In this document: piece by piece, positions 1 through 32,258 of the stretch
Numbering within the stretch: the first letter of the stretch is position 1
Layout of the letters: each line of letters begins with the position of its first letter
Source of the DNA: Candidatus Methylomirabilis sp.
GTDB lineage: Bacteria; Patescibacteriota; Patescibacteriia; DYHP01
DNA length: 32,258 bases
Assembly: GCA_020724105.1 (NCBI GenBank)
Contig: DYHP01000004.1
Coordinates: forward strand, 1-32,258
Direction of reading: 5' to 3'
Notes under the pieces: generated by a model
The model's input: the letters and a program-made list of their open reading frames with translations, nothing else
What the model was told of the DNA's origin: nothing
The model's database searches: none
Program-made: the position numbers and the translations under genes

Positions 1-2100
1 CAAGTCATAGACATTATTGGTTAAAGGATTGATGGAAGAGGCGAAAGTGGAGGTGGTGGTGTCGCCCTTGAGGGTGGTGTTGTTGACAAAAGCGGTGGTT
101 GAGGAATACAAACTTCTCCACGCCTGGCCATATGTTCCCAAATCATAAGTATTGTTGTCCGTGGCATAAAGATGCTGGAGGTGGGAAGTGGAAGAAGCGC
201 CTATTCCTCCAGACGGGTTTATCCAGCCGAGGATTGTTCCGCCTTCGTTTTGCCATTCAATAAGATTAGCAGATTGCGATGCGACTCGTCTGATGACAAT
301 GCCTTTGTAGTTTGAATTGGCAGTGTCAAGGGAAAGGCGGGTTTGGCCGAAAGTGGTGGAAGTGCCGACTCTTAATGCGGCGTTAACGGTAGTGGTGGTG
401 AAAACCGTGGTGTCGGTTTCAATGTTGGAAAGATAAAAATTATTCCATCTCAAAGCGGATGAACCCAAATCATAAGTGTCCGTGATTTTGGGCACGAAGG
501 ATGAACCAACGCGGCCGGTGAAAGTCAGGGTGTCTGAAGTGGCGTTGCCCAAAGTGGCATCGCCGTTAACAGTGATGCTGCCGGTAAAAGTGGAGTCGCC
601 CCCGACAGTAAGATGGCGGGTGATTGAAGCGTCATCGCCCACCGAGAGGTCGCGGCCCACGGAGAAATCATATGCCACGCCGCCAAAAGCGCCAGCAGTA
701 ACCGTTCCCTGAACCGCAGGCGTGCTGGCTTGTGTAACATAAGTGATGATTGGAGCGGCAGCGCCGGTTTGAATTCCCTTAACCGTGGCGCCTGTGAAAT
801 CTACCGTGCCGGTAACGCGGAGTTCCGGCGCCGAAAGAGCGCCAGTCATCACCAATTTTCCTCCCATTTCAAGGGAGCCGTCTTGCTTGACAGTGACGGC
901 GCCGAGTTTGAGGTCGCCATTTTCAATTTCCACCGGTCCTTTGATTCTTAATTTTTCCGCGCCAGCAATGATGCCGCCTTTGAGTTCTCCTTTGATGGTC
1001 AATTCGCGGTCAATGGTGGCGGAGTCAAGATTGAGTTTTGCGGCTTTGAGCAAAGTGATGATGTCGGCCGAGGTGAGTTTGGCCGCTTTTTCAATTTCTT
1101 TGATTTCTCTAATGATTATAGGAGCCGCCTTGCCTTCGGCAGATATGCCGCGCTCGCCTTCCGCCTCCGCCAAGGCTTCGGTGGACAAGTCGGCTTCGCC
1201 AACGCCGGGCAACGCCATTTCTGCGGGCGGTACGCCCTCCTCTGTTGAAACCTCCTCTGTTGAAACTTCGGCGGGCAAGCCGGGCGCGGTTTCTTCCGCG
1301 ATAGGACTAATAGGACTTATGGGTTTTTCTTTTGTAAACAGAGATACAACTTTGACTTGGATTTTAGATTTTAGATTTGAGGCAACATTGCGCAAGTGGA
1401 TGAGTCCCGCGGATGGCGCAGAGATTACTTTCTGGAGTCCGCCCTTTAGGGCGGTTTTAACAGATGTAGCCGCATCCTTTAAGCCGTGAGGGACACGCGG
1501 GCTAAAGCCCGCGGCTACATTAACTGCTCGCGACTTAAAAGTCGCGGCTACATTTTTGCCCGCCTGAAGACGGGACTCTATTTCTGAACCAACAAAAAGA
1601 ACACCGCTGCCGATGGATAATTCAACATGGCGGATGGAATCCTCGACTGTCTGCGCGAGATTTAAGATTTTAGATTTAAGATTAAATCTGTTAGTTGGCG
1701 GTTGTTGGTTGGCGGTTAGGGGTTGGTGATTGTTGGTTGATGGTTCGGCGGATTTTGCTTCTCCGCTGATTCTCTTCCCAAGCATTAAGAGAGAATCAAT
1801 CGCTCCCCTGCCGAATTCTTTAAACTTCTGTTTGACTAAACCCGCTCCTTCCTCCATCTCCATCCCCAGAGACAAGACCGCGTTGCCAAGGGTGAGTTCG
1901 GTCAGGCGCGCGGCGGATTCAACGCGTTGCGCCGCGGATTTGATAAGACCCATGGGGCCTATAGGACCTGTAGGACTTATAGGACTTGTTTCCGCAGCGG
2001 AAACCAAAAAAGGCGACAACAGAATAATCGCCGCAACTAATATGATTGTTGTTGCTTTGCAGATATTAAAATTGATATTAAAATTTTTTATTTTTTCCAT
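1..2100 (-). CDS. Large secreted/surface repeat protein; 5' complete, 3' end runs off the window
   Basis: My reverse-complement translation: ATG at 2100-2098, with the upstream 900 nt (2100-1201) checked codon by codon and the rest (1200-1) read once, showing no stop to position 1 (700 codons). It is not in the ORF track because it has no stop. The N-terminus MEKIKNFNINFNICKATTIILVAAIILLSPFLVSA resembles a signal peptide. The distal part is Gly/Thr-rich, with a (T/V)YDLG..W..Y motif recurring near 480-430, 150-100 and 18-1. The + ORFs 476-712, 785-1489 and 1730-2143 are antisense shadows. Confidence 0.75.
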   Translation of the reverse strand, partial: MEKIKNFNINFNICKATTIILVAAIILLSPFLVSAAETSPISPTGPIGPMGLIKSAAQRVESAARLTELTLGNAVLSLGMEMEEGAGLVKQKFKEFGRGAIDSLLMLGKRISGEAKSAEPSTNNHQPLTANQQPPTNRFNLKSKILNLAQTVEDSIRHVELSIGSGVLFVGSEIESRLQAGKNVAATFKSRAVNVAAGFSPRVPHGLKDAATSVKTALKGGLQKVISAPSAGLIHLRNVASNLKSKIQVKVVSLFTKEKPISPISPIAEETAPGLPAEVSTEEVSTEEGVPPAEMALPGVGEADLSTEALAEAEGERGISAEGKAAPIIIREIKEIEKAAKLTSADIITLLKAAKLNLDSATIDRELTIKGELKGGIIAGAEKLRIKGPVEIENGDLKLGAVTVKQDGSLEMGGKLVMTGALSAPELRVTGTVDFTGATVKGIQTGAAAPIITYVTQASTPAVQGTVTAGAFGGVAYDFSVGRDLSVGDDASITRHLTVGGDSTFTGSITVNGDATLGNATSDTLTFTGRVGSSFVPKITDTYDLGSSALRWNNFYLSNIETDTTVFTTTTVNAALRVGTSTTFGQTRLSLDTANSNYKGIVIRRVASQSANLIEWQNEGGTILGWINPSGGIGASSTSHLQHLYATDNNTYDLGTYGQAWRSLYSSTTAFVNNTTLKGDTTTSTFASSINPLTNNVYDL
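1301..1324. repeat. 9-mer family (ATAGGACTA/ATAGGACTT), in-frame in the surface protein
   Basis: ATAGGACTAATAGGACTTATGGGT, translated on the minus strand as PISPISPI. Confidence 0.7.
1658..1690. repeat. AGATTTA/AGATTTT heptamer array, in-frame in the surface protein
   Basis: GAGATTTAAGATTTTAGATTTAAGATTAAATCT, translated as NLKSKILNL. A shorter copy lies at 1361-1380. Confidence 0.7.
1944..1988. repeat. 9-mer family, in-frame just after the signal peptide of the surface protein
   Basis: ATAAGACCCATGGGGCCTATAGGACCTGTAGGACTTATAGGACTT, translated as SPISPTGPIGPMGLI. Confidence 0.75.
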
Positions 2101-2141
2101 GTATATCATGTATATATTATCTTGTACACAATATATATTAT

Positions 2142-2169
2142 AGTATAGCAAATTTATAGCAAAAATCAA
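2142..2169 (-). promoter_or_regulatory. Putative sigma70-like promoter for the surface protein gene
   Basis: On the minus strand: TTGATT (2169-2164), 16-nt spacer, TATACT (2147-2142). It lies about 40 nt upstream of the ATG at 2100. Confidence 0.3.
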
Positions 2170-2224
2170 GGGAATTCAAGCCCGTCCTGTGGATAACTAT
2201 TAAGCGCCATTTATGGTGCTCCCC

Positions 2225-2686
2225 CTACCTCAACATTTTATCCAATATTTTTCTCATCACCTTCACATCCGCCCGACCCTCTGTTTCTTTCATGGTCAAT
2301 CCGATAAAATACTGAAGCACCTCGACCTTGCCCGATTTATAATCTTGAACTTGTTTGGGATTGTTTTTAATTATGTTTTGGATTATTTCGGCAAGTTTCT
2401 CTTCGTCGTCCATTTTGCCCAGCCGTTTTTCTTCCATGATATGCGACGGGTCGGAGCCGGCCAAAAGCATTTCTTCAAGAACCGTCATTGCCGCCTGGCC
2501 TGAAATCTGATTTTGGTAAATTAATGTAATAAATTCGGCAAAATTTTCAGGCGAAATCCCCCTTCCCTCCCCCTTTATAAAGGGGGATAAGTGGGGGATT
2601 TTATGCTTTTCTATTAAACCGAATAATTTGGTTATTAACCAAGTTGATGTCAATCTAGCGAGTTTCTTTTTATGCTCTTCATTCAT
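2225..2686 (-). CDS. gatB: GatB C-terminal tail (GatB/YqeY-like) domain as a separate or frameshifted ORF
   Basis: The ORF-track protein 2225-2737 ends ...GKVEVLQYFIGLTMKETEGRADVKVMRKILDKMLR, typical of the GatB C-terminus. An internal ATG (MNEEHKKKLARL...) at 2686-2684 lies 11 nt after the TAA of the upstream gatB ORF. The frame differs from 2698-3843. Confidence 0.7.
   Translation of the reverse strand: MNEEHKKKLARLTSTWLITKLFGLIEKHKIPHLSPFIKGEGRGISPENFAEFITLIYQNQISGQAAMTVLEEMLLAGSDPSHIMEEKRLGKMDDEEKLAEIIQNIIKNNPKQVQDYKSGKVEVLQYFIGLTMKETEGRADVKVMRKILDKMLR
2554..2602 (-). repeat. Family C C-run/G-run hairpin (in-frame in the gatB C-terminal ORF)
   Basis: AAATCCCCCTTCCCTCCCCCTTTATAAAGGGGGATAAGTGGGGGATTT. 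It translates as IPHLSPFIKGEGRGIS. Confidence 0.7.
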
Positions 2687-2697
2687 AAAATGGGAAA

Positions 2698-3843
2698 TTA
2701 AATCTCTTCTTCGTGTTCCGGTTGTGATTTGACCCACTCATAAAGCTCTGATATCACTTTTTCGGTGTAATTGGCGAGGTGTAAGTCGTCGGTTAAAATT
2801 TTGGCGTCCGAAGCGTTAAAGCCGTATTCGTCTTGGAATCTCTGGCGTTTGGCAGCGGGCAATTCGGGAATTTTGTTTTTGAGCATCTCTCGAAATTCAA
2901 TCAAATTAAGCGGCGGGGTGTCGGGTTCGGGGAAGTAGCGGTAATCGTGCGATTCTTCCTTGATCCGCTGCTCCTCGGTGATGCCTTTTGTTTCATTCCA
3001 ACCGCGCGTTGATTGATACTTTGGCGGTTTGCCTTTTTCAAAAAGTTTTGTTTGGCGGATGATTTCATACTCCAGGGCGCGTTCGACGGCTTTGAAGGAA
3101 TTAAGATTTTTGATTTCGGTCTTCGGGTTAATAGGTCCTATGGGTCCAATAGGACTTATGGGTCCTAAAGGAGATAAAGAGATGTTGGCGTCAACTCGTA
3201 GATGGCCTTTTTCCATATCGGCGGAGGTAATGCCGAGATAGCGCATTATGAGCCGCAATTCCTGAAGAAAAATTTTCGCTTCCTGCGGGGAGCGGATGTC
3301 GGGCTCAGTAACGATTTCTAAAAGCGGGGTTCCTGAACGATTGAAATCAATGTATGTAGAAGCCATGTGCAAAAGCTTGGCCGCGTCTTCTTCAAGGTGG
3401 ACGCGCGCGAGGCGGATTTTAGTAGAAGCAGATTGACGCTGATTGAGTGCGCTGATTAACGCTGAAGAACTCCCTCCCTTACCCTCCCCCTTTTCAAGGG
3501 GGAGGGATGGGGTGGGGGATATTTCAAGATAACCTTGCCGCCCAATGGGTTTATCAAACTGTGAAATTTGGTAACCTTTGGGCAAGTCGGGGTAAAAATA
3601 ATTTTTGCGGTCGAATTTTGAAAAATCCAAAATCCCGCAATTTAAAGATAGTGCGGCGAGCACCGCATATTCTATCGCTCGCTTGTTTGGAACCGGCAAC
3701 ACGCCCGGATGACCCATGCAAACGGGGCAGATGGTGGTGTTGGGGGATTTGTCTTCGCCGGAATTGTCACAGGCGCAAAACATCTTAGATTTTGTTTTGA
3801 GTTGGACATGGATTTCTAATCCTATTATTGGAATATAATTCAT
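2698..3843 (-). CDS. gatB: Asp/Glu-tRNA amidotransferase subunit B, N-terminal catalytic part (ends early at TAA 2700-2698)
   Basis: MNYIPIIGLEIHVQLKTKSKMFCAC..., RVHLEEDAAKL and EIKNLNSFKAVERALEYEIIRQ are GatB hallmarks. It carries two in-frame repeat insertions (3470-3520 and 3129-3168). Confidence 0.85.
   Translation of the reverse strand: MNYIPIIGLEIHVQLKTKSKMFCACDNSGEDKSPNTTICPVCMGHPGVLPVPNKRAIEYAVLAALSLNCGILDFSKFDRKNYFYPDLPKGYQISQFDKPIGRQGYLEISPTPSLPLEKGEGKGGSSSALISALNQRQSASTKIRLARVHLEEDAAKLLHMASTYIDFNRSGTPLLEIVTEPDIRSPQEAKIFLQELRLIMRYLGITSADMEKGHLRVDANISLSPLGPISPIGPIGPINPKTEIKNLNSFKAVERALEYEIIRQTKLFEKGKPPKYQSTRGWNETKGITEEQRIKEESHDYRYFPEPDTPPLNLIEFREMLKNKIPELPAAKRQRFQDEYGFNASDAKILTDDLHLANYTEKVISELYEWVKSQPEHEEEI
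3129..3168. repeat. 9-mer family, in-frame in gatB
   Basis: TAATAGGTCCTATGGGTCCAATAGGACTTATGGGTCCTAA, translated as LGPISPIGPIGPIN just before the conserved EIKNLNSF block. Confidence 0.8.
3470..3520 (-). repeat. Family C hairpin (in-frame in the gatB N-terminal ORF)
   Basis: CTCCCTCCCTTACCCTCCCCCTTTTCAAGGGGGAGGGATGGGGTGGGGGAT. It translates as ISPTPSLPLEKGEGKGGS. Confidence 0.7.
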
Positions 3844-3848
3844 AAGAT

Positions 3849-3870
3849 AAATAGGACCAATGGGACTAAT
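3849..3870. repeat. 9-mer family, spacer between membrane-protein stop and gatB start
   Basis: AAATAGGACCAATGGGACTAAT fills the 22-bp spacer. Confidence 0.6.
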
Positions 3871-4693
3871 CGGCTTTACTTGCTTGTAAATCTCTAAATA
3901 AAATGACCATGCTGATTATAAACAGCGGAACAAAAAGAGCGTTGATGTAGATCGAGCCGAACAATTTGGCGAAATCCGCAAAGTAAGTCACAATTTTGTC
4001 GGCGCTTACAACGAGATATTCTTGAGTCAGTTCAACAAGATTTATAAAAATTTGCGACACCGCCCAGTTGAACATTGACCATAAAATAGTTGGAACAAAA
4101 ATCCTCAGTAATACCGGCCAGAAACGACCCTTGACCAAGACCTTACTTTGAATAAGAGAGTTCTTAATTCCATTCCCACCGCTTCCACCGTTTCCGCCTC
4201 CGAAGCGGAAACGACCACCTTGGAGGTGGAAATCCAATATTGCGAAGTATATGGCAAAAGCGAACCAGACGCTAAAAATTATGCCGGGCACAATCAAGAG
4301 AATGAGACCGGCAATTTGAATAAGGCTGACAATTACGGCAATTAAAAGCACCTCAAACCACAGAGATAAGGCGGCCTTGAACTCGTTCTTAATAGACACG
4401 GAGCTTGCGGAACTTGACACGATTGCGGGAGCGCTAAAGCGACTTAACTGTTTATCAGCAACTCTAACAAGCACTATGGTTAGAAGTATGGTTAAAATGA
4501 GAACACAAAAACCGACGACAATGCTTACCGCCATGCCGGCAATTCCCGCATATTTCAAAGTATTGAGCAATAAGCCGATGGCGCCGATCGGCACGGTAAT
4601 CAAAAAAATGAGCAAACTCAGTTTCAAATAAGTGCGGAGGTTTTGGCTGTATAAAGTCCAAGTGTTGGAAATGAGATTTGAGAGAGTTATCAT
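3866..4693 (-). CDS. Multi-pass membrane protein, unknown function
   Basis: The ORF has several long hydrophobic segments. I prefer the ATG at 4693 (MITLSNLISNTW) because the track start at 4738 is a TTG inside an intergenic hairpin repeat. A Gly-rich insert (GGRFRFGGGNGGSGGNG) is encoded by hairpin repeats. Confidence 0.6.
   Translation of the reverse strand: MITLSNLISNTWTLYSQNLRTYLKLSLLIFLITVPIGAIGLLLNTLKYAGIAGMAVSIVVGFCVLILTILLTIVLVRVADKQLSRFSAPAIVSSSASSVSIKNEFKAALSLWFEVLLIAVIVSLIQIAGLILLIVPGIIFSVWFAFAIYFAILDFHLQGGRFRFGGGNGGSGGNGIKNSLIQSKVLVKGRFWPVLLRIFVPTILWSMFNWAVSQIFINLVELTQEYLVVSADKIVTYFADFAKLFGSIYINALFVPLFIISMVILFRDLQASKAD
4189..4233 (-). repeat. Family E small hairpins, tandem pair in-frame in the membrane protein
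   Basis: CGTTTCCGC-CTCCGAA-GCGGAAACG followed by CCACCTTGGAGGTGGAAAT. The pair encodes part of the Gly-rich insert. Confidence 0.6.
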
Positions 4694-4702
4694 ATGTTTA
4701 AT

Positions 4703-4783
4703 AACACTGAACTCACAGAACATTACACGGAATAACAACGAAGTTTTCCGTGTGGTTCTGTGTTAAGTTCAGTAGATTCGGTG
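4703..4783. repeat. Family F hairpin (words TTCCGTGT, GGTTCTGTGTTA, GTTCAG, TTCGGTG), copy 1
   Basis: Left arm AACACTGAACTCACAGAACATTACACGGAA and right arm TTCCGTGTGGTTCTGTGTTAAGTTCAGT. It lies directly 5' of the membrane-protein ATG at 4693. Confidence 0.7.
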
Positions 4784-4794
4784 ATAAAAAGTTT

Positions 4795-5538
4795 CTATTT
4801 ATAAATATAATTTTTTAATGTTTTTATCGCTTCTTCAACCATTTCTTTGGGCGGTTTTGACGCGTCAAGATAACAAACGTCGCTGCCGTATTTTTTTATT
4901 AAAAATTTGAACCATTGCGATTTGAATCTGGTGTGAATCTTTTTCTGAAACGCCAATTTTTCAAAAATCATCTGGTCATGCTTTCCAACGCGTTTTCGAA
5001 GGCGCGCCATAGCAATCTCCGGTTTGATGTCGGCAATAAACAAAACATCGGGCGACCAGCTTAGAGCCAATGAATTTCCTTCAAATTTTATAACTTTTTT
5101 TATGGAAATTTTTCCGTTTTGAATCGGCTGATAAATCAGCGAGGTGGCAACGCCTCTGTCTTGAATTATTATTTTTCCCATTTTGAGCGCGGGAATCAAA
5201 ATTCTGCGGTATAAAACCGCGCGGTCGATTGAAAACGCTTGCGCGGTCATCTCGGCGGAATATTTTTCCGCCGCGCTGTCGTGAATCAATTCCTGCCTAA
5301 TTGCTTCGCCGACCCAAACGGAAGTCGGTTCCGCCGACAAAATGACATCCGCTTCAAGAACTTTGTGAAGTTCGGGGTAAGTTTTGTGTTTTTTCCAATA
5401 ATCTTTCAAATCAAAAATTTTCAGGTTACTTTTTTTGAACCATTCCGACACGCCGGCAATTATCGTGCTTTTGCCCGAACCGTCGATGCCGTCGATCATG
5501 ATAAATAAACCCGTGTACTTATTCCTGCTTTTTGACAT
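4795..5538 (-). CDS. tmk: Thymidylate (dTMP) kinase-like
   Basis: P-loop IDGIDGSGKST near the N-terminus and overall dTMP-kinase-like layout. Confidence 0.7.
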   Translation of the reverse strand: MSKSRNKYTGLFIMIDGIDGSGKSTIIAGVSEWFKKSNLKIFDLKDYWKKHKTYPELHKVLEADVILSAEPTSVWVGEAIRQELIHDSAAEKYSAEMTAQAFSIDRAVLYRRILIPALKMGKIIIQDRGVATSLIYQPIQNGKISIKKVIKFEGNSLALSWSPDVLFIADIKPEIAMARLRKRVGKHDQMIFEKLAFQKKIHTRFKSQWFKFLIKKYGSDVCYLDASKPPKEMVEEAIKTLKNYIYK

Positions 5539-5572
5539 ATAGAGAATTATAACACAAAAATAAAAAAAATCC

Positions 5573-5622
5573 CATAAAACCTATAGGACCTTATAAGACC
5601 TTTAGGACTTATAGGACTAATA
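5573..5622. repeat. 9-mer family, dut-tmk spacer
   Basis: CATAAAACC TATAGGACC TTATAAGAC CTTTAGGAC TTATAGGAC TAATA. It overlaps the dut stop. Confidence 0.8.
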
Positions 5623-6051
5623 AAAACCGGTAGAGCCGATGCCGCCGCGCGAATTATTTTTATTTTCTTTCGTCTCTTCCAACTCGGCTCTTTCTATTTT
5701 CACCAGAATCGCCTGGGCGAGCCGCTCCCCTCTTTTTATTTCCGCTTCTTTGTCGCTGAAATTAAAAAGTTCAAGTTTTATTTCATCGTCCGGTCCGCAA
5801 TAATCTTGATCCAAAATCCCCACGCAATTCGCCAAAGTCAGTCCCTTTTTGACGGGCAAACTGCTGCGCGGAGCGAGCATTAGCATGAAACCGGGCGGAA
5901 CTTCAACGATTAAATTCGCCGGCGCGATTTTAATTTCTTTCGGCTTTATAACAATGTCTTCGCGGGAATATAAATCAAACGCGACAGAACCCGAAGTTTG
6001 GTATTGAGGGGCCGGCAAAGAGGGATCGATAAGGTGGATTTTTAGTTTCAT
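5617..6051 (-). CDS. dut: dUTP diphosphatase
   Basis: 144 aa with dUTPase motifs (AFDLYS, PRSSL, GILDQDY, GGIGSTG). Confidence 0.8.
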   Translation of the reverse strand: MKLKIHLIDPSLPAPQYQTSGSVAFDLYSREDIVIKPKEIKIAPANLIVEVPPGFMLMLAPRSSLPVKKGLTLANCVGILDQDYCGPDDEIKLELFNFSDKEAEIKRGERLAQAILVKIERAELEETKENKNNSRGGIGSTGFY

Positions 6052-6056
6052 AAACA

Positions 6057-6140
6057 GGTCTTATAAGCCTGCCCCGTAGTTCCCGACTTGTCGGGATACT
6101 GCGGGGTCCTATTGGTCTTATGGGCCTCATGGGACTGATA
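6057..6140. repeat. 9-mer family flanking a GC hairpin, rplA-dut spacer
   Basis: AGGTCTTATAAGCC, then the hairpin CCCCG..TCCCGAC-TT-GTCGGGA..CGGGG, then TCCTATTGGTCTTATGGGCCTCATGGGACTGATA. Confidence 0.7.
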
Positions 6141-6143
6141 TAA

Positions 6144-6821
6144 TTAAACGGCGATTTTTATTGACGGGCCCATTGTTGAAGAAATGTAAGCGCCTTTTAT
6201 AAACTCTCCTTTTGAAGAAGACGGCTTTGCTTTTTTGATTGCCGAAATCAAGGCCTGAAAATTGCCGACAAGTTTGCTGTTGTCGTGCGAGATTTTTCCG
6301 AAAACAACGTGCACGTTGCCAGCGGCGTCGTTTTTGAAATCAACCTTGCCCGCCTTTTGCTCGCTGACCATCTTTTTGACGTTGGCGCCGACGGTATCAA
6401 GTTTGGGATTGGGCATCAAACCTTTCGGACCCAAAATCTTCGCGATTTTGGCAAGTTTGGGCATTATTTCCGGCATTGCCACCGCCACGTCAAAATCGCA
6501 TTTTTTTGACAAAGCGATTTGGGCAACCAACTCCTCGCCGCCAACGATATCCGCGCCGGCGTCTTTTGCTTCTTTTTCTTTGTCAGGCGAAACAAAAGCA
6601 ATGACTTTTTTCGTTTTGCCCGAGCCGTAAGGCAGCGCCACGCTGCCGCGGACGCTCTGCTCGCTTTTTGAAACGTCAATGCCCAAACGAAGATGCAATT
6701 CCAAAGTCGCGTCAAATTTAGCGTAAGAAGTTTTTTTTGCCAAATCAACGGCCTCTTCCAAGCTGTACACTTTCTTCGGGTCAATTTGTTTTAATGACTC
6801 TGTATACTTTTTACCATGCAT
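6144..6821 (-). CDS. rplA: 50S ribosomal protein L1
   Basis: 225 aa, typical L1 sequence, located downstream of rplK. Confidence 0.92.
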   Translation of the reverse strand: MHGKKYTESLKQIDPKKVYSLEEAVDLAKKTSYAKFDATLELHLRLGIDVSKSEQSVRGSVALPYGSGKTKKVIAFVSPDKEKEAKDAGADIVGGEELVAQIALSKKCDFDVAVAMPEIMPKLAKIAKILGPKGLMPNPKLDTVGANVKKMVSEQKAGKVDFKNDAAGNVHVVFGKISHDNSKLVGNFQALISAIKKAKPSSSKGEFIKGAYISSTMGPSIKIAV

Positions 6822-6858
6822 ATAATTTAAACCAAAAATTAAAAACCAAAAACCAAAA

Positions 6859-7284
6859 CTAATCTACAACCTCCAAGCCCATCTGCCTTGCCGTGCCCTC
6901 GATCATCTTCATTGCCGCCTCAACGTTGTCGCAATTGAGGTCGGGCATTTTCTTTTCGGCAATCTCGCGGATTTGGGCGCGGCTAACTTTGCCGATTTTG
7001 TCTTGCGGCGGCTTTTGCGAACCTTTTTCAACGCCGGCCGCCTTTTTTAAAAGTTCGGCCGCCGGAGGGGTCTTTAAAACAAACGAGTAAGTTCTGTCTT
7101 CGTAAACGGCAATCACCACCGGTATAATGTCGTCTCCCAGATTCTTGGTTTTTTCGTTGAATCGGCTGCAGAACTCGGAAATGTTGAGTCCGTGCTGACC
7201 CAGCGCCGGACCGACCGGCGGAGCAGGAGTCGCTTTGCCGGCGGGAATCTGGAGTTTGATATGTGTTTTTACTTTCTTGGGCAT
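6859..7284 (-). CDS. rplK: 50S ribosomal protein L11
   Basis: [35 protein letters not shown]... is canonical L11. Confidence 0.95.
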
Positions 7285-7292
7285 AAATTTCT

Positions 7293-7337
7293 GATAGGAC
7301 TGATAAGTCCAATAAGACCAACGGGTCTCATAGGATT
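7293..7337. repeat. 9-mer family, nusG-rplK spacer
   Basis: GATAGGACTGATAAGTCCAATAAGACCAACGGGTCTCATAGGATT. Confidence 0.75.
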
Positions 7338-7881
7338 AAAGTTTTTTAATTTGCAACGAATCCAATTCCACCGGCGTCTCTCTGCCGAACATGCTGACTA
7401 TTACTTTTACTTTGCCTTTTTCCTGGTCGATTTCCATAACCTTGCCTTCAAATCCTTTTAACGGTCCGTCGGCGATTTTAATCGCCTGCCCCACGGATAC
7501 ATCGATATTGTATTGCGGGGCTTCAACCGCCATTCTTTTCTGCAAATTTTTCATTTCTTCCTCGGAAACCGGGGTCGGCGTATTGCCAGTGCCGATAAAA
7601 CCGGTGACATTCGGCGTGTTGCGCACCATATACCACGAATCGTCGGTTACGAACATCTCAACCAAAACATAGCCGGGGAAAATCTTTTCTTCCACGAGTT
7701 TTCGTTTGCCGTTTTTGATTTTAATCTTCTTTTCCTTAGGAACGATGATATTAAAAACCTTGTCGCCCATGTCATACGACTCGATTCTTCTTTTTAAATT
7801 TTCGGCGACGTTTTCTTCGTAGCCGGAATAAGTGTGGATTGCGTACCAGCGCCTGCCGTATTGCGTTATTTGTTTAGGCAT
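7336..7881 (-). CDS. nusG: Transcription termination/antitermination factor NusG
   Basis: WYAIHTYSGYE NGN start and a KOW-like C-terminus, within secE-nusG-rplK-rplA synteny. Confidence 0.92.
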   Translation of the reverse strand: MPKQITQYGRRWYAIHTYSGYEENVAENLKRRIESYDMGDKVFNIIVPKEKKIKIKNGKRKLVEEKIFPGYVLVEMFVTDDSWYMVRNTPNVTGFIGTGNTPTPVSEEEMKNLQKRMAVEAPQYNIDVSVGQAIKIADGPLKGFEGKVMEIDQEKGKVKVIVSMFGRETPVELDSLQIKKL

Positions 7882-7909
7882 ATTAAAATGTCGCTTTTCA
7901 ATAAAACAA

Positions 7910-7926
7910 ATAAGTCCTATAAGACG
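7910..7926. repeat. 9-mer family, secE-nusG spacer
   Basis: ATAAGTCCTATAAGACG overlaps the secE stop. Confidence 0.55.
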
Positions 7927-8099
7927 AATTCTAATGCTTTGGAAAAAATATAGTCAAGGAAACCAATGAGCGCCGCGATGCCCAAACTGACGCCAACCAC
8001 CATCAGGGTATAATTTTTGGTTTCCCGGCGGCTCGGCCAAATAACTTTGTTCATCTCGGCTTTTGATTCTCGGATGTAATTAAATAATTTGTTTAACAT
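7917..8099 (-). CDS. secE: Preprotein translocase subunit SecE
   Basis: 60 aa with a single C-terminal TM helix, immediately upstream of nusG. Confidence 0.8.
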   Translation of the reverse strand: MLNKLFNYIRESKAEMNKVIWPSRRETKNYTLMVVGVSLGIAALIGFLDYIFSKALEFVL

Positions 8100-8171
8100 A
8101 ATTTTATCTTAAAAAAGCCCTCTTGGGCCGCAGCGATACTATAGCCAGTATAGAATAGATATGAAAATCTG

Positions 8172-9389
8172 TCAATAGTCTTTTAGAAACTTCTTGATTT
8201 CCCCCGCCGCCTCTTTGTAATTCTTCACCCACTTAATATTCCGATTTCTTCTAAACCAATTCATTTGGCCTCTTACGTATTTGTGGGTGCGGAACTTGAT
8301 TTTCTGCCCCGCTTCTTCAAGAGTGGTTTTGCCATTCATATAGTCGAGAATTTCTTTGTAACCAATGCCCGATAGGGCGGGGATTTTGGAAATTAGTTTT
8401 ATAGAAATTGGAAATTGGTTATGGAAAGCAGAAACTGAAAATTGGTTTTTTCCATTTTCTATTTTCTGTTTTCTATCACTAATTTCTAATTTCTGAACAG
8501 CTATTTTCTTTTTAAAATAATCAATAAGACATTTCGTTTCCCCCACCAATCCTTGTTTAATCATCTCCTCAACCCTCGCATCTATTCTTTTGTACAACTC
8601 ATGCCTGGGGACTTTAATTCCTATCTGCAAAGTATTAAAGAGCGGTTTTTCGGGTACCCGAAATACATTCTTCTTTTGTAAAGAGGAGTTAATGGGGGTT
8701 ATGTTTTGGCGTTCGGCGGCGTTGTTGTGGCGTTTTTTGGCTTCTACTAAAACTTCCAACGCGCGAATAATGCGCCTCTTATTTTCTAAATCAACGATTT
8801 TAGGCGCCGCCGGGTCTAATTTTTTTAATTGTTTAATTAAAATTTTTAAATCTTTTTTTTCCAATTTTTTTCTAAGCTTCCAGTTTGGAGGAACTTTGGG
8901 AATTGCCAAATTTTCACTTAAGGCGTGGAGATAAAACGCCGTGCCGCCGCAAATGATAGGAATTTTTCCGCGGCAAATTATATCGCGCGCAATTTTGGTT
9001 GCCATTTCTTTGAATTCAGCGACGGAGAAAATCTGGTCGGGTTCAAGAAAACCGATTAAATAATGTTGAATGCCTTTGTATAAACAAGGAGTAGAAGCCA
9101 GTTTTGCGCCATCACTACGCCAATTTACGCCAGCAACCCTCTCATTTTCAGGTACCTGAAAAATATTATGTAAAGGGGAGTTAGCGGGGGTTGTGTTTTG
9201 GCGTTTGGCGGCGTTGTTATGGCGTTTCGTGGCTTCTATGCGCGGGGCGGCTGTGCCGATTTTCATCCCTTTGTAAATTTGCCGCGAGTCGGCGCCGATA
9301 ATTTCGCCGTTAAATTTTTTGGCGATCTTAATAGCGAGTTCAGTCTTGCCGCAACCCGTCGGGCCAGTGATAATAATAATTCTTTTCAT
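8172..9389 (-). CDS. miaA: tRNA dimethylallyltransferase, enlarged by three repeat-derived in-frame inserts
   Basis: MKRIIIITGPTGCGKTELAIKIAKKFNGEIIGADSRQIYKGMKIGTAAP is MiaA-like. At 405 aa it is longer than the roughly 300 aa I recall for typical MiaA; the excess maps to repeats at 9092-9238, 8646-8746 and 8383-8493. Confidence 0.88.
   Translation of the reverse strand: MKRIIIITGPTGCGKTELAIKIAKKFNGEIIGADSRQIYKGMKIGTAAPRIEATKRHNNAAKRQNTTPANSPLHNIFQVPENERVAGVNWRSDGAKLASTPCLYKGIQHYLIGFLEPDQIFSVAEFKEMATKIARDIICRGKIPIICGGTAFYLHALSENLAIPKVPPNWKLRKKLEKKDLKILIKQLKKLDPAAPKIVDLENKRRIIRALEVLVEAKKRHNNAAERQNITPINSSLQKKNVFRVPEKPLFNTLQIGIKVPRHELYKRIDARVEEMIKQGLVGETKCLIDYFKKKIAVQKLEISDRKQKIENGKNQFSVSAFHNQFPISIKLISKIPALSGIGYKEILDYMNGKTTLEEAGQKIKFRTHKYVRGQMNWFRRNRNIKWVKNYKEAAGEIKKFLKDY
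8383..8493 (-). mobile_element. Family B AT-rich palindromic element (in-frame in miaA)
   Basis: 87-bp core at 8402-8488 bounded by TAGAAATT...AATTTCTA. It translates as KLEISDRKQKIENGKNQFSVSAFHNQFPISIKLISKI. Confidence 0.7.
8646..8746 (-). mobile_element. Family A element, diverged right half plus centre (in-frame in miaA)
   Basis: TTTTCGGGTACCCGAAA...GGCGTTGTTGTGGCGTTTTTTGGCTTCTA. It translates as EAKKRHNNAAERQNITPINSSLQKKNVFRVPEKP. Confidence 0.6.
9092..9238 (-). mobile_element. Family A element, copy 3 (in-frame in miaA)
   Basis: Same length (147 bp) and termini, with about 8 substitutions relative to the argS copies. It translates as EATKRHNNAAKRQNTTPANSPLHNIFQVPENERVAGVNWRSDGAKLAST. 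Confidence 0.75.
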
Positions 9390-9394
9390 AAGAT

Positions 9395-9447
9395 GAATAG
9401 GACAAATAAGTCCAAGCAGTCCGATAGGACGAATGGAAGGAATGGGA
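9395..9447. repeat. 9-mer family, miaB-miaA spacer
   Basis: GAATAGGACAAATAAGTCCAAGCAGTCCGATAGGACGAATGGAAGGAATGGGA fills the spacer. Confidence 0.75.
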
Positions 9448-10662
9448 TTATCTATTGATTAAATCGTTTAATATCCGCCAGCGACGTTTTTTCACCTCGC
9501 GCGGAATATCATCTGGGAAATTTTTATAAGCGAACGTTCTGCTTCGCGGCGAGTACATAGAGATATAAGCGATGTTGAAACCGACTTTTTTGCAAAGTTT
9601 TATGGTGTTCTGAAATTGTTTTTCCGTTTCGCCGGGAAAGCCGACGATAATGTCCGTTCCCAACTCAATGCTGGGTTTTGCTTTTCTCACTTTTTTTATG
9701 ATTTTTAAATAATCTTTGGCAGCATATTTCCGATTCATTGTGCGCAAAATTTTATCATCGCCGGATTGAACCGGCAAATGCAGATAATTTACCATTTTTG
9801 GCAATGCCAAAGCTTTTATTGTTTCATCGTTCATATAACGAGGATGAGGGGCGGTGAAGTGAAGTCGTTTTAATCCTTCTAATTGATTCAATTCCCATAA
9901 CAGAGCGGCGAAATGATTTTTAAAAGGATCCTTTTTAGAAAAATTTTCCGGGTCGGGAGCAACCCATTTATTAACAATCTGGCCGAGGAGAATTATTTCT
10001 ATCGCGCCTTCGCGAATCAATTTTTTCGCTTCGCGCAAAATTTCTTTAAGCGGCCTGTTATATTCCCTGCCGCGCGCGTAAGGCACAACGCAATAAGAAC
10101 AAAACTCATTGCATCCAGTTTGAATCGTGAGGTAACGGGAGGTGGCAAAGTCGGATCTGGGCAAGATAGACAAATAGTCGCCTGCGCTGCAAATTTTAGA
10201 AATTGGTTGTTTAGAAATTGGAAATTGGTTATGGAAAATAGAAAGTGGAAATTGGCTTTTGCTATTTTCTATTTTCTGTTTTCTATTACTAATTTCTATT
10301 TTCCATAAAGCTAATTTCTGCGCCAAAGATGGCAATTCATCTATTCTGAAAAAAAGGTCCGCGCCGAAAAGTTTTTTGCGGATTTTCCCATCTTTATCGC
10401 GGCCGACCAGACAGCCGGTAACGGCGATAATTGGTTTAGAGGCCAGCGTTTTTGTAGGGTTGTTATGGCGTCTTGTGGCTTCTACTAACCCGAATACCCT
10501 GTCTTCGGCCGTTTGGCGAACCGAGCAGGAATTTATAACGATAAAATCGGCCGAATTTTTGTCTTTGGCTTTTTTCATCCCCATTTTTTCCAAAACTGCG
10601 GCAATTCTCTCGGAATCATTTTTATTCATCTGACAGCCGTATGTAACTATGCAGTATTTCAT
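9448..10662 (-). CDS. miaB: MiaB-family radical-SAM tRNA methylthiotransferase
   Basis: MKYCIVTYGCQMN start and the CNEFCSYC radical-SAM cluster motif. I prefer the start at 10662 (or 10668), because the track start at 10740 lies within an intergenic hairpin repeat. It carries the in-frame repeat at 10193-10303. Confidence 0.82.
   Translation of the reverse strand: MKYCIVTYGCQMNKNDSERIAAVLEKMGMKKAKDKNSADFIVINSCSVRQTAEDRVFGLVEATRRHNNPTKTLASKPIIAVTGCLVGRDKDGKIRKKLFGADLFFRIDELPSLAQKLALWKIEISNRKQKIENSKSQFPLSIFHNQFPISKQPISKICSAGDYLSILPRSDFATSRYLTIQTGCNEFCSYCVVPYARGREYNRPLKEILREAKKLIREGAIEIILLGQIVNKWVAPDPENFSKKDPFKNHFAALLWELNQLEGLKRLHFTAPHPRYMNDETIKALALPKMVNYLHLPVQSGDDKILRTMNRKYAAKDYLKIIKKVRKAKPSIELGTDIIVGFPGETEKQFQNTIKLCKKVGFNIAYISMYSPRSRTFAYKNFPDDIPREVKKRRWRILNDLINR
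10193..10303 (-). mobile_element. Family B element (in-frame in miaB)
   Basis: 87-bp core at 10212-10298 with the same termini, roughly 85-90% identical by eye to the miaA copy, in the same orientation and frame (KIEISNRKQKIENSKSQFPLSIFHNQFPISKQPISKI). Confidence 0.7.
10457..10484 (-). mobile_element. Family A right-end fragment (in-frame in miaB)
   Basis: GGGTTGTTATGGCGTCTTGTGGCTTCTA matches the element's right terminus. It translates as EATRRHNNP. Confidence 0.45.
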
Positions 10663-10667
10663 ATTCA

Positions 10668-10760
10668 TTCGGTGTTGTTCCGTGTAATATTCCGTGTGTT
10701 CAATGATAAAATGTTTTAACACAGAACCAATCTGAACCATACACCGAACTACACGGAATT
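10668..10760. repeat. Family F hairpin, copy 2
   Basis: TTCGGTGTTGTTCCGTGTAATATTCCGTGTGTTCAA...AACACAGAACCAATCTGAACCATACACCGAACTACACGGAA. It lies directly 5' of the miaB ATG at 10662. Confidence 0.7.
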
Positions 10761-10784
10761 ATTTATAAGTATGGTATACTATGT

Positions 10785-10813
10785 TTGACAAAAATTCAAG
10801 AATTTGGTATAAT
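10785..10813 (+). promoter_or_regulatory. Consensus sigma70-type promoter (TTGACA-17-TATAAT)
   Basis: TTGACA at 10785-10790, an exactly 17-nt spacer, and TATAAT at 10808-10813. It lies about 135 nt upstream of the ATG at 10950. Confidence 0.55.
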
Positions 10814-10949
10814 AGGGTGTAAGAATTGAGATTAAAAATTTGGCTCAATTTACTACAAAATAACACTAAGAACCGCGAATAGGAACGCTAAAAACCGCGA
10901 AAATTTTGTGGTGCTTCGCGTCCCTTATTCGTGGTACTTCGCGTCATCT

Positions 10950-11903
10950 ATGGAAAAATTTGAAACTCAAAAAACGAAACTGGAACAAGAGAGCCTTTCA
11001 AGCGAATTGGCAGAATTAAAAATGAGGGAGCAAGAAATGCGCGAACGGCTTAAAAAACTCGGGGAAACCATTGCGGAAAAAGAAAAACAGGCAGCCGAGG
11101 CGCAATCGCTTGAAGAAAGCAAAAAAGCGATTCAAAGAGGAAAATTCAAATTGCTCCAAGAAGAATGGGCCGAAAGAGCAAGGGCGAAAGAGGAAGAAAA
11201 ATCAATGAGGGAAAAAGAAGCGCTGGCAAAAAAGGAGAAGCAAAAAGCGCAGGCAAAAGAGATATTGAAAAAATTCCTTGAAAAAGAAGAAGAAAAGAAA
11301 AAAGAAGTTTTAATTGACGAGGCGGAACAAGAAAAATTGATTCATGAGGCCCTGCGTGACCGCGAGGCCGAACGCTTATTGCGAGAATTTCCCGCCCGGG
11401 CTGATTTGGAATTGGCCATGAAACAAACGCGCGAAGAACTCAAAAAACCAAAAGAATTAGAAATAATGGAAATAAAATATTTTGAAGGAGGCGAATTGCC
11501 CGAAAAAGTTGAAATAGATCTTTTGACAGATTCGAAAAGGCTTGAGGCTGAAGCCGAAATTTTGGCAAAACAATGCCTAGAAACGGAAAAACAATTAAAC
11601 GAAAAAGGTGTTGACGTAAATAAAATGGAACTCTCATTGACCGAAAGAATGAAATTATCCATTAAATCTTTGTTTAATAAAAAATTAAGAAGTCTGTACA
11701 GAAGTTTCGAGGCGGCGCGTATGGCAGAAGACTCTAAACGTTTTGAAGCGCAAAGACTGCGCCTTGCCGCGACCAAGCCGGCCGATTACATAAAATTGAC
11801 GGCGGAAAAAGCTATGCGCGACATAGCCAGAAGACACGTTAAAAAATCAGAGAGGTTAAAACAGTCGTCTACGTCGCCCTTGGGCTGGGTGAAACGGGTT
11901 TAG
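10950..11903 (+). CDS. Lys/Glu-rich coiled-coil protein, unknown function
   Basis: Long open frame with strongly charged heptad-like E/K composition. I prefer the ATG at 10950 (MEKFETQK); the track start at 10908 is a GTG inside a repeat. Confidence 0.55.
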   Translation: MEKFETQKTKLEQESLSSELAELKMREQEMRERLKKLGETIAEKEKQAAEAQSLEESKKAIQRGKFKLLQEEWAERARAKEEEKSMREKEALAKKEKQKAQAKEILKKFLEKEEEKKKEVLIDEAEQEKLIHEALRDREAERLLREFPARADLELAMKQTREELKKPKELEIMEIKYFEGGELPEKVEIDLLTDSKRLEAEAEILAKQCLETEKQLNEKGVDVNKMELSLTERMKLSIKSLFNKKLRSLYRSFEAARMAEDSKRFEAQRLRLAATKPADYIKLTAEKAMRDIARRHVKKSERLKQSSTSPLGWVKRV

Positions 11904-11925
11904 TTATAGAGTTCACAGAGTTATT

Positions 11926-11958
11926 AAAAGAGCCCCGACCTTAAGCCGGGGTTCTTTT
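11926..11958. terminator. Bidirectional intrinsic terminator between convergent genes
   Basis: AAAAGAGCCCCG-(9 nt loop)-CGGGGTTCTTTT. The stem is about 12 bp (one G-U), with an A-run on the left and a T-run on the right. It lies between the coiled-coil gene (+) and hup (-). Confidence 0.7.
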
Positions 11959-11998
11959 AATAGGACCAAATAAGTCCGATAGTCCCAATTGGACTTAT
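11959..11998. repeat. 9-mer family at the hup stop
   Basis: AATAGGACCAAATAAGTCCGATAGTCCCAATTGGACTTAT. Confidence 0.75.
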
Positions 11999-12273
11999 TT
12001 TTTTAATGTGTCCTTGAAGTTTTTTCCCGCTTTGAATTTCGGTACGATGACGGGTGGGATGGTGATTTTCTCCGAAGGATTTTGCGGGTTCACGCCAATG
12101 CGACCCTTTCGCTGTTTTGCGGAAAACGTGCCAAAACCGACCAAGGTCACTGTCTCTCCCTTTTTAACCGTGCCGACAATCAAATCAAGCACACCGTCAA
12201 GCACCTCTTCTATCTTTGATTTGGACAAATCGTGTTTTTGGGAAAGCAAATCGATTAACTGCGCTTTGTTCAT
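11995..12273 (-). CDS. hup: HU-family DNA-binding protein
   Basis: MNKAQLIDLLSQK...GFGTFSAKQRKGRIGVNPQNPSEKITIPPVIVPKFKAGK is canonical HU/IHF. Confidence 0.92.
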   Translation of the reverse strand: MNKAQLIDLLSQKHDLSKSKIEEVLDGVLDLIVGTVKKGETVTLVGFGTFSAKQRKGRIGVNPQNPSEKITIPPVIVPKFKAGKNFKDTLKK

Positions 12274-12367
12274 ATAAATCGCTACTTTACGCAACTGGCT
12301 ACGCAACTGAACGCCATTTATTTATGCGTCAAGTTGCGTTGTAAGTCGCGTTAAGTTGCTTCTAAAT

Positions 12368-12616
12368 TTATTTAACTCCTTTAAACAATGGCCCCAGGAC
12401 GTCCAAGAGTATTCCTCCCAAACTGCCAGCCATGCCTAAAAGTGAAATAGCAATTATCGCAAGGCCTATTAGTTTCCAAAAAGTTCTTGTCCCGCCGTAC
12501 GTGCCGAGATGCTGTTCCGCCCAATCGACAGTGCCGAAATTCTGGACTATCCAGTTTGATTTCCAGATGAGCAAAAAACCGGCGATAAGACCCAAAATGC
12601 CTAAAATATACTTCAT
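12368..12616 (-). CDS. Small two-TM membrane protein
   Basis: MKYILGILGLIAGFLLIW... followed by a second hydrophobic helix. No recognisable family. Confidence 0.45.
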   Translation of the reverse strand: MKYILGILGLIAGFLLIWKSNWIVQNFGTVDWAEQHLGTYGGTRTFWKLIGLAIIAISLLGMAGSLGGILLDVLGPLFKGVK

Positions 12617-12633
12617 ACATTTAGTTTCCATAG

Positions 12634-12654
12634 TTTCCACTTCGGAGGTGGAAA
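12634..12654. repeat. Family E hairpin, left boundary of the tRNA-Val block
   Basis: TTTCCACTTCGGAGGTGGAAA. This is a direct repeat of 12988-13007. Confidence 0.65.
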
Positions 12655-12694
12655 TGGGTGATTAGGGACTCGAACCCCAGACCTTCTCGGCTTG
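12655..12694 (-). pseudogene. tRNA 3' half (anticodon-stem 3' strand, variable loop, T-arm, acceptor 3' strand), no partner adjacent
   Basis: Minus-strand read: caagc-CGAGA-AGGTC-TGGGG-TTCGAGT-CCCTA-ATCACCC-A. The T-loop is canonical. There is no D-arm or 5' acceptor before tRNA-Val begins. Confidence 0.55.
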
Positions 12695-12715
12695 CCCGCC
12701 CACCAATCTAGACCG

Positions 12716-12791
12716 TGGTGGGCACTGTAGGACTTGAACCTACGACCCCTTCGGTGTAAACGAAGTGCTCTTGCCGCTGAGCTAAGTGCCC
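12716..12791 (-). tRNA. tRNA-Val (anticodon UAC), CCA encoded
   Basis: Hand-folded: GGGCACT TA GCTC AGCGGCAA GAGC A CTTCG TTTACAC CGAAG GGGTC GTAGG TTCAAGT CCTAC AGTGCCC A CCA. This is a perfect cloverleaf. Confidence 0.9.
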
Positions 12792-12810
12792 AGATTGGTG
12801 GGAGGGTGAA

Positions 12811-12846
12811 TAAACGAGACGCTCTAACCAGCTGAGCTAAGCACTC
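12811..12846 (-). pseudogene. tRNA 5' half (acceptor 5' strand, D-arm, anticodon-stem 5' strand, first 4 loop nt)
   Basis: Minus-strand read: GAGTGCT TA GCTC AGCTGGTTA GAGC G TCTCG TTTA, followed by ttca-CCCTCCCACCA instead of the rest of a tRNA. Confidence 0.55.
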
Positions 12847-12851
12847 GTTCC

Positions 12852-12985
12852 TATACACCTTGAATTACGAAACGCAGTTATACCTGAGCCTGTCGAAGGC
12901 GTCACTGTATAATGAAGCCAAAATTTTACCCTTCGACAGGGCTCAGGGAATAAAATTTTGGCTATTTCGTAATTCAAGGTGTATA
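12852..12985. repeat. 134-bp nested palindrome (MITE-like or structured RNA)
   Basis: Outer 21-bp inverted repeat TATACACCTTGAATTACGAAA / TTTCGTAATTCAAGGTGTATA. Inner 17-bp inverted repeat CCTGAGCCTGTCGAAGG / CCTTCGACAGGGCTCAGG. In addition, GCCAAAATTTT in the inner loop is complementary to AAAATTTTGGC outside it. Confidence 0.6.
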
Positions 12986-12987
12986 TA

Positions 12988-13007
12988 TTTCCACTTCGGA
13001 GTGGGAA
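12988..13007. repeat. Family E hairpin, right boundary of the tRNA-Val block
   Basis: TTTCCACTTCGGAGTGGGAA. The first 14 nt are identical to 12634-12647. Confidence 0.65.
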
Positions 13008-13017
13008 CGATGATTGC

Positions 13018-13104
13018 TGGTGCCCGAGGTGGGATTTGAACCCACACGACCTTGCGGTCACATCCCCCTCAAAGATGCGAGTCTCCCAATTCCTCCACTC
13101 GGGC
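13018..13104 (-). tRNA. tRNA-Leu (anticodon GAG), type II, CCA encoded
   Basis: Hand-folded: GCCCGAG TG GAGG..ACTC G CATCT TTGAGGG GGATG, long variable arm TGACCGCAAGGTCGT, GTGGG TTCAAAT CCCAC CTCGGGC A CCA. Confidence 0.88.
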
Positions 13105-13144
13105 TCACCGAGGATGAACAGTCGTCCCCGAAGCCGAACAAAAA

Positions 13145-13957
13145 CTAAAACAATCTCCCCCTCCCCACAATAAACCTAATTTTTTCCTCCGCCATCCCTA
13201 TTTCAAAAACTTTATCTTCCATTTTTGCTTTATCGACATATACCGCAACACCGCTTTCAGATTCAATCCTGATTTTATTCACCGTCAAATGGCTTTGCCG
13301 CGCCGCATTTGCCTTGCCGCCAAACCACCATCTGACTTTGCCGAAAAACGACGGCGGCGAAGTGGAAATGAACAAGTCCAATTTTCCGTCCCGCGGATCC
13401 ATAAAATCATACTGCAAGGAAGCCGCTTCTTCGCTAAAAGAGGTATTGCAAATCGTTATGTTTCCCATTTCCTTGGGGACCAAATTAAAACTTCCGTCGC
13501 ACCGCATCTTATTTAACGTCTTCGGTATCGTAACAGAGGAAAAAAAATACTTGCCGTTCCCCGACTCATGCCGGGACCCGCCCGGGGTGGAAATTTTGCC
13601 AATGTCTATTTTTTCAACGATTCGCGCCGACAAGGTATCGCATGACAGAACCCCTTGCGGAATCCCCAAAAATTTGGCGATATCGCTTTCACCGCCGACT
13701 GGAATAAGCCCGAAGGTAACGGAAAAATCGGGAATGACTTTAATCGCTTCGCGGAATGTGTTGTCGTTTCCGACGATGACGACAGTTTTGGCTCCTTTTT
13801 TGACCGCGGATTTTAAAATATCCTTAACGGTCTTGAAAACCGAAACCCTTTCAATCGGTCCCGTAATGCCCAAATCGGTCAGATAACTTTCGATTTCTGA
13901 CATTTCTTTTTCGTATTTTCCCTCGCCCAAATATGAATCGTAAAGATAAAAATACAT
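13145..13957 (-). CDS. Diacylglycerol/lipid kinase catalytic-domain protein (YegS/BmrU-like), degenerate motifs
   Basis: KTVVIVGNDNTFREAIKVI and FGLIPVGGESDIAKFLGIP resemble the DAGK_cat GGDGT and PxGTxND motifs. Confidence 0.55.
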   Translation of the reverse strand: MYFYLYDSYLGEGKYEKEMSEIESYLTDLGITGPIERVSVFKTVKDILKSAVKKGAKTVVIVGNDNTFREAIKVIPDFSVTFGLIPVGGESDIAKFLGIPQGVLSCDTLSARIVEKIDIGKISTPGGSRHESGNGKYFFSSVTIPKTLNKMRCDGSFNLVPKEMGNITICNTSFSEEAASLQYDFMDPRDGKLDLFISTSPPSFFGKVRWWFGGKANAARQSHLTVNKIRIESESGVAVYVDKAKMEDKVFEIGMAEEKIRFIVGRGRLF

Positions 13958-13982
13958 ATACTACAATATTGCTTACACTATT

Positions 13983-14354
13983 CTATTCTTCTTTCTCTTT
14001 CTTATTCTTCTGCCCCGCGACTTCGCCGATGACGCATTTGCCGACCAATCTCGCGCCCGCCTCGATTGCCAGCACTTGGGCGTTAATGTCGCCGGTAATT
14101 TCAGCCGTCGGACCAATCTCGACTTTTTCGGCGACGCTTATGTCGCCCTTGACATAACCGGCGATGGTCGCGTTGCGCGCGGCGATATTTGCCTGAATCG
14201 CGGCGTTTTCGCCGATGAGAATATCGGCGGTCGTTTCAATGTTCCCGACAACCTCGCCTTCGATAACCACCCTGCCGGCGCTTTTAAACTCGCCTTCAAG
14301 GCGAACCCCTTGGGCTATAATCGTATCTCCCCCCTCGGATCCTTTGCTAAACAT
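13983..14354 (-). CDS. Bactofilin-family cytoskeletal protein
   Basis: Repetitive beta-helix pattern (VRLEGEFKSAGRVVIEGEVVGNIETTADILIGENAAIQANI...VEIGPTAEITGDI). I prefer the ATG at 14354; the track TTG start lies in a heptamer repeat. Confidence 0.78.
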   Translation of the reverse strand: MFSKGSEGGDTIIAQGVRLEGEFKSAGRVVIEGEVVGNIETTADILIGENAAIQANIAARNATIAGYVKGDISVAEKVEIGPTAEITGDINAQVLAIEAGARLVGKCVIGEVAGQKNKKEKEE

Positions 14355-14576
14355 ATATTTAAAATTCCTAATTCCCAATTTCTAATTCCTAATAAAATGC
14401 CAAATTATAAAGTTCAAATTATCCCGGCAACGAAGTTGCCTAGGGAATTTGATACAATTTGGATTTTGACATTTGGATTTTTATTAGGCCTTAGGTGAAT
14501 TAGGTGAATTTGATCTTCTATTATAAGAATGGCCGCCAATTACTAATTTACCTTAATCATCATAAAAAATCAATGT

Positions 14577-16571
14577 CTATACTCGTTGAAGCGGTTTTAT
14601 CCCCAACAACTTCATCCCTTGTTCAAACGTTTCGGCTATCTTTTTTATAAATAAAATGCGTTGCGTTCTGACGGATTCCGGGGCGTTAAGGACCGGCGTT
14701 GTTTCATAAAAATCATTAAATTTTTTTGCCAAATCATAAAGGTAAAGCGCCAGGTCTGAAGGGTCGAGATTTTTAGCGGACAACTCTATTGTTTCCTCAT
14801 ATTTGGCAAGATGCATTATCAAATTATTTATAGAAGCCATCTTTACGCCATCACCACGCCAATTTACGCCAGCAACCCTCTCATTTTCAGGTACCTGAAA
14901 AATATTATGTAAGGGGGAGTTGGCGGGGGTTGTGTTTTGGCGTTTGGCGGCGTTGTTATGGCGTTTTTTGGCTTCTACGAGAATGCTCTGTGTTCTGGCA
15001 TAGGCATATTCCAAATAAACGCCTGTTCTGCCCAACAAACTGACCGATTCCTCCGGCCTAAAAAGCAATTCCGATTTTGGGTCAACCTGCAAAATATAAA
15101 ATTTCAGCGCCGCCAAAGCCAAATTTTTAATAGAAGCCATCTTTACGCCATCACCACGCCAATTTACGCCAGCAACCCTCTCATTTTCAGGTACCTGAAA
15201 AATATTATGTAAGGGGGAGTTGGCGGGGGTTGTGTTTTGGCGTTTGGCGGCGTTGTTATGGCGTTTTTTGGCTTCTATAATTAGCATTTTCTCTAATTGT
15301 TCAATCAAATCATCGGCATCCACCCTTGCGCCTTCCCGCGATTTTAATTTTCCTTCGGGCAAAAGAACGAGGCCGTAATTTAAATGGAATAATTTTTCCA
15401 CAAAAGGCGCGCCAACAACTTCAAAAATTTTAAACAATTGCTTGAAATAATAATCCTGTTCGGAAGCGACAATATAAATCATTTTGTCAAATTTAAAATC
15501 CTTCGCTCTCTGAAACGCAAGTTCAATGTCATTTGTGGCGTAAACCGATGTGCCGTCGGCGCGCAACACGACCTTGTTTGCCAAACCGAACTTCGCCAAA
15601 TTCGCGATAATATTGCCTTTTTCGTCTTTTTTCAAAAATTTATTTTTAAAATATTCCGCCGCTCTTTTCTTCGCTTTTTTATAAATTTGACTTTCAAAAT
15701 AAATTTTGTCGAACTTTATGCCCAAATTTTTAAATGTTTCGTCAAACCCCCGAAGCGCCCAGTTGTTCATTTTTTTCCACAACGCGACAGTCGGCTTGTC
15801 GCCCGCCTCCCACTTTTTTAACAATTCGTACGCCTCATTTAGAAGCGACGGATTTTCTTTGGCTTTTTCACCGAATAAAACATAGTACCGCCCGACGAAC
15901 GCGTCGCCTTTTTCGGTTTTAGATTTAAGATTTAAAATTTCAGATTTGAATTTTTCTTCGGATTTCGGACCTGTTCCGTAGCGTCGCGAAGCGTCTGCTT
16001 CGGGGTTTCGAATCTCGGATTTCCGCTGCGAAGCAGTGGCTGGCGTTTCGCCATAACCAAATTTCTGGTAAGCAAGCATTGATTTGGCAATGTGGATCCC
16101 GCGGTCATTGACCAACGAGGTGCGGATAACTTTCGCGCCCCGCAATTCCAATATATTGCTTAACGCCTCGCCCAAAAGACCGTTCCGGACATGACCCAGA
16201 TGAAGCGGTTTGTTGCTGTTGGGAGAAACGTATTCTATTACCACCTTTTTAGATTTAAGATTTAAGTTGTCAGATTTAAGTTGTTTTTTTGTTAAAATTT
16301 CTCCGGCGATCTTTTCTTTATCCAAAATAAAATTTAAATAAGGACCCGCGATTCTGATTTCTTTTATATAAGGGTTCTTGGCGATGAAATCTTCCAATTT
16401 ATTTTTGAGTTCCTCCACCTTAGTTGTAAGTTGTAAACCGTGGCACGGCAGCGCCAAATCGCCCATTTCGGGTTTGGGCGGGTACTCAAAAACATCAGCC
16501 GTTATTGGCGATGGCAAGTGCTTATTAATCTCCTCTGCCAGATTTTGTTTCAGGGTCTTGAGAGAGAACAT
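14577..16571 (-). CDS. argS: Arginine--tRNA ligase carrying four repeat-derived in-frame inserts
   Basis: HLGHVRNG (HIGH-like) motif and a DALR-type C-terminus (YLEYAYARTQSIL ... LYLYDLAKKFNDFYE). 664 aa; roughly 150 aa map to repeats at 14831-14977, 15131-15277, 15917-16041 and 16248-16285. Confidence 0.9.
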   Translation of the reverse strand: MFSLKTLKQNLAEEINKHLPSPITADVFEYPPKPEMGDLALPCHGLQLTTKVEELKNKLEDFIAKNPYIKEIRIAGPYLNFILDKEKIAGEILTKKQLKSDNLNLKSKKVVIEYVSPNSNKPLHLGHVRNGLLGEALSNILELRGAKVIRTSLVNDRGIHIAKSMLAYQKFGYGETPATASQRKSEIRNPEADASRRYGTGPKSEEKFKSEILNLKSKTEKGDAFVGRYYVLFGEKAKENPSLLNEAYELLKKWEAGDKPTVALWKKMNNWALRGFDETFKNLGIKFDKIYFESQIYKKAKKRAAEYFKNKFLKKDEKGNIIANLAKFGLANKVVLRADGTSVYATNDIELAFQRAKDFKFDKMIYIVASEQDYYFKQLFKIFEVVGAPFVEKLFHLNYGLVLLPEGKLKSREGARVDADDLIEQLEKMLIIEAKKRHNNAAKRQNTTPANSPLHNIFQVPENERVAGVNWRGDGVKMASIKNLALAALKFYILQVDPKSELLFRPEESVSLLGRTGVYLEYAYARTQSILVEAKKRHNNAAKRQNTTPANSPLHNIFQVPENERVAGVNWRGDGVKMASINNLIMHLAKYEETIELSAKNLDPSDLALYLYDLAKKFNDFYETTPVLNAPESVRTQRILFIKKIAETFEQGMKLLGIKPLQRV
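14831..14977 (-). mobile_element. Family A 147-bp palindromic element, copy 1 (in-frame in argS)
   Basis: Termini TAGAAGCC...GGCTTCTA, central palindrome TTTTCAGGTACCTGAAAA, and arms that are imperfect inverted copies rich in ACGCC/GGCGT words. It translates as EAKKRHNNAAKRQNTTPANSPLHNIFQVPENERVAGVNWRGDGVKMASI. Confidence 0.75.
15131..15277 (-). mobile_element. Family A element, copy 2 (in-frame in argS)
   Basis: 147/147 nt identical to 14831-14977, exactly 300 bp away, in the same orientation and reading frame. Confidence 0.75.
15917..15950. repeat. AGATTTA heptamer array, in-frame in argS
   Basis: TTTTAGATTTAAGATTTAAAATTTCAGATTTGAA, translated as FKSEILNLKSKT. Confidence 0.7.
16248..16285. 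repeat. AGATTTAAG array, in-frame in argS
   Basis: TTTAGATTTAAGATTTAAGTTGTCAGATTTAAGTTG, translated as QLKSDNLNLKSKK. Confidence 0.7.
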
Positions 16572-16682
16572 GTCCTATCAAATTTTTAATTTTAAATTTT
16601 TAATTTTTAAACTGGGTTAAAAATTAAGCCAATAAAAATTTAAATAAAAATTAAGAATTAAAAATTGAAAATTACTATTTAT

Positions 16683-16710
16683 ATTATACTCCTCTTGCCA
16701 AAATTATCAA
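16683..16710 (-). promoter_or_regulatory. Putative promoter for argS (TTGATA-16-TATAAT)
   Basis: On the minus strand: TTGATA at 16710-16705 and TATAAT at 16688-16683. It overlaps the divergent + strand promoter. Confidence 0.4.
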
Positions 16711-16723
16711 TATGTGCTATACT
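16695..16723 (+). promoter_or_regulatory. Putative promoter for rny (TTGCCA-17-TATACT)
   Basis: TTGCCA at 16695-16700, a 17-nt spacer, and TATACT at 16718-16723. This implies a leader of about 185 nt before the ATG at 16908. Confidence 0.4.
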
Positions 16724-16907
16724 TCTATTTAGATGAATATTTAAGCAAAAAATCGCTGCTCTTAGAATCATAGATGGCACTACTTATTGGAATGAAAGTA
16801 AAGAAAGCGTATTCTTATGAATTTTTTCTCAAATTTGAAACTTAATCTCCCAAGACGAAAAACTCAAACTTCATCTCTGAAACTCTTCAAGAGGGCGAAT
16901 TTTTAAT

Positions 16908-18434
16908 ATGGAAATCTTAATCGTCTTAATACTGGCCGCGGCCTGCGTCGGCGGTTTTTTGGGTTATTTAATCAGAAGCGAGGTGGCTAAAAGAAGGGCG
17001 GCGAGCGCCGAGGCGCGCGCGGGAAAAATCATAAGCGACGCCAAAACTCGAGCCCAGGAATTTTTAATAAGAACAAAAGAAAAAGGGCTGCAAATCATTG
17101 AGGAAGCCAAGAAAGAAGAAACCGAGAGAAGAAAAACATTGCTTGAACACGAAAAAAGATTGGAAAAAAGAGAATCGCTCTTTGACCAAAAACTTTTGGA
17201 ATCCCAGGAAAAGCAGCAAAAACTGCAGGACAAACTGCGCGAAATCGAGGAGATAAAATTAAAAATAAACCAATTAAAAGACCGAATATTGGGGGAATTG
17301 CAAAGGATTTCATCGCTTAGCGTGGAGGAGGCCAAGCAAGAAATTTTGAAACGCGTGGAAGACGACGTGAAAGACGAAGCGCTTTCAAGAATCAGGAAAC
17401 TTGAACAGACCGCGGCGGAAGAACTTGAAAACAAAACAAAAGAACTGATTGGCGATATCTTGCAAAGAGTGGCGATTTCGCACGCTGTGGAAATCACCAC
17501 CACCAGCGTTAATTTGCCCAACGACGAAATGAAAGGAAGAATTATCGGCAAAGAAGGCAGAAACATCAGGACCATAGAACAATTAACCGGCACCGAACTT
17601 ATTATTGACGAAACGCCGAACACAATAACCGTTTCAAGTTTCTCCCCCATCCGCCGCCAAATCGCCAAACGGGCGCTCGACAAACTCATTGCCGACGGCA
17701 GAATCCAGCCGGCGCGCATTGAAGAAGCGATTGACATCTCCAAAAAAGAATTGGCGATAGAAATTAAAAAAGCCGGCGAAGACACTTTGTATTCTTTGGG
17801 GCTTGAAATCGCGGGATACGACCCAAAGCTCATCCAAATCTTAGGCAGATTGAAATTCAGGACAAGTTACGGACAAAATGTTTTGCAGCACTCAATCGAA
17901 GTGGCGTACTTGTCCGCGCTTTTGGCCCAAGAATTGGGGCTCAACGCTTCATTGGCGAAAAAAGGCGGTTTGTTCCATGACGTCGGCAAGGCGGTTGACC
18001 AGGAAGTGCAGGGAACTCATCCTGAAATCGGCTATAATATTTTGAAAAAATTCGGCCTTCCCGAAGACGTCGCTTATTGCGCCTTGGGACATCATGAAGA
18101 CAAGCCAAAAACCATTGAAGCGATATTGGTGAAAACCGCCGATGCCATATCGGGCGCGAGGCCGGGCGCGCGCAAAGAAACGCTTGAACAATACATCCAA
18201 AGGTTGGAAGATTTGGAAAAAGTCGCCACCGGTTTTTCGGGCGTGGAAAAAGCCTACGCCATCCAAGCCGGCCGAGAAATCAGAGTTTTCGTTAAACCCG
18301 ACCAAATCGACGATTTGTCGGCGTTTAATTTGGCTCGCGACATTGCCAAACAAATAGAAACGGAATTAAGATACCCGGGCGAAATCAAGGTGACGGTCAT
18401 CAGGGAAACCCGCGCCATTGAATACGCGAGATAA
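16908..18434 (+). CDS. rny: Ribonuclease Y
   Basis: N-terminal TM helix, coiled-coil, KH domain (GRIIGKEGRNIRTIE) and HD domain (HSIEVA...LFHDVGKA...GHH). Confidence 0.93.
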   Translation: MEILIVLILAAACVGGFLGYLIRSEVAKRRAASAEARAGKIISDAKTRAQEFLIRTKEKGLQIIEEAKKEETERRKTLLEHEKRLEKRESLFDQKLLESQEKQQKLQDKLREIEEIKLKINQLKDRILGELQRISSLSVEEAKQEILKRVEDDVKDEALSRIRKLEQTAAEELENKTKELIGDILQRVAISHAVEITTTSVNLPNDEMKGRIIGKEGRNIRTIEQLTGTELIIDETPNTITVSSFSPIRRQIAKRALDKLIADGRIQPARIEEAIDISKKELAIEIKKAGEDTLYSLGLEIAGYDPKLIQILGRLKFRTSYGQNVLQHSIEVAYLSALLAQELGLNASLAKKGGLFHDVGKAVDQEVQGTHPEIGYNILKKFGLPEDVAYCALGHHEDKPKTIEAILVKTADAISGARPGARKETLEQYIQRLEDLEKVATGFSGVEKAYAIQAGREIRVFVKPDQIDDLSAFNLARDIAKQIETELRYPGEIKVTVIRETRAIEYAR

Positions 18435-18484
18435 TAAGACCTTTAGGACCTATAGGACCCATTAGTCCGATTGGACTCATAAGA
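18434..18484. repeat. 9-mer family, rny-ymdB spacer
   Basis: ATAAGACCTTTAGGACCTATAGGACCCATTAGTCCGATTGGACTCATAAG. Confidence 0.8.
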
Positions 18485-18492
18485 TTTAATTT

Positions 18493-19326
18493 ATGACCAT
18501 ATTATTCTTCGGCGACATAATGGGCAAAATCGGCCGCAAGGCCGTAGAAAAAATAACGCCCAAGTGGAAAAAGAAATACAAACCCGATGTTATCATCGCC
18601 AACGGCGAAAACCTGGCGCACGGCATTGGCATTACCGAAAAAACGGCGCGCCAAGTTTTTGACGCGGGCGTTGATTTTTTAACCGGCGGCAACCACACTT
18701 TTGATAAAACAAGCGACCTCTATATATGGAACGACGAAGTTTTTGAAAAAAAATTGCTTCGTCCGGCGAACTTAACCCCCCTAATCCCACCCCTTATTTT
18801 AAGGGGGGGCAAGGAGGGATTACCGGGCGAAGGGGTGAAGATAATTGATGTTAAAGGAAATAAATTAATGCTTATCAATCTAATGGGTAGAGTGTTTTTC
18901 AAAGAAGAATACCTGGACCCGTTTAAAATGATGAATGAAATCTTGAAAGACAAGCCCAAAGACATTAAATGCGTTATTTTGGATTTTCACGCCGAAGCGA
19001 CATCGGAAAAAAACGCTTTGGGCTGGTATTTGGACGGGGGAATTTCCGCGATAATAGGCACGCACACGCACATCCCGACAGCCGACGCGAAAATCCTGCC
19101 GCAAGGCGCCGCTTACATCACCGACGTCGGCATGGTCGGCGCCAGAGATTCGGTGCTCGGCGAGAATAAAGATGCCATTATTAATGCTTTTTTGACTGAC
19201 AGCGGATTTAAACATGACATTCCGGAAAAAGGCGAAGCGATAATCGGCGCGGTTTTATTGAAAATCGACGAAAAAACCGGCAAGGCGAAAAAAATTGAGA
19301 GATTGGAAGAGACAATTAAAATTTAA
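18493..19326 (+). CDS. ymdB: YmdB-family metallophosphoesterase (TIGR00282-like)
   Basis: MTILFFGDIMGKIGRKAV...ANGENLAHGIGIT...GGNHTFDK...DFHAEATSEK...GTHTH, with conserved rny-ymdB synteny. Contains a hairpin-derived insert at 18774-18822. Confidence 0.85.
   Translation: MTILFFGDIMGKIGRKAVEKITPKWKKKYKPDVIIANGENLAHGIGITEKTARQVFDAGVDFLTGGNHTFDKTSDLYIWNDEVFEKKLLRPANLTPLIPPLILRGGKEGLPGEGVKIIDVKGNKLMLINLMGRVFFKEEYLDPFKMMNEILKDKPKDIKCVILDFHAEATSEKNALGWYLDGGISAIIGTHTHIPTADAKILPQGAAYITDVGMVGARDSVLGENKDAIINAFLTDSGFKHDIPEKGEAIIGAVLLKIDEKTGKAKKIERLEETIKI
18774..18822 (+). repeat. Family C hairpin (in-frame in ymdB)
   Basis: AACCCCCCTAATCCCACCCCTTATTTTAAGGGGGGGCAAGGAGGGATT. It translates as LTPLIPPLILRGGKEGL. 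Confidence 0.7.
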
Positions 19327-19327
19327 C

Positions 19328-19356
19328 TGGACTTATAAGTCCTATAGGTCCTATAA
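19328..19356. repeat. 9-mer family after the ymdB stop
   Basis: TGGACTTATAAGTCCTATAGGTCCTATAA, just before the terminator hairpin. Confidence 0.75.
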
Positions 19357-19361
19357 AATAA

Positions 19362-19390
19362 ATACCCCCGATAAAATCGGGGGTATTTTA
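19362..19390. terminator. Intrinsic terminator (bidirectional) after ymdB and the small minus-strand ORF
   Basis: ATACCCCCGAT-AAA-ATCGGGGGTAT is a perfect 11-bp stem, followed by TTTA. The left flank is A/T-rich. Confidence 0.75.
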
Positions 19391-19439
19391 GATTTAACTC
19401 TTCTCACTTGGTAATTCTTCTCACTTAGGAGAGGTTTGC

Positions 19440-19607
19440 CTAAATATCAGCGGAAATCAATTCCATTAATCTTTCGCGCTCCGCAAGAATGCAGGCGATT
19501 TTATCAAGTTCGCGCTCGCGCTTTTTCAAAATCTTTTTGGCCTTTTTGTAGCACTTTTTGATGATTTTTCTTACTCCGTCCTCTAAAACCGTGGTTTTTC
19601 CAACCAT
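19440..19607 (-). CDS. Small basic hypothetical protein (55 aa)
   Basis: ATG (MVGKTTVLEDG...) preceded by AAGGAGA at about 7 nt. A CCCCGAA/TTCGGGG hairpin lies immediately upstream at about 19624-19647. Confidence 0.4.
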   Translation of the reverse strand: MVGKTTVLEDGVRKIIKKCYKKAKKILKKRERELDKIACILAERERLMELISADI

Positions 19608-19784
19608 TTTTGTTCTCCTTTTGCCCCGAATCACACAGGGTTCGGGGTAACCCTGCACTCCGCGCGCTGTGGGGTTAAATTTTTAAAGCGCTTTCATCTA
19701 ATTTAAGAATAATGGATTGGGGCGCTTTGTTAATTAAGAATAAAAAATCCTTGTTGTTTTTCTTAACATTGTTTTTCTTGATAA

Positions 19785-19813
19785 TTGACTCGCTTTCTAC
19801 AATCTGATAAAGT
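19785..19813 (+). promoter_or_regulatory. Putative promoter for the Lon-family gene (TTGACT-17-TAAAGT)
   Basis: TTGACT at 19785-19790, a 17-nt spacer, and TAAAGT at 19808-19813. An AGAGGAG Shine-Dalgarno sequence precedes the ATG at 19869. Confidence 0.35.
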
Positions 19814-19868
19814 TAAATTAACGCAAAAAGCACCTTAAAAACCTGAAAATAAAGAGAGGAGTTGAACA

Positions 19869-22286
19869 ATGGATAAAAGAAAACTGGAAGCCAAAAGTTT
19901 AAGAAGGACTATTGACCCAAAAGACCTCGAAGGCAAGAATGTTGAAGAAGATATCATCGGCCAGGAAAGAGTCAAAAGAGCTCTCGGGCTTCTTGAAATC
20001 AAAGGCAAGGGTTACCATCTTTTCGTGGCTGGGCCCGCGGGCACTGGGAAAACAAAACGGGTCTTGGCGGAACTCGAAAAAATCGCTTCGACAAAACCGA
20101 CGCCGCCAGACCTCTGTTACGTTGAAAATTTTTCGAAACCGGACGAACCGCGTCTCATTGTTTTTCCCGCGGGCACGGCGAAAAAATTCGCCGAAGACCT
20201 GCCGCATGCAGTAAATATCGTTCAGACAAGAATCGCTCTGGCAGAAATGGAGCCTGAGTTTACAAAGGCCCGCGACCTCATTAACATCCATGTTCAGGCG
20301 GAACTTGAAAAAAAACTGCAAAAATCCAAGATTATCAAAGAAGGGAAAGCAAAAAACATCCGCCTCATTTTCACAACGCCGGGAAAATTTATCGTCTCGT
20401 TTGAAACCAAGGATGGAACAGTGGAAGTTAAGTTAGAAGATTTCTACGACGACCACAACAAGGCAAACGCGGTAAAACAGGATTCGGAAATGACCGAGGA
20501 AATGAAAAAGCAAATCACCGAAGACCTGAAAAACAAATACTGCGGCAGATTTGAAGAAATCGCTGAATTTATATGGGTCGTCTGCATCAAATTCCTCGTC
20601 CCCGCAACGGAAGAAGCGCAAAAACTCCATCAAAAGGCGCTTAACGAACATTACAACCACTGCGTCAAATCCACTCTTGCCTCTTTTGCCAAAATGTATC
20701 CGTCGGCGCGGGAGCATCTCCAAGACCTCGGCAATGAATTCTTGAAAAATATCAACATCTATAATCTGTATAACCTGAATCCCGCTTTCCTCCGTAAGGC
20801 TAATCCGGAAACGCAAGCCGCCATTCTTCTAAAACATGAACAACTTGCCAAGGTTAATGTCGCGGTCGACAATAGCGGAACAAAGGGCGCGCCGATTGTT
20901 ATTGAAACCAACCCGACATACCAAAACCTCTTCGGTTACATCGAGAAAATCGAAACAAAAGACGGTTTTATTAAGCCTACCTCCCAAAACATCAAAGCCG
21001 GCGACATCCACAAAGCCAACGGCGGATACCTCATTATCGACGCCCGAAACATTTTCAACCAGTACTTAGGTTTTGCAATCTGGTGCGCTCTCAAACGAAC
21101 GCTTAAAGACGGCAAAATAACCTTAAGAGGCCCGCGCGAATCTTTGGATTTGTCAGTTCCCTACCTCAGGCCGGAAGCGGCGCCGCTCGACATAAAAGTG
21201 ATTTTAGTGGGCAGCAAGTCGCTTTATAGCGCGCTGAATGACCATGACGACCAGTTTTCATCGCTGTTTGAAAAAGCGGAAATAGAAAGCGAATCGGATT
21301 TTACCGCCGAACTTTGCGATCGCCTCACCTCTCACTTGCGCAAATATTCTTGCGATAAAATCGGTAAGCCCATCACTCCGGCGGCTGTAGCGCGAATCCT
21401 TGAATACGGCTTTGAACTGGTGGAGTCGCAGGAAAAAATCAGCATGCAAATCGGCAAATTGGAAAGACTGGCGCAAGAGGCCGCTTTGTATTCCGAGGAG
21501 GACAAAATCTACGTTGAAGCGGTTATAAAAGCGCTCGAAGAAAAAGAGTTCCGCAACAATTTGATTGAAGAAAGATACCTTGAATACATCGGCAAGAACT
21601 TTTTGAAAATTGACATTCTTGGCAAAAAAGGCGGTGAAATCAACGCCATGAGCGTCCCGCGCCATGACAATCACGAATTCGGCCACCCCTCTAAGGTGAC
21701 CTGCAACGTTTTTGCCGGAAAAGGCGGTCTGATTTTTATTGACAGAATCATTAAACAAACCGGCCCGATTTTCAACAAAGCTGCGGAAATCATGGGTTCG
21801 TGGCTTCACAAAGAATTTGCCAAAAACAAACACTTGTCGTTTACGGCAAAAATCTGTTTTGAACAGAATTACTACGGCCTTGAAGGCGACAGTGCCTCAA
21901 TCGCCGAAGTTGCCGTGCTGGTTTCGGAAATTTCCGGCATCCCAATAAGGCAAGATTTGGCCGTCACCGGTTCAATGAACCAAAAAGGCGTTATCCAGCC
22001 AATTGGCGGAGTCAACTGCAAAATCAAAGGATTCTACAAAGCCTGCCAAAAAATCAATTTCACCGGCACGCAGGGCTTGGTGATTCCAAGGGACAACGTC
22101 AATGACCTGATGCTGCCGAAAGAAATCGTTCAAAGCGCGGCGGAAGAAAAATTCGCCATTTATCCAGTCGAGAGAATCGAGGAAGCGCTTGAAATCTTGC
22201 TTGACGCGGACTGGCTGGAAATCAAAAAAGCAATGGAAAAGGGACTTGAGCCTTTCTACTACGAAAAGAAAAAAACTGGTTTTTAA
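19869..22286 (+). CDS. Lon-family protease with N-terminal AAA_32-type ATPase-like domain (YcbZ/LonH-like)
   Basis: GQERVKRALGLLEIKGKGYHLFVAGPAGTGKTK...DLCYVENFSKPDEPRLIVFPAG at the N-terminus. The C-terminal S16 domain has GLEGDSASIAE...AVTGSMNQKGVIQPIGGVNCKIKG (Ser-Lys dyad context). Confidence 0.8.
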   Translation: MDKRKLEAKSLRRTIDPKDLEGKNVEEDIIGQERVKRALGLLEIKGKGYHLFVAGPAGTGKTKRVLAELEKIASTKPTPPDLCYVENFSKPDEPRLIVFPAGTAKKFAEDLPHAVNIVQTRIALAEMEPEFTKARDLINIHVQAELEKKLQKSKIIKEGKAKNIRLIFTTPGKFIVSFETKDGTVEVKLEDFYDDHNKANAVKQDSEMTEEMKKQITEDLKNKYCGRFEEIAEFIWVVCIKFLVPATEEAQKLHQKALNEHYNHCVKSTLASFAKMYPSAREHLQDLGNEFLKNINIYNLYNLNPAFLRKANPETQAAILLKHEQLAKVNVAVDNSGTKGAPIVIETNPTYQNLFGYIEKIETKDGFIKPTSQNIKAGDIHKANGGYLIIDARNIFNQYLGFAIWCALKRTLKDGKITLRGPRESLDLSVPYLRPEAAPLDIKVILVGSKSLYSALNDHDDQFSSLFEKAEIESESDFTAELCDRLTSHLRKYSCDKIGKPITPAAVARILEYGFELVESQEKISMQIGKLERLAQEAALYSEEDKIYVEAVIKALEEKEFRNNLIEERYLEYIGKNFLKIDILGKKGGEINAMSVPRHDNHEFGHPSKVTCNVFAGKGGLIFIDRIIKQTGPIFNKAAEIMGSWLHKEFAKNKHLSFTAKICFEQNYYGLEGDSASIAEVAVLVSEISGIPIRQDLAVTGSMNQKGVIQPIGGVNCKIKGFYKACQKINFTGTQGLVIPRDNVNDLMLPKEIVQSAAEEKFAIYPVERIEEALEILLDADWLEIKKAMEKGLEPFYYEKKKTGF

Positions 22287-22293
22287 AAATTAT

Positions 22294-22322
22294 AGAGCCT
22301 TGTTAGCAAGGCTCTTTTTTGT
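22294..22322 (+). terminator. Intrinsic terminator after the Lon-family gene
   Basis: AGAGCCTTG-TTAG-CAAGGCTCT is a 9-bp stem, followed by TTTTTTGT. Confidence 0.8.
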
Positions 22323-22327
22323 TAAAA

Positions 22328-22400
22328 TCCGCCCAAGAGGAGTCGAACCTCTAACCATCTCCTTAAGAGGGAGCCGCTCTGCCAGTTGAGCTATGGGCGG
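22328..22400 (-). tRNA. tRNA-Lys (anticodon CUU), CCA not encoded
   Basis: Hand-folded: CCGCCCA TA GCTC AACTGGCA GAGC G GCTCC CTCTTAA GGAGA TGGTT AGAGG TTCGACT CCTCT TGGGCGG A. There is one mismatch at the top of the anticodon stem. Confidence 0.8.
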
Positions 22401-22409
22401 TTGTCGGAA

Positions 22410-22440
22410 TGGTGGGAGGGCAAGGTTGAGCTATGGGCGG
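22410..22440 (-). repeat. Duplicated 16-nt 5' end of tRNA-Lys fused to a CCCTCCCACCA motif
   Basis: 22425-22440 is identical to 22385-22400. The minus-strand read is CCGCCCATAGCTCAAC-cttg-CCCTCCCACCA. The same architecture occurs at 12796-12846. Confidence 0.7.
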
Positions 22441-22450
22441 GCAAACAAAA

Positions 22451-22527
22451 ATCCTATAAGTCCTATAGGACCTATAAGTCCTATGTGTCCTATAAGTCCT
22501 ATAAGTCCTATAGGACTTATAGGCCCG
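22451..22527. repeat. Tandem array of about 8 units of the 9-mer TCCTATAAG/TCCTATAGG
   Basis: TCCTATAAG TCCTATAGG ACCTATAAG TCCTATGTG TCCTATAAG TCCTATAAG TCCTATAGG ACTTATAGG. It contains the perfect 24-bp palindrome CTATAAGTCCTATAGGACTTATAG and overlaps the rpoC stop codon. Confidence 0.9.
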
Positions 22528-25500
22528 ATTTATAACCGGTTCCGGTCGGAATCAATCTGCCGATGATGACATTTTCCTTCAAACCTTCAAGTTTGTCAAG
22601 GCGGCCGGTTGTCGCGGCGTTAATCAAAACGCGGGCGGTTTCCTGGAACGAAGCAGCTGATAAAAAGCTCATTGACGAGAGCGAAACGCGACTGATGCCC
22701 ATAAACAAATCCTTGGATGTCGCCTTTTTACCGCCGCTTTTCGCCATTTTCTCGTTCTCTTCTTCATAATACCAGCGCTCGACAATCTCGCCGGGCAACA
22801 TTTCAGTATCTCCCGGATCCTCAATTAACACGCGGGAAAACATTTGTTTTATGATTACCTCGATATGCTTGTCGTTTAATCTCTGACCTTGTGAACAATA
22901 AATTTTTTGGATGTTTTGGAGAATATAGCGTTGCGTCGCTTCCTTGCTTTTGAAATGATAGAGTTCTTGCAAATCCAAACTGCCTTCGGTCAAGGGATCG
23001 CCGGCCGTAACATATTCGCCATCCTTGACATGCAAGACATAGCCGGCCGGAATGATAAATTCCTTGACGATTTTCCCCTGCCAAGTCACTTTGACGATTT
23101 TGTCGCTTAGGGAGACCGCGCCCGATTTTTTGGCAACGACAAACTTACCATCTTCGCGCTCGATTAAAACCTCACCTTCCTTGATTTTCCCGCCGTCTTT
23201 TGCTCTGACTTTGTCTTTTGCGCCGAAGCGGTACGAAAATTCTTCGCTTCCTTCTTTTGACACTTCAACGATTCTCTGGGTTAAAACCGTACCCTTGTGA
23301 GCCTTGTCAATGTCTTTCACCTTGACTTCGCCGTCCGTGTCCGCGGTTATGGCGCGGTTTTTCGGCGGACGCGCTTCAAAAAGTTCTTCAACGCGAGGCA
23401 AACCTTGGGTAATGTCGAGCCCGGCCACGCCGCCGGTATGAAACGTTCTCATGGTAAGCTGAGTGCCTGGCTCGCCGATTGATTGGGCGGCGATAATGCC
23501 GACTGGCGCGCCTTCTTTGACAATCTGGTTATAAGCCAAATCATGGCCGTAGCATTTGGCGCAAACGCCTTTTTGGGATTTACAGCTTAAAACGCTCCTG
23601 ACTTTAGATTCTTTAATCTTGTGAGCGGCGAGTTCGCGGGCGATTTTGTGAGTAATCAACTCCCCCTTTTTCAACAATATTTTATTATTAACATCTTTCA
23701 GGTCTTGGGCTAAGAATCTGCCGACGAGCCTCTCAAAAAAACTCATGCCCAAATCGTTACTTTCTTCGGCGGTAATGAATATGCCGTCAGACGTCCCGCA
23801 ATCGTCCATTCTGATAATTATATCCTGTGAAACATCAACCAAACGCCTGGTTAAATAACCGGATGAAGCAGTGCGGACTGCGGTATCCGCCAAGCCTTTT
23901 CTCGTGCCGTGAGTTGAAATGAAATATTCCAAAACATCCAACCCTTCCTTAAAACTACGCTTGACCGGCAACTCAATAACGTTGCCGGCGGGATTAACCA
24001 CCAAACCCTTCATGCCCATCATCTGGGTGAGCTGCCCCCAGCTGCCGCGCGCCCCGGAATCAATCATGCTGTAGACCGAACCGCCTTTGTCCAATTTTTC
24101 CTTGCAGAGCTGGGTTATTCTGTCTTTGGTGGCGTCCCAAATGCCGATGATTTTGCTGTACTTTTCCTTAAAAGTCAAAAGCCCTTCCTCGTAAAGCGAC
24201 TCAATCCCGGCCACTTGTTTGTTGGCTTCTGTTATTAATTCGTTCTTTTCGGGCAAATCGGGAACCTCTTCCAAACTCCAGGTGTAACCAGATTTGGTGA
24301 TGTAGTAAAAGCCCGTTTCCTTGATGTCGTCCAAAATCTTAGCCGTCGCTTCGGGACCGTAAAATTCAAGACACATCCTGATGATTTCGCCTAACTTTTT
24401 GACATTTAGCGCCTCATTTTTGAAAGGTATTTCGGCCGGCAATCTTTGCCAGAAAATAACGCGGCCGACCGTGGTGTCCGTAATTTTCCCCCTGAATCTC
24501 ACTTTTATCGGTTCGTGCAAGGTAATTTTGCCAAGTTCATAAACCATTAGCGCCTCTTTCTCGTCGGCAAATGATTTGGGCTTGTCGCGATTTTTGCCCC
24601 ATGCTCCCAAAGTCAAAAAGTAACAGCCCCAGGCAATGTCTTTGTTTGGCGTGGCAATAGGCTGGCCCGTGCCCGGCTTTAACAAATTGCGGACGGAAAG
24701 CATGCGTTCGGCGGCCTCTTTATTGGCTTCCTCGGTGAGAGGAACGTGAACAGCCATCTGATCGCCGTCAAAGTCCGCGTTATAAGCAACGCAGACCATC
24801 GGATGGATTTGAATCGCTTTGCCTTCCACAAGCACCGGCTGAAAGGCCTGGATGCCCAAACGATGGAGCGTCGGGGCGCGATTGAGCATCACGTAGGCGT
24901 TCTTGATAATGTCTTCCAAAATATCCCAAACCTCCGGTCTGTCGCTTTCAATGAAACGATTGGCGCTTTTAATGTTGTGGACGAAGTCGGCGAGGATTAA
25001 TTTACTGATAAGAAAAGGCCTGAAAAGCTCAAGCGCCATTCTTTTCGGCAGACCGCATTGGTGCATTTTGAGACTAGGATTGACGACAATGACGCTGCGA
25101 CCGGAGTAATCAACCCGTTTGCCCAAAAGATTTTGGCGGAAACGGCCCTGCTTGCCTTTCAAGATGTCGGCGAGCGACCTTAATTCGTGTTTCGCTCCCG
25201 CGCCTGCCGCTCCTTTGGTTTGGCGGGCGCTGTTGTCAATTAAAGCGTCAACCGCCTCCTGCATCATTCTTCTTTCGTTTCGGCAAATAACCTCTGGCGC
25301 GTTCAACTCCGTCAATCTTTTCAAACGATTGTTTCTGTTTATAATGCGGCGGTATAAATCGTTTAAATCAGAAGTGGCGTAACGTCCGCCGTCAAGCGCC
25401 ACCATGGGCCTTAAATCCGGCGGAATGACGGGCACATTCTTCAAAATCATCCATTCGGGCCTGATGTTTTGTTTTTTTAAACTCTTTAAAAGTTTCAGGC

Positions 25501-26377
25501 GGCGAATAATTTTGTGGCAGCGGGAACCGGTTGATTCTTTTAGTTCCTCTTCCAATTCCGGAATAATTTTGGCGAAATCAATTTTCTTAAGCAACCTTTC
25601 AATCGCCGACGCGCCGATGTCGGCGTCAAAAATATGGCCGTATCTTAAAGACAATTCATAATAGGCATTTTCACTTAAAATCGCTTTTATTACCAAGTTC
25701 TTCAGTTCTCTTTCGGTTGCTTTGTAATCATCCTCGAGTTTTTGTATTTTTCCGAGTTGCGTGACGGCGATTTCTTTCGCTTTTTCCGGCATTTGTTTTA
25801 AATTTTCCGAAGTGACATAAGACGGGATTACCACCTCACTCATTCCCCGCTTCTCCAGCGTTTGTTTCAGTTCGGCGATGACGCCTTTTTGCTTTGCTCT
25901 GTATTCTTTTTTCAAATTATCAAGCATTTCGTTTTTCGCTTCTTCGTCTACGTCCGTAACGATAAAATCAGCGAAATAAAGAACTTTTTCAAGCGATTGG
26001 ATTGAAATATCCAAGCACAAGCCGATGCGCGACGGAACGCTGCGCAAAAACCAAATATGGGAAACCGGCGACGCCAATTCTATATGACCCATTCTTTCGC
26101 GCCTGACCAGCGCCTGAGCGACCTCCACGCCGCACTTATCGCAAATGATTCCCTTGTATTTTATTTTTTTATACTTGCCGCAATAACATTCCCAATCTTT
26201 GGTCGGACCGAAAATGCGTTCGTCAAAAAGGCCGTCCTTTTCGGGTTTCTGGGTTCGATAATTAATGGTTTCGGGTTTCGTAATTTCGCCGTAAGACCAG
26301 CTTAAAATCGTTTCGGGCGAAGCGATTTTTAGCCTCAAGGCGTCAAAATCGTTTATTTGGGAAAGATTTATAGACAT
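22517..26377 (-). CDS. rpoC: DNA-directed RNA polymerase subunit beta'
   Basis: 1286 aa with a zinc-binding CYCGKYK..CDKCGVE motif and the NADFDGD catalytic motif. Confidence 0.97.
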   Translation of the reverse strand: MSINLSQINDFDALRLKIASPETILSWSYGEITKPETINYRTQKPEKDGLFDERIFGPTKDWECYCGKYKKIKYKGIICDKCGVEVAQALVRRERMGHIELASPVSHIWFLRSVPSRIGLCLDISIQSLEKVLYFADFIVTDVDEEAKNEMLDNLKKEYRAKQKGVIAELKQTLEKRGMSEVVIPSYVTSENLKQMPEKAKEIAVTQLGKIQKLEDDYKATERELKNLVIKAILSENAYYELSLRYGHIFDADIGASAIERLLKKIDFAKIIPELEEELKESTGSRCHKIIRRLKLLKSLKKQNIRPEWMILKNVPVIPPDLRPMVALDGGRYATSDLNDLYRRIINRNNRLKRLTELNAPEVICRNERRMMQEAVDALIDNSARQTKGAAGAGAKHELRSLADILKGKQGRFRQNLLGKRVDYSGRSVIVVNPSLKMHQCGLPKRMALELFRPFLISKLILADFVHNIKSANRFIESDRPEVWDILEDIIKNAYVMLNRAPTLHRLGIQAFQPVLVEGKAIQIHPMVCVAYNADFDGDQMAVHVPLTEEANKEAAERMLSVRNLLKPGTGQPIATPNKDIAWGCYFLTLGAWGKNRDKPKSFADEKEALMVYELGKITLHEPIKVRFRGKITDTTVGRVIFWQRLPAEIPFKNEALNVKKLGEIIRMCLEFYGPEATAKILDDIKETGFYYITKSGYTWSLEEVPDLPEKNELITEANKQVAGIESLYEEGLLTFKEKYSKIIGIWDATKDRITQLCKEKLDKGGSVYSMIDSGARGSWGQLTQMMGMKGLVVNPAGNVIELPVKRSFKEGLDVLEYFISTHGTRKGLADTAVRTASSGYLTRRLVDVSQDIIIRMDDCGTSDGIFITAEESNDLGMSFFERLVGRFLAQDLKDVNNKILLKKGELITHKIARELAAHKIKESKVRSVLSCKSQKGVCAKCYGHDLAYNQIVKEGAPVGIIAAQSIGEPGTQLTMRTFHTGGVAGLDITQGLPRVEELFEARPPKNRAITADTDGEVKVKDIDKAHKGTVLTQRIVEVSKEGSEEFSYRFGAKDKVRAKDGGKIKEGEVLIEREDGKFVVAKKSGAVSLSDKIVKVTWQGKIVKEFIIPAGYVLHVKDGEYVTAGDPLTEGSLDLQELYHFKSKEATQRYILQNIQKIYCSQGQRLNDKHIEVIIKQMFSRVLIEDPGDTEMLPGEIVERWYYEEENEKMAKSGGKKATSKDLFMGISRVSLSSMSFLSAASFQETARVLINAATTGRLDKLEGLKENVIIGRLIPTGTGYKSGL

Positions 26378-26575
26378 ATTCGCTCACGCTCAAAATTAAA
26401 AATTAAAAATCAAATATCAAAAATAAATTTTAAATTTTTAATTTTAAATTTTTATTGAATTTTCAATTTCAAATTTCAAAACGGTTTTAAATGTTTAAAA
26501 ATTAAGTAAATAAAAATTGTTTAAAAATTTTAAATTATAAATTAAAAATTGGAAGATGGTTTTTTGGTTTTTAGT
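26378..26575. repeat. 198-bp extremely AT-rich spacer built from AAAATTA-type heptamers and inverted copies
   Basis: AAAATTAAAAATTAAAAATCAAATATCAAAAATAAATTTTAAATTTTTAATTTTAAATTTTT... lies between the rpoB stop and the rpoC start. Confidence 0.8.
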
Positions 26576-29500
26576 TTATTTTTTAATCTTACTGACATTT
26601 TTCTCCCTGATGAATTTTGATTTAGATTTATCGTCAACGCCGATGATTTGGCCGTCTTTAAACACCTCCACGTCCAAACCCAGACCTTTCAATTCTCTTA
26701 CCAAAACGTTAAACGATTCGGGAATGTTCACCTTTTCTATCGGCAAACCCTTAATGATTGACTCGTACGCTTTGCGGCGGCCCGGCACGTCGTCGGATTT
26801 AATCGTCAGCATTTCCTGCAAGGTGTGCGCCGCGCCGTACGCTTCAAGCGCCCAAACTTCCATTTCGCCCAAGCGCTGGCCGCCGAATTGCGCTTTACCG
26901 CCCAATGGTTGCTGGGTGATAAGGGAATAGGGACCGATTGAACGCTGGTGAATTTTGTCTTCAACCATGTGATTCAATTTCATCATATAAATGTAACCCA
27001 CGGCGACTTTTTGGATGTATGCTTCGCCGGTTCTCCCGTCGTAAAGCATGGTTTTGCTGTCCGGCGAAAAGCCGGCGCGCGCAAGCTCATTTTTCACGAC
27101 CGAAGTCGGTATGCCGTCAAGCGCCGGCGTGGCCACGTGATAGCCGAAATGGTTTGCCGCCAGACCGAAACTGGTTTCAAGAATCTGCCCCAAATTCATA
27201 CGAGAGGCGACGCCTAAAGGAGAAAGAATAATGTCAACCGGCGTGCCGTCGGGCAAAAACGGCATGTCTTCAACCGGAACAATTTTGGAAATTACGCCTT
27301 TATTGCCGTGGCGCCCCGCAACTTTGTCGCCGACCTGAATTTTTCTTAAATCCGCAACCGAAACCTGAATCATTTTAATTACGCCCGGATTCAATTTGTC
27401 GCCCTTGTCGCGCGAAAACATTTTTACGTCTATGACTTTTCCGTGCTCGCCATGTTCAAGATAAAGCGACGTGTCGCGGACGTCGCGCGCTTTTTCGCCG
27501 AAAATAGCCCTCAACAATCTCTCTTCCGGCGACAATTCCGTTTCGCCTTTTGGCGTGATTTTGCCCGTCAGAATATCGCCCGAGTAAACTTCGGCGCCGA
27601 TGCGCACCACGCCGTCGGCGTCAAGATTTTTAAGTTTTTCTTCACTGACATTGGGAATGTCCGGCGTCACAAGTTCAGGACCGAGTTTTGTGTCGCGAAC
27701 TTCAATCTGGTAATTTTCAATGTGAATTGAAGTGAATCTGTCGTCGTGCACCAAGCGCTCGGAAAGAATAATCGCATCCTCGTAATTGTAGCCGTCCCAA
27801 GACATAAAAGCCACTAAAAGATTGGTGCCCAAAGACATTTCGCTATCTCTGATAGCCGGACCGTCGGTGAGGGGTTGGCCGGCTTTAACTTTGTCTTCTA
27901 AATTCACAATCGGGTGCTGGTCAAGACAAGTTAAGGCATTTGAACGGGCAAACTTGTTAAGGAGATAAGTCGCGACATTGCCTTTTTTGTCAATAATTTC
28001 TATGCGGGAACCGTCGATTTTGGTCACAACGCCGTCCGCTTTGGACAAAACAATGTGGCCGGAATTTATTGCCGCCTCTTTTTCAACGCCCGTGCCCACC
28101 AAAGGCGGCTCGGGTTTGACGAGCGGGACCGCCTGTCTCTGCATATTGGTGCCCATCAGGGCTCTGGCGCCGTCATCGTGTTCCAAAAATGGAATCATGG
28201 AGGTGGCAATGCTGATAATCTGCCTTGAGGAAACGTCCATAAAATCGATTTTTGCCGCATCTTCCACCGCCGGTTCGCCAAACTTGCGCACCGGAGCGTT
28301 TTCCGCCTTAAAATAACCATTCTCATCAATCGGCGTTGTGGCAGCAGTAGTAATTACTTTTTCTTCGGCAAAAGCGTTAAGAAACACGATTTCATTGGTC
28401 ACTCTCGATTTGATGGGAATCGTCGCAAGAGATAATTTAGCCAACTCCAACGCCAAATTTTTGGTGATTTTTTCACCTTTTTTAGCGATTTCCTTTTTAG
28501 ATTTAGAGTCGATGACGTCTTCCCTTAAAATTTCGCCCATTGTGATACTGGCTTTATTCGGAACATCGTGAATAACGCGCCTGTAAGGCGTTTCAATGAA
28601 ACCGTACTCATTTAGGCGGGCGTAACAAGACAAATGACCCACCAGACCGATGTTGGGACCCTCGGGCGTGGCAATAGGGCAAATTCTTCCGTAATGAGTT
28701 CTATGGACATCGCGGACGTCAAAGCCGGCGCGTTCGCGCGAAAGACCGCCCGGACCCATGGCCGAGAGCCTGCGTTTGTGCTCCAGTTCGGCAATCGGAT
28801 TTATTTGGTCCATGAATTGCGACAATTGGGAAGACATGAAAAATTCGCGAACCACCGCGATGATCGGCCGCGCGTTAATCAATTTGCCCGGCGTCATTGC
28901 CGTAATTTCCATCGTGCTCATCCTGTCTTTGATGTTGCGTTCCAGTCGGCTAAGGCCGACTCTGAAACGATTTTGCAGTAATTCGCCGATTGCCCTGATG
29001 CGTCTGTTGCCCAAGTGGTCAACATCGTCGGCTTCGGTTTGGTTTATTTGAAGTTTAATCAATTCCTTAAGTATCAAAACCAAATCCTCTTTTCTTAAAA
29101 TCCTTTCCTCGGGCAAATGAAGTTTATCAACTTCGCAGACAAGACCGAAACGTTGGCAGAATTTGTATCTGCCCACTTCGCCCAAATCATATCTGTCAAA
29201 ATTGAAAAACATCGAATAAATAAGCGATTTGGCGTTGTCCGCGGTTGCCAAGTCCCCGGGACGCAACCGCCTATAAACCTCTATCAAGCCCTCCTCGTGC
29301 GTTTTCGACGGGTCTTTGGCAAGGGTAGCGGAAATAAATTTGATATCCGGCGAGATATCAACTTCCTTGAACAAAGCCAAAATTTCTTCATCGGTTCCGT
29401 AACCGAAGGCGCGGAGCAGCGAACTAGCGGAAACTTTGCGCTTTCTGTCGATTTTAATCCAGAGAGCGCCGAATTGGTCCACCTCAAGTTCGAGCCAAGC

Positions 29501-30007
29501 GCCGCGGTTGGGTATTACTTTAGCGCTATACCAATTTTTTCCTCTTATAAATTCCGAACTAAAAAATACCCCAGCCGAACGAATCATTTGGGATACGGTA
29601 ACGCGCTCAATGCCGTTGATAATAAAAGTGCCTCTCTCCGTCATGAGAGGAATATCGCCCAAAAAAACTTCTTGCTCCTTCGTTTCTTTCAATCTTTTGT
29701 TCACGAGCCTGACTTTTACGCGAAGCGGGGCGTCGTAGGTGGTATTTTTTTCTTTCGCGGTAACCTCGTCAAACCTCGGCTCGTCCAAATAATAATCCAA
29801 AAAATATATTTCCAAATCGCGGCCGATAAAATCGCGAATCGGGGAAATTTCGCTAAAAAGGTCCTTTAAACCCTTTTCTACGAACCACTTGAAAGAATTG
29901 GTCTGAATCCGGACCAAATTATCAAGCGGCAAAGCGTCGGGCGCCTTGCCGAAAGTTAAACGCTCGACGCTTTTTGACGGCTTGCGGCGAAATGAAGAAG
30001 GAAGCAT
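26576..30007 (-). CDS. rpoB: DNA-directed RNA polymerase subunit beta
   Basis: 1143 aa with canonical beta-subunit blocks (GRHGNKGVISKI, FGGQRLGEMEVWALEAYGAA). Confidence 0.97.
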   Translation of the reverse strand: MLPSSFRRKPSKSVERLTFGKAPDALPLDNLVRIQTNSFKWFVEKGLKDLFSEISPIRDFIGRDLEIYFLDYYLDEPRFDEVTAKEKNTTYDAPLRVKVRLVNKRLKETKEQEVFLGDIPLMTERGTFIINGIERVTVSQMIRSAGVFFSSEFIRGKNWYSAKVIPNRGAWLELEVDQFGALWIKIDRKRKVSASSLLRAFGYGTDEEILALFKEVDISPDIKFISATLAKDPSKTHEEGLIEVYRRLRPGDLATADNAKSLIYSMFFNFDRYDLGEVGRYKFCQRFGLVCEVDKLHLPEERILRKEDLVLILKELIKLQINQTEADDVDHLGNRRIRAIGELLQNRFRVGLSRLERNIKDRMSTMEITAMTPGKLINARPIIAVVREFFMSSQLSQFMDQINPIAELEHKRRLSAMGPGGLSRERAGFDVRDVHRTHYGRICPIATPEGPNIGLVGHLSCYARLNEYGFIETPYRRVIHDVPNKASITMGEILREDVIDSKSKKEIAKKGEKITKNLALELAKLSLATIPIKSRVTNEIVFLNAFAEEKVITTAATTPIDENGYFKAENAPVRKFGEPAVEDAAKIDFMDVSSRQIISIATSMIPFLEHDDGARALMGTNMQRQAVPLVKPEPPLVGTGVEKEAAINSGHIVLSKADGVVTKIDGSRIEIIDKKGNVATYLLNKFARSNALTCLDQHPIVNLEDKVKAGQPLTDGPAIRDSEMSLGTNLLVAFMSWDGYNYEDAIILSERLVHDDRFTSIHIENYQIEVRDTKLGPELVTPDIPNVSEEKLKNLDADGVVRIGAEVYSGDILTGKITPKGETELSPEERLLRAIFGEKARDVRDTSLYLEHGEHGKVIDVKMFSRDKGDKLNPGVIKMIQVSVADLRKIQVGDKVAGRHGNKGVISKIVPVEDMPFLPDGTPVDIILSPLGVASRMNLGQILETSFGLAANHFGYHVATPALDGIPTSVVKNELARAGFSPDSKTMLYDGRTGEAYIQKVAVGYIYMMKLNHMVEDKIHQRSIGPYSLITQQPLGGKAQFGGQRLGEMEVWALEAYGAAHTLQEMLTIKSDDVPGRRKAYESIIKGLPIEKVNIPESFNVLVRELKGLGLDVEVFKDGQIIGVDDKSKSKFIREKNVSKIKK

Positions 30008-30225
30008 AATTTTGTAATCCCTAATCCTTGACTATTAATCTTTGACTTTTGAAAATTTAAATTTAGACAAAAAGAGACTCTGCCATTCTATAGAAGGTTT
30101 TTGTTTAAAATATGTCTTGTTTTAGCGGAAAAATGCTGGGCGCATGAAGTCAATTTGTATAATATAGATGCGTCTTATTAAGTGTAGCACAAAAGCCCTT
30201 CCCCTGTCAATACCTTGACGGAGGA

Positions 30226-30250
30226 AAATCCGAAATCCGAAATCCGAAAT
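30226..30250. repeat. AATCCGA heptamer x3, trpS-rpoB spacer
   Basis: AAATCCGAAATCCGAAATCCGAAAT. The same word in reverse complement (TCGGATTTCGGA) occurs inside the argS insert at 15958-15969. Confidence 0.75.
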
Positions 30251-30296
30251 TTTTAAAATTGAAAAGCGGGACTGATTCGGGATTGGGGATTGGTTA

Positions 30297-31310
30297 TTAT
30301 TTTCTCAACCCAACCAATCTTTTCACCTCTCCAAGCGTTTTCGAAGCGATTTTTTGCGCCTTTTTTGAACCCTGTGAATAAGCCGCCGAAATTTTCTCCG
30401 AATTTTTGAGCAACGCCTCCTTCTTTTTTCTAAAATCGGAAAAGTAATCAGTGATTCTTTTTGCCAAGACCTCTTTCAGTTCGGCATATTTTATCGCGCC
30501 CGCGCGATAATCATCAAGAAATTTTTTTACATCCTTTGCGTCTCCAAAATTTTCCAAAAGCAAAAATAAATTTGAAACCCCGGGACTCATTACTGGTTGT
30601 TGGTTGTTAGTCGTTAGTTTTTGATTTTTGGCGGGACCGACGTCCGTCACCGCCTTTTTTATTTTTCTTTCTATCTCCGCGGGGGAATCCGACAAAAATA
30701 TGCAGTGGTCCGCGCCCAAACTTTTGCTCATCTTTTTATCCGGTTTGAGCAAACTCATTATCTTCGGCGTCTGCGTCAAAATCGCTTTGGGTATTTTAAA
30801 ATATTCTCCAAATCTATTATTGAAAAATTTTGCCGCGTCGCTTGCAAGTTCTACATGTTGAACTTGATCTTTGCCCACAGGAACCGCCTCGCCGCGATAA
30901 ATTAAAATATCCGCCGCCTGCAAAACCGGGTAAGTGAACAAACCCGCATTGACATTTTGCGACTGCCTTTGCGACTTGTCTTTATACTGCGTCATCCGCT
31001 CCAAAAAACTTATCGGCGTAATGCAATTGAAAATCCAGGCGAGTTCCGTAACTTGCGGCACTTGCGATTGGATGAATAAAATGGACTTTCCCGGGTCAAG
31101 CCCCAGGGCTAAAAGTTCGGCGCTGATTTCTAAGATTTGATTGTATTTTTCTTTGGGCTCAAAATTTTCCGTCAGCGAATGGTAATCGGCGATAAAGAAA
31201 AAGCATTCGTTATTTTTGTTTCTTTGAAGTTCAAGCCAATTCTTGACGGCCCCTAAATAATTACCTAAGTGCAAAGGGCCTGTGGGCTGGATGCCGGATA
31301 TAATACGCAT
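30297..31310 (-). CDS. trpS: Tryptophan--tRNA ligase
   Basis: MRIISGIQPTGPLHLGNYLGA (HIGH-type) and KMSKS motifs. Short low-complexity insert TTNNQQP at 30591-30630. Confidence 0.92.
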   Translation of the reverse strand: MRIISGIQPTGPLHLGNYLGAVKNWLELQRNKNNECFFFIADYHSLTENFEPKEKYNQILEISAELLALGLDPGKSILFIQSQVPQVTELAWIFNCITPISFLERMTQYKDKSQRQSQNVNAGLFTYPVLQAADILIYRGEAVPVGKDQVQHVELASDAAKFFNNRFGEYFKIPKAILTQTPKIMSLLKPDKKMSKSLGADHCIFLSDSPAEIERKIKKAVTDVGPAKNQKLTTNNQQPVMSPGVSNLFLLLENFGDAKDVKKFLDDYRAGAIKYAELKEVLAKRITDYFSDFRKKKEALLKNSEKISAAYSQGSKKAQKIASKTLGEVKRLVGLRK

Positions 31311-31319
31311 AAAATTAAG

Positions 31320-31364
31320 ATAAGTCCTATAAGTCTCCTATAAGTCCTATAGGTCTTATAGGTT
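31320..31364. repeat. 9-mer family, rnj-trpS spacer
   Basis: ATAAGTCCTATAAGTCTCCTATAAGTCCTATAGGTCTTATAGGTT. Confidence 0.8.
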
Positions 31365-31367
31365 AAA

Positions 31368-32258
31368 TTATACTTCAATCACCACCGGCAAGACCATCGG
31401 CCGCCGTTCGGTTTTTTTGAAAAGAAACTCGCCGATTTCGTTTCTAATCCTGTTTCTTGTATACATATTGTCCAGCGGCGACTTGGGGTCTTTGTCGCGA
31501 ATAATGCGCCTGACTCTCTCGCGCATATCTTCTATTAATTTCTTGTTTTCTTTGAGATAAACAAACCCGCGCGAAATAATGTCAGGACTGCCGGTGAGCG
31601 CGCCGGTTTTGCTTAGAACCGTGGCGATAATCACGACCATGCCGTCTCGGGCGAGGACTTTTCTGTCGCGCAACACAATGTCGCTTACGTCGCCCACGCC
31701 CAAGCCGTCGACAAACACGTAATCGGTCGGCAAAATTTCATTGGTTAAAACCGCCCTCCCTTTCTCAAACTCAATCACTTGACCGTTGGTTGAAATGATG
31801 ACTTTTTCCTTGGGGAAACCCGCGGCCTCGGCGACTTTGGCGTTTTCGCGGAGCATATATTGGCTTCCTTCAATGGGAATGTAATATTTCGGTTTAAGCA
31901 AAGAGAGTATTAATTTAATGTCGTCGTTTTTAGCGTGGCCGCCGGCGTGAACATCCATCATTTGATAATGAATTATTTCCGCGCCTTTTTTGACTAAAGT
32001 GTCTTTGAGCCGCGAAATGGTTCTTTCGTTACCCGGGACAACAGATGAAGAAAAAATGATGGTGTCACCGGGTTTAATTTGGACGGATTTATGTTCGCTA
32101 TTGGCAATTCTCATCAGCACCGCTTGTTCCTCGCCTTGGGCGCCGGTGCAAAGAATTATCACTTTGTCGTCAGGTAAATGATTGACTTGGGCAATGTCAA
32201 TAAGCGTATGGGGGTGATGTTTGATATAACCCATTTTGCGGGCGATTTCCACGTTTGT
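31368..32258 (-). CDS. rnj: Ribonuclease J, C-terminal two-thirds; 5' end beyond the window
   Basis: beta-CASP/metallo-beta-lactamase family sequence (...MMDVHAGGHAKNDDIKL...YIPIEGSQYML...). The frame stays open to the window edge at 32258. Confidence 0.85.
   Translation of the reverse strand, partial: TNVEIARKMGYIKHHPHTLIDIAQVNHLPDDKVIILCTGAQGEEQAVLMRIANSEHKSVQIKPGDTIIFSSSVVPGNERTISRLKDTLVKKGAEIIHYQMMDVHAGGHAKNDDIKLILSLLKPKYYIPIEGSQYMLRENAKVAEAAGFPKEKVIISTNGQVIEFEKGRAVLTNEILPTDYVFVDGLGVGDVSDIVLRDRKVLARDGMVVIIATVLSKTGALTGSPDIISRGFVYLKENKKLIEDMRERVRRIIRDKDPKSPLDNMYTRNRIRNEIGEFLFKKTERRPMVLPVVIEV

Follow-up and report, generated by a model that had tools for sequence, protein, structure and literature searches.

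In-frame hairpin repeats in gatB, ymdB and other conserved genes of a patescibacterial genome: probable selfish palindromic elements resembling those of Rickettsia

The gatB catalytic ORF in the window (the whole 32,258-nt stretch of DNA analysed here) contains a C-run/G-run hairpin that leaves its reading frame open, which raises the question of what such an element is and how a conserved enzyme gene comes to carry it. It might be a regulatory structure, a peptide module, a segment that is never translated, or a passenger. Our preferred reading, to which we assign a probability of about 0.78, is that the hairpin is one of many selfish palindromic repeats, similar to the Rickettsia palindromic elements (RPEs), whose intragenic copies are translated as tolerated surface loops.

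Three hairpins in the window and their host genes

The sequence-only reading of this DNA had picked out three related C-run/G-run hairpin sequences, and this observation is confirmed: all are present where it had placed them, as related nested hairpins that fold as RNA at −26 to −41 kcal/mol. Folded as sense-strand RNA, with z scores taken against dinucleotide shuffles, the gatB copy at 2554 (copy 1, family A; 2554–2605, minus strand, AAATCCCCCTTCCCTCCCCCTTTATAAAGGGGGATAAGTGGGGGATTT, nhmmer score 36.8) gives −30.9 kcal/mol (z −3.8), the gatB copy at 3470 (copy 2, a family A variant; 3466–3522, minus strand, CTCCCTCCCTTACCCTCCCCCTTTTCAAGGGGGAGGGATGGGGTGGGGGAT, nhmmer score 29.0) gives −36.1 kcal/mol (z −3.1), and the ymdB copy (copy 3, decayed family A; 18770–18822, plus strand, TTAACCCCCCTAATCCCACCCCTTATTTTAAGGGGGGGCAAGGAGGGATTA, nhmmer score 29.3) gives −26.2 kcal/mol (z −1.0). 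The strong folding that had been predicted is thus borne out for the gatB copies, and the ymdB copy is a weaker, decayed hairpin.

Two of the three hairpins had been assigned to a single gatB gene. Both do lie in gatB sequence, but gatB is here split into two ORFs, so that each holds one copy. The N-terminal ORF (2698–3843, minus strand, 381 aa) encodes the GatB_N catalytic domain (Pfam PF02934, E 1.7e-106), the Pfam match running over 309 residues to cover 270 profile positions, and contains copy 2. The C-terminal ORF (GatB_Yqey, PF02637, E 9.4e-36; ORF 2225–2737, minus strand, gene 2225–2686) contains copy 1. The two ORFs are in different frames, with a TAA at 2698–2700 and the next ATG at 2684–2686; in relatives gatB is one open frame of about 500–550 aa. 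Copy 3 is held by a ymdB-like metallophosphoesterase ORF (18493–19326, plus strand, 277 aa; PF13277, E 3.4e-88), in which 268 residues cover 253 profile positions.

The catalytic GatB ORF carries two further short repeats. Adjoining copy 2 at 3421..3465 (minus strand), the second half of an enlarged GatB loop (SSALISALNQRQSAS) is made of three ATCAGCG words, a short repeat type distinct from the hairpin family; AATCAGCG occurs 54 times genome-wide, with a few tandem arrays. A 9-nt tandem array (ATAGGTCCT-type) at 3125..3170 (minus strand) is read as PLGPISPIGPIGPI in GatB, a PIGPIGP array of 9-mers, at a loop where GatB orthologues are shorter. The same 9-nt type also forms intergenic palindromes at 22449–22529, 31337–31362 and 18433–18472.

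All three hairpin copies are in frame in conserved enzymes with Pfam support and, as had been claimed, read as Pro-rich and then Gly-rich: KIPHLSPFIKGEGRGIS for copy 1 in the GatB C-terminal (YqeY-type) ORF, ISPTPSLPLEKGEGKGGSS for copy 2 in the GatB catalytic ORF, and NLTPLIPPLILRGGKEGL for copy 3 in YmdB. The peptides quoted for them, SPTPSLPLEKGEGKGG, SPFIKGEGRGIS and TPLIPPLILRGGKEGL, are present exactly in the ORF translations. Insert-spanning peptide sequences of the predicted products include LEISPTPSLPLEK and GEGKGGSSSALISALNQR.

Alignment with GatB and YmdB orthologues shows the inserts to be missing, and the peptides are not conserved in distant orthologues. Copy 2 sits at the tip of a β-hairpin, with GYLEI on one side and RVHLEEDAAK on the other, a position that the sequence-only reading had recognised as short in GatB; the Thermotoga maritima GatB structure 3AL0_B has a 4-residue β-hairpin turn there, compared with 30 residues in this GatB, and the site is gapped in eleven orthologues and in the nearest relative genome (G001). 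In the alignment with the G001 orthologue, copy 1 falls on a gap of 7 aa. A net gain of just 7 aa for an element of ~50 nt implies that some events replace native sequence. The YmdB insert is missing from 11 of 11 orthologues (a 13-aa gap), and also from a homologue of 79% identity (P0005) whose DNA aligns with a clean gap of 36 nt, placing the net insertion of copy 3 relative to this closest homologue at roughly 18777–18812.

Surface or tolerant placement was judged in two hosts, YmdB and GatB. In an AlphaFold2 (AF2) model of YmdB with a mean pLDDT of 88.2, the insert, with a pLDDT of 52–66, is the lowest-scoring stretch and is modelled as a disordered loop; in GatB the insert takes the place of the 4-residue turn of 3AL0_B. 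In both hosts, the insert therefore lies in a tolerant loop.

Extent, frame and folding of the repeat family

The source genome is that of a member of the Patescibacteria/CPR, assembled as a 53-contig draft of 0.78 Mb with 43.5% GC. The hairpin pattern is far more frequent in it than expected by chance: CCCCCTTN{1,8}AAGGGGGN{3,9}GGGGG has 31 matches genome-wide, compared with 0 for the same pattern read backwards as a control. We used nhmmer for the census because a structure-based regular expression gave messy output, and found 60 loci in the whole genome, 58 of them unique, so the motif recurs well beyond the window. Family A copies are ~50 nt long (48–54 nt) with two nested stems and the consensus AAATCCCCCTCAATCCCCCTTT-loop-AAAGGGGGA-nnnn-GGGGGATTT; family B copies are ~66 nt long, with three nested stems of which the third is innermost. 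The superfamily consensus has the termini AAATCCCCC...GGGGGATTT.

Two thirds of the loci (40 of 60, 39 of them unique) are entirely within ORFs, at an approximate coding density of 86%, and about 19 are intergenic; no intergenic copy was found between the two halves of one gene. Copies occur in recG, leuS, aspS, gltX, pheT, murD, pgk, tsaD, dnaX and other conserved genes, at scattered positions within them. All 23 host ORFs that were tested are bona fide members of Pfam families, among them GatB, YmdB, RecG, GluRS, AspRS, LeuRS, PheT, MurD, a Mur ligase, PGK, iPGM, TsaD, DnaX, UvrD, ThiI and Lgt.

Comparison with G001 extends the result from the window to the genome, with a gap of 7–32 aa at the element in 28 of 31 comparable sites; the three that are not clean gaps are in a glycosyltransferase (C23:3346), dnaX (C26:19287) and gltX (C5:25812). 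Codon alignments with G001 revealed no direct repeats flanking the copies, and the 5′ flanks are often A-rich, with a tendency to AAAAT. In a single case, the iPGM gene (C34:4365), the native sequence is already similar to both ends of the element.

The host frame is open through every intragenic copy. For arbitrary frames the proportion is about one third, stops being absent from 29 of the 80 other sense frames of these copies and from 39 of 120 frames of the intergenic copies. This bears on whether the segments reach the protein. They might instead be spliced out, as mini-introns of a bulge-helix-bulge type, or the ribosome might jump over them, as it does in phage T4 gene 60 and at the byps of Magnusiomyces. 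Compact, stable hairpins of 27–66 nt within ORFs do look byp-like, and the host lineage is known for odd rRNA-gene insertions, which Brown and co-workers reportedly described in 2015. The byps, GC-rich hairpin inserts that Lang and co-workers are said to have reported in 2014 from Magnusiomyces mitochondria, resemble the present elements in being short (27–55 nt), scattered in coding genes and retained in the mRNA, as does the T4 gene 60 insert. Byps, however, disrupt the frame or contain stops, and bypassing requires take-off and landing codons that match. Here, in contrast, none of the 39 intragenic copies shifts the frame or introduces a stop, net insert lengths are whole codons, and the termini are inverted rather than direct repeats and do not supply matching take-off and landing codons. 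Since removal or bypass would leave nothing to keep copies in frame, we regard untranslated segments as very unlikely, and infer that the intragenic copies are translated.

The family A copies are read in three phases (9:5:3) and in both orientations (10:7), so that the repeated unit is the DNA and not a peptide motif. The peptides do look alike (PP..PF.KGG.GG), and Pro/Gly loops are common linkers, as they would be if a linker motif had arisen under selection in each protein separately or had been copied as a peptide module, the DNA hairpin being a by-product. Yet one DNA consensus yields different peptides through its phases and orientations, likeness is highest at the nucleotide level with untranslated copies included, and about 19 copies are intergenic. 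The mix of phases and orientations, together with the intergenic copies, effectively refutes a protein-level origin, which we consider highly improbable. Whatever the frame, C-runs encode Pro and G-runs encode Gly, so that a translated copy would add a flexible loop of 7–32 residues that is Pro-rich and then Gly-rich.

An artefact of assembly or amplification, for example chimeric fold-back reads, would be conceivable in a draft of 53 contigs, two of which terminate in repeat copies (C24:11–40 and C41:39–68). It is scarcely credible, given that essential genes keep their reading frames through the copies and that 76 of 301 genomes of the class, assembled independently, contain related hairpins.

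Folding is a property of almost the whole family. Folds with z < −2 were found for 96% of all copies, and the mean ΔG by class is −24 to −47 kcal/mol, compared with −12 kcal/mol for random 70-nt genome windows. The innermost stems of family B are wholly unlike one another in sequence (CCCCGACAAGTCGGGG, CCGACCGAAGCGTCGG, TTCGCCTTCGGCGAA and TTTCACAAAGTGAAA), and pairing is always kept. RNAalifold, applied to 27 family A copies, slipped the C-run/G-run arms and joined runs that do not belong together, with 6 pairs and little covariation as the outcome; as this result is uninformative, we rely on the folds of individual copies and on family B, in which the inner stems are swapped. In Rfam searches of the window tRNAs alone reach the gathering threshold, and the 3470 copy has generic hairpin matches of 19–25 bits, below thresholds of 34–79.

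Coding copies match intergenic ones in folding strength, which could reflect either recent insertion or selection on structure. The latter would be expected if the hairpins were functional cis-elements within ORFs, acting in ribosome or RNA polymerase pausing or mRNA half-life, or as targets of RNase III-type enzymes or protein-bound DNA cruciforms. The sequence-only reading had suggested roles of this kind, namely stalling of ribosomes or RNA polymerase and sites for nucleases or binding proteins. Their great stability (−30 to −50 kcal/mol), undiminished in coding copies, the family B inner stems that differ entirely between copies and always pair, and the many intergenic copies just downstream of stop codons all speak for such a role. 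Against it, the ~39 hosts are functionally unrelated, the positions are scattered, orientation and phase are mixed, the same genes work without the element in the nearest relatives, presence across the class is patchy, the ymdB copy is decayed, at z −1.0, and there is no match to an Rfam family. A dispersed selfish repeat that survives where it is harmless fits the unrelated hosts, the mixed phases and orientations, the absence from the nearest relatives and the patchiness better than does a designed regulatory hairpin, and we therefore think a functional cis-element unlikely.

Known palindromic elements and candidate mobilisers

In the part of the RPE literature drawn on here, the ten RPE families (RPE-1 to RPE-10) are described as elements of ~100–150 bp, each with a conserved peptide (Ogata et al., 2000, and Ogata et al., 2002, as summarised in PMC10969869). 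By these descriptions the present repeats are similar to RPEs: they are palindromes dispersed in a reduced genome, many of which keep the frame of unrelated host genes with housekeeping roles, have no counterpart in orthologues and would be read through as additional peptide segments that the fold can accommodate. They differ from RPEs, as so described, in being 48–66 nt long, with nested C-run/G-run stems read in three phases and both orientations, and their host belongs to the Patescibacteria rather than the Rickettsiales. The repeats are thus RPE-like as a functional class, being multi-copy, hairpin-forming, in frame within genes, absent from orthologues and, in the two hosts judged, in a tolerant loop; in length, lack of a single encoded peptide, and host they are not RPEs proper.

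REP elements are extragenic by definition, carry a GTAG or CGTC tag and are associated with RAYT (Y1, IS200-like) transposases (PMC3733652). Like REPs and BIMEs, the present repeats are imperfect palindromes, short and rich in GC, of which a genome holds tens of copies, and this genome encodes two Y1_Tnp (PF01797) ORFs, one of them flanked by a different, GTAG-type REP (GGAGGGCTnnAGCCCTCCGCTACA). The hairpins, however, have no GTAG/CGTC tag, two thirds are intragenic, and their load does not follow Y1_Tnp. A RAYT/Y1 transposase as mobiliser is not supported, as the presence of Y1_Tnp fails to track hairpin load across the 301 class genomes: Y1_Tnp occurs in 163 of the 301, is absent from the high-copy genomes G156, G101, G060, G091 and G005, and, by a tally of two tables, is found in about 61% of hairpin-rich genomes compared with a base rate of 54%.

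MITEs, SPRITE, Correia and ERIC elements are non-autonomous short inverted-repeat elements, some of which form in-frame fusions (PMC10969869). Unlike MITEs, which are typically 100–400 bp long, the present element is shorter and consists entirely of its hairpin; target-site duplications, and terminal inverted repeats on either side of a unique core, were not seen, and a non-exhaustive search yielded no parent IS. No transposase for the hairpins and no donor element came to light. DNA uptake sequences were also set aside, as the copies are too sparse, at ~1 per 13 kb, and are insertions rather than motifs built up by substitution. Some intergenic copies may resemble rho-independent terminators (a stem, then ATTT); several are 20–90 nt past stop codons, a placement that suits a terminator, and many end in GGGGGATTT(T). 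The U-runs that follow are mostly just 3–4 long and inconsistent, and two thirds of the copies are within ORFs.

Yeast mitochondrial GC clusters, including an optional in-frame cluster in var1, were reportedly characterised by Butow, Perlman and co-workers from the 1980s to 1990. They are likewise GC-rich, palindromic, about 30–60 bp long, mobile and intergenic, with at least one translated as an optional in-frame insert. They differ in residing in an extremely AT-rich organelle with one or a few coding insertions, compared with ~39 here in a bacterium of 43.5% GC.

Across the class the distribution is patchy and burst-like. The hairpin pattern occurs in 76 of 301 genomes and in neither of the two genomes of the same family, and G156 has about 100 near-identical copies. 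G041, G077 and G101 are further burst genomes, and relatives such as G001 and G002 are free of the hairpin. In other genomes in-frame copies are found in MetRS, TatD, an M16 peptidase and glycosyltransferases. In the literature consulted here, no paper on such elements in Patescibacteria was found.

Proposed origin and significance

We propose that short nested-hairpin DNA repeats would have spread through this small genome, both into and between genes, with insertion largely indifferent to coding sequence. Selection would then spare copies whose added length is divisible by three, whose sequence has no stop in the host frame and whose site is a tolerant loop at the protein surface, and the surviving intragenic copies would be transcribed and translated along with the host gene. 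Such copies are probably neutral or slightly deleterious rather than useful. A different outcome, to which we give a low but appreciable probability, is that the nested hairpins are not passive junk: they might constitute a new mobile element without a recognisable transposase, moving for example by a single-stranded DNA or replication-fork mechanism and surviving preferentially in coding DNA, or they might have been co-opted class-wide as intragenic RNA or DNA signals. Co-option as a structural signal would explain why coding copies are as stable as intergenic ones.

On the reading that we prefer, that of selfish RPE-like repeats translated as tolerated loops, selfish DNA within protein-coding genes extends beyond Rickettsia to the CPR/Patescibacteria, whose genomes are of one of the smallest free-standing kinds among bacteria, and at a larger scale; the RPE trick evidently recurs here in a lineage not related to Rickettsia, with elements that are far shorter. 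An mRNA hairpin of −30 to −50 kcal/mol, together with a predicted Pro/Gly loop, is carried by about 39 housekeeping genes, among them five for aminoacyl-tRNA synthetases and those for GatB, RecG, DnaX, PGK and Mur ligases. The repeats would account for part of the unexplained ‘CPR-specific insertions’ in conserved proteins, such that annotators and structure modellers may treat loops of this kind as repeat-derived, and also for the contig breaks at repeat copies. Genomes with a recent burst, such as that with ~100 near-identical copies, are good places to seek the mobilising mechanism, and the intragenic copies offer a natural test of how the ribosome and RNA polymerase handle very stable hairpins within genes.

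Hairpin insertions in gatB and ymdB

The three C-run/G-run stretches described by the sequence-only reading are present in the window where it placed them (2554–2605 and 3466–3522 in gatB; 18770–18822 in ymdB), and the peptides it quoted are all found in the translations of the three host ORFs. Its assignment of the hosts to conserved enzymes is borne out by Pfam matches to a GatB catalytic domain ORF (2698–3843, minus strand, 381 aa; PF02934, E 1.7e-106), a GatB YqeY-type tail domain ORF (2225–2737, minus strand; PF02637, E 9.4e-36), and a YmdB-type metallophosphoesterase ORF (18493–19326, plus strand, 277 aa; PF13277, E 3.4e-88). In all three, the match comprises more residues than profile positions (309 versus 270 for GatB_N; 268 versus 253 for YmdB), which already indicates inserted residues. 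One detail of that reading requires amendment. Both gatB copies do lie within gatB, but the gene is split here, so that the 2554 copy is in the tail domain ORF and the 3470 copy in the catalytic ORF. The catalytic ORF ends at a TAA (2698–2700) and the YqeY-domain ORF starts at an ATG (2684–2686) 11 nt downstream in another frame; the orthologues in 30 relatives are single uninterrupted ORFs of ~500–550 aa. This could represent a true split gene, a frameshift dependent on recoding, or a one-base assembly error. The strong hairpin proposed for all three copies was obtained for the two in gatB when sense-strand RNA was compared with dinucleotide-preserving shuffles (2554 copy, −30.9 kcal/mol, z −3.8; 3470 copy, −36.1 kcal/mol, z −3.1), but not for ymdB, where the z-score identifies a partly decayed hairpin (−26.2 kcal/mol, z −1.0).

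Judged by comparison with orthologues, the hairpin repeats are insertions. Alignment of YmdB with orthologues of the same class leaves a 13-residue gap at the element in 11 of 11, and P0005, the closest YmdB homologue in a large protein collection (79% identical, 265 aa), lacks the insert, its gene aligning to the window DNA with a clean 36-nt gap, i.e. 12 codons. In GatB, the region of the 3470 copy has 33 residues versus 13–20 in eleven orthologues, and in each of the five bacterial GatB structures compared the HMMER match breaks where the insert lies; the Thermotoga maritima enzyme (3AL0_B) has a 4-residue turn at this site, the insert being an extension of a β-hairpin tip. When the 39 host proteins were all searched against G001, an 800-kb genome of the same family and the nearest relative, a single alignment crossed the element at 31 sites; at 28 of these G001 is gapped exactly there, by 7–32 residues, and the other three are ambiguous. 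The net gain in ymdB is 36 nt versus a recognizable hairpin of ~50 nt, and that at the gatB 2554 site only 7 aa; some insertion events thus seem to replace a few native codons and not to be purely additive.

In an AlphaFold2 model of the window YmdB that is of high overall confidence (mean pLDDT 88.2, pTM 0.89), the insert is the least confident stretch, with blocks 91–100 and 101–110 averaging 66 and 52 and residues 97–99 below 50. In the homologue P0008 this loop holds a 20-aa insert of another kind, implying a tolerant site that has been used repeatedly. A further insert among the related proteins (P0008 and P0010) is a shared module, SPTLSRGGVMSEGHSVFHE, at a second site, and the tolerant loops of YmdB are hit again and again across lineages.

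Other repeats occur nearby. The remaining half of the enlarged loop in GatB (3421–3465; SSALISALNQRQSAS) consists of three ATCAGCG words; AATCAGCG is present 54 times genome-wide, tandem arrays being found on contigs C9, C27, and C48. A 9-nt tandem unit of CCTATAGGT type, itself palindromic, is found at 1943–1980, 3125–3170, 18433–18472, 22449–22529, and 31337–31362; it is read as PIGPIGP in GatB and in a large ORF (1–2169), is elsewhere an intergenic palindrome, and represents a second type of repeat that is in frame within coding DNA.

Nested hairpins in the genome and their reading frames

The genome to which the window belongs (as contig C11) comprises 776 kb in 53 contigs at 43.5% GC; by its GatB relatives it falls within the Patescibacteria, close to the Uhr-, Magasanik-, and Falkowbacteria groups. 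A genome-wide census of the motif, using an nhmmer profile built from simple core matches, returned 60 loci, 58 of them unique owing to an internal duplication within contig C5. There the recG region is present twice (1–2800 and 19700–22830) with identical repeat copies (812/20825 and 2045/22058), probably through assembly wrap-around or duplication. The loci fall into two related architectures. Family A (~48–54 nt) pairs ATCCCCC with GGGGGAT in its outer stem and CCCCCTTT with AAAGGGGG in its inner stem, with the consensus AAATCCCCCTCAATCCCCCTTT-loop-AAAGGGGGA-nnnn-GGGGGATTT. Family B (~66 nt) has both outer stems of family A and a third, innermost hairpin whose stem is wholly different among copies yet always paired (variants CCCCGACAAGTCGGGG, CCGACCGAAGCGTCGG, TTCGCCTTCGGCGAA, and TTTCACAAAGTGAAA). 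The pattern CCCCCTTN{1,8}AAGGGGGN{3,9}GGGGG matches 31 times in the genome versus 0 for the reversed pattern. Fold z-scores are below −2 in 96% of all copies, and mean folding energies per class range from −24 to −47 kcal/mol, where 70-nt windows drawn at random from the genome give −12; no Rfam family matched. At many sites, including 19342–19405 after ymdB, genes are directly followed by simple hairpins of the form CCCC(C)GAnnnnTCGGGG(G), often with T-runs behind them, that appear to be the usual intrinsic terminators of this genome; this hairpin also occurs as the family B innermost stem.

A map of ORFs built by a simple greedy procedure places 40 of the 60 loci (39 unique) entirely within long ORFs, and ~20 between genes or at their edges. 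All 23 host ORFs tested were confirmed as conserved genes, functioning in tRNA charging or modification (GatB, as two ORFs, GluRS, AspRS, LeuRS, PheT, TsaD, ThiI), DNA replication or repair (RecG, DnaX, a UvrD/PD-(D/E)XK helicase-nuclease), the cell envelope (MurD, a second Mur ligase, Lgt, two GT4 glycosyltransferases, PAP2), and glycolysis (PGK, and iPGM with two copies in one gene), together with YmdB, a radical-SAM protein, a methyltransferase, and an FAD protein. The intragenic fraction (~67%) is not far under the coding density (~86%, approximate and from the same map), suggesting insertion nearly indifferent to coding.

Only about one-third of the frames that can be drawn through an element lack stops: 29 of 80 alternative sense frames in coding copies, and 39 of 120 in intergenic ones. 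The host frame, nevertheless, is open through every intragenic copy. Inspection of the ORFs flanking the ~20 non-ORF copies revealed no gene halves split by a copy; they are distinct genes, e.g. adenylate kinase, PilC, RecO, a sigma factor, and ThpR. The finding that all intragenic copies are in frame and stop-free contradicts removal of the segments by excision or translational bypass: mRNA excision or ribosome skipping would not enforce open frames, and the simplest reading is that the segments are translated. The proposal that a protein-level motif underlies the similarity is likewise contradicted, by intergenic copies and by the mixture of phases. Family A occurs in all three reading phases (9:5:3) and both orientations relative to the gene (10:7), indicating that the repeated unit is DNA and not peptide; the encoded peptides are alike because C-runs give proline and G-runs glycine in any frame.

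Host proteins such as RecG, MurD, ThiI, and membrane proteins on contigs C20 and C49 also contain recurrent in-frame peptide modules (IRNPKSEIRN, from ATCCGAA heptamers; CHSDPDGRSGEESRGSP; HSRESGNP; a ~40-aa YPPTNS...NRIGGG), which suggest further repeat families in coding DNA; the module YSPYSPTSRGIGG is family B in another phase.

Distribution, origin, and relation to known elements

The two remaining genomes of this taxonomic family have zero copies, and 6 of 28 further relatives have 3–12 matches. Across the class, 76 of 301 genomes have at least one match, the reversed control being nearly always zero, with the largest counts in G156 (103), G041 (71), G077, and G101 (51 each). An assembly artefact is contradicted by this recurrence across many independent assemblies. 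Most sampled copies are intergenic in G156 and in three other genomes (G003, G005, G013), and in-frame hosts were found in G041 (MetRS, TatD with two copies, an M16 peptidase, a radical-SAM protein, an MraY-type transferase), G005 (a GT4 glycosyltransferase), and G013 (a GT2 glycosyltransferase). The phenomenon thus extends across the class, is patchy, and has sequences specific to each lineage, as is characteristic of a repeat that proliferates. G156 carries ~100 mostly intergenic double-hairpin units (CCCTCCCTTTGACAAGGGAGGG-nnnnnn-CTCCCCCTTGTCAAAGGGGGACTAAGGGGGATTTGTTG; e.g. loci L227, L241, and L247), whose near identity points to a recent burst. It has no Y1 (IS200-like) transposase (Y1_Tnp), and is a promising genome for tracing the mobilizing function.

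We tested REP-associated Y1 transposases as the obvious candidate mobilizers and found no support for them: their presence (163 of 301 class genomes) does not track hairpin load and several high-copy genomes lack Y1_Tnp. The window's genome has two such ORFs (PF01797; C36:16736–17224 and C34:13979–14740). The former is flanked by repeats of GGAGGGCTnnAGCCCTCCGCTACA, a GTAG-tagged REP different from the C/G hairpins, and the two together look like a classical REP/RAYT pair separate from them. A REP similar to GGAGGGCTnnAGCCCTCCGCTACA lies at 1464–1520 in the window. No target-site duplication is visible at the copies in this genome or in the G001 comparison.

The sequence-only reading, its observation confirmed but its interpretation only partly supported, had proposed functional hairpins. 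Such elements may act in pausing, RNA stability, or protein binding, and coding copies do match intergenic ones in stability; however, the elements are missing from the nearest relatives, they vary in position and orientation across unrelated host genes, and the hairpin in ymdB has decayed. We favor, at a probability of roughly 0.78, selfish nested-hairpin repeats resembling Rickettsia palindromic elements (RPEs) and translated as loops. Palindromic selfish DNA would insert largely irrespective of coding sequence. Because the genome is reduced and consists mostly of essential genes, the survivors would be whole-codon additions without a host-frame stop, in surface loops, transcribed and translated as flexible Pro-then-Gly segments.

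The closest known phenomenon is that of the RPEs, palindromic repeats of ~150 bp; nearly half are in-frame insertions into unrelated genes, whose products are predicted to remain compatible with the protein fold (PMC10969869). The hairpin repeats behave in the same way, in frame and in unrelated genes, but they are one-third the size, have nested C/G-run stems, occur in any phase, and belong to an unrelated phylum; they are not members of the RPE family. Unlike REPs, which are extragenic, they lie largely within genes, carry neither a GTAG nor a CGTC tag, and show no RAYT link, and unlike translational bypass elements they are in frame and stop-free. Neither the target-site duplication nor the parent IS of a MITE was seen, the search for a parent IS being non-exhaustive. 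Another close analogue is the optional in-frame GC cluster of yeast mitochondrial var1. Our literature search found no description of such elements in Patescibacteria. The repeats are noteworthy for their scale (~39 housekeeping genes in a 0.78-Mb genome), for their small size and extreme stability, and for the lineage in which they occur.

Follow-up and report, generated by a model that had tools for sequence, protein, structure and literature searches.

Short tandem runs of a self-complementary nonamer, ATARGNCYT, are dispersed through a small genome of the Patescibacteria/CPR lineage, where they lie mostly between genes and, in a few cases, in frame within them, including within gatB. The probable explanation is that the repeat is a selfish one, tied to a cassette of the TIGR04258 type and tolerated where it falls in loops and linkers of proteins, the arrays in coding sequence being ordinary dispersed copies of it. 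Taken as a whole, the nonamer family looks like selfish DNA that has been filtered by selection. The stretch analysed, here called the window, is the 32,258 nt of contig DYHP01000004.1 (positions 1-32,258) from the assembly of Candidatus Methylomirabilis sp. (GCA_020724105.1), and the genome to which it belongs is a metagenome bin of 0.78 Mb in 53 contigs, with a completeness of 97.6 %.

The array family is real and far from chance. Thirty arrays scoring at least 16 were counted in the genome as against none in its shuffled counterpart, and a 27-nt pattern, with up to three mismatches allowed, gave 46 and 49 matches on the two strands and none when reversed as a control. Period-9 tandem arrays were also detected in the window by TRF. 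The arrays measure 24-87 bp, vary in length and are built of degenerate units; being head-to-tail repeats of a 5-11-nt unit in numbers above chance, they qualify as long-unit SSRs. About half of the arrays of the genome lie on the window contig, which makes up 4 % of it. Most of the ~30 arrays (>20 copies) are intergenic, chiefly in short operon spacers, where they abut stop and start codons, and the coding copies number seven or eight, in six or seven proteins, all of them stop-free and multiples of 3 in length. The array at C8:14847 belongs to the rplR-rpsE spacer and is not intragenic, the one on contig C30 is non-coding, and that at C15:2226 probably forms the leader of a HIT-family gene or extends the N-terminus of its product. 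An initial annotation of the window had placed three arrays within genes, at 3129-3168, 1944-1988 and 1301-1324; these exist, within a few bases of those positions, at 3131-3172, 1943-1987 and 1301-1324. A literature search by array sequence found no paper on them. The AGGA of the unit was also considered as a possible Shine-Dalgarno donor, for which its distance to the ATG (3 or 12 nt) is poor. The features of the window are listed here, with the strand given for those that are genes or lie in genes.

1-2100, minus strand: ORF of a secreted/surface protein, running off the contig end and holding two arrays
1301-1324, minus strand: second nonamer array of the secreted protein; it reads PISPISP and belongs to an acidic linker
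1943-1987, minus strand: nonamer array of the secreted protein, just after the signal peptide, read as SPISPTGPIGPMGL
2225-2737, minus strand: C-terminal gatB ORF, 170 aa (GatB_Yqey, PF02637, 123.3 bits)
2698-3843, minus strand: N-terminal gatB ORF, 381 aa, host of an array (GatB_N, PF02934, 355.9 bits, E 1.7e-106)
3131-3172, minus strand: nonamer array of ~4.5 units in gatB, read as LGPISPIGPIGPI, forming loop residues 226-241 of the GatB_N domain
3851-3866: short array filling the spacer that separates the gatB start codon from the stop of its upstream neighbour
5579-5623: array in the spacer of co-directional genes 4795-5538 and 5617-6051, overlapping the stop codon of the 5617-6051 ORF
6056-6140: two short arrays (6056-6070 and 6105-6140) flanking a GC palindrome within a single operon spacer
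7290-7335: array occupying nearly the entire spacer, beginning at the upstream gene's stop and ending within 6 bases of the next start
7910-7925: short intergenic array of two units
9397-9430: degenerate intergenic array between co-directional genes
11970-11998: array between convergent genes, directly adjoining the stop codon of the one on the minus strand
18434-18488: array from the stop codon of gene 16908-18434 to 5 bases before the next start codon
19329-19356: array 3 bases past a stop codon, followed by a terminator-like hairpin
22452-22526: array of ~8 units, the largest of the window, overlapping the stop of gene 22517-26377
31320-31363: intergenic array between co-directional genes

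Within gatB, the minus-strand ORF reads ...SLSPLGPISPIGPIGPINPK... over the array, and the predicted tryptic peptide covering the loop so encoded is VDANISLSPLGPISPIGPIGPINPK. In a structure model with a mean pLDDT of 84, this loop (residues 226-241, pLDDT 69-79) lies between beta strands 216-225 and 242-247. The initial annotation had the array replace the GatB loop that precedes EIKNLNSF, and alignment with orthologues agrees, identifying the site as a length-variable beta-hairpin loop. Measured from DANIS to K-T-E-I-K-N, the loop has 18 residues here, 10-11 in two relatives of the same family and 16-21 in the majority of 120 homologues; among other CPR organisms it is enlarged by inserts of 50 aa or occupied by a GC-hairpin repeat of another kind. 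Compared with the solved GatB chains 3al0_B (Thermotoga) and 3h0l_B (Aquifex), the array inserts seven residues. At the place of the last unit here, GGA CCT ATT AAC CCG, the closest orthologue reads GGA CCA TTT AAT CCC, and its GGA CCA TTT is a possible seed for the gatB array. Approximately three extra units (~8 residues) would have lengthened a beta-hairpin loop at the surface whose length varies naturally, and the conserved flanking strands would have been left undisturbed.

The gene that hosts this array is not in pristine condition. A one-base shift near 2698-2720 splits gatB into its two ORFs, the gene carries three different repeat inserts (the nonamer array and two others), and the nearly invariant Cys217 of the RCDANIS motif is Val. 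Given the frameshift split and the two other inserts, gatB could be decaying, and, together with the Cys-to-Val change and the origin of the genome in a 53-contig metagenome bin, these traits might be taken to mean that the arrays are a misassembly of repeats, or that gatB is a pseudogene gathering junk, with nothing translated. Such an account is extremely improbable. The evidence against misassembly is indirect: the arrays concerned (24-45 bp) have non-identical units and are shorter than a read, and both flanks of the array in gatB are collinear and in frame with those of orthologues; against a dead gene stand the GatB_N match of 356 bits and the retention, in the 381-aa ORF, of 85 of 85 invariant columns in a 50-sequence alignment. 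Despite the split and the substitution at position 217, the GatB_N domain, the YqeY tail domain and the conserved residues that mark a GatB are all present, and the best match among 5.8 billion proteins is 64 % identical. Since this 97.6 %-complete genome has a single gatB and an intact gatA but neither a GlnRS nor an AsnRS at or above the family cut-off, GatCAB should be essential, and gatB itself should be functional. A GC-hairpin insert is also found in the N-terminal ORF, at ~3470-3520.

In the secreted protein, whose ORF (1-2100) is without a Pfam match, the minus strand reads ...AETSPISPTGPIGPMGLIKS... over the first array and ...KEKPISPISPIAE... over the second. Elsewhere in the genome, coding arrays fall within the C-terminal tail of an ATPase resembling type IV coupling proteins, the tail of a protein with a MopE motif and the linkers of uncharacterised proteins, and every coding copy is in a loop, linker, tail or disordered part. 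The potential to form a hairpin is mostly lost in the coding copies, with z between -1.8 and +0.2, compared to -7.9 for the large intergenic array at 22452-22526, which, as RNA, forms a near-perfect hairpin of -35 kcal/mol.

All three arrays in the genes of the window are read as P-I-(S/G) in minus-strand ORFs, in the register ATA/AGT or GGN/CCN originally described for them, and the accompanying account of the frames was accurate: on each strand one frame is closed by TAA or TAG, one gives I-G/S-P and one gives (K/R)-(S/T)-Y. The added remark that the arrays share both strand and frame holds as far as the register is concerned; the shared strand is little informative, because the unit is self-complementary, so that the plus strand, too, is open over these bases and gives I/M-G-P/L (ORFs 1730-2143 and 3029-3241 of that strand). 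Codon choice in the arrays is set by the DNA unit and not by the codon usage of the genome, as is seen with Ser AGT (17 of 18, vs 10 % in the genome), Pro CCT (24 of 31, vs 17 %) and Ile ATA (13 of 25, vs 18 %). The coding arrays are very probably translated, and most likely they are merely read through, yielding a floppy Pro-Ile-Ser/Gly loop.

According to the initial annotation, an intergenic structural repeat here doubles as a coding module. The first half of that proposition stands, in that one family is both intergenic and in frame in gatB and the secreted protein. The second half, in which P-I-(S/G) would be selected as a useful extended proline-rich spacer of polyproline-II or collagen-like character in surface proteins and GatB, is quite improbable. 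It has in its favour that several of the hosts are secreted or belong to the surface, a setting in which linkers of this kind are frequent, and that Borg tandem repeats have been reported to be under selection creating disordered regions (bioRxiv 10.1101/2022.05.18.492195). Additionally, seven of the eight clearly intragenic arrays of this genome use the I-G/S-P frame (7:1, one-sided p ~0.035), and P-I-S units are commoner in its arrays than the reverse-complement reading, G-L-I. Such a bias within this genome is more than tolerance alone explains, and it is suggestive only. In other phyla, however, the I-G-P frame and the R/K-T/S-Y frame are used 8:7, which comes close to the equal use of stop-free frames that had been named in advance as speaking against a module, and one array of this genome is read as K-S/T-D. 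Further against a role of its own are the codons, which follow the DNA unit rather than the genome, the predominance of non-coding copies, the placement of coding copies in loops, linkers and tails, and their lost hairpin potential. Nor are these collagen-like repeats (PF01391), as Ser stands at ~17-18 of the ~28 Gly positions (17 of them AGT) and no array host protein has a Pfam collagen match. Among the viral matches of the DNA pattern are some genuine collagen-like genes (GPIGPTGPT), a separate matter.

Beyond this genome, the exact 27-nt pattern is found in at least 120 contigs from many phyla, as well as in 20 viral contigs, against a chance expectation of <1 in 596 Gb; yet relatives of the same family are without arrays, and none of 40 relatives has more than a few. 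Among 41 class-level relatives, this genome is the only one with TIGR04258 and also the only one with many arrays, and two relatives that have a few arrays gave no TIGR04258 match. The gene in question (C14:500-850; 'four-helix-bundle suffix') is frameshifted and internally deleted. Its C-terminal fragment (678-815) scores 68.3-68.8 bits (E 2.8e-19), above the cut-off, its N-terminal fragment has 66 % identity to a Pyrinomonadaceae protein, and arrays at C14:434-514 and 852-910 bracket it. Intact cassettes with the same nonamer arrays are present in Acidobacteriota, Bacteroidota, Cloacimonadota and Desulfobacterota. The gene is thus directly bracketed or interrupted by the nonamer, repeatedly and in independent genomes: three of the eight TIGR04258-type genes in five array-rich genomes are bracketed on both sides, and at 120 loci chosen for the array alone, an array lies inside or abuts a TIGR04258-type gene in five. 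The link to the four-helix bundle is visible only with TIGR04258-type queries; a phmmer search from a classic PF05635 protein gave hardly any matches in the neighbourhood of the arrays. A literature search on TIGR04258 and 'four helix bundle suffix' found no relevant paper. That the repeat brackets a four-helix-bundle gene in this genome and again in phyla unrelated to it suggests that the element is selfish and widespread, and not a protein module built for a purpose.

The same observations bear on the possibility that the arrays are home-grown, a chance proto-unit having multiplied in place through replication slippage or hairpin priming and with no mobile element or cassette involved, in which case the unit shared between phyla would reflect convergence on an easily slipping, self-complementary sequence rich in TA steps. 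This is unlikely, even if several facts accord with it: the closest orthologue has the proto-unit GGA CCA TTT exactly at the gatB site, the arrays are degenerate and of varying length, most arrays are distant from any cassette, and long SSRs (unit 5-11 nt) are known from scattered prokaryotes, with units in multiples of three in coding regions (Mrazek et al. 2007, as summarised in PMC4679880). An identical 9-nt unit that recurs in many phyla and is nevertheless absent from same-family relatives is difficult to square with such an origin, as are the strong co-location with one gene family in independent genomes and the crowding of about half of the arrays onto 4 % of the genome, and convergence leaves unexplained why the exact unit is found on both flanks of TIGR04258 genes.

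If the repeat is indeed selfish and tied to the cassette, the nonamer family would be carried by, or travel with, the TIGR04258-type cassette, with the arrays as its flanks and an internal segment. From a cassette-like source the arrays would have colonised ~30 sites in the 0.78-Mb genome, whether through template switching or slippage seeded at microhomology or through a process that could be protein-assisted. A few would have landed or grown within coding sequence, where selection would have retained only those whose length was a multiple of 9 bp, whose register was free of stops and whose site was a loop, linker or tail able to accept them, and the ribosome would read the arrays so retained mostly as (P-I-S/G)n. 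Several facts tell against this reading: the copy of the cassette on C14 is broken and therefore cannot drive spread now, most arrays of other genomes lie at a distance from any cassette, two relatives have a few arrays and no TIGR04258 match, and neither an insertion junction nor a target-site duplication was identified. No enzymatic activity is known for the four-helix-bundle family, and a causal role for its protein would be assigned by guilt by association only. A more far-reaching proposal, which is possible but doubtful, holds that a selfish element crossing phyla has the arrays for its mobile arms and, as its sole gene, the one for the TIGR04258-type protein (Avd/23S-IVS-related), and that this protein would recognise array hairpins in DNA or RNA and promote their copying to stop and start codons and into genes, in a manner that is REP/RAYT-like and non-transposase, with the rewriting of surface loops in essential enzymes such as GatB as a by-product.

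Should the selfish reading be correct, the case known from Rickettsia, of selfish DNA read through in housekeeping genes, would extend to very small tandem units and to reduced CPR genomes, in which any residue added to an essential enzyme like GatB is conspicuous. A nonamer that brackets TIGR04258-type genes in at least four phyla would likewise be a functional clue for a large uncharacterised family, and would bear on how dispersed short-unit repeats and the intervening sequences of rRNA, both so far unexplained in origin, came about. For annotation, the arrays supply stops, starts and open frames on both strands, which leads to false ORFs and uncertain gene boundaries.

Several known systems invite comparison. 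REP/REPIN sequences, with their RAYT, are short palindromes dispersed between genes, a few of which flank one small Y1 transposase gene. The nonamer arrays are similar in being many scattered short palindromic copies with a few around one particular small gene, but the flanked gene here encodes a four-helix bundle without a known catalytic motif and not a Y1 transposase. Membership in REP/RAYT was rejected, in that the genome has two Y1_Tnp (PF01797) genes, on contigs C36 and C34, with no nonamer array within 500 bp of either; the one on C36 is flanked by a different hairpin, GGAGGGCTCAAGCCCTCC. In the intervening sequences of 23S rRNA, as found in Leptospira and Coxiella, a small four-helix-bundle ORF of PF05635 (S23p/IVP, Avd-like) lies between inverted repeat arms. 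PF05635 genes flanked by 7-9-mer arrays were found here as well, 21 of 22 in four other genomes and three more in this genome, and for most of them the downstream array is the reverse complement of the upstream one. The arrangement of a four-helix-bundle ORF between inverted arms is therefore shared, whereas the copies here are outside rRNA, their arms are short-unit tandem arrays, and solo arrays are dispersed, also within protein-coding genes. The MIRU units reportedly described by Supply and colleagues in 1997 are said to be 46-101 bp, limited to mycobacteria, and to fill operon spacers while overlapping the upstream stop and downstream start codons. Tandem repeats in operon spacers that overlap stop and start codons are common to both, but the nonamers are palindromic, much shorter than 46-101 bp and not mycobacterial.

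Among short-unit repeats, the multicopy sequences of Geobacter bemidjiensis and G. metallireducens are intergenic direct repeats of 6-42 nt, nonanucleotides included (PMC2996986), and to that extent resemble the arrays; identity was rejected, since the Geobacter nonamers have a different consensus (WCCTCTGTG and MMRGGGATR) and no associated gene is reported there. The long SSRs already mentioned and the heptamers of Xanthomonas and Nostoc are, like the nonamers, over-represented between co-directional genes and near start and stop codons, but they are lineage-specific and have been explained by slippage or G-quadruplexes (PMC4679880, PMC4692102), whereas the nonamer is palindromic, cross-phylum and tied to a cassette. 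Lastly, Rickettsia palindromic elements (RPEs) are described (Ogata et al. 2000, as summarised in PMC10969869) as single elements, ~100-150 bp long and known from Rickettsia only, each encoding a conserved peptide. The likeness lies in a dispersed, hairpin-capable family that is both intergenic and in frame in unrelated housekeeping genes, with the fold kept, and here, too, intergenic copies coexist with in-frame copies that introduce no stops into unrelated ORFs. Unlike RPEs, the arrays are 24-87-bp runs of a 9-nt unit, occur in many phyla, can be read from either strand and are linked to a four-helix-bundle gene. By their size, their CPR lineage and their frame-dependent peptide, the nonamer arrays are not members of the RPE family, but they work like it.

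The window's genome, which belongs to a Patescibacteria/CPR bacterium, comprises 776 kb in 53 contigs at 43.5 % G+C and is 97.6 % complete; contig C11 and the window are one and the same. At all three places where the initial annotation had correctly located in-frame arrays, a 9-base unit, summarised as ATARGNCYT, is repeated head to tail in short runs:

3131-3172, gene on minus strand: gatB array, ATAGGTCCT ATGGGTCCA ATAGGACTT ATGGGTCCT AAAGGA
1943-1987, gene on minus strand: first array of the secreted protein
1301-1324, gene on minus strand: second array of the secreted protein

The minus-strand ORFs read these, in that order, as LGPISPIGPIGPI, SPISPTGPIGPMGL and PISPISP, in the register ATA-AGT/GGN-CCN that had been proposed, and the accompanying account of the frames was also accurate. 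Except at its middle base, the unit is its own reverse complement, a point absent from that annotation, and each strand therefore offers one I-G/S-P frame, one stop-holding frame and one (K/R)-(S/T)-Y frame. All three arrays do lie in minus-strand genes, as had been stressed, but their sharing a strand says little, since the plus strand across the gatB and secreted-protein arrays is likewise open (I/M-G-P/L).

Whether the arrays are a DNA element or a protein module is decided by their codons. Within the coding arrays, AGT encodes 17 of 18 serines versus 10 % genome usage, CCT 24 of 31 prolines (17 % genome-wide) and ATA 13 of 25 isoleucines (18 %); hence, the DNA unit dictates the array peptide. 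The proposal that the repeat doubles as a coding module holds insofar as P-I-(S/G) is read in frame within genes, but the codons track the DNA unit and most arrays are non-coding. A collagen-like repeat was rejected, as serine fills most glycine positions and there is no Pfam collagen match. As RNA hairpins, the coding arrays fold poorly (z -1.8, -1.5 and +0.2), as would be expected of short, decayed survivors; a 75-base intergenic array reaches -35 kcal/mol (z -7.9).

Genome-wide, 30 arrays score at least 16, versus none in a shuffled genome, and a three-unit pattern allowing up to three mismatches has 46 and 49 matches on the two strands, versus none for a reversed control. Approximately half of some 32 arrays fall on the window contig, although it makes up 4 % of the genome. 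The non-coding majority occupies short spacers of co-directional genes, beginning 0-6 bases from a stop codon, and the next gene's ATG is often the array end. Four such arrays lie in a ribosomal-protein operon on contig C8:

9621-9660: spacer preceding the L22 gene
12562-12596: spacer preceding the L5 gene
14372-14424: spacer preceding the L18 gene
14847-14872: spacer preceding the S5 gene

There the start ATG is the final array codon (CTT ATG, an I-to-M variant of the I-G-P register), and gene callers will be misled, since these arrays provide the start codon together with an open frame ahead of it. Another operon spacer combines two repeat types: a short nonamer array stands on either side of a GC-rich palindrome, gccccgtagttcccgacttgtcgggatactgcgggg (window 6071-6104).

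An ORF census of this genome found seven arrays that are clearly intragenic and read as P-I-(S/G), along with two others:

gatB: one P-I-(S/G) array
Secreted protein: two P-I-(S/G) arrays
Type IV coupling-protein-like ATPase, C-terminal tail: one P-I-(S/G) array
MopE-motif protein, tail: one P-I-(S/G) array
Proteins of unknown family, linkers: two P-I-(S/G) arrays
Zinc phospholipase-C-like protein: one K-S/T-D array
Ahead of a HIT-family gene: one ambiguous array

The I-G/S-P register thus leads 7:1 here (one-sided p ~0.035), but among 120 loci listed from other phyla, counting arrays in an open frame that extends at least 100 codons both ways, the I-G-P class numbers 8 and the R-T-Y class 7. 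The other stop-free frame is therefore used about equally across phyla, though not in this genome, and the frame preference is weak. In a different CPR family, an ATARGNCYT array (locus L019, G027:C67, ~13980-14030) lies deep in a long ORF, with 499 codons upstream of it and 287 downstream, and is read in the other open frame, YKADKSYRTYTSDKLDK.

The gatB ORF carries a GatB_N domain (356 bits, Pfam) and agrees with a 50-sequence alignment at 85 of 85 invariant columns. As had been claimed, the array sits in the loop before EIKNLNSF: measured from the conserved DANIS strand to KTEIKNLNSF, this is 18 residues here versus 10-11 in two same-family relatives, and 16-21 in most of 120 homologues, a few of which (including P0056 and P0112) have inserts of ~50 aa. 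The array adds 7 residues relative to the solved GatB chains of Thermotoga and Aquifex. In an AlphaFold2 model (mean pLDDT 84, pTM 0.86), it lies in the connection between strands 216-225 and 242-247, with pLDDT down to 69-79. Other CPR bacteria hold a different repeat before KTEIKN, a C-run/G-run hairpin read as SPSPRMGEGGGEG or SPSPLVGEGEGEG (locus L011 of genome G040; homologue P0057), so this loop is a general soft spot and recurrent landing site. The closest orthologue has GGA CCA TTT AAT CCC opposite the last unit, GGA CCT ATT AAC CCG here; judging from this one relative, a near-unit already in place may have served as the starting point of array growth or as a capture site.

gatB is single-copy, gatA is intact (595 bits), and the best genome matches to GlnRS (77 bits versus a cut-off of 426) and AsnRS (110 versus 343) fall far below threshold, so the cell should depend on GatCAB; the gatB array is likely translated. 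Two features run counter to a healthy gene. First, a one-base shift at window 2698-2737 separates a catalytic ORF, ending ...HEEEI*, from a tail ORF in another frame, DLISHFMNEEHKKKLARL...; one added base near the junction of GAAGAAGAG and ATT would yield a fused GatB collinear with relatives, and the split may be either a sequencing error or real, restarting at an ATG 11 nt downstream. Second, the cysteine of RCDANIS, which 11 of 11 relatives aligned and at least 90 % of 50 homologues retain, is valine at GatB residue 217 (window 3192-3194). Misassembly of the gatB and secreted-protein arrays seems unlikely, because they are short and heterogeneous and their flanks are collinear and in frame.

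By chance, the exact 27-base pattern should turn up less than once in 596 Gb; GTDB species genomes have it on at least 120 contigs, the matches listed spanning Bacteroidota, Acidobacteriota, Planctomycetota, Verrucomicrobiota, Nitrospirota, Chlorobiota, Cloacimonadota, Desulfobacterota and others, with ~90 % of the arrays listed lying outside long ORFs. Five of these genomes have hundreds of matches each; two same-family relatives have none, and only 2 of 40 relatives have more than one. Among viral contigs, 20 have the pattern, some matches being true collagen-like genes. One 34-kb viral contig (L149/L150, IMGVR_UViG_3300035660_000048) has at least seven nonamer arrays in 13 kb; phage-like DNA may be a carrier or vehicle of the repeat.

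This genome has four genes resembling PF05635 (23S rRNA IVS protein/Avd-like family), three with their own heptamer arrays on both flanks:

C37:6444-6752: GGGTATA and GCGTTTA
C7:7797-8090: AATTTTC/AATTTTT
C53:3405-3590: CAAGATA

The fourth (C14:500-850) is a TIGR04258 ('four-helix-bundle suffix') gene, frameshifted and internally deleted (~75 central residues missing), with ATARGNCYT arrays on both sides (C14:434-514 and 852-910). The C-terminal fragment of this gene reaches 68.8 bits; the N-terminal fragment shares 66 % identity over its first 50 residues with a Pyrinomonadaceae (Acidobacteriota) protein, an indication of horizontal transfer. Among 41 class-level relatives TIGR04258 occurs in this genome only. 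Of 8 TIGR04258-type genes across five unrelated, array-rich genomes, 3 have ATARGNCYT arrays on both sides; in four of the five, other 7-9-mers bracket 21 of 22 classic PF05635 genes, and in most of these the upstream and downstream arrays are reverse complements of each other. Among the 120 loci, chosen solely for array presence, there are five in which the array lies within a TIGR04258-type gene or directly next to one. The literature that could be searched yielded no tie between such arrays and a four-helix-bundle gene. REP/RAYT membership was rejected, as a different hairpin, and no nonamer array, flanks the genome's two IS200/RAYT-like Y1 transposase genes:

C36:16817-17140: Y1 transposase gene
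C34:14228-14461: Y1 transposase gene

The C36 copy has a pair of GGAGGGCTCAAGCCCTCCGCTACA hairpins on one flank and a single one on the opposite flank, the classic REP/RAYT layout, and may be the source of another palindromic repeat family of this genome.

Taken together, the gatB and secreted-protein arrays are probably copies of a cross-phylum, cassette-associated selfish repeat kept as tolerable in-frame loops; copies in genes would persist because their length is a multiple of three, they are stop-free and the loops are permissive. They are not Rickettsia palindromic elements, although they work much as those elements do (PMC10969869). They also fit the rule, as relayed by PMC4679880 from Mrazek 2007, that the long-unit simple sequence repeats found in genes are those with units that are multiples of three, and Geobacter provides a precedent for repeats inserted into genes without frameshifts (PMC2996986).

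Follow-up and report, generated by a model that had tools for sequence, protein, structure and literature searches.

A 147-bp hairpin-forming repeat lies in frame in miaA, miaB, argS and gatB of an uncultivated small-genome bacterium

Why does one short repeat recur inside genes for tRNA-acting enzymes, always in the same orientation and always read in the same frame? The question is raised by a stretch of 32,258 nt, hereafter the window. We searched the whole of it by nhmmer with a model built from three full copies and found matches at 14831-14977, 15131-15277, 9092-9238, 8647-8746 and 10455-10484, the window being otherwise free of matches. They fall into three genes on the reverse strand: miaA (8172-9389; Pfam IPPT, 4e-61), with a product of 405 aa compared with ~300–320 aa in homologues; a miaB-type gene (9448-10740; Pfam UPF0004 and radical SAM); and argS (14577-16571; identified by Pfam), for an archaeal-type arginyl-tRNA synthetase (ArgRS) of 664 aa. 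As a query against the genome collection, this ArgRS retrieved relatives at 26–42% identity only, mostly from DPANN archaea. The five occurrences listed in an earlier note on this DNA are all real, and the count was short by one, a sixth copy lying in gatB (2698-3843, reverse strand).

All six copies lie on the reverse strand. In argS, the full 147-bp copy at site a (14831-14977) lies within the DALR anticodon-binding domain, in a loop that follows YARTQSIL, and the full copy at site b (15131-15277) is identical to it. The copy at miaA site 1 (9092-9238), in the loop after the IGTAAP motif, encodes EATKRHNN...AKLAS and was placed by PDB alignment between residues 50 and 56 of 2qgn; as first reported, it is a third full-length copy of 147 bp, with 8 substitutions relative to the argS copies (94.6% identity). 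At miaA site 2 (8646-8746; nhmmer model positions 54–147, E = 2e-19) the copy is partial, as had been said, and its makeup has to be restated: of the two arms it keeps the coding-5' one, together with the core and the central palindrome TTTCGGGTACCCGAAA, the coding-3' arm being absent. In miaB, where only the right terminus had been recognized (nhmmer match E = 0.012), we found a 48-nt mini-copy (10437-10484) with both termini (TAGAAGCCA...CTGGCCTCTA) and a deleted interior, encoding EATRRHNNPTKTLAS; a related locus, L003, carries a full 165-nt copy at this site, and two others, L050 and L052, are empty there. The gatB copy (3423-3520) is a variant with an L003-type hairpin core (49/53 identity to the argS copy of a relative) and a diverged 3' arm that has CAGCG motifs and ends in CTGCTTCTA. 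It lacks the 5' arm, and its orientation and frame are those of the other copies (…QSAS|T).

The 147-bp repeat is an imperfect palindrome from end to end, with the termini TAGAAGCCA...TGGCTTCTA. These form a perfect terminal inverted repeat (TIR) of 9 bp inside imperfect arms of ~40 bp. Each arm has three ACGCC(A) motifs at a spacing of 10–11 bp, about one helical turn, with A-rich, non-complementary spacers between them. The inner hairpin core between the arms is variable, and was also found alone elsewhere. The repeat is no product of chance: the 147-mer folded into a single long hairpin (RNA −54.7 kcal/mol, z = −6.2; DNA z = −5.8), and 0 of 200 shuffled sequences folded equally well. An Rfam search gave three tRNAs only, with no family match to the element and no intron match. 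Small, multi-copy (six in 32 kb), bounded by TIRs, open only in the frame of the host and devoid of a transposase gene, the repeat shares these features with MITEs.

Stop codons suffice to explain the uniform orientation and frame, a possibility that the earlier note had raised. The frame starting with EAKKRH was the sole fully open one of six in every full-length variant (seven variants, three different cores). Frame 0 is closed at once by the terminal TAG on either strand, two to seven stops interrupt the other sense frame, and each of the remaining antisense frames is interrupted once, in the core. Counting the window and its relatives, there were seven independent intragenic sites (two each in miaA, argS and gatB, one in miaB), with one shared orientation and frame; the copies in miaA, miaB and argS of the window are read, as previously described, as EA(K/T)(K/R)RHNN. 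The copies with two termini were 147, 147, 147, 48, 165, 81, 114 and 135 nt long, all multiples of three. Such lengths, and an open frame kept in all variants, matter only if the segment is translated. Its removal on the way to the mature protein is extremely improbable. Strong RNA structure is the one feature in favor of removal; 147 nt is far under the size of an intron or intein, and the peptide begins with E-A and finishes with A-S, without intein junction residues. The element does not have the features of an intein or a self-splicing intron. An assembly artefact is just as hard to credit, the family being present in independent metagenome contigs, in assemblies drawn from NCBI, JGI and ENA.

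Whether the inserted peptide is itself under selection, as had also been proposed, was assessed by codon position instead of dN/dS, because independent substitutions were few and constraint at the DNA level confounds dN/dS. Of the columns at third positions 9/28 were variable, and of those at first plus second positions 17/54 (p = 1), which does not bear the proposal out. In the alignment of copies, variable columns made up 22/34 of the spacers and 4/48 of the DNA motifs (Fisher p = 8e-8). Judged from these alignments, variation tracks the DNA motifs and not codon position, with no sign of selection on the peptide. A word-indexed search of 5.8 billion proteins with the 48-aa peptide and with an alignment of nine variants gave no match; this carries little weight, as the index also missed the MiaA of the window, which is present there. 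A phmmer search with the peptide, exhaustive over 1.84 billion cluster representatives, gave 0 matches, a weak negative, as proteins with the insert may hide behind insert-free representatives.

The host proteins are intact. Substitutions in the host genes followed the order position 3 > position 1 > position 2, and in alignments to solved structures of MiaA and ArgRS the inserts fell between the matched blocks. AlphaFold modeled the MiaA of the window with a pTM of 0.80 and a core pLDDT >90, only the two inserts (residues 56–92 and 229–244) falling below 50; the model matched E. coli MiaA (2zm5/3foz) with a target-normalized TM-score of 0.80–0.81. The models thus predict disordered loops on an intact MiaA fold. 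The loop at MiaA site 1 is an indel hotspot, with insertions or deletions in 17/119 homologues.

It has to be asked whether the basic peptide (EAKKRHNNAAKRQ...GVNWRSDG) could be a module selected at the protein level, such as an additional arm for tRNA binding, which would explain the choice of tRNA enzymes as hosts. All seven intragenic sites are confined to miaA, miaB, argS and gatB, among ~25 genes of the syntenic region, and the N-terminal half of the peptide is rich in K, R and H, like the native ArgRS helix. We nevertheless regard this as very unlikely, given the lack of a third-position excess among copies, the low pLDDT, the large deletions and core replacement that vary the peptide, the empty sites in close relatives with intact enzymes and the phmmer result. 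The unrelated repeat insertions in miaA and miaB also suggest that these genes may simply be tolerant.

We compared the insertion sites over ~100 kb from six related genomes. The sites miaA-1 and miaB were occupied in relatives whose host genes differ by ~50% at third positions, and argS-a was occupied in L003. At argS-b, L003 had the coding-5' arm, followed directly by native sequence. The site miaA-1 was empty in L052. Site 2 of miaA, with the most decayed of the large copies, was occupied in the window only, L003, L050, L051 and L052 being empty and carrying the native CLAGYKFSEFGKKG. A first gatB site, empty in the window, was occupied in L002, and at the site of the gatB copy 3423-3520 L002 holds an arm-bearing copy. 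At least one copy was intergenic (L003 6206-6540), with a length of 335 nt, not a multiple of three. The two argS copies, identical in the window, had little resemblance to one another in the relative. Together, site occupancy and the argS pattern show that identity between copies cannot date an insertion. The earlier reading of graded decay as a record of successive invasions is therefore not well supported, since identity among copies disagrees with the occupancy of sites in relatives. Old insertions, followed by in-frame deletion and by homogenization between copies (or re-invasion of old sites), fit better.

We consider it probable that the repeat belongs to a family of non-autonomous, hairpin-forming elements acting as selfish “protein-coding palindromes”, similar in operation to the RPEs of Rickettsia. 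Copies would land in, or be copied into, genes and spacers. In essential or useful genes, the survivors would be open-frame insertions at loops that tolerate extra residues, each transcribed and translated, presumably as a disordered surface excursion of ~49 residues. Later deletions and core swaps would shrink or alter the copies, filtered for multiples of three. Within a genome, gene conversion or re-invasion would homogenize them, and the divergence pattern suggests that this left the arms far more alike than the flanking genes. This selfish reading is supported by the single open frame, the occupied and empty orthologous sites, the lengths in multiples of three, the intact hosts and the conservation of DNA motifs. 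Counted against it are that every host known to date acts on tRNA, that the coding arm falls on a native ArgRS motif, and several points taken up below: no transposase or parent IS, no visible target-site duplication, and arms better conserved than their host genes. The census, moreover, spans ~100 kb only.

No transposase and no parent IS with the same termini were found in the window or in the related loci L001–L003 and L050–L053. Pattern scans in genome, metagenome and viral collections returned element copies or nothing, with 0 matches for the right-terminus pattern in GTDB genomes. Viral contigs, plasmids (PLSDB) and phage records gave no match to the element either (blastn for PLSDB and phages). 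No direct repeat was seen beside any copy, also when occupied and empty sites were compared, the flanking loops being too diverged to exclude a very short target-site duplication (TSD) or one of 3n bp. A 2-bp TA duplication, of the kind that many bacterial MITEs typically make, was rejected, as all TA-to-TA lengths are multiples of three and 2 bp would shift the frame. An APC...APC duplication at miaA site 1 proved to be native sequence.

The arms are better conserved than dead selfish copies would be, unless homogenized: at orthologous sites 9/82 arm positions differed, compared with 31% in the host gene (binomial p = 2e-5), making the arms about three times more conserved. Two compensatory double changes, noted by direct reading of the sequences, preserve the symmetry, CAGGTACCTG to CGGGTACCCG in the 8646 copy and A..T to G..C at TIR position 9 in L051. 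Both observations, together with the near invariance of the motifs next to free spacers and the strong hairpin, would be expected of a functional nucleic-acid element, with the peptide as a by-product. This could be a protein-binding array on the DNA (four A(A/C)GCC pentamers per arm, inverted and spaced by helical turns) or an mRNA hairpin tuning translation or decay. Such a function is unlikely: copies have lost the core or an entire arm while the host gene was retained, sites are empty in close relatives, and Rfam gave no match. Ongoing mobility or gene conversion, as in the selfish reading, also conserves termini and subterminal repeats.

The copy at argS site b is peculiar in its position. 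Its first six codons (EAKKRH) fall on the native conserved ArgRS motif E-x-K-K-R-H, in position and frame alike. Their distance from DADDLI is the native one, and they supply E433 and R437, two residues that do not vary among 11 ArgRS sequences, some of them archaeal. In insert-free relatives, native argS DNA matched the element terminus GAAGCCAAAAAACGCCAT at 16/18 (L051) and 14/18 (L050) positions, with background similarity beyond 18 nt. The argS-b site of L051 was considered as a mini-element and rejected, as a wider ArgRS alignment identified the native motif there. The coincidence is a testable lead on the origin of the element or its choice of sites.

It also raises an alternative that we consider rather unlikely, namely that the repeat is not a transposon and was born in argS, from the helix E-x-KKRH...KKE with which the anticodon-binding domain begins, became a palindrome by inverted duplication and spread by ectopic gene conversion or illegitimate recombination. 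Besides the spacing, the supplied residues and the match of native DNA, the arm peptide EAKKRHNNAAKRQ, 13 residues long, resembles the native EIKKRHPSIGKKE, the L003 arm runs straight into native sequence, neither a TSD nor a transposase was found, and copies are homogenized within the genome. However, the nucleotide match is mostly forced by the amino-acid match and ends in background similarity, and a short K/R-rich motif could match somewhere in the proteome by chance, insertion there being preferentially tolerated. Clean insertions that share their sharp ends across unrelated sites (gatB, miaA, miaB and one intergenic) look more like events defined by the element ends than like gene conversion. 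It is more doubtful still that the arm is derived from, or interchangeable with, the conserved ArgRS helix, that the palindrome is a vehicle copying a basic peptide of tRNA-enzyme origin (or a conserved protein-binding DNA array) into MiaA, MiaB and GatB, and that the arms are held by selection and not by mobility alone. If true, this would be a case of domains being shuffled in a bacterium of minimal genome, with a coding palindrome as the mobile carrier.

The closest known systems are the Rickettsia palindromic elements RPE-1 to RPE-10 (Ogata et al. 2000, 2002, as summarized in PMC2229807 and PMC10969869), stem-loops of 105–150 bp with TIRs and no transposase. Some are intergenic; others extend conserved housekeeping genes by an in-frame fusion, invariably through the open frame, and the extra peptide is tolerated (PMC2229807, PMC10969869). 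The 147-bp element is likewise a TIR palindrome in the range of 100–150 bp, in frame in conserved protein genes and also intergenic, and several repeat families occur side by side in one genome. It differs in its host lineage, which is unrelated and probably belongs to the CPR/Patescibacteria; gene order and the identity of NusG (72%) and L11 point towards a MAG of Candidatus Falkowbacteria, and these features and the archaeal-type ArgRS set the host apart from Rickettsia. It also differs in having arms with ACGCC motifs at regular intervals and an exchangeable hairpin between them, in the high conservation of these arms relative to the hosts at orthologous sites, and in the one copy co-linear with a native ArgRS motif. 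We would therefore liken it to RPEs in the way it works, without making it a member; this likeness is one of described features, not of RPE sequences.

Correia/NEMIS, RUP and ERIC MITEs are small and code for no transposase, have TIRs with 5'-TA-3' ends and a structured transcript, and some of their open frames fuse to genes (PMC2229807). The 147-bp element has the size, the lack of a coded transposase, 5'-TA-3' at both termini, the structured transcript and the gene-fused open frames in common with them. In contrast to these MITEs, it has no demonstrable TA or other TSD, with frame arithmetic opposing a 2-bp duplication, no IS is known with matching ends, and most copies found here are intragenic, not intergenic. 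REP/BIME palindromes carry GTAG/CGTC tags, are mobilized by RAYT tyrosine transposases, add 20–80 residues and leave no TSD; intragenic REPs of other bacteria lie in genes for tRNA synthetases and tRNA pseudouridine synthase B (PMC3733652). Common to both are palindromes within genes, including those of tRNA synthetases, and no TSD, and about half of the copies of the 147-bp family are preceded by G, giving GTAG. However, REPs are single hairpins of 20–40 bp occurring as dimers, in contrast to 147 bp with structured 40-bp arms, and GTAG is not constant here, ATAG and TTAG being also seen. The element is not a REP/RAYT member, with its 147-bp unit, its variable base before TAG and no RAYT or HUH/Y1 transposase among the Pfam matches of the region. 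The 147-bp repeat is a new family; in-frame coding palindromes themselves were already known.

Protein-coding palindromes have been described as a peculiarity of Rickettsia, and are found here in core translation-related genes of an unrelated, uncultivated lineage with a small genome. This suggests that reduced genomes in general may allow selfish hairpin repeats to remodel the surface loops of essential enzymes. Annotation is concerned too: where CPR proteins look ~30% longer than their homologues, such inserts may simply be the reason. The occupied, shrunken and empty sites in syntenic relatives offer a natural series for the birth, in-frame trimming and assimilation of an insert. Apart from the 147-bp family, miaA and miaB hold other, unrelated repeat insertions, and at least two or three further repeat families are inserted likewise in these same genes.

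The window carries a run of housekeeping genes: gatB, tmk, dut, rplA, rplK, nusG, miaA, miaB, hup, a DAG-kinase-like gene, bactofilin, argS, rny, ymdB, lon-like, rpoC, rpoB, a class I (Trp/Tyr-type) tRNA synthetase gene and an RNase J gene. All five occurrences of the 147-bp element family listed in the earlier note were recovered by repeat search and with an nhmmer model. Two mutually identical copies are found in argS (14831-14977 and 15131-15277). In miaA there is a full copy (9092-9238), for which about 8 substitutions had been given and 8 were counted against the argS copies, and a truncated copy (8646-8746). The occurrence in miaB, previously read as a right terminus only, proved to be a mini-copy of 48 nt that retains both termini (10437-10484; nhmmer match 10455-10484). 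A sixth copy, missed before, lies in gatB (3423-3520), and consists of the core CCCTCCCCCTT...AAGGGGGAGGG and a diverged 3' arm. The five listed occurrences are on the host coding strand and in one frame (EA(K/T)(K/R)RHNN...), as had been claimed, and the gatB copy shares this orientation and frame.

The 147-mer is an imperfect palindrome along its entire length. Its RNA fold reaches -54.7 kcal/mol (z=-6.2; DNA fold z=-5.8), equalled for either by 0 of 200 shuffles. The termini, TAGAAGCCA...TGGCTTCTA, are inverted repeats of 9 bp without mismatch. They are followed in each arm by three ACGCC(A) motifs spaced 10-11 bp, separated by non-complementary spacers, A-rich on the coding strand. The centre is a separate hairpin, which in the window copies ends in the perfect palindrome TTTTCAGGTACCTGAAAA. 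In relatives the arms are the same and the cores very different. One of these cores, CCCTCCCCCTT...AAGGGGGAGGG, was found armless in the window at 2543-2604 and 18753-18844 (inside ymdB). Because this small hairpin also stands alone, the family looks modular or nested, with arms around an independently repeated unit. The armless G/C-rich hairpin, CCC(T)CCCCCTT...AAGGGGGAGGG, is the element core in the related locus L003 and in the gatB of the window. Two compensatory double changes preserved the symmetry, from central CAGGTACCTG to CGGGTACCCG in the window copy at 8646, and from A..T to G..C at terminal position 9 in the related locus L051. The palindrome itself therefore appears to matter, for the copying mechanism or for a function.

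Six-frame translation of seven variants (147, 147, 165, 114, 135, 81 and 48 nt) gave the EAKKRH frame as the only open one in each full-length variant. On either strand, the terminal TAG is the first codon of frame 0. There are 2-7 stops in the other sense frame, and exactly one in each of the two remaining antisense frames, located in the core. The earlier note had proposed that stops purge the other orientations and frames, or else that the inserted peptide is selected. With a single open frame, the stop codons suffice to explain the uniform orientation and frame, by purging of other insertions from genes under selection. Selection on the peptide found no support in a codon-position test covering eight 5' and six 3' arms. 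Variation affected 9/28 columns at third codon positions vs 17/54 at first and second positions (p=1), and was strongly concentrated in the DNA spacers (22/34, vs 4/48 in the terminal 9-mer and ACGCC motifs; Fisher p=8e-8). The control, a comparison of the host genes with those of relatives, gave the usual order of divergence (pos3>pos1>pos2), with ~50% at third positions. The arms are conserved beyond expectation as DNA, with no sign of selection on the peptide.

A pattern scan of JGI metagenomes yielded three contigs with the element, and a MiaA homologue search with contig look-ups three further syntenic relatives. RNase Y identity was 77-85% across all pairs. Copies were present or absent at orthologous sites. 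At the full miaA site (window 147 nt), L003 has 81 nt, the central 66 nt being deleted, L051 a variant and L050 a remnant, and L052 is empty. The site of the truncated miaA copy is occupied only in the window, and empty in L003, L051, L050 and L052. At the miaB site (window 48 nt), L003 has 165 nt and L051 the 5' arm only, and L050 and L052 are empty. The first argS site (14831-14977, 147 nt) has 114 nt in L003, other repeats in L051 and L050, and possibly a diverged core in L052. At the second (15131-15277, 147 nt), L003 has the 5' arm followed by native sequence, and L051, L050 and L052 are native. A further gatB site, empty in the window, was compared in L002, which covers this site alone; a copy of 135 nt is present there, together with two additional end repeats of 30 nt. 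The latter are tandem copies of the terminal segment (TAGAAGCCATTTCCA(T/C)GCCAT...) ahead of the full copy (L002 226-285), each adding exactly 10 codons (…GVEMASTKNN GVEMASTKSD GMEMAS). Lengths of copies with both termini are all divisible by three, except for a 335-nt intergenic copy of L003, in the rny-ymdB spacer immediately 3' of the rny stop codon. Site comparison and lengths together indicate, therefore, that insertion and loss both occur and that trimming is filtered for frame.

Several insertions are probably older than the separation of these lineages, whose synonymous sites have since become saturated. Despite this saturation, the arms are still 85-100% identical, and the orthologous miaA arms (9092-9238) differ at 9/82 positions, vs 31% for the gene (p=2e-5). 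The argS pair is identical in the window and dissimilar in L003. Some site-specific variants are common to orthologous copies, e.g., a spacer AAGACG that both miaB copies have. We infer that old insertions are kept alike within a genome, either by gene conversion between copies or because old copies are re-invaded. The graded decay had been taken as a sign of successive invasions; the lineage-specific copy at 8646-8746 is among the most decayed, which is at odds with so simple an age series.

The inserts would be translated within the host proteins. The alignment of MiaA to solved structures breaks exactly at the inserts, with query residues 50-104 opposite a 5-residue loop, and both ArgRS copies fall in linkers of the anticodon-binding domain. 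An AlphaFold model of MiaA (120 aligned MiaA sequences) had a pTM of 0.80 and core pLDDT above 90, dropping below 50 only at residues 56-92 and 229-244, the two element peptides. It matched tRNA-bound E. coli MiaA with a TM-score of 0.80-0.81. The predicted host folds are thus intact. Among related MiaA, the loop that follows IGTA(K/A)P is a hotspot of indels (17/119 homologues are >10 residues above median length), and the long-loop homologues carry other repeat-like peptides there. In many CPR-like MiaA (P0007-P0053) the loop after IGTAKP is extended by 15-60 residues of unrelated, repeat-like sequence, including VQNDNG repeats and ...SAIDCFVASAPRNDKK... Repeats inserted in frame here appear to be widespread in CPR-like lineages. 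That all hosts are tRNA enzymes, an observation on four genes, may reflect tolerance; miaA and miaB hold other repeats too.

In the second argS copy, element codons 1-6 (EAKKRH) are as far from DADDLI as E-(I/T)-K-K-R-H is in insert-free relatives, where it is native. They provide E433 and R437, two residues that do not vary among eleven ArgRS sequences, some of them archaeal. Native argS DNA matches the element terminus at 16/18 positions in L051 and 14/18 in L050, and over all of its 13 residues the arm peptide resembles the native helix (EAKKRHNNAAKRQ vs EIKKRHPSIGKKE). The arm may have originated from this argS segment, or the resemblance may have guided, or permitted, integration at this site; it may also be a chance match of a short basic motif. 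The argS gene (14577-16571) encodes an arginyl-tRNA synthetase of archaeal type. The top matches in a GTDB scan were Woesearchaeota and Nanoarchaeia (38-42%) and one Candidatus Falkowbacteria MAG (41%), with no closer relative in the species-representative genomes scanned. NusG and L11 are 72% and 66% identical to a Candidatus Falkowbacteria MAG. Because of these identities and the archaeal-type ArgRS, the host lineage is probably CPR/Patescibacteria.

Among known systems, the Rickettsia palindromic element (RPE), likewise an in-frame palindrome in conserved genes, comes closest. RPEs, of 105-146 bp, are long stem-loops with TIRs and unknown target-site duplication, fused in frame to conserved genes whose products remain active (PMC2229807, PMC10969869). 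Intragenic REP-type palindromes occur in several other bacteria, including in tRNA synthetase and tRNA pseudouridine synthase B genes (PMC3733652). The element is a real, RPE-like coding palindrome that works like both, but is probably a sequence family of its own, in another lineage. A literature search found no link of RPE- or REP-like elements to CPR bacteria. No transposase or parent IS was found in the window and related loci, and the element would be mobile in trans. No target-site duplication was found at the copies; a TA duplication is unlikely because of frame arithmetic. The element census covered ~100 kb from six related genomes, and public searches, which were weak, gave no further carriers.

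Other repeats share these genes. A second palindromic element, in frame and 127 nt long, with 2/6 frames open, lies in miaA (8383-8509) and miaB (10193-10319; 86% identical). Its arms consist of 7-nt units, GAAATTG in one and TTTTCTA in the other, and it encodes ...KIEISNRKQKIEN...FHNQFPIS... At the same miaA and miaB sites, L003 has a different shared repeat (...GVAHESARKN...), with four tandem units of ~90 nt in miaB. Arrays of 9-nt units (TATAGGACC / TATAAGTCC and complement) occupy most short intergenic spacers of the window (1943-1985, 5574-5622, 7285-7334, 9388-9437, 18434-18492, 19334-19372, 22447-22541 and 31320-31377). One is in frame in gatB (3130-3180; GPIGPI-type peptides), and relatives have them in argS, miaA and miaB (e.g., KPIGPMGPIGPMGP in L051 argS). 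Arrays of 7-nt units (TTTAAGA) are in frame in argS (15917-15947 and 16247-16280). A 38-residue ArgRS segment, SQRKSEIRNPEADASRRYGTGPKSEEKFKSEILNLKSK, is missing in all four relatives, and argS therefore has at least four lineage-specific inserts. A 41-nt inverted pair (4702-4742 / 10668-10708; 83% complementary) is located at the 5' ends of two genes, with the motifs CACTGAAC..CACAGAAC..CACGGAA; a similar motif string begins the L003-specific inserts of miaA and miaB.

Follow-up and report, generated by a model that had tools for sequence, protein, structure and literature searches.

An in-frame palindromic repeat in the adjacent miaA and miaB genes of a Patescibacteria contig, with likeness to the RPE of Rickettsia

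Two copies of an imperfect palindrome, here called family B, are carried in-frame by the adjacent genes miaA and miaB in the window (the whole stretch of DNA analysed, 32,258 nt), and related copies are present in other Patescibacteria contigs. Here it is proposed that family B is probably a dispersed, non-autonomous, imperfect palindrome of ~125-130 nt of the Patescibacteria (CPR), similar to the Rickettsia palindromic elements (RPE) and tolerated in permissive loops of the proteins that carry it.

Repeat unit and hairpin

The palindromic, heptamer-built family described in the original prediction was recovered by repeat search as a direct repeat of 127 nt with 86% identity (8383-8509 versus 10193-10319), in agreement with a MAFFT alignment, in two intact open reading frames and with hairpin z-scores from -4.8 to -11.7. 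The original prediction gave an identity of 85-90% over about 111 bp; the unit is longer, at ~127-129 nt or 43 codons (8382-8510 and 10192-10320). The host genes and the repeat copies are the following:

8172-9389, minus strand: miaA (tRNA dimethylallyltransferase), 405 aa, intact; Pfam IPPT at 4.4e-61 and matches to MiaA structures in the PDB
8382-8510, minus strand: family B copy 1, in-frame in miaA, 43 codons (aa 294-336), KKIAVQKLEISDRKQKIENGKNQFSVSAFHNQFPISIKLISKI
8402-8488: inner palindromic core of copy 1, 87 nt, TAGAAATT...AATTTCTA, from sequence and fold
9448-10740, minus strand: miaB-type methylthiotransferase, 430 aa, intact; UPF0004 and Radical_SAM domains, no TRAM domain; match to MiaB in the PDB (7mjv) at 2.5e-63
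10192-10320, minus strand: family B copy 2, in-frame in miaB, 43 codons (aa 141-183), QKLALWKIEISNRKQKIENSKSQFPLSIFHNQFPISKQPISKI
10212-10298: inner palindromic core of copy 2, 87 nt, from sequence, inverted repeat and fold

A 26-mer, TAGAAATTGGAAATTGGTTATGGAAA, is identical in both copies and has no third occurrence in the window, where 0.00 matches were expected from shuffles; the 32-kb window contains no family B copy besides those of miaA and miaB. The predicted 87-bp core, bounded by TAGAAATT and AATTTCTA, was found in both copies, but it is the core and not the whole unit, and the outer 19-20 nt on either side also pair. In copy 1 the arms of the core are built from GGAAATT/AGAAAAT-type heptamers and enclose a loop at about 8446-8452. 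The arms are microsatellite-like, the number of heptamer units differs between copies, and a GTTATG 6-mer inside the arm is an irregular feature that recurs in copies from other genomes. The element has ~26% GC, compared with 40-52% GC in the window.

In copy 1, the strand with the G-rich arm first is the plus strand, antisense to miaA. The plus strands of the two window copies fold at -50.8 and -57.0 kcal/mol (z = -11.2 and -11.7 versus shuffles) and the mRNA (minus) strands at -27.2 and -21.6 kcal/mol (z = -5.8 and -4.8), the much stronger plus-strand hairpin being due to 7-9 G:U pairs. In ERIC, too, G:U pairs make the strength of the hairpin strand-dependent. This asymmetry is missing in the copies of three other contigs (L001, L002 and L009), and GC skew gave no usable strand signal to account for it. 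The hairpin itself is kept across eight aligned copies, with 36 conserved pairs and a mismatch at every seventh position.

Host genes and reading frame

The gene pair was predicted to be rich in inserts, as it proved to be, with one family B and two family A inserts in miaA, and one family B and one partial family A insert in miaB. The family B insert of MiaB sits in the linker between the UPF0004 (aa 28-129) and radical-SAM (aa 205-383) domains, which flank it on either side. For MiaA, the AF2 model has a core with pLDDT >90, and Foldseek with this model returned solved MiaA structures as best matches; the insert is modelled as a helix extension followed by coil, with the pLDDT falling from 88 to 57-61. 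The family B residues are predicted to protrude from the MiaA and MiaB folds, and family B is presumably translated with both genes, adding ~43 residues to each protein.

Genic copies of family B are free of stops in the frame used, against 3-7 in the two remaining frames of the same strand; in intergenic copies almost no frame is free of stops. As predicted, the two window copies share their reading frame, but this is of little weight, since no other frame of the element is open. Of the 20 differences between them, 18 lie in nonsynonymous codon pairs and two are synonymous; the peptide evolves without constraint and shows no purifying selection. Two kinds of self-removing insert were also considered and rejected: an intein, for which 43 aa is far too short and the Cys/Ser...His-Asn junctions are absent, and a self-splicing intron, for which Rfam gave no intron match.

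Copies and empty sites in relatives

The expectation of further copies outside the window was borne out. A third in-frame copy was found in the MiaB of a related metagenomic genome (L017, GCA_040961635.1), in a different loop (after NFSKxNPF) but in the same orientation and frame; it matches the miaA copy of the window at 86% identity over 94 nt. At this insertion site (PFKNHF) the window MiaB is empty. Between the two genomes the element is 86% identical, compared with 74% nucleotide identity for miaB and 57.5% at its third codon positions. At least seven intergenic copies were found in Patescibacteria contigs (L001, L002, L003/L012, L009 and L011), including one at 7603-7726 of L011 and three within 5 kb of L001 (JACPEV01, a Cand. 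Curtissbacteria MAG). Exact searches with 20-24-mers gave one genome match and ~7 relevant metagenome contigs, so that the copy number seen is low. Pure one-armed heptamer arrays and tandem 20-nt units were observed in L013 and L003.

MiaA orthologues from other lineages were found to be without the segment. The MiaA site has only an 8-9-residue loop in 74 of 79 orthologues, one close relative included, and alignments with PDB MiaA sequences have no family B segment between query residues 290 and 338. In an alignment with four syntenic orthologues, the MiaB linker of relatives has other sequences at the family B position, and that of L018 is short; the MiaA site of L018 is empty. The presence of family B thus differs among related genomes, as does the length of the MiaA and MiaB loops at the insertion sites. 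Independent assemblies from NCBI, JGI and ENA also contain in-frame inserts of a comparable kind.

When a profile built from both 43-aa peptides was searched against 1.84 billion representative proteins, it gave three weak matches, from a library that also missed the proteins of the window itself. P0122 and P0123 are short ORFs whose peptide motifs resemble those of family B, probably because they span repeats of a comparable kind, and the third match (P0121) was rejected as an unrelated repetitive protein. A word-index search with the same profile gave no matches. Both searches are ill-suited as a census of host proteins.

Ends, target sites and mobility

The ends of family B read RGAAATTRG...CYAWTTTCY, which are the outermost heptamers of the full-length palindrome, and their position shifts from copy to copy. 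As the whole element is one palindrome, it seems to have no discrete terminal inverted repeats set apart from its body. The proposal that TAGAA...TTCTA ends point to one machinery for families A and B was not supported: in family B this motif bounds only the inner core and stems from the heptamer, and the true ends are fuzzy heptamer arrays. Comparison with empty sites showed no consistent direct repeat around the three genic family B copies. Among candidate target duplications, CTGCGC flanking the miaB copy is regarded as chance, as the insert would then be 137 nt and break the frame, and AAA/AAA flanking the miaA copy was not found at other copies. An IS630-type TA duplication clashes with the frame in both families, as judged for family B from its 87-nt core. 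With both TAs counted, family A measures exactly 147 nt, or 49 codons, and would lose its frame if 2 nt of it were a duplication.

The 32-kb window contains no gene for a transposase, RAYT or Y1 transposase that could serve as the mobilising gene. Viral contigs (0 matches) and a phage collection (none) gave no sign of a phage vector, and plasmids gave one chance match and no sign of a plasmid vector. No Rfam family matches, and a relaxed search returned sub-threshold plant-miRNA-like matches of the kind that generic long hairpins give. A promoter and terminator scan found nothing convincing on the plus strand around the elements. Because of the missing target-site duplication and the fuzzy ends, a classical cut-and-paste MITE is the less favoured reading; the evidence is more in line with copying over short distances mediated by the hairpin or by repeats, for instance through template switching or gene conversion.

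Matched inserts and alternative origins

According to the proposed explanation, most family B copies occupy spacers between genes; the copies would have arrived by copy-and-paste and would be neutral or mildly deleterious passengers. The two copies of the window would have survived because both sites are permissive, one being a surface loop in MiaA and the other the linker that joins the MiaB domains, and because they lie in the sole stop-free orientation and frame. They would therefore be transcribed and translated along with the host gene and add ~43 residues to each protein.

Against this explanation stand the low number of copies seen, the lack of a target-site duplication, of sharp ends and of a transposase in the window, and the absence of further host proteins in peptide searches that were ill-suited as a census. 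A further observation also counts against it, as simple random insertion does not predict it: in four related genomes, the MiaA and MiaB sites hold one repeat family per genome and a different family between genomes. Sister genomes have different repeat families at the identical codon position, and in every genome examined repeat families cluster locally, within a few kb. The predicted insertion hotspot is real but more complicated than supposed, the same loops carrying different families in different relatives. Matched and clustered inserts hint at short-range copying or turnover. An exchange, as a cassette, of the segment that lies between the two copies was considered and rejected, as the identities of inner versus outer gene segments show no incongruence. 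The five relatives are approximately equidistant, so that the order of gain and loss at shared sites cannot be set. A rather unlikely reading that addresses the pattern is that a hairpin or heptamer array lodged in the permissive loop as a landing pad and was then repeatedly overwritten by short-range copying, guided by the hairpin or by homology, with neighbouring palindromes as partners in template switching or gene conversion. Such overwriting would give matching MiaA and MiaB inserts, site-faithful family differences and clustering within a few kb. In a stronger version, the match itself may be selected, via RNA-RNA pairing in the miaB-miaA transcript or association of the A37 enzymes.

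Other origins were weighed against the same evidence. It is improbable that the pair arose from a purely local event, with slippage and fold-back in one gene followed by ectopic gene conversion or duplication to the neighbour and no dispersed family. The only two copies of the window do lie 1.8 kb apart in adjacent genes and direct orientation, and the local clustering and the microsatellite-like arms of variable unit number agree with such an event; however, full-length or nearly full-length copies with the GTTATG 6-mer and the seventh-position mismatch occur at genic and intergenic sites of other genomes. The copies of L017, L011 and L001 largely refute it, and convergence is implausible at 86% identity over 94-127 nt. 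Selection for a shared module, be it a peptide for MiaA-MiaB association on the same tRNA position, an RNA or DNA structure, for instance pairing of the copies in a miaB-miaA transcript, or an antisense hairpin RNA from the plus strand, is quite improbable. The within-genome match in four genomes, the much stronger plus-strand hairpin with its G:U pairs and the conservation of the hairpin across copies would fit, but the peptide is unconstrained, L018 and the 74 orthologues manage without the MiaA insert, and the L017 copy is at another site. The G:U asymmetry is not general among copies, the plus strand has no convincing promoter or terminator around the elements, no Rfam family matches, and AF2 confidence in the insert is mediocre. 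Convergent heptamer slippage within each gene, with no copying, like the lineage-specific low-complexity inserts of AT-rich genomes, is very improbable: one-armed arrays are found in L013 and L003 and loop length varies among relatives, yet slippage cannot give 86% identity over 127 nt that include non-periodic parts, the alignments contradict it, and the AT-rich element stands in a window of much higher GC. That repeat reads were spliced into miaA and miaB during assembly or binning is barely credible; the window does come from a metagenome assembly and repeats of palindromic form assemble poorly, but both inserts are in-frame and stop-free, their flanks continue the conserved protein exactly, and independent assemblies from three archives have comparable inserts.

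Comparison with known repeats

Like the MITEs (ERIC, BOX, Correia/NEMIS and those of cyanobacteria), family B is short, of non-coding size, hairpin-forming and multi-copy, with presence/absence polymorphism and occasional in-frame fusions (PMC10969869, PMC2229807, PMC3184786). It differs from them in having no target-site duplication, apparently no discrete terminal inverted repeats, and no cognate IS in the window. REP sequences, mobilised by RAYT, are extragenic, 20-40 nt long and tagged with GTAG/CGTC (PMC3733652). Family B shares with REP/BIME the filling of intergenic spacers by palindromes, often several in adjacent spacers, as in L001 (PMC3733652); however, it is ~127 nt long and also occurs inside genes, its window copies have no GTAG/CGTC tag, and the window has no RAYT gene. 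PARCEL of Mollicutes are described as tandem intragenic repeats encoding amphipathic modules with apparent functional use (PMC2996958). PARCEL (PMC2996958) and the palindromic microsatellite-like repeats of Fusarium mitochondria (PMC7218506) resemble family B in being repeat-built palindromes, translated or in coding regions and seemingly mobile; hosts, sequences and contexts differ, and the apparent functional use is a PARCEL feature.

The closest comparison is with RPE (Ogata et al. 2000, summarised in PMC10969869), which that summary describes as dispersed palindromes inserted in-frame in unrelated housekeeping genes, with the extra peptide fitting the fold. Within the scope of the same summary, both are palindromes of ~100-150 bp, in-frame in housekeeping genes and also intergenic, with no known mobilising enzyme or target duplication and a small, reduced host genome (PMC10969869). 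Family B differs in its host phylum, the unrelated Patescibacteria; in arms that are arrays of a 7-nt unit, variable in number and with fuzzy ends; in the few copies seen; and in loops that hold different families in sister genomes, with local clustering of families. To our knowledge, neither the different families at the same loops nor the local clustering has been reported for RPEs. Assignment to RPE-1 to RPE-10 proper was rejected, as the host belongs to the Patescibacteria (RpoB) and not to Rickettsia or Rickettsiales, a separation by host alone and not by sequence. Family B is dispersed over multiple sites, forms a long hairpin and lies in-frame in intact genes with orthologues that have no insert, as in the RPE-like class. 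By analogy of behaviour, it is the Patescibacteria counterpart of RPE.

Significance

The genomes of Patescibacteria are very small and streamlined, and insertions of unexplained origin in their core genes are known from earlier work. The present observations suggest that palindromic repeats also remodel housekeeping proteins in this little-studied group of ultra-small bacteria, and indicate that at least part of the extra protein sequence of Patescibacteria comes from repeat DNA that was copied into genes, as is the case in Rickettsia. Palindromic repeats would then behave convergently in two lineages that are unrelated but share reduced genomes. Such inserts inflate and distort alignments of orthologues and, for CPR marker genes, domain calls and phylogenies. 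If the matched, clustered and site-faithful pattern holds genome-wide, it would point to a mode of copying other than classical transposition and to a route by which essential enzymes acquire new loops.

Family B repeats in miaA and miaB

The genes miaA and miaB are intact and each contains one copy of family B, a palindromic repeat distinct from family A. The features are as follows.

8172..9389 (-), miaA, 405 aa, Pfam IPPT 4.4e-61
9448..10740 (-), miaB, 430 aa, UPF0004 and Radical_SAM
8383-8509, family B in miaA (core 8402-8488; in whole codons 8382-8510)
10193-10319, family B in miaB (core 10212-10298; in whole codons 10192-10320)
9092-9238, 14831-14977 and 15131-15277, full family A copies
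8674-8746 and 10450-10484, partial family A copies

Repeat search and alignment confirmed that the two family B copies form a direct repeat with 86% identity. The original prediction had aligned them over about 111 bp; the repeat is real, and the true similarity is longer, covering 127 nt (43 codons each). The predicted 87-nt core, bounded by TAGAAATT and AATTTCTA, was found in both copies, and the similarity extends 16-21 nt beyond it per side, where the outer parts also pair. A 26-mer common to both copies had no third match in the window at ≤3 mismatches (shuffle expectation 0.00), and a second arm probe matched the same two loci only. The GC content of family B is, by inspection, roughly 26%, versus 40-52% in the window.

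Each copy is a single long imperfect palindrome, with a plus-strand 5' arm consisting of an array of GGAAATT/AGAAATT-type heptamers, broken by a GTTATG 6-mer, and a 3' arm with the complementary CTATTTTC/CTAATTTC array. The outer ends (RGAAATTRG...CYAWTTTCY) are merely the outermost heptamers, the number of units differing among copies. RNAalifold found 36 conserved pairs in eight copies from four sources, with an unpaired base at about every seventh position. The folding energies are -50.8 and -57.0 kcal/mol for the plus strand and -27.2 and -21.6 kcal/mol for the mRNA strand, and the hairpin beats shuffles by far on either strand. This strong asymmetry includes 7-9 G:U pairs of the plus-strand fold that become A-C mismatches on the opposite strand; because it is present in the copies of contigs L011 and L003 and absent from those of L001, L002 and L009, it is treated as a subfamily trait. 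Rfam gave no family match, a relaxed search returning only sub-threshold generic long-hairpin matches.

Copies of family B outside the window

When one genome per species was scanned for an exact 24-mer, the single match came from a Candidatus Curtissbacteria MAG (JACPEV01, contig L001), with the element in an intergenic position. JGI metagenomes, scanned for an exact 20-mer, yielded 14 contigs, about seven of them with related heptamer palindromes or arrays and the others chance or eukaryotic matches. A nucleotide HMM placed a full-length copy at 7603-7726 of L011, three copies in a 5-kb stretch of L001 (891-1006, 1719-1846 and 5702-5830), further copies in L002, L003/L012 and L009, and one in miaB of a relative, L017 (GCA_040961635.1; 9304-9396), with about a quarter of the model missing. 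The copies sought beyond the window therefore exist, both genic (L017) and intergenic (the other contigs), the intergenic ones spanning the entire spacer between their flanking genes. An additional ~37 kb of relatives' DNA (L020-L022) contained no other strong copy.

The L017 MiaB copy has the same orientation and frame as the window copies (VKKIDVQKLEISNRKWKIKNRKSQFPVSNFNN...) and 86% identity over 94 nt to the copy in window miaA. It occupies a different site, after NFSKxNPF, at which the window MiaB has no insert (PFKNHF). The different sites, with empty counterparts between genomes, are the main argument that the sequence has been copied to new places. The miaB genes of the window and L017 have 74% nucleotide identity, 57.5% at third positions, and their family B copies 86%; judging from these identities, either the copies would be far younger than the split of the genomes, or their source copies would be constrained at the DNA or hairpin level.

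Reading frame and protein context

The three genic copies have no stops in the frame used and three to seven in each other coding-strand frame; the opposite strand is also stop-free in one frame for the miaB and L017 copies, and the intergenic copies have stops in almost all frames. Both window copies are indeed read in one frame, as originally predicted; given the stops elsewhere, this common frame reflects survival and not targeting. Between the two window copies there are 20 differences in 129 positions, 18 in amino-acid-changing codon pairs and two in synonymous ones; the peptide itself is therefore not conserved.

In MiaA, the alignment to solved structures stops at query residue 290 and restarts at 338 (chain 229 / 237), which makes family B (aa 294-336) an additional segment. 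An AlphaFold2 model from a 79-sequence alignment (mean pLDDT 82.8) best matches crystal structures of MiaA, among them 2zm5, a complex with tRNA (TM 0.80 on target). Its core has pLDDT above 90 and the family A inserts are below 50; family B extends helix 281-311 and then continues as coil, with pLDDT declining from 88 to 57-61. In MiaB, the segment (aa 141-183) sits between the Pfam domains at aa 28-129 and 205-383, in a variable linker of the 7mjv alignment. As the net gain is only about 30 residues compared with the relative L018, family B may have replaced part of a former linker. The MiaA surface loop and the linker between the MiaB domains probably tolerate the in-frame segment.

The MiaB-type enzymes of the five related genomes stop just past the radical-SAM domain, without TRAM, and differ in this from the 7mjv MiaB (457 aa). 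Two ORFs have at their 5' ends the halves of a 41-nt inverted repeat pair (4702-4742 / 10668-10708, 83% complementary); the half at the miaB ORF start, read IIEHTEYYTEQHR, is similar, judged by eye alone, to the SLNHTELKHGTTQN portion of the inserts in L016, and the true miaB start may be the downstream MKYCIVTYGCQMN rather than the annotated one.

Matched inserts in related genomes

The window is an entire NCBI contig, and by RpoB its genome belongs to Patescibacteria; the closest named relatives have ~70% identity, and identities of ≥82% are reached by just five or so sequences. Four syntenic loci (L016-L019) were obtained via MiaA homologues.

MiaA and MiaB of the five genomes, with local alignment score (identical/aligned nt) between the inserts at the MiaA site and MiaB site 1
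Window: MiaA 405 aa; MiaB 430 aa, 9448-10740 (-); 164 (109/127)
L016: MiaA 404 aa; MiaB 606 aa, 8010-9830; 143 (82/89)
L017: MiaA 366 aa; MiaB 472 aa, 8525-9943; 67 (48/57)
L018: MiaA 302 aa; MiaB 385 aa, 8847-10004
L019: MiaA 355 aa; MiaB 474 aa, 7101-8525; 28 (17/19)

The length variation consists of blocks at few fixed positions. The MiaA loop has 8-9 residues in 74 of 79 orthologues, contrary to the possibility that unrelated MiaA proteins carry the segment, and L018 has a plain loop without insert. Long inserts occur only in the window and three of its closest relatives (48, 92, 60 and 25 residues), starting 0-2 codons apart and ending directly before (I/L/C)PALSGIGY. The three loops compared (the MiaA site and MiaB sites 1 and 2) each have inserts in several of the five relatives, and these belong to different repeat families.

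The score matrix is dominated by its diagonal, with off-diagonal values of 15-49 save for L017 MiaA versus L019 MiaB (71), so that the two adjacent genes of one genome share family and orientation while orthologous sites of sister genomes differ. The families are also clustered within a few kb in all genomes examined: a third copy of the L016 insert family lies 1.7 kb upstream, with no more in the remaining ~25 kb examined; the five family A copies of the window fall within a 6.6-kb stretch; and L001 has its three family B copies in 5 kb. Random independent insertion predicts neither the matching nor the clustering. Both would be predicted by gene conversion or template switching over short range between adjacent hairpins, and likewise by the overwriting of old inserts by the currently active family. 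L017 MiaB site 1 keeps a QFPIS...SAG stretch reminiscent of the 3' end of family B in the window, which suggests turnover at an old insert site. A functional link between MiaA and MiaB is imaginable, and the absence of constraint on the peptide speaks against it. Neither the roughly equal distances among the five genomes nor their segment-wise identities, which gave no incongruence, order the insert history.

Other repeats and candidate mobilising genes

Family A is a palindrome separate from family B. It measures exactly 147 nt (49 codons), its 9-nt ends (TAGAAGCCA/TGGCTTCTA) are perfect, and a TTTTCAGGTACCTGAAAA palindrome lies at its centre. It is in-frame twice in miaA, as a remnant in miaB and twice in argS (300 nt apart), and relatives have shorter versions at matching MiaA and MiaB positions. 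A 2-nt TA duplication at family A is excluded by its exact, frame-keeping length. The proposal that TAGAA/TTCTA ends indicate one machinery for both families is doubtful and was not accepted, as TAGAA bounds only the inner core of family B. There is no consistent flanking duplication at the three genic family B copies; no transposase, RAYT or other candidate mobilising gene, which the original prediction had proposed to look for, was found in the 32,258-nt window, and the phage, plasmid and viral collections searched gave nothing for family B. L017 has two PDDEXK_3 (PF13366) nuclease-family genes (14263-14655 and 16413-16877) amid housekeeping genes, which may be mobile, since they are absent at the syntenic places in the window and L018.

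Other short-unit repeats were observed in the window.

1943-2010, 5593-5642, 7285-7334, 9388-9437, 18433-18492, 22446-22541 and 31339-31377, arrays of 9-nt units (TATAGGACC/TATAAGTCC; inner palindrome CCTATAGG), filling several short intergenic spacers
3122-3180, further 9-nt unit array, inside gatB
2554-2601 and 3465-3523, CCCCCTT-type palindromes in gatB
15915-15958 and 16245-16288, in-frame palindromes or arrays in argS, the former in a 38-aa insert unique to the window
12281-12359, 14382-14494 (family D-like), 16581-16674 and 26392-26454, palindromes or arrays in spacers

The argS and last spacer elements have their own unit each (GATTTAA, ACGCAAC, AATTTTT). The 9-nt type is read in-frame (e.g., PISLINPMGLIGPI) at MiaB site 2 of L016 and L018, and family D is in-frame in L017 MiaA, L017 MiaB and L019 MiaB and intergenic in L017, L018 and L021. 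Two L017 inserts, in MiaA (~10830-10865) and at MiaB site 2 (~9340-9375), have a small GC-rich hairpin (CCTATACGGCYCGTTGGGCC..CGGCCC) nested at the same position within a GGAAATTGG heptamer arm; relative to the genes the two are oppositely oriented, and the arrangement looks like a repeat inserted in a repeat. The window gatB (2225-3843, -) comprises two overlapping ORFs, 2698..3843 (GatB_N) and 2225..2737 (GatB_Yqey), and L017 GatB is single (496 aa); a frameshift, an error in sequencing or disruption by an associated repeat could each explain the split.

Comparison with known repeats

The observation behind the original prediction is thus confirmed, and its interpretation supported in part. 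The nearest known analogue of family B is the Rickettsia palindromic elements (RPE), repeats of ~150 bp found in-frame in many unrelated genes, compatible with folding and of unknown mobilising mechanism (PMC10969869). Gene-landing MITEs are a looser analogue, as no consistent target-site duplication, a defining MITE feature, was seen at the genic copies, and REP/RAYT elements are unlike family B in size, in tag and in where they lie (PMC3733652). Full-text searches of an open-access library gave no report of such elements in Patescibacteria/CPR. The description that suits family B best is an RPE-like palindromic repeat of Patescibacteria with heptamer arms. Protein-coding palindromic repeats are already known as a class; what is new here is the group of hosts, the arms built from microsatellite-like units and fuzzy at their ends, and an occupancy that is faithful to sites, matched within genomes and clustered locally.

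Follow-up and report, generated by a model that had tools for sequence, protein, structure and literature searches.

The intervening sequences of bacterial 23S rRNA are cut out by RNase III without re-ligation. The locus described here has in common with them a short insert, in the gene for a structural RNA, with ends that form a long stem by pairing, and members of the same arm family sit in 23S rRNA; it is unlike them in that a fragmented tRNA cannot work, so that a replacement tRNA occupies the loop of the stem. Integrative elements (phages and islands) use tRNA genes as insertion sites and rebuild the 3' end with a copy that they carry; they are kilobases long and integrase-encoding, the 3' part alone is duplicated as direct repeats, and a hybrid gene is rebuilt. 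Here, too, a tRNA gene is targeted and the cell would be kept alive by supplying the displaced sequence, but the insert is only 120 nt long with neither an ORF nor an integrase gene in it, its repeats are inverted with no direct-repeat att sites, and the old gene is abandoned.

Archaea have tRNA genes that are split or contain introns, among them the split tRNAs of Nanoarchaeum and the mobile introns of the Thermoproteales (PMC10714607). The likeness lies in the interruption of the D-loop, anticodon loop and T-loop by related, apparently mobile inserts (PMC10714607) and, with the split tRNAs, in the complementary sequences placed after the 5' part and before the 3' part; here, however, the host is a bacterium, there is no bulge-helix-bulge, exon bases are lost, the outer genes degenerate, and what is inserted is a tRNA gene in its own right. 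Phage T4 SegB is a free-standing GIY-YIG homing endonuclease gene in a tRNA gene cluster (PMC2330249). As in that system, a GIY-YIG nuclease is linked to tRNA genes and presence/absence alleles occur in close relatives; there is also a possible co-conversion tract (L003 compared with L002), and the target is disrupted while function is kept. In contrast to the present elements, the Seg proteins possess a DNA-binding domain and no inverted repeats bound them; function here is kept through a whole replacement gene rather than an intergenic site or a self-splicing intron, and the cassette under study lacks a nuclease gene. In the literature on CPR we found neither nested tRNA genes nor GIY-YIG elements bounded by arms described; the only related items in one meeting report are disrupted tRNAs of archaea and group I/II introns in the rRNA of CPR bacteria.

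The window, by which we mean the whole stretch of 32,258 nt that was analysed, carries on its minus strand a tRNA-Val(UAC) gene nested between the two parts of another (Table 1). We consider it likely that a resident CPR tRNA-Val(UAC) gene was destroyed here by a 120-nt non-autonomous mobile cassette that brought its own tRNA-Val(UAC). A mobile tRNA cassette that breaks its target gene and takes its place was one of three readings offered in a preliminary description of this DNA, and it fits the comparative data on relatives, family and cassette identities presented below.

Table 1. Features of the tRNA-Val and tRNA-Lys loci and their surroundings in the window
Feature	Position	Strand	Basis or remark
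Outer tRNA-Val(UAC) pseudogene, 5' part	12811..12846	(-)	tRNA positions 1-35
Inserted cassette, 120 nt	12691..12810	(-)	Junctions set by comparison with L002
Upstream arm CCCTCCCACCAATCT	12792..12806	(-)	Inverted-repeat search; 14/15 complementary to downstream arm
Inner tRNA-Val(UAC), intact, CCA encoded	12716..12791	(-)	ARAGORN; Rfam RF00005
Downstream arm AGATTGGTGGGCGGG	12695..12709	(-)	Inverted-repeat search; predicted fold pairs it with upstream arm
Outer tRNA-Val pseudogene, 3' part	12655..12690	(-)	tRNA positions 38-73
Hairpin directly after outer Val 3' end	12634..12654	(-)	Repeat search; trailer hairpin, outside cassette
Near-identical hairpin, 10 nt after tRNA-Leu(GAG)	12988..13007	(-)	Repeat search; outside cassette
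tRNA-Leu(GAG), conserved upstream neighbour	13018..13104	(-)	ARAGORN, Rfam
Eroded cassette upstream of tRNA-Lys	22401..22442	(-)	Arm-motif match
tRNA-Lys(CUU), intact, cargo of eroded cassette	22328..22400	(-)	ARAGORN; Rfam 63.3 bits

As read from the sequence, the 5' part of the outer gene consists of the acceptor strand GAGTGCT, the D-arm, the anticodon stem strand TCTCG and the loop bases TTTA, and the 3' part consists of C, CGAGA, AGGTC, the T-arm, the acceptor strand ATCACCC and a discriminator A, with CCA not encoded. Between them, in minus-strand order, the cassette runs TTCA, arm, tRNA-Val, cggtct, arm and CAAG; it is thus a short non-coding element with terminal inverted repeats, and it belongs to a flipped-arm class whose members are found mostly in the anticodon loop. 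The inner tRNA-Val scored 70.6 bits in Rfam RF00005 (gathering score 29) and is presumed to be the working copy of the locus. In the predicted fold (-79.7 kcal/mol, z = -4.1) the ends of the insert form a long stem in which the arms pair around the cloverleaf, flanked by unpaired junctions of 5 nt on the 5' side and 6 nt on the 3' side. The arm motif, with up to three mismatches, occurs four times in the window, compared with 0.41 occurrences expected by chance. The preliminary description had recognized the intact tRNA-Val at 12791-12716, the 15-bp inverted repeat around it, a stem that would enclose it in a transcript, and outer stems pairing at 5 of 5 (anticodon) and 5 of 7 (acceptor) positions, and all of these are borne out on the minus strand by the ARAGORN, Rfam, repeat-search and folding results; its 5' half (12846-12811) also stands, but its 3' half, given as 12689-12655, is better placed at 12690-12655.

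An uninterrupted tRNA-Val gene, GCGCGCTTAGCTCAGTTGGTTAGAGCGTCTCGTTTACACCGAGAAGGTCTGGGGTTCGAATCCCTAAGCGCGCACCA, was found in the syntenic relative L002 at the corresponding position, with tRNA-Leu(GAG) on one side and the gene for a small membrane protein on the other. Compared with this gene, anticodon bases 36-37 (CA) are absent from the outer gene of the window, and the junction shows this 2-nt deletion and no target-site duplication. When the window halves were joined with the missing CA, ARAGORN returned a tRNA-Val(TAC) with two mismatched acceptor pairs; normal genes with the acceptor strand GAGTGCT (L082 and L083) end in AGCACTC, from which the 3' strand in the window differs by two substitutions. 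The comparison with L002 and the restored tRNA-Val(TAC) show the two halves to be remains of a single former tRNA-Val(UAC) gene, as had been proposed from the pairing of their stems, and the comparison confirms an interruption of about 120 bp in the anticodon loop. A metagenome scan with the exact outer 5' half gave only two matches, both to unrelated normal tRNA-Val genes, whose value here was confined to showing AGCACTC as the acceptor partner to be expected. The outer gene was not called by ARAGORN in intron mode (introns up to 300 nt, lowered thresholds), a check that the preliminary description had suggested alongside the search of related genomes. In an Rfam search at E<=10 of positions 12600-13120, the halves gave no partial-tRNA match and the insert, of which the tRNA takes up 76 of 120 nt, gave no intron or ribozyme match; Intron_gpI in particular was matched neither at the gathering score nor at E<=10, while weak tRNA-like matches (mascRNA, tmRNA T-arm) overlapped the outer 3' half. 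Nor did the predicted fold contain a bulge-helix-bulge, there being no 3-nt bulges 4 bp apart.

Two near-identical strains hold alternative states of one site. L002 and L003 have 100% identical DAGK proteins and identical flanks (58 and 54 nt), and L003 carries a Val cassette in the D-loop of the gene that L002 has uninterrupted; the tract between the D-loop and the T-loop is replaced and the flanks remain identical. Presence/absence alleles at one site with identical flanks are thus observed for these relatives and not for the window's species. At L033 the junctions are identical to those of the window (GTTTA|TTCA...CAAG|CCGAGA) and the arm type is shared, but the inner Val bodies differ, so that the simple spread of a cassette as a unit does not explain this pair. 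The inner Val of the window is closer to the Val of L004 than to the outer gene. We considered that the inner gene might be a diverged local duplicate of the outer one and rejected this, because of that resemblance and because cassettes are common to several species. Between genomes, cassette identity was always at least as high as outer-gene identity (99% and 64%, respectively, for L016/L049; 95% and 43% for L013/L070; 92% and 69% for L015/L059). On these alignments, identical cassettes are shown to reside inside different outer genes of different species.

A second cassette in the window, at the tRNA-Lys locus, is eroded. Its content at 22401..22442 is an 18-nt remnant, gcCCGCCCATAGCTCAAC, followed by CTTG, the arm CCCTCCCACCATTCC and GACAA; the last 16 nt of gcCCGCCCATAGCTCAAC duplicate the 5' end of tRNA-Lys, and the downstream arm and the outer 3' part have been lost. 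L002 and L004 have the complete Lys-in-Lys arrangement, in which neither arm nor the outer 3' part is missing; in L002 the anticodon stem of the outer Lys is broken.

The two-arm pattern was found at 73 loci, nearly all of them in Patescibacteria; since the loci were collected by an arm-based pattern, other arm types, such as those of L033 Val(GAC) and L078 Trp, are under-sampled in this count. The family has the layout [CTTG-CCCNCNCNCCAA ... tRNA ... TTGGNGNGNGGG-TGAA(G)], with the arms in either orientation. At 41 of the 73 loci the arms enclose a tRNA, with 11 amino-acid types represented. Outer tRNA remnants were present at all but one of these 41, and in about 40 the arms are flanked by fragments of a tRNA whose type matches the enclosed one; the break falls mainly in the D-loop or anticodon loop. 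Insertions in the D-loop replace TGG, with loss of G18/G19, and insertions in the anticodon loop delete 2-4 anticodon bases. When four cases were added by hand (window Val, L003 Val, L002 Lys and L004 Lys) to give 45 nested cases, the outer anticodon equalled the inner one in 21 of the 29 that could be read. The outer genes span the range from pristine to badly decayed, about half being decayed or truncated; 22 of the 45 could be restored, 13 of these without any stem mismatch. These figures bear on a different reading, that of a tRNA-in-intron or split tRNA, in which the outer tRNA-Val would be functional, its halves joined after removal of the insert from the transcript or held together by the arm stem, and the locus would yield two Val tRNAs. 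The order of 5' half, complementary leader, complementary trailer and 3' half does recall archaeal split tRNAs, and the 13 outer genes in which every stem is intact once restored are in its favor. However, excision cannot rebuild tRNA-Val because the insertion removed bases 36-37, and the loss of anticodon-loop or D-loop bases at the insertions means that excision cannot yield a working tRNA elsewhere either. In addition, 23 of the 45 outer genes could not be restored, the window outer Val has its two acceptor mismatches, the outer Lys is without its 3' part in the window and has a broken stem in L002, and neither a bulge-helix-bulge at the junctions of the predicted fold nor a group I intron or other Rfam match in the insert was found. 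We therefore regard this second reading of the preliminary description as very improbable.

At the positions left free by the search pattern, Watson-Crick pairs between the arms were far more frequent than expected under independence: 66 of 73 loci against 49, 73 of 73 against 59, and 67 of 73 against 36. Across the collected loci, therefore, the arms are shown to co-vary so as to stay complementary. Among the 126 tRNAs of the fetched DNA, the length of the flanking stem was bimodal (<=8 or >=11), and shuffled flanks gave a maximum of 10. It might still be argued that the locus is a local rearrangement scar, produced by tandem duplication of tRNA-Val, deletions and chance inverted repeats with no mobility involved; tandem duplication of tRNA genes is frequent, and both the inner and the outer gene are Val(UAC). 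This third reading, a recombination scar in the terms of the preliminary description, does not explain how cassettes 99-100% identical come to lie in outer genes that are only 64% identical, or why the arms co-vary. The arms and junction signature recur in 73 species and with tRNAs of 11 types, the window has more copies of the arm motif than chance predicts, and the inner gene is closer to the L004 Val than to the outer gene; we attach almost no probability to a scar.

The same arms bound elements that carry no tRNA. Short elements lie inside 23S rRNA genes (L014 and L041; one of the two inserts, as read by eye, is in the helix-25 region), and at L062 the arms overlap the RNase P RNA gene at its 5' end. 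Many of the members without a tRNA end in 4-bp direct repeats (CTTG, CATG, TTTG, CCTG, TTTA); a conserved non-tRNA cargo (..GNCGAAGNCG..) matched no Rfam family and showed no conserved structure beyond the arms. At L043 the arms exactly bound an ORF for a GIY-YIG nuclease (Pfam E = 5e-17), a single-domain protein of 84 aa without a DNA-binding domain. Four further homologue clusters, at 73-82% identity, are also bounded by arms, so that this was the case in all five clusters checked. GIY-YIG paralogues adjoin the nested tRNAs in L078 and L080, and it is in this adjacency and in the common arms that the link between the nuclease and the tRNA cassettes consists. No nuclease or other mobility gene, GIY-YIG included, was detected in the 32-kb window, and the two-arm pattern had no match in the viral contigs scanned, which gives no sign of phage carriage.

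The tRNA cassettes might be ordinary MITEs, the arms serving as terminal inverted repeats for a conventional transposase encoded elsewhere and the GIY-YIG gene being a passenger; a preference for tRNA loops together with the lethality of insertions in non-cognate single-copy tRNA genes would account for nesting in cognate genes only. The window cassette is like a MITE in being short, non-coding, bounded by inverted repeats (12-15 bp) and present in many copies across genomes, with ends common to a longer protein-coding relative. The sizes in the family (100-300 nt), the varied cargo, the target-site-duplication-like 4-bp repeats of many non-tRNA members, and the occurrence of identical cassettes in different outer genes with little flank conversion all agree with such an origin. 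On the other hand, a complete tRNA gene is carried and it is the cognate tRNA gene that is hit; the members with tRNA cargo, like the window junction, show small target deletions and no duplications; and the 84-aa GIY-YIG protein of the longer relative is not a known transposase. No transposase was found between or beside the arms at any locus examined, whereas the GIY-YIG clusters checked were arm-bounded without exception. Transposase binding sites need no strict arm complementarity, and, unlike in a MITE, arm complementarity itself appears from its covariation to be under selection. Finally, an ordinary MITE would predict neutral intergenic tRNA cassettes to be common, whereas roughly a single case among the 41 is without an outer tRNA. 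An ordinary MITE thus seems unlikely to us, though it carries some weight.

The Leu-Val gene order is kept in L002-L008 and L033. The sole promoter-like site found lies upstream of tRNA-Leu, at 13206-13179, and tRNA-Leu(GAG) and the Val locus probably share one transcript. The two hairpins had been taken in the preliminary description for direct repeats bracketing the whole block; they exist and are near-identical (18/20), but they do not bracket the block as a unit, and we rejected them as the ends of a mobile block since each lies just past a tRNA 3' end and is missing from relatives in which the gene order is the same. The hairpin at 12634-12654 is not followed by a T-run and was not called by the terminator scan. 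A third hairpin-like match, at 4192-4211, falls in a glycine-rich coding stretch, is probably coincidental and was likewise set aside. A separate 134-nt inverted-repeat element lies between the upstream hairpin and the outer gene. The exact DAGK protein occurs on a single further contig; this contig is short and stops before the Val locus.

Another proposal is that the arrangement benefits the host, the arms being a domesticated processing or regulatory stem and the outer halves being kept as leader and trailer (promoter, terminator, or a decoy against tRNA-targeting nucleases or integrases). No promoter-like site belongs to the inner gene itself, its leader would come from the outer 5' part, and the complementarity of the arms is maintained, as this proposal would have it. 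Yet the outer halves decay and disappear, a plain Val gene suffices in the closest relatives, and the arms are common to nuclease-gene elements and to insertions in other RNA genes; there is in our judgment only a slight chance that the proposal holds.

If the locus is instead the product of a replacing cassette, the following sequence of events can be envisaged. The cassette would be a cargo-swapped derivative of the nuclease-bearing element, moved in trans. It would lack a promoter of its own, its inner tRNA being transcribed from the promoter of the outer gene or of tRNA-Leu. The arm stem in the transcript may set the inner pre-tRNA apart for cleavage, which could proceed by an RNase III-type cut as for the rRNA intervening sequences, followed by RNase P and 3' trimming. 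That insertions are cognate could reflect either homing, in which break repair uses the tRNA halves as homology, or the lethality of insertions in other single-copy tRNA genes. The outer halves would then be free to decay, the window Val having reached two acceptor mismatches and the tRNA-Lys locus being further along.

More tentatively, and at somewhat less than even odds in our estimation, these elements may constitute an undescribed class of CPR selfish elements, in which the autonomous form consists of an arm pair and the 84-aa GIY-YIG gene only, tRNA-swapped derivatives spread by gene-replacement homing, and the arms have a dual use. On this proposal the derivatives would break an essential single-copy tRNA gene at an exposed loop and replace the gene in the same step, and the CPR tRNA set would be continually turned over by horizontal "gene-replacement homing". 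As DNA, the arms might form a hairpin or cruciform recognized by a structure-specific nuclease; as RNA, they might form the stem that releases the inner tRNA.

If the reading favored here is true, the halves of nested tRNAs are to be annotated as pseudogenes, and the arm motif can mark genes that have been replaced. The tRNA genes in CPR, the largest uncultivated bacterial radiation, would then not be stable housekeeping loci, and a dedicated family of mobile cassettes would kill and replace them. This would explain why very different tRNA-Val genes stand at one locus in close CPR relatives and why odd fragments appear beside CPR tRNAs in the output of tRNA finders, and it would provide a route for the horizontal exchange of tRNA identity elements. 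It would also connect the short inserts of 23S rRNA and RNase P RNA genes with a mobile element for which there is a candidate nuclease, may bear on the origin of bacterial rRNA intervening sequences, and would point to a possible minimal mechanism of mobility consisting of a nuclease and a hairpin.

The locus is read on the minus strand (table below). ARAGORN and Rfam called only the inner Val, the Leu and the tRNA-Lys(CUU) there and in the window; ARAGORN in intron mode did not call the outer gene, and Rfam at E<=10 did not return the outer halves as partial tRNA matches. The 15-bp inverted repeat noted around the tRNA-Val was confirmed, the arms pairing at 14 of 15 positions.

Features of the nested tRNA-Val locus, repeats of the window, and related elements in other assemblies (L numbers)
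Feature	Position	Strand	Call or remark
tRNA-Leu(GAG)	13104-13018	minus	ARAGORN, Rfam
First hairpin, 20 nt	13007-12988	minus	
134-nt element, perfect 21-bp inverted repeat at ends	12985-12852	minus	
Outer tRNA 5' part	12846-12811	minus	acceptor GAGTGCT, D-arm, anticodon stem TCTCG, loop TTTA
TTCA, between outer 5' part and upstream arm		minus	
Upstream arm CCCTCCCACCAATCT	12806-12792	minus	
Inner tRNA-Val(UAC), intact, CCA encoded	12791-12716	minus	ARAGORN; Rfam 70.6 bits
Spacer cggtct, between inner tRNA-Val and downstream arm		minus	
Downstream arm AGATTGGTGGGCGGG	12709-12695	minus	
CAAG, between downstream arm and outer 3' part		minus	
Outer tRNA 3' part	12690-12655	minus	
Second hairpin	12654-12634	minus	
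tRNA-Lys(CUU)	22400-22328	minus	ARAGORN, Rfam
158-nt palindromic repeat	9081-9238, 14820-14977, 15120-15277, also 8674-8752		
127-nt repeat	8383-8509, 10193-10319		
9-nt-period arrays	22440-22529 and about 8 more: 1936-1989, 3133-3168, 5558-5621, 7278-7331, 11963-11998, 18427-18489, 19310-19372, 31333-31377	either	
~85-nt cargo	L014 6761-6871, L041 5045-5157		inside 23S rRNA; L041 helix-25 region by eye
~85-nt cargo	L062 7150-7263		overlaps 5' end of RNase P RNA gene
~85-nt cargo	L025 7046-7159		between tRNAs
GIY-YIG element	L043 3925-4219		
Second nested gene	L033 3520-3700		
Hairpins in outer tRNA remnants	L003 1395-1440, L002 9480-9520	minus	
tRNA pseudogene locus	L080 1450-2350	minus	
tRNA-Trp pseudogene locus	L078 2400-3200	minus	

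Genes around the locus (for ArgRS, bactofilin, a DAGK-family protein, a small membrane protein and HU) place the contig in Patescibacteria (CPR), and through them we identified syntenic relatives (L002-L008). The uninterrupted version that the preliminary description had proposed to look for is present at the orthologous spot of L002 (GCGCGCTTAGCTCAGTTGGTTAGAGCGTCTCGTTTACACCGAGAAGGTCTGGGGTTCGAATCCCTAAGCGCGCACCA), and the window halves align to it across the D-arm, anticodon stem, variable loop and T-arm. The window gene is broken after TTTA and lacks bases 36-37 (CA) relative to L002; joining the halves with CA restored an ARAGORN tRNA-Val(TAC) with two mismatched acceptor pairs. The suggestion that the halves share one Val-type ancestor is thus borne out, and these alignments show that both once belonged to a single tRNA-Val(UAC) gene. 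The 5' acceptor strand GAGTGCT also occurs in two unrelated normal Val genes, which end in AGCACTC; ATCACCC in the window therefore reads as decay by two 3'-strand substitutions. In L004 and L005-L008, one plain Val gene directly follows Leu; that of L004 resembles the window's inner gene rather than the outer one.

The two hairpins are near-identical, as first described (18 of 20 bases match), and had been taken to bracket the 370-bp block as a unit. However, each lies 0-10 nt past a tRNA 3' end (Leu and outer Val), and relatives with the same gene order do not have them, which argues against borders of a mobile unit; we take each to be the trailer hairpin of its tRNA gene, the two genes being consecutive. 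No T-runs follow them. The 134-nt element between them ends in a perfect 21-bp inverted repeat (TATACACCTTGAATTACGAAA) with TA on both sides, contains two more inverted repeats and folds as one long hairpin (-62 kcal/mol). L002-L008 lack it in their Leu-Val spacer, and L001, from the same organism as the window, has it; it is an insertion separate from the cassette, probably a TA-duplicating MITE. The window holds other repeats as well. The 158-nt repeat (TAGAAGCC...GGCTTCTA, centre TTTTCAGGTACCTGAAAA; copies 91-99% identical) lies in frame once in MiaA and twice in ArgRS, adding about 50 residues (EAKKRHNNAAKRQNTTPANSPLHNIFQVPENERVAGVNWR...), and resembles the Rickettsia palindromic elements. 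The 127-nt repeat (86% identical), in frame in MiaA and MiaB, encodes KIEISNRKQKIENSKSQF...-like segments, and arrays of TATAGGACC/TATAAGTCC-like units occur in most intergenic regions.

A scan of one genome per species for TGCCCNCMCRCCAWW-N70-100-WWTGGYGKGNGGG returned 73 loci, a set that, being retrieved by its arms, gives neither the frequency of the family nor the diversity of other arm types. Nearly all were in Patescibacteria (Saccharibacteria, Paceibacterota, Staskawicz-, Lipton-, Yonath-, Giovannoni-, Nealson-, Moran-, Falkow- and Doudnabacteria). Other arm types exist, for example in a nested Val(GAC) of L033 with short CTCTT/AAGAG arms and at the Trp gene of L078. The sequences are mostly metagenome-assembled; recurrence of the same architecture in independent NCBI, JGI, ENA and Logan assemblies argues against an artefact. 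ARAGORN found a tRNA between the arms at 41 of the 73 loci (Arg, Gln, Val, Leu, Thr, Met, Pro, Ala, Gly, Glu; 11 types counting Lys from relatives), and the flanks were pieces of a same-type tRNA in all but about one of these. Four cases added by hand to these 41 (window Val, L003 Val, L002 Lys, L004 Lys) gave 45 nested cases. Outer and inner anticodons agreed in 21 of 29 readable cases, the remainder being of the same amino acid, mutated or misaligned.

The arms are complementary. At positions left free by the pattern they form Watson-Crick pairs in 66, 73 and 67 of the 73 loci, far above the 49, 59 and 36 expected from independent base frequencies, and compensated variants occur (among them CCCTCCC/GGGAGGG, CCCGCCC/GGGCGGG, CCCACCC/GGGTGGG, CCCTCACGCC/GGCGTGAGGG). 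The predicted RNA fold of 12850-12650 has the arm stem enclosing the cloverleaf (-79.7 kcal/mol, z = -4.1). Flanking-stem length was bimodal (<=8 or >=11) among 126 tRNAs in all fetched DNA, with a maximum of 10 for shuffled flanks. From its flanks the arm pair is seen to be asymmetric (CTTG-arm ... arm-TGAA(G)). In the first orientation the cassette usually occupies the D-loop, replacing TGG (G18/G19), as in ...TCAA/CTTGCCCCCACACCAA..tRNA..TTGGTGTGGGGGTGAAG/ATAGAG...; in the flipped orientation, that of the window, it usually occupies the anticodon loop with 2-4 anticodon bases deleted (...TT/TTCA-arm..tRNA..arm-CAAG/...). The site is the T-arm or elsewhere in a few members. The cassette enters a loop of the cognate gene, at the cost of a small deletion.

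Three readings had been proposed: a mobile cassette that disrupts and replaces its target, a tRNA within an intron, and a recombination scar. Between genomes, similarity of the cassette (arms, spacers, inner tRNA) always equalled or exceeded that of the outer gene: the 112-nt core is identical in loci L016 and L049 vs 64% for the outer gene, and the values are 95% vs 43% for L013/L070 and 92% vs 69% for L015/L059. Cassettes are horizontally shared. When the cassette was removed and the missing bases were supplied, 22 of the 45 outer genes gave a recognisable tRNA (13 of them without stem mismatch), and the other 23 were too decayed or truncated for restoration; outer genes decay. Because the junction deletes essential bases, excision could not yield a working outer tRNA, and this loss, together with the shared cassettes and decayed outer genes, contradicts an intron or split tRNA. 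A local scar conflicts with the cassette-versus-outer identities as well as with the decay and the deletions. The cassette-versus-outer identities support the mobile cassette.

The arm motif recurs in the window 5 nt upstream of tRNA-Lys, and ahead of it there is again a 5' fragment of a tRNA, which duplicates 16 nt of the Lys 5' end; the outer 3' part and downstream arm are gone. The orthologous loci of L002 and L004 are complete, with outer Lys 5' part, arm, intact tRNA-Lys, arm and outer 3' part, and the outer Lys of L002 has a broken anticodon stem. L003, whose DAGK protein is 100% identical to that of L002, carries, in the D-loop of the Val gene that L002 has uninterrupted, a different Val cassette, with identical flanks 58 nt upstream and 54 nt downstream. 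In L033, from the genome most like the window, exactly the window's junctions and arm type surround a different Val(UAC) body, also downstream of tRNA-Leu(GAG). The second nested gene of L033 is an intact tRNA-Val(GAC) in place of the entire outer anticodon loop, and its only boundary is a lengthening of the outer anticodon stem by 5 bp (CTCTT/AAGAG); the outer D-loop carries a small hairpin insert too. Outer tRNA remnants of L003 and L002 contain short GC-rich hairpins with 3-4-nt loops (GTCCC-TAC-GGGAC, TCTCCC-GCA-GGGAGA, TCCCCC-TTCG-GGGGGA, TCACCC-GTA-GGGTGA).

At about 30 of the 73 loci these arms enclose something other than a tRNA. One conserved cargo of ~85 nt has an invariant ..GNCGAAGNCG.. 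motif, with further copies in L011, L017, L019, L036, L063 and L066; it matched no Rfam family and showed no conserved structure beyond the arms. L054 and L080 have short hairpins. In L043, an ORF for an 84-aa single-domain GIY-YIG nuclease (Pfam E = 5e-17) exactly fills the inter-arm space; the nearest solved structures are single-domain UPF0213 proteins. Four further homologue clusters (P0069, P0155, P0164, P0178; 73-82% identical), picked by number or length of contigs alone, were all arm-bounded, so that CCCCCACACCAA/TTGGTGTGGGGG bound the gene in 5/5 clusters examined (L043; L084-L107). The arms are common to nuclease-gene elements and inserts in other RNA genes. The ends of several GIY-YIG copies (TTTA, TATAT) and of many non-tRNA members carry 4-bp direct repeats, and GIY-YIG paralogues adjoin nested or disrupted tRNAs in L078 and L080. 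Given the common arms, we read the tRNA cassettes, from sequence, as probable non-autonomous, cargo-swapped relatives of the nuclease-bearing element, and the nuclease may take part in their movement.

The L080 locus has a tRNA pseudogene with a cargo-free, arms-only hairpin at the usual D-loop site and, ~130 nt downstream, an intact tRNA-Ile and a GIY-YIG gene, both inserted in another tRNA remnant; it looks like layered rounds of disruption and replacement. In L078, a tRNA-Trp pseudogene is broken after the anticodon by different arms (CCCCGCCTCC.../...GGGGGCGGGG, GCGAAGC cargo). Next come, in this order, an intact tRNA-Trp (18 bp of pairing between its 5' leader and its 3' end, CCA and trailer), a GIY-YIG gene and the nested tRNA-Thr.

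The sole promoter-like site of the region lies upstream of tRNA-Leu. Since the inner tRNA has none of its own, it is probably transcribed through the outer 5' part, and the arm stem would probably direct processing of the transcript in the manner of rRNA intervening sequences, with RNase P and 3' trimming acting afterwards. That nesting is confined to cognate genes may be due to homing, with the tRNA halves as homology in break repair, a route for which the replaced tract of L003, resembling co-conversion, can be cited; alternatively, insertion may be specific for loops, and cells in which it strikes a single-copy tRNA gene of another type would be lost. In the literature covered, which was incomplete, neither nesting of one tRNA gene within another nor GIY-YIG elements bounded by arms were described for CPR bacteria; the nearest item was a meeting report that mentions disrupted tRNAs of archaea and, for CPR rRNA, group I/II introns. 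In its workings the cassette combines traits of a MITE, of a homing cassette lacking an intron and of an rRNA intervening sequence, but departs from each in at least one defining feature, and we tentatively raise the possibility, somewhat short of an even chance, that the family is a distinct class of mobile element.

Follow-up and report, generated by a model that had tools for sequence, protein, structure and literature searches.

Two identical palindromic elements read in frame within argS

The window, meaning the entire 32,258-nucleotide stretch of metagenome-assembled DNA analyzed here, contains the gene argS. Its product is identified as ArgS by the Pfam families PF03485, PF00750, and PF05746 on homologs, and it matches the solved ArgRS structures 1bs2 and 2zue. 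The gene carries two copies of a palindromic element that also occurs in the miaA and miaB genes of the window. The features are the following:

14577..16571, minus strand: argS, open reading frame for arginyl-tRNA synthetase, 664 aa, host of two copies
15131..15277, minus strand: copy at argS site 1, ArgS residues 433-481, 147/147 identical to 14831-14977
14831..14977, minus strand: copy at argS site 2, ArgS residues 533-581, 147/147 identical to 15131-15277
14831..14871, no strand assigned: left arm, a 9-bp terminal inverted repeat (TIR) TAGAAGCCA plus three ACGCCA boxes, spacing 11, 11, 10 bp
14884..14901, no strand assigned: central 18-bp perfect palindrome TTTTCAGGTACCTGAAAA, an opposite-strand self-match, repeated at 15184-15201 and 9145-9162
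14938-14977, no strand assigned: right arm, mirror of the left, TGGCGT boxes followed by TGGCTTCTA
8172..9389, minus strand: miaA, tRNA dimethylallyltransferase, 405 aa compared with the usual ~300 aa, host of two copies (Pfam IPPT, 4.4e-61)
9092..9238, minus strand: full copy at miaA site 1, after GTAAP, 139/147 (94.6%) identical to the argS copies
8647..8746, minus strand: truncated copy at miaA site 2, right arm and center, 14 native codons replaced (nhmmer E = 1.2e-13)
9448..10740, minus strand: miaB-like radical-SAM methylthiotransferase gene, host of the mini-copy (orthologs with PF00919 and PF04055)
10437..10484, minus strand: 48-nt mini-copy in the miaB-like gene, interior deleted, both termini retained

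The argS copies agree at all 147 positions, and their starts lie 300 bp apart in the assembled metagenome contig. Identity runs on for one nucleotide leftward and for none rightward. Chance cannot account for a 147-nt exact repeat within 32 kb. A single one of the element's six reading frames is free of stop codons, and it is the frame used in argS; both copies encode the same 49 amino acids, EAKKRHNN...GVKMAS(I). Specifically, the site 1 copy separates the catalytic core from the helix that opens the anticodon-binding domain, ahead of KNLALAALKFYILQ, and the site 2 copy lies in the DALR domain, after YAYARTQSIL. An earlier note, made from the letters of this DNA, had described such an in-frame pair flanking these same blocks, and both the pair and its placement are borne out.

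Metagenome assembly could, in principle, generate a second copy or perfect identity in a repeat-rich bin, and three near-identical 147-bp repeats within 6.5 kb are difficult for short-read assemblers. However, the sequence flanking each argS copy keeps the order of orthologous ArgS, with the frame unbroken; the chimeric flanks expected of a mis-join are not seen. Moreover, a related locus, L003, carries element sequence at both argS sites in two independent assemblies (L003 is the JGI assembly L008, and L009 is an independent ENA assembly of the same locus). We therefore hold an assembly artefact to be extremely unlikely.

A repeat family in one syntenic region

Beyond the argS pair first noted, the window harbors three further copies (9092-9238, 8647-8746, and 10437-10484), for a total of five, all in one orientation and one frame and distributed over three genes (argS, miaA, and miaB). 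Four related metagenome genomes also contain copies. On the related contigs L001/L002, L003/L008/L009, and L010, family members reside in argS, miaA, miaB, and gatB and in intergenic DNA. All known copies, from four or five metagenome genomes, fall in one syntenic region that extends from gatB to argS.

Occupancy varies from site to site. The first miaA site is also occupied in L003 (81 nt) and in L010 (120 nt, belonging to a subfamily with TAGAAGCCG termini), and L004 has what appears to be a decayed trace of the element there, below nhmmer detection. The second miaA site is filled in the window and, by codon alignment, empty with native CLAGYKFSEFGKKG in L003, L004, and L005. The miaB site of the mini-copy holds a 165-nt copy in L003 and, in L004 and L005, native sequence equal in length to the mini-copy. 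At site 1 of gatB, L002 carries the element and the window does not. Finally, a 335-nt intergenic copy lies between rny and ymdB in L003 (6206-6540), and a copy in L001 (1015-1055) comes after an AT-rich stretch. The intragenic copies come in seven lengths (48, 81, 114, 120, 135, 147, and 165 nt), all multiples of 3 and all stop-free. Every intragenic copy retains the single open frame, whereas the intergenic copy contains stops in frame.

These lengths bear on the notion that the stretches are intervening sequences, lost before the mature protein forms, either as an intron-like RNA hairpin or as an intein. The paired termini would bring the flanks together, and CPR bacteria are known for insertions in their rRNA genes. 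However, frame-preserving, stop-free lengths are unneeded if removal precedes translation, and an Rfam scan of the window gave the element no match, group I and group II introns included; only three tRNAs reached the gathering score. An intein comprises at least ~130 aa, with an N-terminal Cys or Ser, a C-terminal His-Asn, and a downstream nucleophile. The 49-aa element is far too small, and it starts with E and ends ...MAS, then I-K or I-N, without the required nucleophiles. Excision would also lose the ~18-20 native residues replaced at each site, E433 and R437 included. Removal of the element is, in our judgment, very improbable.

Other searches returned no further members. Specifically, nhmmer detected none in the relatives L004-L007, exact-pattern scans of GTDB species genomes found no match, and neither did searches of viral contigs, plasmids, and phages. 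A profile of the 49-aa peptide run against 1.84 billion representative proteins recovered only WD40 repeats (VAWSPDGTKLAS vs GVNWRSDGVKMAS), which were rejected as chance matches.

Another coding palindrome, D7, is also present in the window, along with several further in-frame repeat families in the same protein loops. In other genomes, the same loops carry unrelated repeats.

Filled, empty, and partially filled sites

Among 93 more distant ArgS sequences, none has the element or a homologous peptide. Their spacers measure 36-41 aa at site 1, where no distant sequence has extra length, and a median of 29 aa at site 2; the corresponding window spacers are 68 and 58 aa. A few distant sequences have long inserts at site 2, and those inspected consist of unrelated sequence. 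Each 49-aa element stands in for ~18-20 native residues, for a net gain of ~30 aa. Thus, the earlier note was right that both sites have the same 49-aa peptide, but not that it is simply added, since native residues are gone at each site. At site 1, element codons 1-6, E-A-K-K-R-H, sit where native E-x-K-K-R-H stood, and the element supplies E433 and R437, two residues whose conservation across 98 ArgS sequences is 90% or higher.

That likeness of the first six residues, along with the match at 14 of 18 nt between the element end and the native DNA of L004 and L006, favors the idea that the segments are ancestral to ArgS, a lineage-specific domain duplicated within the protein. Against it, the same DNA is found in miaA, miaB, gatB, and an intergenic spacer; it is missing both from the 93 distant ArgS and from the close relatives L004-L007; and the profile search yields chance matches only. 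We consider an ancestral domain refuted and assign it a negligible probability. Because distant ArgS proteins have no homologous peptide and other copies do exist, the core reading of the earlier note, a MITE- or RPE-like palindromic element read through in frame, holds: the element is multi-copy, its sites are filled in some genomes and empty in others, and the frame is kept.

The L003 locus captures other states of the argS sites. At site 1, it has only the first 42 nt of the element: 13 element-derived codons stand for 13 native ones, the length is unchanged, and native DLKKRSEI follows, a stretch that is missing in the window. At site 2, L003 has a 114-nt variant at exactly the same codons as in the window, in a flanking gene of ~73% nucleotide identity.

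Architecture of the element

The earlier note had assigned the element 8-bp terminal inverted repeats and a perfect central 18-bp palindrome. The palindrome is present in both argS copies (14884-14901 and 15184-15201), and so are the terminal repeats, but their perfect length is 9 bp (TAGAAGCCA / TGGCTTCTA). The TTTTCAGGTACCTGAAAA center is specific to the window genome; centers differ in the L002 and L003 copies, and the truncated miaA copy has the variant TTTCGGGTACCCGAAA. The variable center can host nested small hairpins, and a GC-rich one sits at the tip of the L003 copies. All copies begin with TA and end with TA, and the TA belongs to the inverted repeat.

Folding gives the element a long but imperfect hairpin (-64.7 kcal/mol for the plus strand and -54.7 kcal/mol in the mRNA sense; z ~ -6), and none of 200 shuffles folds as well. 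In the five copies compared, the boxes are invariant and paired at 93-100% of positions, and the spacers are paired at 15-50%. The arms show no compensatory change or covariation among these five copies, a comparison of low power with four or five genomes; one compensatory event occurs at TIR position 9 in the L010 subfamily. Since the spacers are poorly paired and do not covary, conservation acts at the level of the DNA motif. A selected RNA or DNA hairpin was accordingly rejected, as pairing is restricted to the invariant boxes. Conservation of the ACGCCA boxes holds across three codon phases and extends to the intergenic copy. Mimicry of tRNA 3' ends by the GCCA boxes was likewise rejected: window tRNAs end ...CACCA or have no encoded CCA, unlike ACGCCA.

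Is the element a classical transposable MITE?

The element has the features of a classical MITE, namely TIRs, small size, multiple copies, and no internal transposase gene. One explanation is a MITE of the IS630/Tc1-mariner type, mobilized in trans and duplicating TA, with the argS copies representing two independent recent insertions. The TA at both ends of all copies, the perfect 9-bp TIR, the lack of coding capacity of its own, and the filled/empty polymorphism among relatives all favor it, and 5'-TA-3' termini are common among bacterial MITEs (PMC2229807, Table 1). However, because the TA is part of the inverted repeat, it is uninformative alone. The earlier note had offered a TA target duplication as an inference. 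The TA termini stand, but a comparison of the flanks of all copies and of two filled/empty pairs showed no consistent target-site duplication; the one comparable empty site, in gatB of the window, lacks a TA at the equivalent position, though divergence of its flanks blurs the comparison. A possible 9-bp duplication, encoding A-P-C, at miaA site 1 is seen in L004 only and weakly in the window.

Other observations argue against this origin as well. Native codons are replaced, which is not pure addition, and the equal-length patch at L003 site 1 is no product of transposition. Site 2 of argS is common to L003 and hence is not recent. In agreement with the earlier note, no transposase Pfam family was found in 10 scanned window ORFs, unannotated ones included, nor in ~115 kb of related loci, and no autonomous parent element was seen in the same DNA. 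No Y1 transposase domain or RAYT gene is present in the loci examined. We regard an IS630/Tc1-type MITE as possible, albeit unlikely.

Age and copying of the elements

Within the window, paralogous copies are 94.6-100% identical, and in L003, the argS site 2 and miaB copies are 93% identical. The orthologous argS site 2 copies of the window and L003, in contrast, are 79% identical and have different centers. By these comparisons, which have low power with four or five genomes, evolution is concerted: copies within a genome resemble one another more than they resemble orthologous copies.

Because the C-terminal argS site is common to L003, the site is old. The 100% identity of the argS pair therefore stems from a recent copying or gene conversion event rather than from first insertion. 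The earlier note had left open very recent insertion or gene conversion; copying or conversion fits best, while a recent first insertion does not, given that L003 has site 2 occupied. We infer that occupied sites are old and that, within one genome, their copies are homogenized by ectopic gene conversion or re-copying. The site 1 copy in argS is most likely a recent copy of the site 2 copy 300 bp away. A patch of element sequence already present at site 1, the state still seen in L003, probably seeded this copying, which would have overwritten ~7 native codons.

The encoded peptide

Intragenic copies occupy variable helix-loop-helix linkers of housekeeping enzymes. Frame conservation suggests that the copies are transcribed and translated together with the host gene. 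In the AlphaFold model of ArgS, the core has pLDDT >90, and values fall below 50 at residues 443-448, 452-475, and 560-569. Helices 419-445 and 474-494 continue into the ends of the element. The solved ArgRS structures align up to and beyond the elements, not across them. The first ~12 and last ~8 residues of the element would prolong the flanking helices, and the middle would form a poorly ordered excursion.

Could the insert have been put to use? The hypothesis is that the 49-aa peptide (a basic helix EAKKRHNNAAKRQ, a loop, and GVNWRxDGV) or the RNA hairpin adds a function to tRNA-handling enzymes, for example in tRNA contacts or translational regulation. All four host genes, argS, miaA, miaB, and gatB, act on tRNA; the sites are kept over long divergence (window and L003 MiaA are 68% identical by MAFFT and 55% by BLASTP); and the conserved E433 and R437 are supplied by the element at site 1. 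However, the four genes are also chromosomal neighbors, so local spread explains the association, and the enrichment for tRNA enzymes is confounded as evidence of function. A fifth tRNA enzyme of the window, a class Ib aminoacyl-tRNA synthetase (30297..31310), has no copy. The conserved residues are exactly those coded by the DNA boxes, which lie in three codon phases and are equally conserved in the intergenic copy. Moreover, the centers are freely replaced or deleted, leaving 16-55 aa, unrelated repeats occupy the same loops in other genomes, and model confidence over the inserts is low. We consider such exaptation quite improbable.

How the family may spread

Taken together, the evidence makes it likely that the stretches are copies of a lineage-specific, non-autonomous foldback repeat that resembles selfish DNA, in a small Patescibacteria-like clade. 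The phased ACGCCA boxes, about one helical turn apart, are probably sites for a putative trans-acting transposase or recombinase. Because all known copies fall in one syntenic region, local recombination may be at work instead of true transposition.

We also put forward, as a speculative and rather improbable idea, that the family may persist and spread with no transposase at all, the spread occurring by microhomology-seeded ectopic conversion. The notion is that conversion between the arm coding for the K/R helix (GAAGCCAAAAAACGCCAT...) and similar native sequence would replace, step by step, the helix-loop-helix linkers native to tRNA-handling enzymes, in a series that could run from the equal-length patch at L003 argS site 1 to the full element in the window. 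If so, the element would not be a MITE but a "coding parasite" of protein loops, driven by recombination, and it might have some function linked to its GCCA/UGGC box arrays.

The family offers an unusually clear view of gain, homogenization, and erosion, since native, equal-length patch, full, internally deleted mini-element, and nested states can be compared. Together with D7 and the other in-frame repeats, it suggests that tolerance of selfish DNA in essential enzymes recurs among small, drift-prone genomes, and that such DNA may continually remodel the surface linkers of enzymes. There is also a practical hazard for work on CPR genomes: inflated or variable protein lengths and repeat-induced problems of assembly and annotation. 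Our literature search found no report of in-frame MITEs or palindromic elements in CPR/Patescibacteria. The family is new, though of a known kind, and apparently undescribed in this phylum.

Comparison with known systems

Drosophila FB foldback elements have long inverted arms built of short tandem subrepeats. The argS family, with inverted arms of ~10-11-bp subterminal repeats and a variable center, shares this architecture and nothing further; FB elements are eukaryotic, kilobase-sized, and non-coding. The PARCELs of Mollicutes are palindromic repeat DNA that is translated, as is probably true of the argS element, but they are described as tandem repeats within the genes of proteins responsible for surface phenotypes, not as single interspersed insertions in enzymes (PMC2996958).

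The high-copy REP/BIME elements, mobilized by RAYT (TnpA-REP), are hairpin-forming and non-autonomous, as is the argS family, and further insertions land in REP hairpins, much as a GC-rich hairpin is nested in the L003 copies (PMC1525189, PMC3733652). REPs, however, are 20-40 bp, extragenic, and marked by a GTAG or CGTC tag, whereas the present element measures 147 bp, carries TAGAAGCCA termini, and lies mostly within genes. A REP/BIME identity was rejected on these mismatches in size, location, and termini, and on the lack of a RAYT gene in the loci examined. Closer in form are ERIC/IRU, RU-3, YPAL, and the 107-bp form of Correia (Delihas 2007, 2008), which, like the argS element, are 100-200 bp long with TIRs, often TA termini, a stable stem-loop, and occasional in-frame fusions (PMC2229807). 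Such MITEs lie mainly between genes, and several of their families have proven target-site duplications, whereas the known copies of the argS family are mostly intragenic and showed no consistent duplication.

The Rickettsia palindromic elements (RPEs) provide the nearest parallel. RPEs are 100-150 bp and fused in frame in Rickettsia genes, including that of an aminoacyl-tRNA synthetase subunit, and one RPE-containing product is translated and active (PMC2229807, PMC1779305, PMC10969869). Like the argS family, the Wolbachia coding palindromes and RPE-1 to RPE-10 (Ogata et al. 2000, 2002) are interspersed palindromic repeats of this size, with a long stem-loop, TIRs, and sometimes TA termini. 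Both groups are found intergenically and in frame in housekeeping genes (PheT among those with RPEs), encode a conserved peptide of 35-50 aa in one open frame, include some ancient insertions common to orthologs alongside lineage-specific proliferation, and have no known cognate transposase. By these features, a 147-bp stem-loop with TIRs that is lineage-limited, in frame in four genes, and also present as non-coding copies belongs to an RPE-like class. Differences exist as well. The arms of the argS family are phased arrays of ACGCCA boxes; its copies replace native residues, whereas RPEs only add; homogenization within a genome is strong (93-100% between paralogs); and the copies known to date all come from a single syntenic region, in four or five metagenome genomes.

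The hosts also differ, Patescibacteria/CPR-like in one case and Alphaproteobacteria in the other, and the likeness described here is one of features. The nearest named relatives of the present host are Patescibacteria, with ~40% identity in ArgS and MiaA. The element has no Rfam match, and given these relatives, common descent with the RPEs of Rickettsiales is unlikely. The family is apparently a selfish, independent analog of the RPEs. Both sets of hosts are reduced-genome, host-dependent bacteria, the latter probably so for this Patescibacteria-like lineage (PMC2229807, PMC1779305, PMC10969869). Until now, palindromes that code for protein have been seen as peculiar to Rickettsia and Wolbachia; their independent occurrence in a Patescibacteria-like lineage suggests a convergent outcome.

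The identical pair within argS

14577..16571, minus strand: argS, an open reading frame (ORF) of 664 aa containing both element copies
15131-15277: 147-bp palindromic element, argS site 1
14831-14977: 147-bp palindromic element, argS site 2

The ORF encodes arginyl-tRNA synthetase (ArgRS): its homologues carry three ArgRS Pfam domains, and solved ArgRS structures matched it. As the earlier note claimed, all 147 positions of the two copies are equal. Beyond the pair, matching bases extend 1 nt leftward and 0 nt rightward, and a repeat finder and BLAST each found the pair independently. The claimed in-frame read-through is borne out as well: the argS frame is the sole stop-free one, the other five of the six element frames containing stops. 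Specifically, the copies are read as EAKKRHNNAAKRQNTTPANSPLHNIFQVPENERVAGVNWRGDGVKMAS(I) at residues 433-481 and 533-581. The central 18-bp palindrome matches itself perfectly, as described. The termini are indeed inverted, but the perfect terminal inverted repeat (TIR) is 9 bp (TAGAAGCCA/TGGCTTCTA) rather than 8 bp. Folded as a single strand, the element forms a long interrupted hairpin (-64.7 kcal/mol for the plus strand, -54.7 in the mRNA sense; z-score about -6), and 0 of 200 shuffles were equally stable.

Insertion with replacement of native residues

Comparison with homologues indicates that the 49-aa segments are insertions rather than ancestral ArgS sequence. In 93 more distant ArgS proteins, the DDL-KFYILQ spacer is 36-41 aa, versus 68 in the window, and the SIL-KYEE spacer has a median of 29 aa, versus 58 in the window. 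Alignments to yeast and Pyrococcus ArgRS stop before the elements and restart beyond them; none spans them. Empty sites exist too: gatB site 1 is occupied in the related metagenome contig L002 and empty in the window, and miaA site 2, occupied in the window, reads as native CLAGYKFSEFGKKG in the related contigs L003, L004, and L005.

The view that each element simply adds 49 aa does not hold: native sequence is replaced, and the net gain is about 31 and about 29 aa. At site 2, a native linker of about 20 residues (e.g., KAKIKTAGKIDFGRLGEKWE in the homologue P0007) is missing from the window ArgS. At site 1, the element's E-A-K-K-R-H occupies the position of native E-I-K-K-R-H..., and E433 and R437, both conserved in 90% or more of ArgS sequences, now come from the element; native site-1 DNA in L004 and in another relative, L006, shares 14 of 18 nt with the element end. 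The copies in the miaA and miaB-like genes behave similarly, the miaB mini-copy replacing native codons in equal number and the truncated miaA copy replacing 14.

A repeat family

The element is a repeat family, not an argS peculiarity, as had been proposed. It is denser in the window than the earlier note recognized, with three more copies there and others in relatives.

9092-9238: full copy in miaA, 139/147 identical
8647-8746: truncated copy in miaA (right arm and centre)
10437-10484: 48-nt mini-copy in the neighbouring miaB-like gene, both termini kept
L003: copies in argS, miaA (arms only, 81 nt), and miaB
L003, 6206-6540: intergenic copy in the rny-ymdB spacer
L002: two copies in gatB
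L010, 8692-8811: subfamily copy at miaA site 1, with CGCCG boxes and two nested small hairpins
L010, 7280-7341: arm remnant EVIKRHHNAKKRQ at the miaB site
L001: copy at an AT-rich contig end

Window copies share one orientation relative to the host gene and one reading frame. A metagenome scan with the terminal pattern returned three contigs, and contigs encoding the nearest relatives of ArgS and MiaA provided a syntenic series (L003, which equals L008; L009, an independent ENA assembly; L004; L005; L006/L007; L010). By nhmmer, the family matches L001, L002, L003/L008/L009, and L010, with no detection in L004-L007. Among named organisms, the host proteins come closest to Patescibacteria such as Uhrbacteria and Magasanikbacteria (about 40% identity). 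Two exact patterns run against GTDB species genomes turned up no copy, and neither did viral contigs, plasmids, or phages.

The intragenic copies known to date all lie in tRNA-acting enzymes: argS, miaA, and miaB in the window and gatB in L002. The large neighbours rpoB, rpoC, lon, and rny and a class Ib aminoacyl-tRNA synthetase gene (30297..31310) carry none. This association may reflect only local spread among adjacent genes.

A conserved array of DNA boxes

Alignment of left arms with reverse-complemented right arms revealed a common plan, TAGAAGCCA - N4-5 - ACGCCAT - N4 - ACGCCA - N4 - ACGCCA, with four GCCA-type boxes per arm spaced 11, 11, and 10 bp apart. Across five copies, pairing reaches 93-100% in the box helices, which are almost invariant, but only 15-50% in the spacers, and no pair displays a compensatory double change. 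The boxes are read in three codon phases (TGG CGT; GAT GGC GTA; GCT GGC GTA) and are equally conserved in the intergenic copy. Together, these features argue that conservation acts on an array of DNA motifs rather than on a peptide or a co-varying RNA helix. In one subfamily, comprising the L010 miaA copy and L002 gatB site 2, the termini are TAGAAGCCG...CGGCTTCTA, in which both ends carry matching changes at TIR position 9.

The centre varies and is genome-specific: TTTTCAGGTACCTGAAAA in window copies, a short CTCC..GGAG hairpin in L002, and, in L003, a nested GC-rich hairpin, found in the window gatB as an independent repeat. This small hairpin repeat (peptide PHPSPLGRGRVREG) occurs at 3436-3524 and 18772-18827 in the window, where it is solitary, and at 2537-2589, 9912-9958, and 11546-11646 in L003. 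Because it is nested exactly at the palindromic element's tip in the L003 argS and miaB copies, we suggest that hairpin tips are preferred insertion targets. Separately, in an L002 gatB copy (226-285), a 30-nt terminal segment (TAGAAGCCATTTCCACGCCATCACT...) forms an in-frame tandem triplicate (…GVEMASTKNNGVEMASTKSDGMEMAST), an arrangement implying that element arms can expand by tandem duplication.

Old insertions, probable recent copying

In the window and L003, the same codons hold an element at argS site 2, miaA site 1, and the miaB site, even though the flanking gene sequences are merely ~65-82% identical; L010 is also occupied at the latter two. Shared occupancy despite such diverged flanks argues that these insertions predate the divergence of the genomes. 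Nonetheless, same-genome paralogues are far closer than orthologous copies: identity is 94.6-100% among window copies and 93% between the L003 argS site 2 and miaB copies, versus 79%, with a different centre, between the argS site 2 copies of the window and L003. The pattern appears to be one of concerted evolution, via ectopic gene conversion or repeated re-copying into occupied sites. Thus, of the earlier explanation of perfect identity as very recent insertion or gene conversion, recent copying stands, but recent first insertion does not, as L003 shares the site.

Site 1 has its own history. L003 carries there only the element's first 42 nt (39/42 identical to the window), 13 element codons standing for 13 native ones, with native DLKKRSEI next. 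The window has the whole element, and the native DLKKRSEI stretch is gone. In the simplest history, an element-derived patch would already have been present in the common ancestor, and the full element would later have been copied, in the window lineage, from site 2 to site 1, 300 bp away. Such a course would account for both the perfect identity and the native codon loss. Alternatively, the ancestor may have carried a full copy, with two independent in-frame deletions occurring later.

Probable translation and predicted structure

All seven intragenic length variants (48, 81, 114, 120, 135, 147, and 165 nt) have lengths divisible by three and share one frame without stops; the intergenic copy, 335 nt, contains stops. 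We infer that the copies are translated. The intragenic pattern is expected if only in-frame readable copies survive, whereas removal of the segment from RNA or protein would impose no such demand. An Rfam search returned no intron-like family, and an intein would have to be far larger.

An AlphaFold model of ArgS built on 98 homologues (pTM 0.87) has a confident core. Helices 419-445 and 474-494 enter the ends of element 1, helices 517-544 and 578-589 enter element 2, and the element middles are poorly defined (pLDDT <50 at 443-448, 452-475, and 560-569). The model fits a helix-loop-helix excursion for each insert, as proposed for Rickettsia palindromic elements (RPEs).

ArgS contains a third lineage-specific insertion of ~38 aa (residues ~178-220, window ~15900-16050: SQRKSEIRNPEADASRRYGTGPKSEEKFKSEILNLKSK), modelled as helical with pLDDT ~62-67. 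Inside it lies an AT-rich repeat, family D3 (15917-15958 / 16247-16288), which recurs near ArgS residue 100.

Mechanism of spread

The earlier statement that no transposase is present is consistent with the 10 window ORFs scanned, unannotated ones included; nor do the called genes of ~115 kb of related loci contain a transposase domain. The suggested TA target duplication is unproven: the terminal TA belongs to the inverted repeat itself, and divergence at the empty sites blurs any trace of a target-site duplication (TSD). The phased boxes resemble a protein-binding array, hinting at a trans-acting factor. A large role of recombination is indicated instead by the equal-length patch, native codon replacement, within-genome homogenisation, and the confinement of every known copy to one syntenic region. 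The best-supported statement is that this is a selfish foldback repeat maintained by conversion, whatever its original route of transposition.

Other repeats in the region

Further repeats share these loci.

8383-8509 (miaA) and 10193-10319 (miaB): family D7, an unrelated 127-nt coding palindrome, 86% identical; also L004 4483-4579 (miaB, other site)
1936-1989, 5558-5621, 7278-7331, 9389-9440, 11963-11998, 18427-18489, 19310-19372, 22440-22529, 31333-31377: 9-nt-period arrays
2225-2737 and 2698-3843, minus strand: gatB, present as two overlapping ORFs (381-aa N-terminal part and 170-aa GatB_Yqey domain)

D7 has a single open frame and is read in it (...KLEISDRKQKIENGKNQF...FPIS...); its hairpin folds at -51 kcal/mol on the antisense strand and is far weaker, at -27, in the mRNA sense. 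At D7's miaA and miaB positions, L003 has a different tandem repeat (GVAHESARKNQDERTLSCANPHDFK). The 9-nt-period arrays (TATAGGACC / TATAAGTCC and variants) occupy most intergenic spacers, abutting start and stop codons; one is in frame in gatB (3133-3168: GPISPIGPIGPINP), and others lie inside the ArgS (P0002 of L006, GPIGPIGPMGPI at site 2) and MiaA (P0137) of relatives. For the division of gatB, possible explanations are a frameshift, a sequencing error, and a genuine split. At the position of the L002 element copy, the window gatB has the GC-rich hairpin repeat (SPTPSLPLEKGEGKGG) and an NQRQSAS-type repeat. MiaB is 606 versus 546 aa in two independent assemblies of one organism (L008 2546-4366, L009 330-1970), probably owing to in-frame tandem repeat copy number, by population variation or assembly collapse. 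Finally, a 23S-rRNA-intervening-sequence-protein family gene (PF05635; L008 12530-12910, L003 1148-1528) separates the bactofilin and DAGK genes in L003/L008/L009 and is missing there in the window.

Comparison with known systems

RPEs are 100-150-bp palindromic repeats with TIRs, found between genes and in frame in many conserved genes; an insert in PheT is common to all Rickettsia, and for one host product both translation and activity have been demonstrated (PMC2229807, PMC1779305, PMC10969869). They are the closest analogue, and the present family fits their functional class. It is not assignable to RPE families, however: the phylum differs, and the known likeness is one of function. The family also fits a loose definition of bacterial MITEs, save for the unproven TSD and parent IS. 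Classification as a REP, an intein, or a known intron is rejected, and literature searches on CPR/Patescibacteria yielded no description of such elements. The earlier overall interpretation is thus essentially right and the finding real: the kind of element is known, but the family and the phylum are new for it. This points to the Rickettsia phenomenon being convergent, and the comparative series exposes the turnover of such inserts.
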